DNA of 17,812 bases from Candidatus Omnitrophota bacterium (GCA_043803685.1 JAZDJU010000063.1:1-17812); one strand, 5' to 3'; positions 1 to 17,812 are shown, counted from the first letter of the stretch. Numbers and translations: made by a program. The notes: generated by a model from the letters alone, not told the origin.

Positions 1-1555
1 CGATCGTACTCGTCGTGTACTCCCCGGCCACGTTCACCTGAGAATTCACATTGAATATCGTCGAACTCGTCTGCGTCGCTGTCACCGTCGCCGTGTTGGA
101 TGCCACCGTTGTCCCACGACTCGAACTCACCACAGGACTCGCGAAAAACCTCGAAATATTGGCAAGATTGTAGACAGTCCCTGCCACCACGGGCGTATAA
201 CTCAATCCGTTCGTTATCACGTAAATCTTACCGCTCGTCCCACCCTGTGCCACATCCGACACCACGGTCACTGACGCAACACTTGACTCATTCAACGCGC
301 TGATATCAAAACTGAAATTCTGGTAACCCGTTGAAAGATTTGCCCAAAACTGGGACTTCGCACCTGTCGTATCCACCACCTCCACCTTCACTCGCATCAC
401 ACGGTCCGCCCTCAACGCCATCACCAACGGACTCCCAACATTCCCAGCCGTCCCCTGAAACACATTCGAACTATCGAAATAGCCCCACGAAATCTGCCCC
501 AACGCAAAGTCATCGTTCACATTATCTGCGTCAATTGCCGTTTCCGGTTCCACAGGTAGACTGTATTCAAATGAGAACTTCGTCGAATCATACTGCACAA
601 AATTGTTCGTCCCATTCGCACTCTGCCCAACATAGGTCGTCCCCAAACTCGCCCGGGACGCAGGAGTTGAAGATAACGCCGTGATCGCACTCGCCAAATA
701 CGTCGTCCCTACCACCGTCGTGGGTTCTGCCAAGCGGAACACTTTCCGATCTACAGATTCGTTATAAAGATCTTGGTCGGCGATAAAGGCGTTAAGGTCT
801 TTCCTGGCTTCGGTCTGATCCTTTTCACCAAGAGAATCCTTCACCTTCCTATTGAGCCTCTCGATATATTGCCCGTACGAATAAACTTCCCCCTCATTTA
901 GAAGCCCCGTATTGTCATAGGCATAGACGCCTGCCTCAGTGATCACATATTCTTCATCCCCCGCATGAGCGAGATCGAACTCGGAAGGCCCCGTCACTAA
1001 AGATCCTCCGGTATGCGTATGAGAAACAAAAGTCGCCTTCTCGAGCAACTGACTGGCTGCCGGTAAGATCCCGAGCTCATTTTCATTCCCGGAAGTAAAC
1101 AGAACGATCTCTCCATGAAGCACGATCACGCCGATTTCAAACGGAAGCTCCGCGAGCTTCCTCAGGTCTTCAGTCGTGATCTTTTTTACGATCACCGCTG
1201 TCGCAAATTCAGGCCTCAAAAGATCAAGCGCATCCTGAAAATCATAACGCTCATATTCATATGGAGAAATCTTGGGAGAAATAAAGGACTCCGGCGCCGT
1301 CTCAGGAACTTCCTGAGTGGCAGAAGACAAAGGACTTTGTTCATTCGACAGGAAATCCGTCGTTGTGGCAGGTTTGACCGTAGGGCCGACGAGGTCGGGT
1401 GAAACAGAAGTCGCCGCCACAACGGGTTGGTTGGGATTGGGCTGATATTCCCGCGGGAGAATCTCTCCCGCCGCAAAAACGATCTGATTAAAACAAAAGA
1501 TAAAAGCGGTGATTAATGCGATGGATTTAAGCTGAACGGAAAATGTGACTCTCAT
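1..1555 (-). CDS. Large secreted/surface protein, 5' part only (at least 518 codons, runs off the left edge): signal peptide, JAB/MPN+-like domain, then ~176-aa Ser/Thr/Val-rich repeats
   Basis: Translated by hand; absent from the ORF track because there is no stop in the window. ATG at 1555-1553 with SD GGGAGGAG upstream. N-terminus MRVTFSVQLKSIALITAFIFCFNQIVFA is signal-peptide-like. Frame is open to base 2. Motif FEIG...HTHTGGSLVTGPSEFD. Internal repeat GTxYxxxxIxxxxxxPxxxxSxGTT at residues 283 and 459. Confidence 0.9.
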   Translation of the reverse strand, partial: MRVTFSVQLKSIALITAFIFCFNQIVFAAGEILPREYQPNPNQPVVAATSVSPDLVGPTVKPATTTDFLSNEQSPLSSATQEVPETAPESFISPKISPYEYERYDFQDALDLLRPEFATAVIVKKITTEDLRKLAELPFEIGVIVLHGEIVLFTSGNENELGILPAASQLLEKATFVSHTHTGGSLVTGPSEFDLAHAGDEEYVITEAGVYAYDNTGLLNEGEVYSYGQYIERLNRKVKDSLGEKDQTEARKDLNAFIADQDLYNESVDRKVFRLAEPTTVVGTTYLASAITALSSTPASRASLGTTYVGQSANGTNNFVQYDSTKFSFEYSLPVEPETAIDADNVNDDFALGQISWGYFDSSNVFQGTAGNVGSPLVMALRADRVMRVKVEVVDTTGAKSQFWANLSTGYQNFSFDISALNESSVASVTVVSDVAQGGTSGKIYVITNGLSYTPVVAGTVYNLANISRFFASPVVSSSRGTTVASNTATVTATQTSSTIFNVNSQVNVAGEYTTSTI

Positions 1556-1974
1556 GATCTCCTCCCGATTTCTATTTTCCCGGCGTTTATTTTTTTGGCA
1601 CATCGCATCAGCCACCGCCCTCTTTCCGCATTTTTTAATTCTTCTTTTTTTGAAGATAGCAGATAGTTTAGCAATGGCATACGAAATAAAAGCTTATTTA
1701 AAGTCGTTATCCAGCTGGCGATAGATTTCTTCCTGCTAATGATAGACGCGCGAGAATTTTGCGACGCAACATGCTTTGTTTTATGCAAAGATGCTATGAA
1801 TTGATTGGAGAGCACCACTGAATCTGTCCCCAAAAAACTTTTTTTGAGCCAAAGAGACAGATACTCTTGAGATGGATTAGGGAAAGCGAAGTTGCCCCAG
1901 AGAATACGGACAAGAGGCAGCCCCGTACATAAGGAGCGAGTAGGGATATCAAACCGCGATTTTACAATAGCCAT
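1552..1974 (-). CDS. Possible hypothetical/leader ORF (140 aa)
   Basis: SD GAGGTG 5 nt before the ATG, and the stop overlaps the start of the large ORF (ATGA). No recognisable domain and the composition is not clearly protein-like. Confidence 0.35.
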   Translation of the reverse strand: MAIVKSRFDIPTRSLCTGLPLVRILWGNFAFPNPSQEYLSLWLKKSFLGTDSVVLSNQFIASLHKTKHVASQNSRASIISRKKSIASWITTLNKLLFRMPLLNYLLSSKKEELKNAERGRWLMRCAKKINAGKIEIGRRS

Positions 1975-2044
1975 CGAATCACCTCATTAAAAACGAACGT
2001 TTTCATTAATCGCTAAAATTCGGACCTTAAGCGACATCTTCCGT

Positions 2045-2107
2045 TCTGGCTGAGTGCTTCTTGGCTGAGTAAATTCACTTCGTACTGCGGCTGAGTGTAG
2101 GCTGAGT
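2045..2107 (+). repeat. Cluster of four GGCTGAGT direct repeats
   Basis: Exact octamer starting at 2048, 2063, 2089 and 2100. An inverted copy lies at 2361-2368 and extends to a 13-bp match (2045-2057 vs 2359-2371). Confidence 0.85.
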
Positions 2108-2164
2108 TAACTTAAATCTGTTTTTCAGAACTATTTATTTTTATCTGTCTGAAAGAACGAGCGG

Positions 2165-2193
2165 ACTATAACCACCCATTTTAAAATCGTCAA
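2165..2193 (-). promoter_or_regulatory. Sigma70-type promoter facing the large secreted protein gene
   Basis: Minus strand TTGACG (2193-2188), 17-bp spacer, TATAGT (2170-2165); each box matches consensus at 5 of 6 positions. Confidence 0.65.
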
Positions 2194-2476
2194 GTGTTTG
2201 TTCTAATTTTTTTTCTTCGCTACTTTAAAATTCCAGGCGTTTCCAATCAATCCCATCAATAAGCACATCACTTGTGCTATTCATACTGCCCTTACATTTT
2301 ACAAAACACCTTTGATCGGGCAGACTTTTGATAGAGAGGGCGGGAGGCTAGATAGCGCGCACTCAGCCAGAGACGCAACCACCAGGATCTTCGGCCGGAA
2401 GATCTTTTCGCCGCCCGCCTTTAAAATTTCTTTCGCACAGCTTCAAAAATTCAGAACAAGTCGGAATCTGTTCCAT

Positions 2477-2722
2477 TCAAATGATCCGCTGCCTGCTGAG
2501 GAACTTCGCTATCCTCTGCCTCTCCTGCTCCGTGAACACTGCCATGCCCCGCTCAGCGCTCTCGATGTCTTCGCAACTGACTCCCGCCCTTTCGGAAAGT
2601 TCGATCCTAGTGATCCCTCTCTCTTTGCGACGCTGACGAAGGTTTTCTCCGTACTCTTTTAGCATCTGATGACGGGGAATTCTTTTCGTTTCCTCTGTGG
2701 GCATTTCGCTTATCTCCATCAC
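2477..2722 (-). CDS. Small XRE/Cro-family helix-turn-helix protein
   Basis: YGENLRQRRKERGITRIELSERAGVSCEDIESAERG is a typical HTH_XRE pattern. A purine-rich SD (GGAAGGGAG) lies upstream. Start may be GTG 2722 or ATG 2719. Confidence 0.85.
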   Translation of the reverse strand: MMEISEMPTEETKRIPRHQMLKEYGENLRQRRKERGITRIELSERAGVSCEDIESAERGMAVFTEQERQRIAKFLSRQRII

Positions 2723-2746
2723 AGCGTCTCCCTTCCAAGAATATTA

Positions 2747-3220
2747 TTAAAACTTTTCCGAATTACCTGGATCGTCAATTTGTTCCCGCGTTCTAAACGC
2801 TTTCCGCTTACCAAAGAGTTCGTCAATGTGAAGAGTTTCCCGAATACTCAATAATCTCTCTCTTGCATTTAAACGTTCTCCCTCCCCCTGCGACGCAACA
2901 TAACACTTGATGGATATGGAAGCGTGAACCCACTGTGTCAGAACATCAACCGACATCCCCGAAAGTGATTGCCCGAGAAATTCATTCTGCCCCAGAAGAA
3001 GAGAAGATATGGTTTCTTTGGGCATTTGAAACTTCAGGGCATCACGTTCGAGAATGTTCAAAAGAAGCGTGGTCGTTTCATTAACAAAATAAAAAGTAGC
3101 GAGAGGAAAAACACGGTCTTCCCAGTGGACATTGTTGGTGTTTCTATCCAGATACGGAACGGCCCCTTGAGGTTCCTTCATCTCAGCATGCATGGAGTTC
3201 TTCCCCGAGCTCTGATTCAA
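2747..3220 (-). CDS. Hypothetical protein (157 aa), probable paralogue of 3311..3733
   Basis: Co-oriented ORF in an operon-like layout; shares VxxE-x5-LxxxYFxNxxTTLxxxI with its neighbour. Confidence 0.7.
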   Translation of the reverse strand: MNQSSGKNSMHAEMKEPQGAVPYLDRNTNNVHWEDRVFPLATFYFVNETTTLLLNILERDALKFQMPKETISSLLLGQNEFLGQSLSGMSVDVLTQWVHASISIKCYVASQGEGERLNARERLLSIRETLHIDELFGKRKAFRTREQIDDPGNSEKF

Positions 3221-3310
3221 CTTTATTGATCAGCTTGCGATACCGAAAGAACAGGCGGTAAAGTGCGGTACACCGCCGCGCGATCTTCTTGAAGGTCTTT
3301 TTTTGGATTT

Positions 3311-3733
3311 TCATATGCGCTCTCCTGTGATTTCTGATTTTGGGTTAATATCAAAAACCTCATAAAGTGACTGCATAAAACCAATCGCCCGACCTCTATG
3401 CGATGTTTTCACGTTAGGAATCTTCTGGAAAAATCGCTTGAGCCATACGAAGACCCGGCGATACCGCTTCTGCATTGAACCCGCAAGCATGTGGCGATAA
3501 AGATCATCCAAGAAACAGCACACCCCGTTTATGTCCCCCGTTTCGGGTTTATGCTGTTTGACTTGGATGAGAAAGATAAGGGTCGTCATCTTGTTGTTGA
3601 AGTACCTCTTGAACAACTGGCCGAGCAATTGCTCCTTCGACACAAGATGCCGGTCCCGCGGACCACGGATTGCCGTCCCTTTCACTTCTTGGCCCGCTCT
3701 TTCTTTGCTATCGCTTATTTTTAAGTCCATCAT
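3311..3733 (-). CDS. Hypothetical protein (140 aa), probable paralogue of 2747..3220
   Basis: SD-like GAGGA upstream and a candidate promoter at 3754-3782; shares the motif above with its neighbour. Confidence 0.7.
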   Translation of the reverse strand: MMDLKISDSKERAGQEVKGTAIRGPRDRHLVSKEQLLGQLFKRYFNNKMTTLIFLIQVKQHKPETGDINGVCCFLDDLYRHMLAGSMQKRYRRVFVWLKRFFQKIPNVKTSHRGRAIGFMQSLYEVFDINPKSEITGERI

Positions 3734-3753
3734 TCTGTTGTCCTCTGCTCAGA

Positions 3754-3881
3754 GGGATAGCATCACAAAATCGGAAGGGCAAGGTCTAGACGAAAAGTAA
3801 TTTTAAATTACCATTAAGGAAACTTGTTTATTGGGTAAAGGCGTGCTATCCTTCTTGGTAAGAAGATTAACGAATTCGTTA
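3754..3881. promoter_or_regulatory. Divergent promoter pair with two palindromic operator candidates
   Basis: Minus strand: TTGCCC (3782-3777), N17, TATCCC (3759-3754). Plus strand: TTGTTT (3824-3829), N17, TATCCT (3847-3852). Both have a TGn extension. Palindromes GTAATTT-T-AAATTAC (3797-3811) and TAACGAATTCGTTA (3868-3881). Confidence 0.55.
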
Positions 3882-3919
3882 TTTAAAATAACTATAACAC
3901 TAATAGACCGGAGGCGATC

Positions 3920-4561
3920 ATGTACGACGAGATGGGAAAAGACCTCGTGGAAAAGAAGATAGGCAAACGACCCGTTCGAGCACCCCAATGGGGGAAGGCC
4001 GTCCAGAGGTTGCTCAAACAAAAATCAGGCTCAAAACATCCCCTGCCCGTAAGCTGGCTTGCCCATAAAACGGGAATCAATGACAAGAACCTTCACAACC
4101 TCATCGGCGGAAGAGTAAGAGATATGTCTTCTGATAAGCTTGTTAAGATCTCAGACGCTTTTGGAATCTCGTTCTCTGAATTCGCAACACGGGCCATGGC
4201 CGAGAATGATGGGAATTTCTTCGTCTGTGGTTTCGACGAGAGAGGTGCCATCAATTACAGTCAACATGGCTTCACCATCCAGTCTTTAAGCCCACAAACA
4301 AACTCTCAGCGGGATTTCTTTTTCGGAAGGATGACTCTTAAACCATTCAAGGAACTTCGTAAATGGCAGTTCAGGCAAGATTCGACCGTGGCGATTTTTG
4401 TGGAATCAGGAACGCTTGAAATGACTTACGGAGATTTACCGACCAGAGAGATCTCTGCCAACGAATCTGCTTATTTTGATGCGGGAGTACCTCACAAGAT
4501 CAAAAACATTGATTCCATTGAGGCAAAACTGTTTATCGTGACCTCCCCTTCTATCTTTTAA
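3920..4561 (+). CDS. XRE-family HTH plus cupin-domain transcriptional regulator
   Basis: N-terminal HTH (WLAHKTGINDKNLHNLIGG...KLVKISDAFGISFSEF) and C-terminal cupin (VESGTLEM...ESAYFDAGVPHKIKN); SD GGAGG. Confidence 0.85.
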   Translation: MYDEMGKDLVEKKIGKRPVRAPQWGKAVQRLLKQKSGSKHPLPVSWLAHKTGINDKNLHNLIGGRVRDMSSDKLVKISDAFGISFSEFATRAMAENDGNFFVCGFDERGAINYSQHGFTIQSLSPQTNSQRDFFFGRMTLKPFKELRKWQFRQDSTVAIFVESGTLEMTYGDLPTREISANESAYFDAGVPHKIKNIDSIEAKLFIVTSPSIF

Positions 4562-5382
4562 ACCTTTTTTCTCAGAAGTTTGTGTCTAACGCATATTTTC
4601 TTGAGAACTTCGACAAGCTTTTCAAAATCTGTTGGCTTTGCAAAAATACGGTGCCCTAATTTTTTAGCCCGCTTCAGCTCTTCAATCCCATCAACCGCGG
4701 TAAATATTACGAAGTCTTTCGGAGAGCAACCTTCACCCGCCTTAAACCGCTCGATCAGCTCATCACCCCACATATAGGGCATCTTGATATCGATAATACC
4801 GATGTCTGGCTCAAACTCACGGGAAATACGTAACGCATCATCGCCTCGGAGCGCACACCGCACCTCAAAATGAGCGTCGCTAACATCTTCCACAAGAGCT
4901 GTTTTGAAAAAATCACAAACTTCTTCTTCGTCATCGACGATCAATATCTTGGCGCAAAGCTCATAGCCGGGCTCAACTTCAACAGGAACTTCTTCTTCAC
5001 CGTTGCTTTCAAAAACCCTCTCGATCACGATATCCAGCTCCTTCAAGCTGTACGGTTTTTTGATGAACGCTTCGATCCCCAAATCTTCGCATTCCTGTTC
5101 TCTATCACAAAAGGCGGTCAGAATAATCACAGGAAGCTTGGGATAATGCCTTCGAATGGACTTTAGCACTTCAATCCCCCCCATGCCGGGCATCTTCAGA
5201 TCGAGAATAACGAGGTTTATTTTTTCGCCGCATTCTTCGACAATTTTCAAGGCTTCCAACCCACTCCCGGCTGTTAGGGTTTCATAGCCGAGAGGTTGGT
5301 ATGTTCTCTTGAGAAACCAGAGCAAATCCTCCTCGTCATCAACAAATAATATTGTCCCCTTAATTCTAGGCGCATCCACCAT
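4558..5382 (-). CDS. Response regulator with two tandem receiver (REC) domains and no output domain
   Basis: REC1 motifs VDDE, LDLKMP, LTA, KKP; REC2 motifs VDDE, IDIKMP, FTA, AKP; SD AGGAGGAG. Confidence 0.92.
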   Translation of the reverse strand: MVDAPRIKGTILFVDDEEDLLWFLKRTYQPLGYETLTAGSGLEALKIVEECGEKINLVILDLKMPGMGGIEVLKSIRRHYPKLPVIILTAFCDREQECEDLGIEAFIKKPYSLKELDIVIERVFESNGEEEVPVEVEPGYELCAKILIVDDEEEVCDFFKTALVEDVSDAHFEVRCALRGDDALRISREFEPDIGIIDIKMPYMWGDELIERFKAGEGCSPKDFVIFTAVDGIEELKRAKKLGHRIFAKPTDFEKLVEVLKKICVRHKLLRKKV

Positions 5383-5394
5383 GTCCGACTCCTC

Positions 5395-5754
5395 CTATTT
5401 CCAATTTAACGCTTTTTCAACCGCTTCCCCGAGTTCCTTTAGGCCGCTCGGCTTGCTGATGCAGAATAAGACCCCGTTCTTTAATGCCTCTTCCTGAACA
5501 TCCTGATAGGCCGTCAGAAGTAGCATCTTCTGGGCAGGAGCCTTCGCGTGCACTTCTTTGATAACGGCAAGACCGCTGACCCCATCTTTTAACCGAACAT
5601 CAATAATAGCCACGTCGGGCTTCTCATTCAGAAGAAGAGAGATGGCTTCCTGCCCATATTGGGTTCTCAGAACTTTGTGCCCCAGATCTTCAAGGTACCC
5701 TCCCACAAAATCCAGAATATCCTCTTCGTCGTCAACTATCAGGACTTTTGCCAT
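5395..5754 (-). CDS. Single-domain response regulator (CheY-like)
   Basis: VDDE, IIDVRL, LTA and SKP motifs; 119 aa. Confidence 0.92.
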   Translation of the reverse strand: MAKVLIVDDEEDILDFVGGYLEDLGHKVLRTQYGQEAISLLLNEKPDVAIIDVRLKDGVSGLAVIKEVHAKAPAQKMLLLTAYQDVQEEALKNGVLFCISKPSGLKELGEAVEKALNWK

Positions 5755-5757
5755 GGA

Positions 5758-7971
5758 CTATACCTCCGTCACGATTGGGATAAAAACACGAAATGTCGTG
5801 CCTTGACCACGCACCGATTCAAGCTCGATATCGCCGTGGTGGGCATCAACCATTTTCCGAATGACATAAAGGCCGAGCCCAGTCCCTTTGACTGCTGTCG
5901 CCTTGGTTGTAAAAAATGGCACAAAAACCTTTTGCTTGTCAGCCTCAGACATGCCAAGCCCGTTATCGGTAACAATGATCTCCACACAACGCTTCTTATT
6001 TCGAAATGCTTCTTTTGCCGAAAGCGCAATGCGGCCTTTTTCTGGGTCCACAGGTTTCTCAAGAGTCCCCAGCGTCCACGCTTCGCGCTTCATTGTAATT
6101 GCATCAAACGCATTATCCAGAAGATTAAAGAGGATTTCCTCTAACTCGCTGAAATTCCCATGAACTTTAGGAAGGCCGTCGGGAATCTCCTCATAAAAAT
6201 CAATTTCAGAAAGCGAGCGTTTACATTCCCACAAGCGGATACAGCTCGTGGCCAATTCTCGAATAAGAACGGGACGAAAGCCTTCGCTTAACCTGCTAAA
6301 ACTCAATAGCCGTCTCACGATTTCGCTGCCATGATCGGAGCTTTTGGCAACACGCTCGCATAGCTTCGCCAAGGTTTCTGCCATTCCCTGCTCATCCTTA
6401 AAATCGTGTTCTTGGAAAAATTTTGTTAGCTTCTTGATTTCCTTCAACTGCGCCGATTCTACGCCAAGCTTGATGACGCAAAAACGATTATTGATTTGGT
6501 GGGCAATTCCTGCGGCCATTGTCCCCAGATCCGCCATCTTTGCCGCTTGAAAAAAGTGGGCTTGTTGCTGTTCAAACTCCGTTAGAAAAACACAATTCTC
6601 AATGGCAAGAGCCGCCTGATTGGCGAGTGTTGTTAGTGTATCAAGATCACTTTCGGTATAAAGGCGCTTTGATTTCTTGTCACCCAACACGACGAACCCA
6701 AGCAATCTCTCCTGAACAAAACTTGGCACAACCACCGCCGCATCTAGCCTTTCCATTTCCCGGATCACCTCATCGGGAATCTCCAAGGACGCAGCCCCCT
6801 GAGCCCGGATTTCCTCAAGAATTAACGGTTCTTTGGTATCCTGCATGCGTTGAATCAAGTCCGTGGCTTCGGAAACAATATCACTTCCCTGTCTGCGGTG
6901 ATCGCCCCGGGCAGCTTTGCAGATAAACTGTTTACCTTCTCTATCCCAAAGAAAAATGCGGGCGTGAGTAATTCGGATAGTCTTAGTAAGAATATGGACC
7001 ATTAACCTCAACAAACGGCTCAAGTCCTTGATGAGAGTCATTCCTCTCGATGCTTGAAGTAAGGTCTGCTGATAGGCTTTCTGCTCTCTCAAAAGGACCG
7101 CCTCAGCCCTGCGCTGAACGGTCATGTAAATAAATGGACCGACGAAGCTCAGCAGACTGAATAACCCGGCAGGCAATAGCCACCAGTTAATACCTAATTG
7201 CCTCTCAAGAAGACTGCGCATTTGAAAAATCAGGAAAGCAGGTATCCCGATAATAACGCAATATATCAAAACAAATATACCAGTCCGCGTCACGGCAAGC
7301 CGAACATCCATTAAGCGATACTTAATGATGACGTACGCGGCAATCCCGACATATCCTGAAACTAAAATATTTCCGACAGGTGGTATGGGAATTCCATACC
7401 ACAAGATGTAATTGGTTGCTCCACCTATCCATCCAATGGCCGTAGCCAGCAAAATGTACCGCATCTGATTGCGGACCATTCCAGACGATTTCCTAAATTC
7501 TTGATAAATAAGTACTGTCCCGTAAATAACGAGGCCGACCCAGAAAAATAAAAAGGGGTGAAATAACAGGCCCGGATCCGGCCAAAACTTAAAACCCAAC
7601 TTAGGACTCACCCCCGAAACAAAAAGCGGTGTAAAGCAAAGAACTGCCGAGCAGATAGCAAAAAAATAAGACCATCTTAATATCTTCTTTCGGCTGTTTA
7701 CTTGGTTCAAAAACACCAGAATGTGATGCAAGTAGAAAATAGGGATAAAGCTCGCCCCAACCATTAGCCCTCTTGAGTAGAATAGCGCCGTCTGATAATC
7801 GCTTGCATTTTGCCATAAAAAATAGGCAAAACTCCACACAGCGACAGAAAGGGAGAAAAAGAAATAGGTGATGTTTTTGAGGTTGCGATGACTTTGACGA
7901 ATAACGAAAATTCCAAAAAACAGACTCGTCACGCCATTGATCAAACTGCTAACGATGCAGTAAATTACCAT
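5758..7971 (-). CDS. Membrane sensor histidine kinase (HisKA_7TM-like membrane region, GAF, HisKA, HATPase)
   Basis: Multiple N-terminal hydrophobic helices; GAF-like segment (VVVPSF...LLGFVVLGDK...LANQAALAIEN); H-box AHQINN; N-box NLLDNAFDA; DNGLG; FVPFFTTK; GTGLGL. Confidence 0.95.
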   Translation of the reverse strand: MVIYCIVSSLINGVTSLFFGIFVIRQSHRNLKNITYFFFSLSVAVWSFAYFLWQNASDYQTALFYSRGLMVGASFIPIFYLHHILVFLNQVNSRKKILRWSYFFAICSAVLCFTPLFVSGVSPKLGFKFWPDPGLLFHPFLFFWVGLVIYGTVLIYQEFRKSSGMVRNQMRYILLATAIGWIGGATNYILWYGIPIPPVGNILVSGYVGIAAYVIIKYRLMDVRLAVTRTGIFVLIYCVIIGIPAFLIFQMRSLLERQLGINWWLLPAGLFSLLSFVGPFIYMTVQRRAEAVLLREQKAYQQTLLQASRGMTLIKDLSRLLRLMVHILTKTIRITHARIFLWDREGKQFICKAARGDHRRQGSDIVSEATDLIQRMQDTKEPLILEEIRAQGAASLEIPDEVIREMERLDAAVVVPSFVQERLLGFVVLGDKKSKRLYTESDLDTLTTLANQAALAIENCVFLTEFEQQQAHFFQAAKMADLGTMAAGIAHQINNRFCVIKLGVESAQLKEIKKLTKFFQEHDFKDEQGMAETLAKLCERVAKSSDHGSEIVRRLLSFSRLSEGFRPVLIRELATSCIRLWECKRSLSEIDFYEEIPDGLPKVHGNFSELEEILFNLLDNAFDAITMKREAWTLGTLEKPVDPEKGRIALSAKEAFRNKKRCVEIIVTDNGLGMSEADKQKVFVPFFTTKATAVKGTGLGLYVIRKMVDAHHGDIELESVRGQGTTFRVFIPIVTEV

Positions 7972-7983
7972 GAAGGAGGCTTT

Positions 7984-9015
7984 TTATGACGGGTTCTGAG
8001 CAACAACATACTGAATGATGCCCTGTTGCTCAAATATCGTTCTCAGATTTTTCTCATCAAAGCCCGCCTCAAGAAAAATTTTTCTAAACTCTTCTTCGCT
8101 TCGATAAATCAACTGCCACTCTCCAACCCATTCCAAAAAATAGAAGGACGGGTTTTGCTGCTTTTCCCCAAAGTTTGCAATAAATAACACGCCGTTCGGC
8201 TTCAGGAGTTCTTTTAGCGCCCTAATCAGCCTCTGCGCCAAACGCTCGTCCAGATAATCAAAAAGGCCCAATGAAAATATTAAATCGTACCGTTCATTCG
8301 GGATGGATTTTTTAAAAGCAATTCTCACGGCATTTTCTTTATAAAAATTTACAAATTTCAAGTTGCTACCCAAAAGAGTCTTTGCGTATTCAATAGCGTT
8401 TTCGTCTTGGTCATAACAATCAATGGAAAGATTGCGTTGATCGGAAGGAATTTCTTCAAGCATCTCGTTAATGTCTCTACAAGGGCCAGAAGCAAGGTCC
8501 ATTATTTTTATAGCCTTGCCGTTATTTGATTTTATCAAAGACCCGATAAATTTCTTGATGTCTTCTTTCCGATTGCGAATAGCAAAGGCCGCTGCCGACA
8601 TTTGCGCGTAATTGTCAAAGAGGCGGGCAAAACCTTCCGTCCTGGGGTCATTTCGATAAATATCATCGATGATCTTGAAATCCCCCGCATAGCCATACGG
8701 TTTCTTGAGGCTCCAACAAATGTGTTCGCCATGCAAAAAATCAGCCCGAAGATGGTTGATGAAAATTCTTTTTAGTTTATAAACGCTCACCTCATCGTTT
8801 TTGGACAATCGCTCTTGTTCAAAAACCATAAGATCTCGGAAAATGGCGTTAATTTCCTGATTAAAAACGCTCTGATATTTTCCCCAATCACTGGGATGGG
8901 CATCCAAATGAGCTTTAAGCTCTGCGGCAACTTCTCGATATTTCTTGATTCGTTTTCTCAGAGATGCTTCCTGAGACTTAAGAAGAGAATTGATTTTTGT
9001 CATTGACTCGTTCAA
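7984..9015 (-). CDS. Class I SAM-dependent methyltransferase, PhcB-like (KPxGYAGD family)
   Basis: Motif I MDLASGPC, YDQD, YDLIFSLGLFDYL, LKPNG, plus KPYGYAGDFKIIDDIY. The real start may be ATG 9003. The PhcB likeness is from memory of the motif, not from a search. Confidence 0.88.
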   Translation of the reverse strand: MNESMTKINSLLKSQEASLRKRIKKYREVAAELKAHLDAHPSDWGKYQSVFNQEINAIFRDLMVFEQERLSKNDEVSVYKLKRIFINHLRADFLHGEHICWSLKKPYGYAGDFKIIDDIYRNDPRTEGFARLFDNYAQMSAAAFAIRNRKEDIKKFIGSLIKSNNGKAIKIMDLASGPCRDINEMLEEIPSDQRNLSIDCYDQDENAIEYAKTLLGSNLKFVNFYKENAVRIAFKKSIPNERYDLIFSLGLFDYLDERLAQRLIRALKELLKPNGVLFIANFGEKQQNPSFYFLEWVGEWQLIYRSEEEFRKIFLEAGFDEKNLRTIFEQQGIIQYVVAQNPS

Positions 9016-9389
9016 ACTCCCAGAGCTTTTTTGACTTCTTCCAGAAAAAGCATTAGGTCGAAGGGCTTCAAAATGTAAGCTTGCGGCTTTAATGTCATCG
9101 CCCCTTCTTCAGCCGCTTGATCCGCATAACCTGTCATAAAAATTCTGGGGGCATGCTTTACTCCCCGTTTTGTCATTAGATCCAAAATTCGCCTTACGGT
9201 TTCGATACCATCAATCCCCGGCATCCTAATGTCACTGACAATAAGATCGAAATCAATGGCTTCTGCCATGGCCATGGCTTCATCGCACCGTTTAGCCACC
9301 AACACCTCGTATCCACTTTTTTCAAGAGCAAGCACAAGACTTTTCGTGATCAACTCTTCGTCGTCAATTACGAGAATTTGTTTTTTCAT
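9012..9389 (-). CDS. Single-domain response regulator (CheY-like)
   Basis: IDDE, SDIRMPG, MTG and LKPF motifs. Confidence 0.92.
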   Translation of the reverse strand: MKKQILVIDDEELITKSLVLALEKSGYEVLVAKRCDEAMAMAEAIDFDLIVSDIRMPGIDGIETVRRILDLMTKRGVKHAPRIFMTGYADQAAEEGAMTLKPQAYILKPFDLMLFLEEVKKALGV

Positions 9390-9585
9390 CTTGTTCCCCA
9401 GAGTCTTTTAATTTATTCAGAAATAGCCATTTCATTTGCCTCAAATAATATCCCTTAAAAGCATCTCGCAATTGTTTCTTTTCTTTCCCAAGTCGCAGAG
9501 CAATCCAAATCCCAAGAGCCACACATACAACAACATCCGCCCAAAAAAACATCATCCAAAAAGGACTGTTCGGCCCCATGTCCAT
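9364..9585 (-). CDS. Small single-pass membrane protein (73 aa), first gene of the signalling operon
   Basis: GGAGG at 9595-9591 before ATG 9585, preferred over the track's 9612 start. Hydrophobic stretch FWMMFFWADVVVCVALGIWIAL followed by RLGKEKK. Overlaps the start of the REC gene. Confidence 0.65.
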   Translation of the reverse strand: MDMGPNSPFWMMFFWADVVVCVALGIWIALRLGKEKKQLRDAFKGYYLRQMKWLFLNKLKDSGEQDEKTNSRN

Positions 9586-9721
9586 AAACACCTCCAAAAA
9601 ATTGATCTTCAATCCAACTCAATTATCGGACGTTTTAGGGATATTCTAGAGATGATTCCTCTGTAAAGCCATTGACGAAATTTAAAGGCAAACGTCCCTC
9701 ACACGCCTCAGAATGCCTCTA

Positions 9722-9749
9722 ATGCACGATAATACACGTTATGCCCCAT
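9722..9749. other. dif-like (XerC/D-type tyrosine recombinase) 11-6-11 site
   Basis: ATGCACGATAA-TACACG-TTATGCCCCAT has the ATAA-N6-TTAT core of E. coli dif (GGTGCGCATAA TGTATA TTATGTTAAAT); the outer arms diverge. Confidence 0.5.
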
Positions 9750-9799
9750 CAGGTGAGCGGGTTTTGAAGCTGAGACAGCTCCAAAAATCCAAAAAAGTC

Positions 9800-9821
9800 T
9801 TGTGACCATTTTGTGTCTATT
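9800..9821 (+). repeat. 11-bp imperfect tandem repeat resembling integrase arm-type sites
   Basis: TTGTGACCATT followed by TTGTGTCTATT (9 of 11 identical), 50 bp from the dif-like site. Confidence 0.35.
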
Positions 9822-10000
9822 TTAACGCTGAATAAGCCTTATGTGAGGTCAAGAGGGGTCAGAATCGGACAAGAGAGAAATCGTGATGCGTAGAGAGGAA
9901 ATTGCGTAAACGAAGTAAATACAAGCGGTTCGGAAAAAACGTGCGGACGCTTTATCACTCGTTGTCATGTTTCAGTTGGAATACGACAAAGACGTCAGCG

Positions 10001-10396
10001 TTATTGACTCTCTCGCTCTGCGGAGTATTCATCTAACGCATCTCTTCCGAGCTGGCTAATTGTCTTCCCCGTTAGCTCGGACATGGATCTCAGCCATTCG
10101 GCCTGGTCTTTTCGAAGAGTTACGGATACGGTCTTCAGACCCAGGATCGAATGCTTCTGGTATGACGGGAGCGGCTGAGGGATTATTTTCTTTTTATTCT
10201 GATTCAACCAAAAAGTATCAACGGCTTTTCGAGATATGTTGGATCGGTCAGAATGTGTCCTTTTGACCTCATTTTCGAGCTTTTTCAACTGTTCCTGGGT
10301 CAATCCAAACAGAACCGGAAGGAGTCTCCCGGCCTCCCCGTAATACTTCTTAACTCCTTTGCCTCCCAATAGGTTACGGCGAACAGGCGGAAGCAA
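10001..10396 (-). CDS. Tandem ribbon-helix-helix (CopG-like) DNA-binding protein; start uncertain
   Basis: C-terminal KTVSVTLRKDQAEWLRSMSELTGKTISQLGRDALDEY is a classic RHH pattern. N-terminal PVLFGLTQEQLKKLENEVKRTHSDRSNISRKAVDTF is similar. Only TTG starts are available. Confidence 0.65.
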   Translation of the reverse strand: MLPPVRRNLLGGKGVKKYYGEAGRLLPVLFGLTQEQLKKLENEVKRTHSDRSNISRKAVDTFWLNQNKKKIIPQPLPSYQKHSILGLKTVSVTLRKDQAEWLRSMSELTGKTISQLGRDALDEYSAERESQ

Positions 10397-10403
10397 TTGC
10401 GTT

Positions 10404-11210
10404 TTAAAATGGAGTGTAATTCCATTTCGTATCCGCCATGGGTGAGATGTGGATCGTCCCGGTTTTCATGAACTGGTTACGAACCTCGGGCGCGACATCG
10501 CTCCTGAGGCCAAGCACCAAAGCCTTCAGGATCGCGGCATGAGGCGCGGCATAAAGTTTATCGATCAGCGCTGCTAGCTTTCGACGTGTTTGGGCCAGGA
10601 TCCTTCCCGGCAAAAACTTCCCTCCCTCACGGACCACGCGAACACTTTTTTTCCCGATCGTCTGAAAGACCGCGTGAATATTTTTTTGCGCCAGAAAGTC
10701 CCCATAATCAAACTCTCCAGGATTCAGGACCTGCCGGGGCGCGCTGAGTGTCCCGTAAAGCCAGAGTTCATCTCCCACCTGCGGGAGCACAGGCGCCTGG
10801 AGTAAAAAGGTCTGAACCTCACCGCTTACTTTTCGAAACTTCCTGCGAGAGCCCTCTTGCCTTGAGATCGAGCGCGCTTTAAGGACCAAAGAGACGGTAG
10901 CCTTCTTTCCGCGCGTCTTGATCTCAGGTAATGCGCTCACGACTCCACGGAGCGTGATCCTCTCCGGACCCGCGAAGTTCCGAACGGCATTGGCCGGCAC
11001 ATGCGCGTCAAGTTGCGCCCAAAGGATCCCCGCGCATGCCAAAAGAAGGACAAAAAGGGGCCCGAAATATCTCCAGCCGCGTAAAAACCAAAGAAGGAGT
11101 ATGCCCAAACCCAGTATCCACGCCAGCCCGGCAGCTGGAATGTTCCCGTATTTTGACGCGAAGAGACCAACAGAGAACCCAAGAGCGATCCATAAAAATG
11201 GAAGATTCAT
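10404..11210 (-). pseudogene. comEC: ComEC/Rec2 competence protein, N-terminal fragment (TM helices, DUF4131/OB region, start of the Competence domain), truncated
   Basis: LNPGEFDYGDFL and AILKALVLGLRS...NQFMKTGTIHI. The expected LAISG continuation is replaced by SPMADTKWNYTPF and a stop. At 268 aa it is much shorter than a full ComEC. Confidence 0.85.
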
Positions 11211-11217
11211 ATTGCGT

Positions 11218-11223
11218 ATTATA
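11218..11223 (-). promoter_or_regulatory. Perfect -10 box 7 nt upstream of the comEC ATG (possible leaderless transcript)
   Basis: Minus strand reads TATAAT-acgcaat-ATG, with no SD. Confidence 0.45.
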
Positions 11224-11289
11224 CATTGCTTTTTTGATTAATATACAAGTTTCAAGTTATGAAATTTGGTTTTGAGGGCTACTTTCTAT

Positions 11290-11382
11290 CTAGAACACCC
11301 AGGACCGGTAAGCTATCACGAGGACAAGGACGAGGAGAAAAAAAAGAAGAAGCGTATTTTGATGTTTCAAGTGGGGCGCCAT
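11290..11382 (-). CDS. Possible 30-aa single-TM small protein
   Basis: MAPHLKHQNTLLLFFLLVLVLVIAYRSWVF starts 15 nt after the exeB-like stop; no clear SD. Confidence 0.3.
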   Translation of the reverse strand: MAPHLKHQNTLLLFFLLVLVLVIAYRSWVF

Positions 11383-11397
11383 TCGAAAAGAGAGGGC

Positions 11398-11877
11398 CTA
11401 TAGAATGAGTTGGAGATCTCTTCCCTGAACATCCAACCGGACCTCCCCATCGCCAATAGCCTTGACGATAGCATGTCCCGGGAGAGAATCACCAATGCCG
11501 ACGATCATATCATTGATTACAGCCATGGACTCGCCATTGATGCGCGTAATACCCGTGAGACGAAAGATAGAGCCGGAAATGATCCGTAACGGCGCATGGG
11601 GAATAGGCAGCATCGTCTTGGCCGGCATTTTCGCCTGAGAATGAGCATACTGACTCCCCGCCCAAACAAGCCCAACGACAAAACACATCAGCAAAACTCC
11701 CAAAGAGATCATCCAAAAAATCTTCCGGCGCCTGGCATAGGATTCCTGAACCTGACTGAGCTCCCTTTCGAGCGCTGCCCCCATCGGATCGCGATCCAAT
11801 ACGCTTGGTCCGGCACCTGTCACTTTCGTCTCTTTCACACGATGGGTCTTTTCTAACGCTTGTTGGATCAAACTCAT
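11398..11877 (-). CDS. ExeB/GspB-like (T2SSB/MshK-like) single-TM protein
   Basis: N-terminal MSLIQQALEK, one TM helix, C-terminal LTGI...AVIND..VGIGDSL...VKAI...VRL; ATGA overlap with the exeA-like gene. Confidence 0.7.
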   Translation of the reverse strand: MSLIQQALEKTHRVKETKVTGAGPSVLDRDPMGAALERELSQVQESYARRRKIFWMISLGVLLMCFVVGLVWAGSQYAHSQAKMPAKTMLPIPHAPLRIISGSIFRLTGITRINGESMAVINDMIVGIGDSLPGHAIVKAIGDGEVRLDVQGRDLQLIL

Positions 11878-12683
11878 ACAAACACCCCCTCAAGATCGGC
11901 TTCGGCGCACTCCACCAAAACAGGATCGATGATGCGAACATTTCGGGTATAGGCGGCCAGTAATGCACGGTCCGCCAGGACGTTAATAACCCTCGGGACC
12001 CCCGAGGAGAGCTCATAGATGCGCTGCATGGCCTCAGCCGTAAAAAAATTCTCACTGGCCCCCGCCACATTCAATCGATGCGCGATATACTGCTGGACCT
12101 CTTCCAAGCTCAGCTCCGGAAGGTGACAACGCACGGTAATGCGTTGGCGGAGCTGTTTGAGGTCCGGACGCTTGAGAAGGTCCTTCAACTCGGGCTGTCC
12201 CATCAAAATGATCTGCAAAAGTTTTTGTGTGGCAGTCTCAAGATTCGAGAGAAGGCGGATCTGCTCCAGAGCGCGTGGCGGTAAAAGCTGGGCCTCATCA
12301 ATGATCAGCACCGCATTAAACCCCTTGGCACTTTCTTCAAGAAGGAAACGGTTCAGACAATCAAAATAGTCCTTCCGGCGCCGCGACTTGGGCTTCAGGC
12401 CAAAATCCTCGACGATCTCCTGCAATAGCTCGAGCTCAGAAAGTTTCGGATTAAAAACAAGCGAACTATGAACATTCTCACCCAACTGCCGGAGAAACGC
12501 GCGCGAAAGCGTCGTCTTCCCCGCCCCGATCTCGCCGGTGATCTGGATGAACCCCGTTCGCCGCTCCACTCCGTAACACATCGCCGAAAGTGCCGCCTGA
12601 TGATGCCGGCTCAAATAGACAAAGCGCGGGTCCGGAGTCATATTGAACGGAGGCTGCGCTAAACCAAAAAAAGCTTCATACAT
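11874..12683 (-). CDS. ExeA/GspA-family AAA ATPase (ATPase domain only)
   Basis: MYEAFFGLAQPPFNMTPDPRF N-terminus (ATG 12683 preferred over 12725); Walker A GEIGAGKTT; Walker B LIIDEAQ; GQPEL; QLRQRI; GVPRVIN. Confidence 0.92.
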   Translation of the reverse strand: MYEAFFGLAQPPFNMTPDPRFVYLSRHHQAALSAMCYGVERRTGFIQITGEIGAGKTTLSRAFLRQLGENVHSSLVFNPKLSELELLQEIVEDFGLKPKSRRRKDYFDCLNRFLLEESAKGFNAVLIIDEAQLLPPRALEQIRLLSNLETATQKLLQIILMGQPELKDLLKRPDLKQLRQRITVRCHLPELSLEEVQQYIAHRLNVAGASENFFTAEAMQRIYELSSGVPRVINVLADRALLAAYTRNVRIIDPVLVECAEADLEGVFV

Positions 12684-12764
12684 GATCCACGCCCTTTCCC
12701 AATGAATGGGAGCTCTGTCGTTCACGTATTCGCAAAAAAGAAGTCGGTTTAAAACGATCTCGTG

Positions 12765-14798
12765 TCATCGTAGCTCTAAAATACGACCGTCCTTACGGGC
12801 AACATGGATATTAAGAGGCTGACGCCCCTCTCTTGAGTAAGCGACCTTCTCCCCGTTCATCAGATCGCGAACGATCATCTTCCCTTTGATCTTAGAAAGC
12901 GCCGGAAGGAAAATGGCAGCACTCTTGTCTTCGTTGCCGTTATTGACCACCACCAGGAAATACCGCTTACCGCGACTAAAGAGCGCCGTTTTGACGTCCC
13001 TCGTCACAGTGTAGGCAAACAGGGGTACCTTGAGATAGCTCAATACACCGAGCACTAGACTCGGCACCGGCTCCACCCCTAAGTGAATGATCTTTCCCTT
13101 GCCGATCTTTTTGATGTAACCGACCGTTTGTGTTCCATAGGTCCCGAGATCCGCCTGGATCTTTTCACATCCTTCAGCATTAAAAATATAGACCGAACTG
13201 TTGACCGTGATCGGATCCGACCCCTTATCGAAGGTCAACGAAAATTGCCGTTTGAATTCGAAGAGCGTCCGCTCCGGTTCCTCGAACCCCACGATCTGAT
13301 ACGGTCTAAAATTATCGTCCTTGCGAGGAAAAGAGCGAAATGCTACCAAAGTCCCGCCATTTTCCACATAACGCCGCAGGTTCTCATGCGCGGCCTTCTC
13401 AAGCCACTGATTGCCCGAATAGAAAAGGACCTTCTTCTGTGGAATTTCACGGCGAGGGTCGCACACGTCATAGTCCACGTCGCCCTGGTAAAGCGCGGAG
13501 AGAATAGGGCTGTCGTGCGTCAACGTCCGGGCGGCATACTGGAGAGGATTAAAAGTAACGCTGATCTCGGTCAATTTCTTCAGAGAAGTAGGCTTGAGCT
13601 CTTTAAAAGCACTGACGATCTGTTTAAAAACGTCATAAAGCTCACCGCGCACCCGCCCCCATTCATTGATCGGCGACATATACCAGTTATCGCGATTCAC
13701 CAGCATGTACCAGTTCCACCCTTTGACGCCAGCAAGGAACGCGGAAAGACAGATCATCCGGTAATGATTGGGTGTGAGTACGCTTGTTTCGTAATGACGC
13801 CCGTGCCAGATCCCGGATTGGAACTCCGCGATAAACGGAAGCTTGGAAACGCTCGCGAGATAACGGATCTTGTCACACAATTTTCGATGCTCAAATTCAT
13901 CCTCTTTAAGTTCATTGGAAGGATAAATGTCCAACCCGACAGCATCCCCGACATCTTGTAAAGCTGACCAATCGTGTGCGTAAAAAAACGGGTACGTGTT
14001 CAAATAGATCGGCACATCGGCTCCAAGATCACGGTACATCTTGATACTTTGATTCGCGACTTCCTTAGAATACCCATACTTGAACTTGAAATAGTCGAGG
14101 TGCCGTTTGAGTTCCTTATCCCCTTTAAGCGGAAGTCCCGTTTCGTGGGCAAGCATGGTGGCGATAAAAGGCGACGCCTCGTGGAAAGACGCGTAAGTCG
14201 TACCCCAGGAATCGTTCAGCGCTGAAAGATTCGACTTATAAAGATCCCGTATGAAATCTTGAAAAAGACCCGGCTTCCCCGAAAGCCCGTACTGATGCCC
14301 GAAAATATCCGGCCAGGGATCGATCTCATTGTCGGCCTGGAGCATCAGGATATGCCCGTTCTTGCGCGAAGCGAGATATGGCAAGAAGACCTTACTGACT
14401 TGCTTCAAATATTCCTGGGCGTAAGACAAAAACTTGGGATGAAGTCGATGATATTTGTAGGCGTAATCAGGAACACCATCGCGCGGCCATTCGCTATAAA
14501 TGTAGGGCCCCGGGCGAAGGATCAGCCAAAAACCTTCCTTGCGGGTTAATTCGAGAAAACCTTTGAGATTGCGAGCTTCGTCAGTCTTCCCGTTGAAATC
14601 AAAGTGCCCGCGCTTATATTCGTGAAAATCCCAAGGGACATAGGTGGAGATGATCTCGATCCCCATCTCGCGGACGCGACGAAGCGCCTCCCGCCAATAA
14701 TTGGGATTGAGACGCCAGTAATGCACCTCGCCGGATATCAGAGGAACTTCTTGCTTCCCGACAAAGATCTTTTGGTTCTTGATCTCGACTTTAGTCAT
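12765..14798 (-). CDS. GH35/GH42-type glycoside hydrolase (beta-galactosidase family)
   Basis: [27 protein letters not shown], acid/base QADNE, nucleophile AEFQSG and a C-terminal trimerisation-like domain. ATG 14798 overlaps the end of leuS. No signal peptide. Confidence 0.88.
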
Positions 14799-17250
14799 CC
14801 GCCACCACAAGGTTGACCGTACGCCCCGGAACGACAATAATTTTTTTCACGACCTTCCCGACGAGAAGTTCTTTCACGCGCGGGTGCTCCAGGGACGCTT
14901 GTTTGACCGCATCTTCGCTCTGACTACGAGAAACGACCATTTTCGCGCGTACTTTACTCCCTACCAGAATAGCGATCTCGACCTCGTCCTCGACAAGAGA
15001 CTTCTCATCGTATTCAGGCCATTTCTCATAAGTAAGCGTGTTGGCGTGCCCCATCCGTCGCCAGAGCTCCTCGGCCACGTGAGGCGCGAGCGGTGCCAGA
15101 AGAAGGAGGAATTTTTCGAGCACTTCGCGCGTATGGTCCTGCTCCTGCCCCCTCTCGTTCACAAAGATCATCAAGGCTGATATCGCCGTATTGAACCTCA
15201 ATCCCTCAAGATCTTCCGTCACTTTTTTGACCGCCTTGTGGAGCGTCTTTAGCTCAGCGGCATCTGGTAGACGCTCAACGATCCTCGCGTGCAACTTGTC
15301 GTCTTTATCGATGAAAAGCCGCCACACTTTCCCAAGAAACCGGTAGACGCCTTCCACTCCGGAATTCGACCACGGCTTGGTCATCTCCAAGGGCCCCATG
15401 AACATTTCGTAAAGCCTGAGACTGTCGGCTCCGCACTGAGCGATCATTTCATCGGGATTCACGACATTCCCGCGCGACTTGGACATCTTCTGACTGTCTT
15501 CGCCGAGGATCATGCCCTGATTCGTAAGCTTCTGGAACGGCTCAAGCGTGGACACAACGCCGATGTCATAGAGCACCTTGTGCCAAAACCTTGAATAGAG
15601 CAAATGAAGGACCGCGTGCTCCGCGCCACCGACATAGAGGTCCACATTCATCCAGTATTTTTCCTTCAAGGGATCGACCGCAGACTTCGCGTTCTTCGGA
15701 TCGATATACCGGAGGTAATACCAACATGAGCCCGCCCACTGAGGCATGGTATTGGTTTCCCGCATCGCCTCCCCACCACACTTGGGGCACTTCGAACGGA
15801 GCCAATCCTTCGCCTTGGCAAGCGGCGGCTCCGCGTTGCCGGTCGGCGTATAATCTTTCAACTCGGGAAGTTTGAGCGGCAGTTCGCTTTCAGGAATAAG
15901 GACAGGGCCGCACTTCGCGCAATGCACGACCGGGATCGGCTCGCCCCAGTAACGCTGACGGCTAAAGAGCCAGTCGCGAAGCTTGTACTGGACCGCCTCT
16001 TTGCCGAATTTCTTCTCCTCGAGCCATTTCGTGATCCTTTGCTTGGCCTCAGGTGTCGGGAGTCCGCTGATAAAATCAGAATTAACGCTCGTGCCATCGC
16101 CAACAAATCCTAACGACTCTTTTCCCTCAGGCGCCTGTACCACGATATCAACCGGAAGTCCGTAGACCCTGGCAAATTCCAGATCGCGGGTATCGTGTCC
16201 CGGAACAGCCATGATCGCCCCGGTGCCGTAGCCCATGAGAACATAATCCGCGACCCACACCGGGATCTTCTTGCCATTCACGGGATTGATCGCATAGGAC
16301 CCAGTGAACACTCCCGATTTTTCTTTGGCGAGATCGGTACGGTCGAGATCGGACTTGTGCGTCGCAGTCGCTACGTAATCTTCAACAGCTTTCTTCTGGG
16401 CTAGCGTCGTGATCTTCGCGACCATCGAATGCTCGGGAGCCAAAACCATGTAGGTCGCTCCGAAAAGCGTGTCAGGGCGTGTGGTAAAGACACGAATGAC
16501 GTCCGCGCCATTTTCTAATTTAAAATCGACTTCCGCGCCAGTGGACTTTCCGATCCAGTTGCGCTGCATCTCTTTGATCGACTCGGTCCAATCCAGAAGG
16601 TCCAGATCCTTCAAAAGGCGCTCGGCATAGGCGGTGATCTTGAGGATCCACTGACGAAGCGGACGGCGGTAAACATCCTTGTGACCTTTCCGCTCGCAAG
16701 TTCCGTTCGCGTCCACTTCCTCGTTCGCGAGGACCGCTTTACAACCGTCGCACCACCACACCGGGATCTCGGACTCGTAGGCCAGGCCTTTTTCGAAAAG
16801 CTTCATGAAGATCCACTGAGTCCAGCGGAAATAATGGGGATCGGTCGTATCGATCTCACGCTCCCAGTCATAACTGAAGCCGACCTGGCGGATCTGTCGT
16901 TTGAAGGTCTCGATATTCTTCCGGGTGGTTTCGCGGGGATGCGTGCCCGTCTCAATGGCGTATTGTTCGGCAGGTAGCCCGAAAGCGTCCCACCCCATGG
17001 GATGCAGAACATTGAACCCGCGCATCCTCTTATAGCGGCAGACAATATCCGTTGCGGTGTAGCCCTCAAGATGGCCTACATGAAGGCCGGAACCGGAAGG
17101 ATAAGGGAACATATCAAGAACGTAATACTTGGGTTTATCGCCACCGGGTTCCCCTGGATCCGGAGAGCGGAAGGTCCGATGCTCAGCCCAGTAGGCCTGC
17201 CATTTTTTCTCGATCTCGTCGAAAGGATACGCCTTAAAACCGCTGGCCAT
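14791..17250 (-). CDS. leuS: Leucine--tRNA ligase
   Basis: [14 protein letters not shown] (HIGH motif), FTTRPDT and [12 protein letters not shown] editing motifs, [11 protein letters not shown] and KMSKS; 819 aa. Confidence 0.99.
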
Positions 17251-17279
17251 GAACGGACCGTCCCTTAGAGGTAAAATAC

Positions 17280-17363
17280 TGCGGAGAGAGAGAGTCGAAC
17301 TCTCATGGTATTGCTACCGCTGGATTTTGAGTCCAGTGCGTCTGCCAGTTCCGCCATCCCCGC
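17280..17363 (-). tRNA. tRNA-Leu (anticodon CAA), CCA not encoded
   Basis: Minus strand GCGGGGATGGCGGAACTGGCAGACGCACTGGACTCAAAATCCAGCGGTAGCAATACCATGAGAGTTCGACTCTCTCTCTCCGCA: acceptor stem, CTGGA/TCCAG anticodon stem, long variable arm and GTTCGA T-loop. Confidence 0.97.
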
Positions 17364-17654
17364 AAAATCGCTCATTCAATATCATGCAGAAGTTTACTGC
17401 CTTGTTGCTAATAACATCCCCTCGAAACGTCCGCCGGAGGCCCTTTATGTCTATTTCATCGCTCACGAGGCCCAAGATGACGCCGGGTGCTATGAGTGAA
17501 AGATACTAGGCGAGTCCGGTCATTTTTTCAAGGACAGATTCAGATTTTTCAGCACGGCCTTTAAAAATCGTGGCAAAACGTTGGATGTTTTGCGCGGAGC
17601 GGAGTTTTCTGCAAGCCTGCCCCATTTTTTTGTTGCACACTTTTCGCCGATTGA

Positions 17655-17772
17655 CTAATGAAGAGCATTACAATTCCGATCTCCCTCAGAGGAATAACAG
17701 GCTGCCGGCGGTTGCCCCGCTGAGTAACATGATAAGGATATCGGGAACAACGACTTTTCCCATTCTCGCCAT
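17655..17772 (-). pseudogene. Frameshifted N-terminal remnant of a REP-associated tyrosine (RAYT / IS200-like Y1) transposase
   Basis: MARMGKVVVP, then a 1-nt frameshift near 17742 into YPYHVTQRGNRRQPV, which matches the typical RAYT N-terminus (H..QRGN.RQ). It degenerates afterwards. Confidence 0.75.
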
Positions 17773-17796
17773 CGGATCAGCTCATTCCTTCCGAGT

Positions 17797-17812
17797 TAAG
17801 TGATGTGTCCCC
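17797..17812. repeat. Possible REP-like element end next to the RAYT remnant (cut by the window edge)
   Basis: TAAGTGATGTGTCCCC sits just upstream of the RAYT start. It resembles GGGGACAC-type palindrome arms I recall flanking such genes; the partner arm is not visible. Confidence 0.3.

Follow-up and report, generated by a model that had tools for sequence, protein, structure and literature searches.

In the Omnitrophota, the gene of a methyltransferase that is SAM-dependent, of class I and a member of the KPxGYAGD (PhcB-type) superfamily is almost always followed directly by that of a membrane histidine kinase with a HisKA_7TM sensor and, judged from the loci compared below, this cassette is conserved across the phylum. 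Our best reading of it, which we hold tentatively and rate at somewhat less than an even chance, is that a receiver-gated small-molecule methyltransferase makes a methylated hydrophobic compound which is sensed by the adjacent kinase.

The window, i.e. the whole stretch of 17,812 nt that was analysed, contains an operon of five genes, all on the minus strand: a stand-alone receiver of 125 aa (RR1, 9012..9389; Pfam Response_reg, 79.2 bits), the methyltransferase of 343 aa (MT, 7984..9015), the kinase of 737 aa (5758..7971; Pfam), a second stand-alone receiver of 119 aa (RR2, 5395..5754; Response_reg, 69.1 bits) and a REC-REC protein of 274 aa without an output domain (RR3, 4558..5382; Response_reg in two stretches, 128.8 bits). 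According to Pfam, all three response regulators are receiver-only. An earlier note on this DNA had reported a SAM methyltransferase with the motif KPYGYAGDF ending 12 nt before a polytopic kinase, and coordinates, Pfam matches and spacer agree with this: exactly 12 nt (AAAGCCTCCTTC) separate the MT stop codon TAA from the ATG of the kinase. That the pair belongs to a five-gene operon had been overlooked. The stop codon of RR1 overlaps the TTG start of MT, which gives 343 aa, or lies 8 nt ahead of an ATG at 9003, which gives 339 aa; the ATG, in agreement with the database protein P0001, is the more likely start. The genes of RR1, MT and kinase are thus separated by gaps of at most 12 nt or overlap, and from this gene layout MT and kinase are predicted to be cotranscribed. 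A gene for a regulator with an XRE-type HTH and a cupin domain (3920..4561, plus strand; Pfam Cupin_2 and HTH_26) is convergent with RR3, the 3' ends overlapping by 4 nt.

The assignment of MT draws on Pfam, an AF2 model, Foldseek, BLASTP and hhalign. The Pfam models Methyltransf_31, Methyltransf_12, Methyltransf_25, Methyltransf_23 and Methyltransf_11 matched at or above their cut-offs, and Methyltransf_20 (PF12147) matched with 30.9 bits (cut-off 21). Since 673 homologues at E<=1e-3 were obtained in a word-sharing search, and 4522 cluster representatives at the same threshold, MT and kinase are real genes and not chance ORFs. In the AF2 model (pLDDT 91.4) an N-terminal three-helix domain is followed by a Rossmann domain, with strands and helices alternating from residue 169. 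Foldseek returned more than 500 matches of this model to methyltransferases, headed by 3ocj and small-molecule enzymes, and every top match of known function is a small-molecule methyltransferase; when solved structures were searched by the MT sequence, only generic SAM-domain matches were found. Within the KPxGYAGD superfamily, MT belongs to the class I SAM methyltransferases of small-molecule type.

As a stand-in for PhcB we used the methyltransferase of L081, a phcBSRQ-like operon found by tblastn on a Paraburkholderia graminis plasmid, so that all comparisons with Phc rest on L081 and not on the Ralstonia PhcB sequence. L081 encodes a 468-aa methyltransferase with R22, a 445-aa kinase whose H-box His is residue 233, and a pair of receivers, and it is taken as phc-like because these features match the published R22 of PhcB, His230 of PhcS and the existence of phcBSRQ homologues in Paraburkholderia, which are described alongside those of Cupriavidus (PMC11960443, PMC6989110). 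The KPYGYAGDF signature of MT occupies residues 105-113 (8677..8703, minus strand) and is conserved across aligned cores. In 254 of them, falling into three clades, its K105, P106, G108, Y109, G111 and D112 are each the majority residue in every clade (88-100%), as are R147, N148, R149, G250, L251, F252, D253, Y254, W300 and R305; the majority share of these 16 residues is 71-100% per clade, and all of them are present in L081. On these alignments, KPxGYAGD together with RNR, GLFDY and W..R is a true superfamily signature.

The claim that the enzyme is PhcB-like stands as far as the superfamily is concerned. MT and the L081 enzyme share 26% identity over 230 aa in BLASTP (E 3e-21) and align in hhalign with a probability of 99.8% (E 6e-30), and both have the four motifs and a helical domain ahead of the Rossmann fold. 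However, in a FastTree of the 254 cores MT is one of 61 leaves that make up an Omnitrophota clade (support 98), L081 belongs to a different clade of 35 leaves (support 94), and in an IQ-TREE of 70 rows a branch with SH-aLRT 86 sets 22 phc-like rows apart from MT. In addition, MT aligns to residues 188-455 of L081 and leaves the first 147 residues or more without counterpart; it is about 150-190 N-terminal residues shorter than the phc-type enzymes (~467 aa) and lacks their N-terminal domain, the site of R22. Because of the separate clade, the low identity of the cores and the missing domain, MT is not a PhcB orthologue.

The likeness extends to the layout of the genes. In phcBSRQ the methyltransferase gene is followed by the kinase and by receiver-only regulators (PMC11960443, PMC2842291), and PhcR, PhcQ and ChpA are described as lacking a DNA-binding output (PMC11960443); in the window, too, MT lies immediately 5' of a membrane histidine kinase, and receivers without DNA-binding domains come next. 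Signal synthesis is reported to be altered in a Ralstonia mutant of the receiver gene phcQ, and the proposal made there is an action of this receiver on PhcB (PMC6989110), so that in Ralstonia, as here, a receiver is suspected of controlling the synthase. Unlike phc, the window belongs to another phylum and has an additional receiver gene 5' of MT, and Pfam detects in it neither a LysR/PhcA-type output nor a PhcR-type receiver-kinase hybrid. By analogy, and as part of the best reading, the Omnitrophota cassette could work like Ralstonia phcBSRQ without being orthologous to it, a proposal to which we likewise grant not quite an even chance.

The kinase resembles its Phc counterpart in the core only. 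Its membrane sensor (residues 1-285; 7117..7971, minus strand), delimited by Pfam, hydropathy and AF2, consists of the HisKA_7TM bundle (PF16927, residues 11-223, 57.4 bits against a gathering score of 28.6) and two further helices. From residue 6 to residue 285, hydropathy gives about nine membrane segments, and the AF2 model (pLDDT 84.4) has seven helices, a short beta-hairpin (118-133) and two more helices. Since the membrane loops are only 5-16 aa long, with the exception of one 42-aa stretch that is filled by another helix in the structure model, the kinase has no large periplasmic domain, as had been noticed earlier. Invariant intramembrane residues include N12, W46, Y50, W53, W130, P131, G183, G184, T186, N187, W191, N201 and D222. 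Best solved structures in a fold search with the 7TM part were eukaryotic GPCR bundles, but with such weak scores (E>=4e-3, TM 0.37-0.48) that they are not taken as homology to GPCRs. A GAF domain follows (residues 316-459; 6595..7026, minus strand; Pfam GAF_3, GAF and GAF_2), which is detected in 25 of 28 MT-linked kinases. The transmitter core (5758..6594, minus strand) is intact, with the H-box His491 (nt 6487-6513), the N, G1, F and G2 boxes, and HATPase_c at residues 608-733 in Pfam. Only this core (residues 465-732) aligns with the L081 kinase (29% identity, E 1e-19), an H-box of the type KMAxxGTxxAGxxHxxNN being common to both. The membrane part finds no match there: the 445-aa L081 kinase has a weak MASE8-like membrane part where the 737-aa protein has HisKA_7TM and GAF. 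The proposed likeness to PhcS was therefore abandoned for the sensor. PMC5847659 counts HisKA_7TM among the sensor domains of kinases from bacteria and archaea, and excerpts of it give no ligand for the domain; unlike other HisKA_7TM kinases as described, the present one has two more helices and a GAF after the bundle and a specific linkage to a methyltransferase.

This linkage was followed in 80 loci, one genome per species, over 7 kb either way of MT, a kinase being counted as linked when a same-strand HisKA_7TM kinase started between -150 and +400 nt from the MT end. MT was directly followed by such a kinase in 28 of the 29 informative Omnitrophota-type loci, compared to none of 47 distant loci, so the suspected association with 7TM kinases is a conserved one in Omnitrophota-type loci. 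The order persists at MT identities down to 42%, amid differing flanking genes, and two diverged cassettes occur in one MAG. A REC ORF lies immediately 5' of MT in 20 of 28 informative loci and an RR1-type receiver, scored within 400 nt of MT, in 18 of 28; where RR1 is absent (L012, L013, L016, L020, L021, L026) the kinase still follows MT. That an ordinary metabolic methyltransferase came to lie inside a two-component operon by chance would be compatible with a gene link known from sequence alone, and with scans for promoter-like and terminator-like elements around the operon that were no better than shuffled sequence. Nevertheless, the synteny disfavours it and we consider it very improbable: the order is kept across diverged enzymes and changing flanks, the genes are tightly packed or overlap, and fusions of MT to signalling domains recur independently.

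Other relatives of MT are long forms of 480 aa from Bdellovibrionota, Gammaproteobacteria and others, which one source names 3-hydroxypalmitic acid methyl ester biosynthesis protein (7 among 120 matches listed). Residues 14-341 of MT are homologous to their residues 148-480 (hhalign 100%, E 4.5e-54), and the helical domain, the Rossmann fold and the motifs are shared. In contrast to MT, the long forms belong to the phc-like clade, and their polypeptide includes a PilZ-like domain of about 147 aa at the N-terminus, where the window has a separate receiver gene. No Ralstonia protein is among the matches listed in a profile search with these long forms, nor among those listed in the word-sharing, cluster-representative and tblastn searches, a protein atlas yielded generic methyltransferase clusters only, and no characterised long form was found in literature searches. 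In structure, the MT model is best matched by the natural-product enzymes SgvM, CurJ C-MT, DnrK and PhzM, all acting on small molecules, and by the 'possible exported protein' 3ocj of Bordetella parapertussis, whose alignment of 303 columns takes in the N-terminal helices (TM 0.59/0.66), although sequence identity to MT is only 13-18% in all of them. Against the family profile 3ocj scores E 1.6e-3, in the Rossmann part only, and its title gives no function.

MT could instead act like CheR and methylate the kinase, a receiver or another protein partner in the pathway for adaptation or tuning, an idea that draws on the fact that all other operon genes in the window encode signalling proteins. 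CheR models do match weakly, with 19.5 bits in Pfam (cut-off 27) and 17.1 bits in NCBIfam (cut-off 435), PDB 5ftw of the CheR family matches with E 8e-4, and the record of one plasmid relative bears the annotation 'chemotaxis protein CheR'. Yet these scores stay below the cut-offs and are limited to the generic SAM-binding part, neither the window nor 12 surveyed loci contain a CheB-type demethylase, an MCP or methylation helices of the MCP kind, the nearest folds are small-molecule methyltransferases, and relatives are joined to a PKS ACP and to KAS III. A CheR-type protein-glutamate methyltransferase was thus rejected, and protein methylation in general appears improbable.

The fusions of relatives bear on both the substrate and the control of the enzyme. 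In one relative, MT is the C-terminal domain behind the ACP of a trans-AT-type PKS, and another is fused to KAS III. PilZ-MT and cNMP-binding-MT fusions are common; in L012, which has no RR1, PilZ is fused to MT instead, and in three clusters it is joined to PAS, GGDEF and a membrane domain of polytopic type. Two PilZ surveys mention CheR/MapZ only, and no PilZ-MT fusions. Among neighbouring genes, FadL is encoded directly 5' of MT, at the position held elsewhere by RR1, in L013, L016 and L021 and farther 5' in L009; of 33 loci, eight have SRPBCC-NAD(P) dehydrogenase fusions and three a PlsC-like acyltransferase; LpxL-like and MGDG-synthase-like genes also flank some cassettes. The FadL, SRPBCC-dehydrogenase and PlsC-like neighbours, together with the ACP and KAS III fusions, would fit a hydrophobic acyl-type substrate.

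These data can also be read the other way round, with MT as the output of the two-component system: the 7TM-GAF kinase would sense some other membrane or cytoplasmic cue, and phosphorylated RR1, or in relatives with fused domains c-di-GMP or cNMP, would activate MT on a membrane lipid, an envelope component or a metabolite, by which the cell would adapt. The fusions place MT downstream of the classic input domains PilZ, cNMP-binding and membrane-PAS-GGDEF, the PlsC-like, LpxL-like, MGDG-synthase-like and SRPBCC-dehydrogenase neighbours would suit such a role, the cytoplasmic GAF could take another ligand, and a second HisKA_7TM kinase lies 5' of RR1 in seven loci (L008, L009, L010, L015, L024, L033, L035). 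However, this leaves unexplained why the kinase follows MT so regularly, even without RR1; FadL directly 5' of MT in three loci fits hydrophobic transit better than a fixed membrane lipid; and the only superfamily chemistry characterised in the literature, as far as the excerpted sources go, is the synthesis of a diffusible signal (PMC11960443, PMC6989110, PMC2842291). We place this alternative on the unlikely side.

Among 19 orthologues of RR1, the residues D9, D10, D53, T86 and K108 show little or no variation. RR2, with the acceptor-Asp context IIDVRL, is found 3' of the kinase in L001-L003, L005 and L006, and RR3 orthologues occur in L002, L005, L006 and L007. Orthologues of the XRE-cupin regulator are present in L001, L002, L005 and L007, and the same architecture also adjoins the cassette in L009 and L020. 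A conserved hypothetical ORF of 140 aa (3311..3733, minus strand), without a Pfam match, has phmmer matches beside the XRE-cupin gene in L001, L002 and L005 and thus accompanies the cassette in its nearest relatives.

Two further proposals of the earlier note concerned the setting of the pair. That it lies in accessory DNA is weakly supported: a lower G+C and a truncated ComEC-like neighbour speak for it, but neither a mobility gene nor a convincing flanking repeat nor an adjacent tRNA was found around the low-G+C stretch, and the cassette is phylum-wide. The sole tRNA detected in a tRNA/Rfam scan of the window is a tRNA-Leu at 17279-17364, far off the cassette, and there are no other Rfam matches in the window. 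Control of a large secreted protein had also been proposed. This protein has no Pfam match, and it was rejected as a target of the cassette since no homologue occurs within 7 kb of MT in the 80 loci.

According to the best reading, that of a methylated compound made by MT and sensed by the kinase, a hydrophobic and probably acyl or carboxylate metabolite from general metabolism would be O-methylated by MT. The product would partition into the membrane or cross the outer membrane via FadL-type channels, and the adjacent kinase would detect it either within the 7TM bundle or through the GAF. The kinase would then phosphorylate RR1, RR2 and RR3, and RR1, which is presumably translationally coupled to MT and gives way in relatives to PilZ or cNMP-binding domains fused to the enzyme, would bind and switch MT, closing a feedback loop. 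Output could run via protein-protein contacts, c-di-GMP turnover, which is considered because a GAF-HD-GYP gene is present in related loci, or the XRE-cupin regulator.

Several observations speak against this reading. MT lies outside the phc-like clade, and the sensor domain bears no relation to the one in the phc-like kinase. Among the genes of the window, Pfam detects no FadL, acyl-handling or export gene, just as it detects no LysR/PhcA-type output, and lipid-related neighbours are the exception (3-8 of 33 loci). The GAF or a membrane property could be the true input, which would make MT the output and not the source. Omnitrophota cells are probably in many cases tiny or dependent on a host, and population sensing is not obviously useful to such cells.

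In the literature excerpts consulted, signalling by methyl 3-hydroxy fatty acids is confined to Ralstonia and its close relatives (PMC11960443, PMC6989110, PMC2842291). The Pfam family of the superfamily, its KO number and 'PhcB-like' enzymes are named in no paper that our literature search found, PhcB goes unmentioned in a wastewater quorum-sensing paper, and a search on cell-cell signalling in Omnitrophota returned nothing relevant. The superfamily, with its thousands of cluster representatives, is much larger than the known Ralstonia-type signalling. We regard as unlikely the boldest form of the proposal, in which Omnitrophota, whose members are uncultured and frequently ultra-small, would use a self-made methylated lipid-like signal, produced by a PhcB-type synthase and read within the membrane by a GPCR-shaped 7TM kinase, while synthases gated by REC, PilZ, cNMP or GGDEF modules would be widespread across phyla.

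MT and kinase nonetheless form a concrete pair of one soluble enzyme and one kinase, which could yield a new signal molecule and the first HisKA_7TM ligand, in a phylum without a cultured model or described cell-cell signalling. The recurrent replacement of RR1 by PilZ, cNMP-binding and GGDEF modules suggests a general rule by which such synthases are switched by intracellular signalling, and this rule would bear on regulation in Ralstonia, i.e. on PhcQ acting on PhcB. If the best reading is true, there may be lipid-like cell-to-cell signalling in Omnitrophota; in the boldest form of the proposal, a widespread, so far unrecognised class of signal synthases would stand under second-messenger and phosphorylation control, linking intracellular second-messenger networks to the making of extracellular or membrane-borne signals.

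The methyltransferase gene carrying the KPYGYAGDF motif (MT, 7984-9015, minus strand) and the histidine kinase gene next to it (737 aa, 5758-7971, minus strand) are members of a five-gene operon. Its order on the minus strand is RR1, a stand-alone receiver of 125 aa (9012-9389), then MT, the kinase, RR2, which consists of a receiver only (5395-5754), and the REC-REC protein RR3 (4558-5382), all assigned with Pfam, as was an XRE-HTH plus cupin regulator on the plus strand (3920-4561) that is convergent with RR3. The stop codon of RR1 overlaps a TTG of MT, and the start used in the database copies of MT is an ATG at 9003, 8 nt past the RR1 stop. A spacer of 12 nt separates the MT stop from the kinase ATG, and the gaps between kinase and RR2 and between RR2 and RR3 are 3 nt and 12 nt, respectively. 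The kinase contains HisKA_7TM (57.4 bits), GAF and HATPase_c domains; its His491 lies within the KMADLGTMAAGIAHQINN H-box, and it has a full set of N, G1, F and G2 boxes. Pfam together with the mapping of junctions and motifs thereby bore out what the earlier note had described, namely the KPYGYAGDF motif, the 12-bp gap and a polytopic kinase of 7TM-GAF architecture without a large periplasmic domain. The predicted structure of kinase residues 1-300 (13 sequences, pLDDT 84.4) has seven helices, a short hairpin (118-133) bearing an invariant W130-P131, and two further helices; N12, a GGxTN motif and D222 are likewise invariant intramembrane residues. No solved structure matched this membrane model at E<=1e-3; the best hits were GPCR bundles (TM 0.37-0.48), a match that we read as a generic seven-helix likeness.

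With each species represented by a single genome, a scan for MT gave 80 loci, 33 of which (L001-L031, L033 and L035, some with record titles of Planctomycetia or Elusimicrobia) hold full-length Omnitrophota-type MTs. Among those with at least 1.5 kb downstream (n=29), where a same-strand kinase ORF had to start within -150 to +400 nt, the linkage of MT to a 7TM kinase suspected in the earlier note was kept in 28 of 29 loci, L029 being the exception, and GAF was detectable in 25 of these 28 HisKA_7TM kinases. None of the 47 distant loci had a HisKA_7TM kinase within 7 kb of MT; hybrid kinases lie near MT in a few of them, directly downstream in L049, L052 and L058 and on both sides in L074. That MT and kinase are adjacent by chance is, in our estimate, extremely improbable. 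On the upstream side, 28 loci have 500 nt or more of sequence, and in 20 of them a receiver ORF ends within 400 nt of MT, being of the RR1 type in 18 of the 28; the phospho-acceptor residues are all kept in RR1 orthologues. In L012, a PilZ domain is fused to MT in place of the upstream receiver, while L013, L016 and L021 have a gene for a FadL/TodX outer-membrane channel directly upstream and no receiver there; L019, L020, L026 and L029 are likewise without a receiver ORF within that distance. In L030 (477-1693), MT is split over two overlapping ORFs, by a frameshift or an assembly error, and the downstream kinase is intact. One MAG harbours two cassettes, L011 and L028 (contigs JAQTSA010000025.1 and JAQTSA010000168.1), which share 65% identity in RR1, 46% in MT and 34% in the kinase, an uneven divergence that would be expected if the sensor part changes fastest.

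By Pfam, MT is a class I SAM methyltransferase with matches that include PF12147 Methyltransf_20 (30.9 bits versus a cut-off of 21), and its NCBIfam matches were all sub-threshold (BioC, Cfa, CheR and UbiG). Word-sharing homologues numbered 673 at E<=1e-3; among the 120 matches listed, identity to MT was at least 50% and, where named, Omnitrophota titles predominated. An exhaustive scan gave 4522 cluster representatives at E<=1e-3, a number that drops to 2608 at E<=1e-10. The AlphaFold model of MT (20-sequence alignment, pLDDT 91.4, pTM 0.88) has three long N-terminal helices (2-93), a motif-bearing loop and then a Rossmann domain. PDB sequence searches yielded nothing beyond generic SAM-domain matches, and the best structural match was 3ocj, an uncharacterised Bordetella protein (303 columns, TM 0.59/0.66), followed by SgvM, CurJ C-MT, DnrK, PhzM and an FPP methyltransferase, all of them small-molecule methyltransferases. 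Methylation of a protein by MT would be improbable, since these fold neighbours argue against it, as do the sub-threshold scores for CheR and the absence of CheB and MCP from the window and the 12 loci surveyed with Pfam. Outside the SAM site, KPxGYAGD, R147-N-R149, G250-L-F-D-Y254, W300 and R305 are conserved in all clades and in L081, the phc-like operon considered below, and the conserved arginines could serve as carboxylate holders.

A protein 57% identical to MT (P0035) bears the name 'extracellular factor (EF) 3-hydroxypalmitic acid methyl ester biosynthesis protein', as one of the 120 matches listed and from one source; its wording is presumably that of the KEGG definition of phcB. The comparison with PhcB was made through L081, a stand-in from Paraburkholderia, rather than with Ralstonia PhcB itself. 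This operon was found by tblastn of a 481-aa relative against plasmids and is located on the Paraburkholderia graminis plasmid pPHS1_P, where its products are a 468-aa MT, a 445-aa kinase and receivers of 134 and 344 aa. Set beside the published accounts, it matches the phcBSRQ gene order (PMC2842291), its MT has Arg22, the counterpart of a PhcB R22 that is conserved among Paraburkholderia homologues (PMC6989110), the H-box His of its kinase is at 233 versus His230 of PhcS (PMC11960443), and the spacing of mutation coordinates in GMI1000 is compatible with the length of its MT (PMC6989110). In these features L081 fits the published description of phcBSRQ, and we use it as a stand-in for PhcB and do not claim identity. 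Window MT and L081 MT are 26% identical over 230 residues (E 3e-21), and by profile they match with a probability of 99.8% (E 6e-30, window 70-333 against 188-455). The match was stronger with the long forms, PhcB-type methyltransferases of about 480 aa (probability 100%, E 4.5e-54, window 14-341 against 148-480), for which 7 of the 120 matches listed carry a phcB-type name. Since the alignment covers long-form residues 148-480, MT corresponds to a long form minus some 147 aa at the N terminus, a domain with the look of PilZ. As for the kinases, only the core aligns with that of L081 (29% identity, E 1e-19), whereas the membrane parts have no match.

For phylogeny, the MT core (window residues 98-343) was excised from every stored protein and every ORF of the loci, and a row was kept if 190 or more of its positions matched. 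The tree of 254 rows comprised the window, every sixth of P0002-P0120 (20), 134 of 150 representatives, every sixth of P0271-P0387 (19), 76 of the 80 loci and four plasmid loci. With FastTree, under a midpoint root that need not be the true one and with L081-L084 on long branches, three groups were obtained: 136 leaves of short enzymes, mostly from Bacteroidota-titled loci (support 99); 35 leaves with L081, the long forms, cNMP-binding fusions, a PKS domain and enzymes of Rhizobium and Pseudanabaena (support 94); and 83 leaves (support 68), among them the 61 of the Omnitrophota clade that includes the window (support 98) and those of a PilZ-fused clade. In an IQ-TREE analysis of 70 rows sampled from these groups, 22 phc-like rows fell on one side of a branch (SH-aLRT 86) and 18 Bacteroidota-type rows on one side of another (SH-aLRT 91). 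With L081 as reference, both programs placed MT outside the phc clade. The PhcB link of the earlier note holds for the superfamily, through the L081 profile match and the signature residues, but orthology does not follow, given the separate clade and the missing N-terminal domain; a fair statement would be that MT shares a superfamily with phc-type enzymes and sits in a neighbouring clade, without being their orthologue.

Across the superfamily, the enzyme is fused to PilZ (including close relatives of 46-47% identity), to cNMP-binding domains and, in P0262, to KAS III. On the Enterobacter ludwigii plasmid NZ_CP134637.1 (L083, 6643-9777), MT forms the C-terminal end of a KS-linker-ACP-MT protein within a trans-AT-type PKS cluster of three genes, on a conjugative IncFII plasmid beside Tn3-family transposase and recombinase genes. 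In three clusters (P0388, P0389 and P0390), about six membrane helices precede PAS and the diguanylate cyclase domain GGDEF, with MT at the C terminus; this MT is 37-39% identical to that of the window and keeps KPYGYAGD in one of them. The source's precomputed Pfam lists their membrane part as MASE8, also a weak match of the L081 kinase. On the Rhizobium etli CFN42 plasmid p42e (L084), a 347-aa homologue is divergent from a gene for an EAL-domain protein (c-di-GMP phosphodiesterase); a superfamily member of this length is widespread on Rhizobium plasmids and chromids (125 Rhizobium plasmid records). Taken together, the fusions and the EAL neighbour put intracellular signalling inputs upstream of the enzyme and acyl chemistry close to it.

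The neighbourhood of the cassettes was surveyed with Pfam on 144 ORFs of 12 loci and by a phmmer census over 33 loci. In 8 of the 33 (L008, L009, L010, L015, L024, L029, L033 and L035) there is a conserved protein of about 520 aa in which SRPBCC ('polyketide cyclase/lipid transport') is fused to a dehydrogenase-like NAD(P)-binding domain, in the order fusion, second HisKA_7TM kinase, RR1, MT; such a second kinase upstream of RR1 was seen in 7 loci. An aminotransferase and a GNAT follow the fusion in L010, and the L024 cassette has PlsC-like, MGDG-synthase-like and LpxL-like genes on its flanks. GAF-HD-GYP was near the cassette in 10 of the 33 loci, FadL in 4 and a PlsC-like acyltransferase in 3, and the XRE-cupin gene accompanies it in the window, L001, L002, L005, L007, L009 and L020. 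None of the lipid-related genes of the census (SRPBCC fusion, FadL, PlsC-like) occurs in the window. The main rival explanation, in which MT acts only as an output, modifying a lipid or a metabolite, was judged unlikely, although far less so than protein methylation. About 3.3 kb upstream of the L014 cassette, an Omnitrophota MAG encodes a 1313-aa ORF (299-4237) with RHS repeats and a TcdB-middle/N-terminal-type region.

Over roughly 1500-10400 of the window, the G+C content is 0.40-0.47, down from about 0.52. A ComEC-like gene (10404-11210, minus strand, 268 aa), of which the N-terminal DUF4131 part alone is present, is followed by a ribbon-helix-helix (CopG-like) ORF (10001-10396, minus strand), and its break, at which G+C drops to about 0.43 (from about 0.52), seems to mark a point of rearrangement or insertion. 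A search around the cassette in the window turned up no integrase, no transposase, no flanking repeat and no tRNA close by. Since mobility features are missing and cassettes with differing flanks are conserved throughout the phylum, the accessory status assumed in the earlier note is unproven in spite of the low G+C and the cut gene. Control of a large secreted protein, also raised there, is unsupported: neither Pfam nor NCBIfam matched the protein (2-1615, minus strand, at least 538 aa, cut by the window edge), which has a hydrophobic, signal-like segment at its N terminus and repeats rich in Thr, Ser and Val, and a homologue lies within 7 kb of MT in 0 of 80 loci. An AAA_22 ATPase (283 aa) and a 159-aa protein with one hydrophobic segment overlap by 4 nt (11398-12725, minus strand), a pair which we take to resemble the ExeA/ExeB-type accessory pairs of secretion systems or pili. 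On the side of the window with higher G+C and a housekeeping-like gene content (12765-17364, minus strand) lie a GH35/GH42-type beta-galactosidase, leucyl-tRNA synthetase (819 aa) and tRNA-Leu(CAA) (17279-17364).

The analysis establishes that MT belongs to the superfamily, that its operon, which includes a polytopic kinase, is conserved, and that MT is repeatedly coupled to signalling input modules. Beyond this, we tentatively favour a phc-like logic, in which RR1 would gate the synthase MT, MT would make a methylated hydrophobic compound and the adjacent kinase would read it, with substrate and sensed ligand both putative; we hold this to be possible rather than probable, and the remaining probability goes to mechanisms outside the readings considered here. 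In the literature outside subscription journals and bioRxiv supplements, no paper was found on PF12147/Methyltransf_20, K19620 or PhcB-like enzymes or on PilZ paired with a methyltransferase domain of this kind, nothing relevant on quorum sensing in Omnitrophota, and only domain censuses on HisKA_7TM. What we rate as new is a putative phc-type synthase/sensor logic in a new phylum, which would differ from the phc-type system in its sensor domain and in an added receiver gate.
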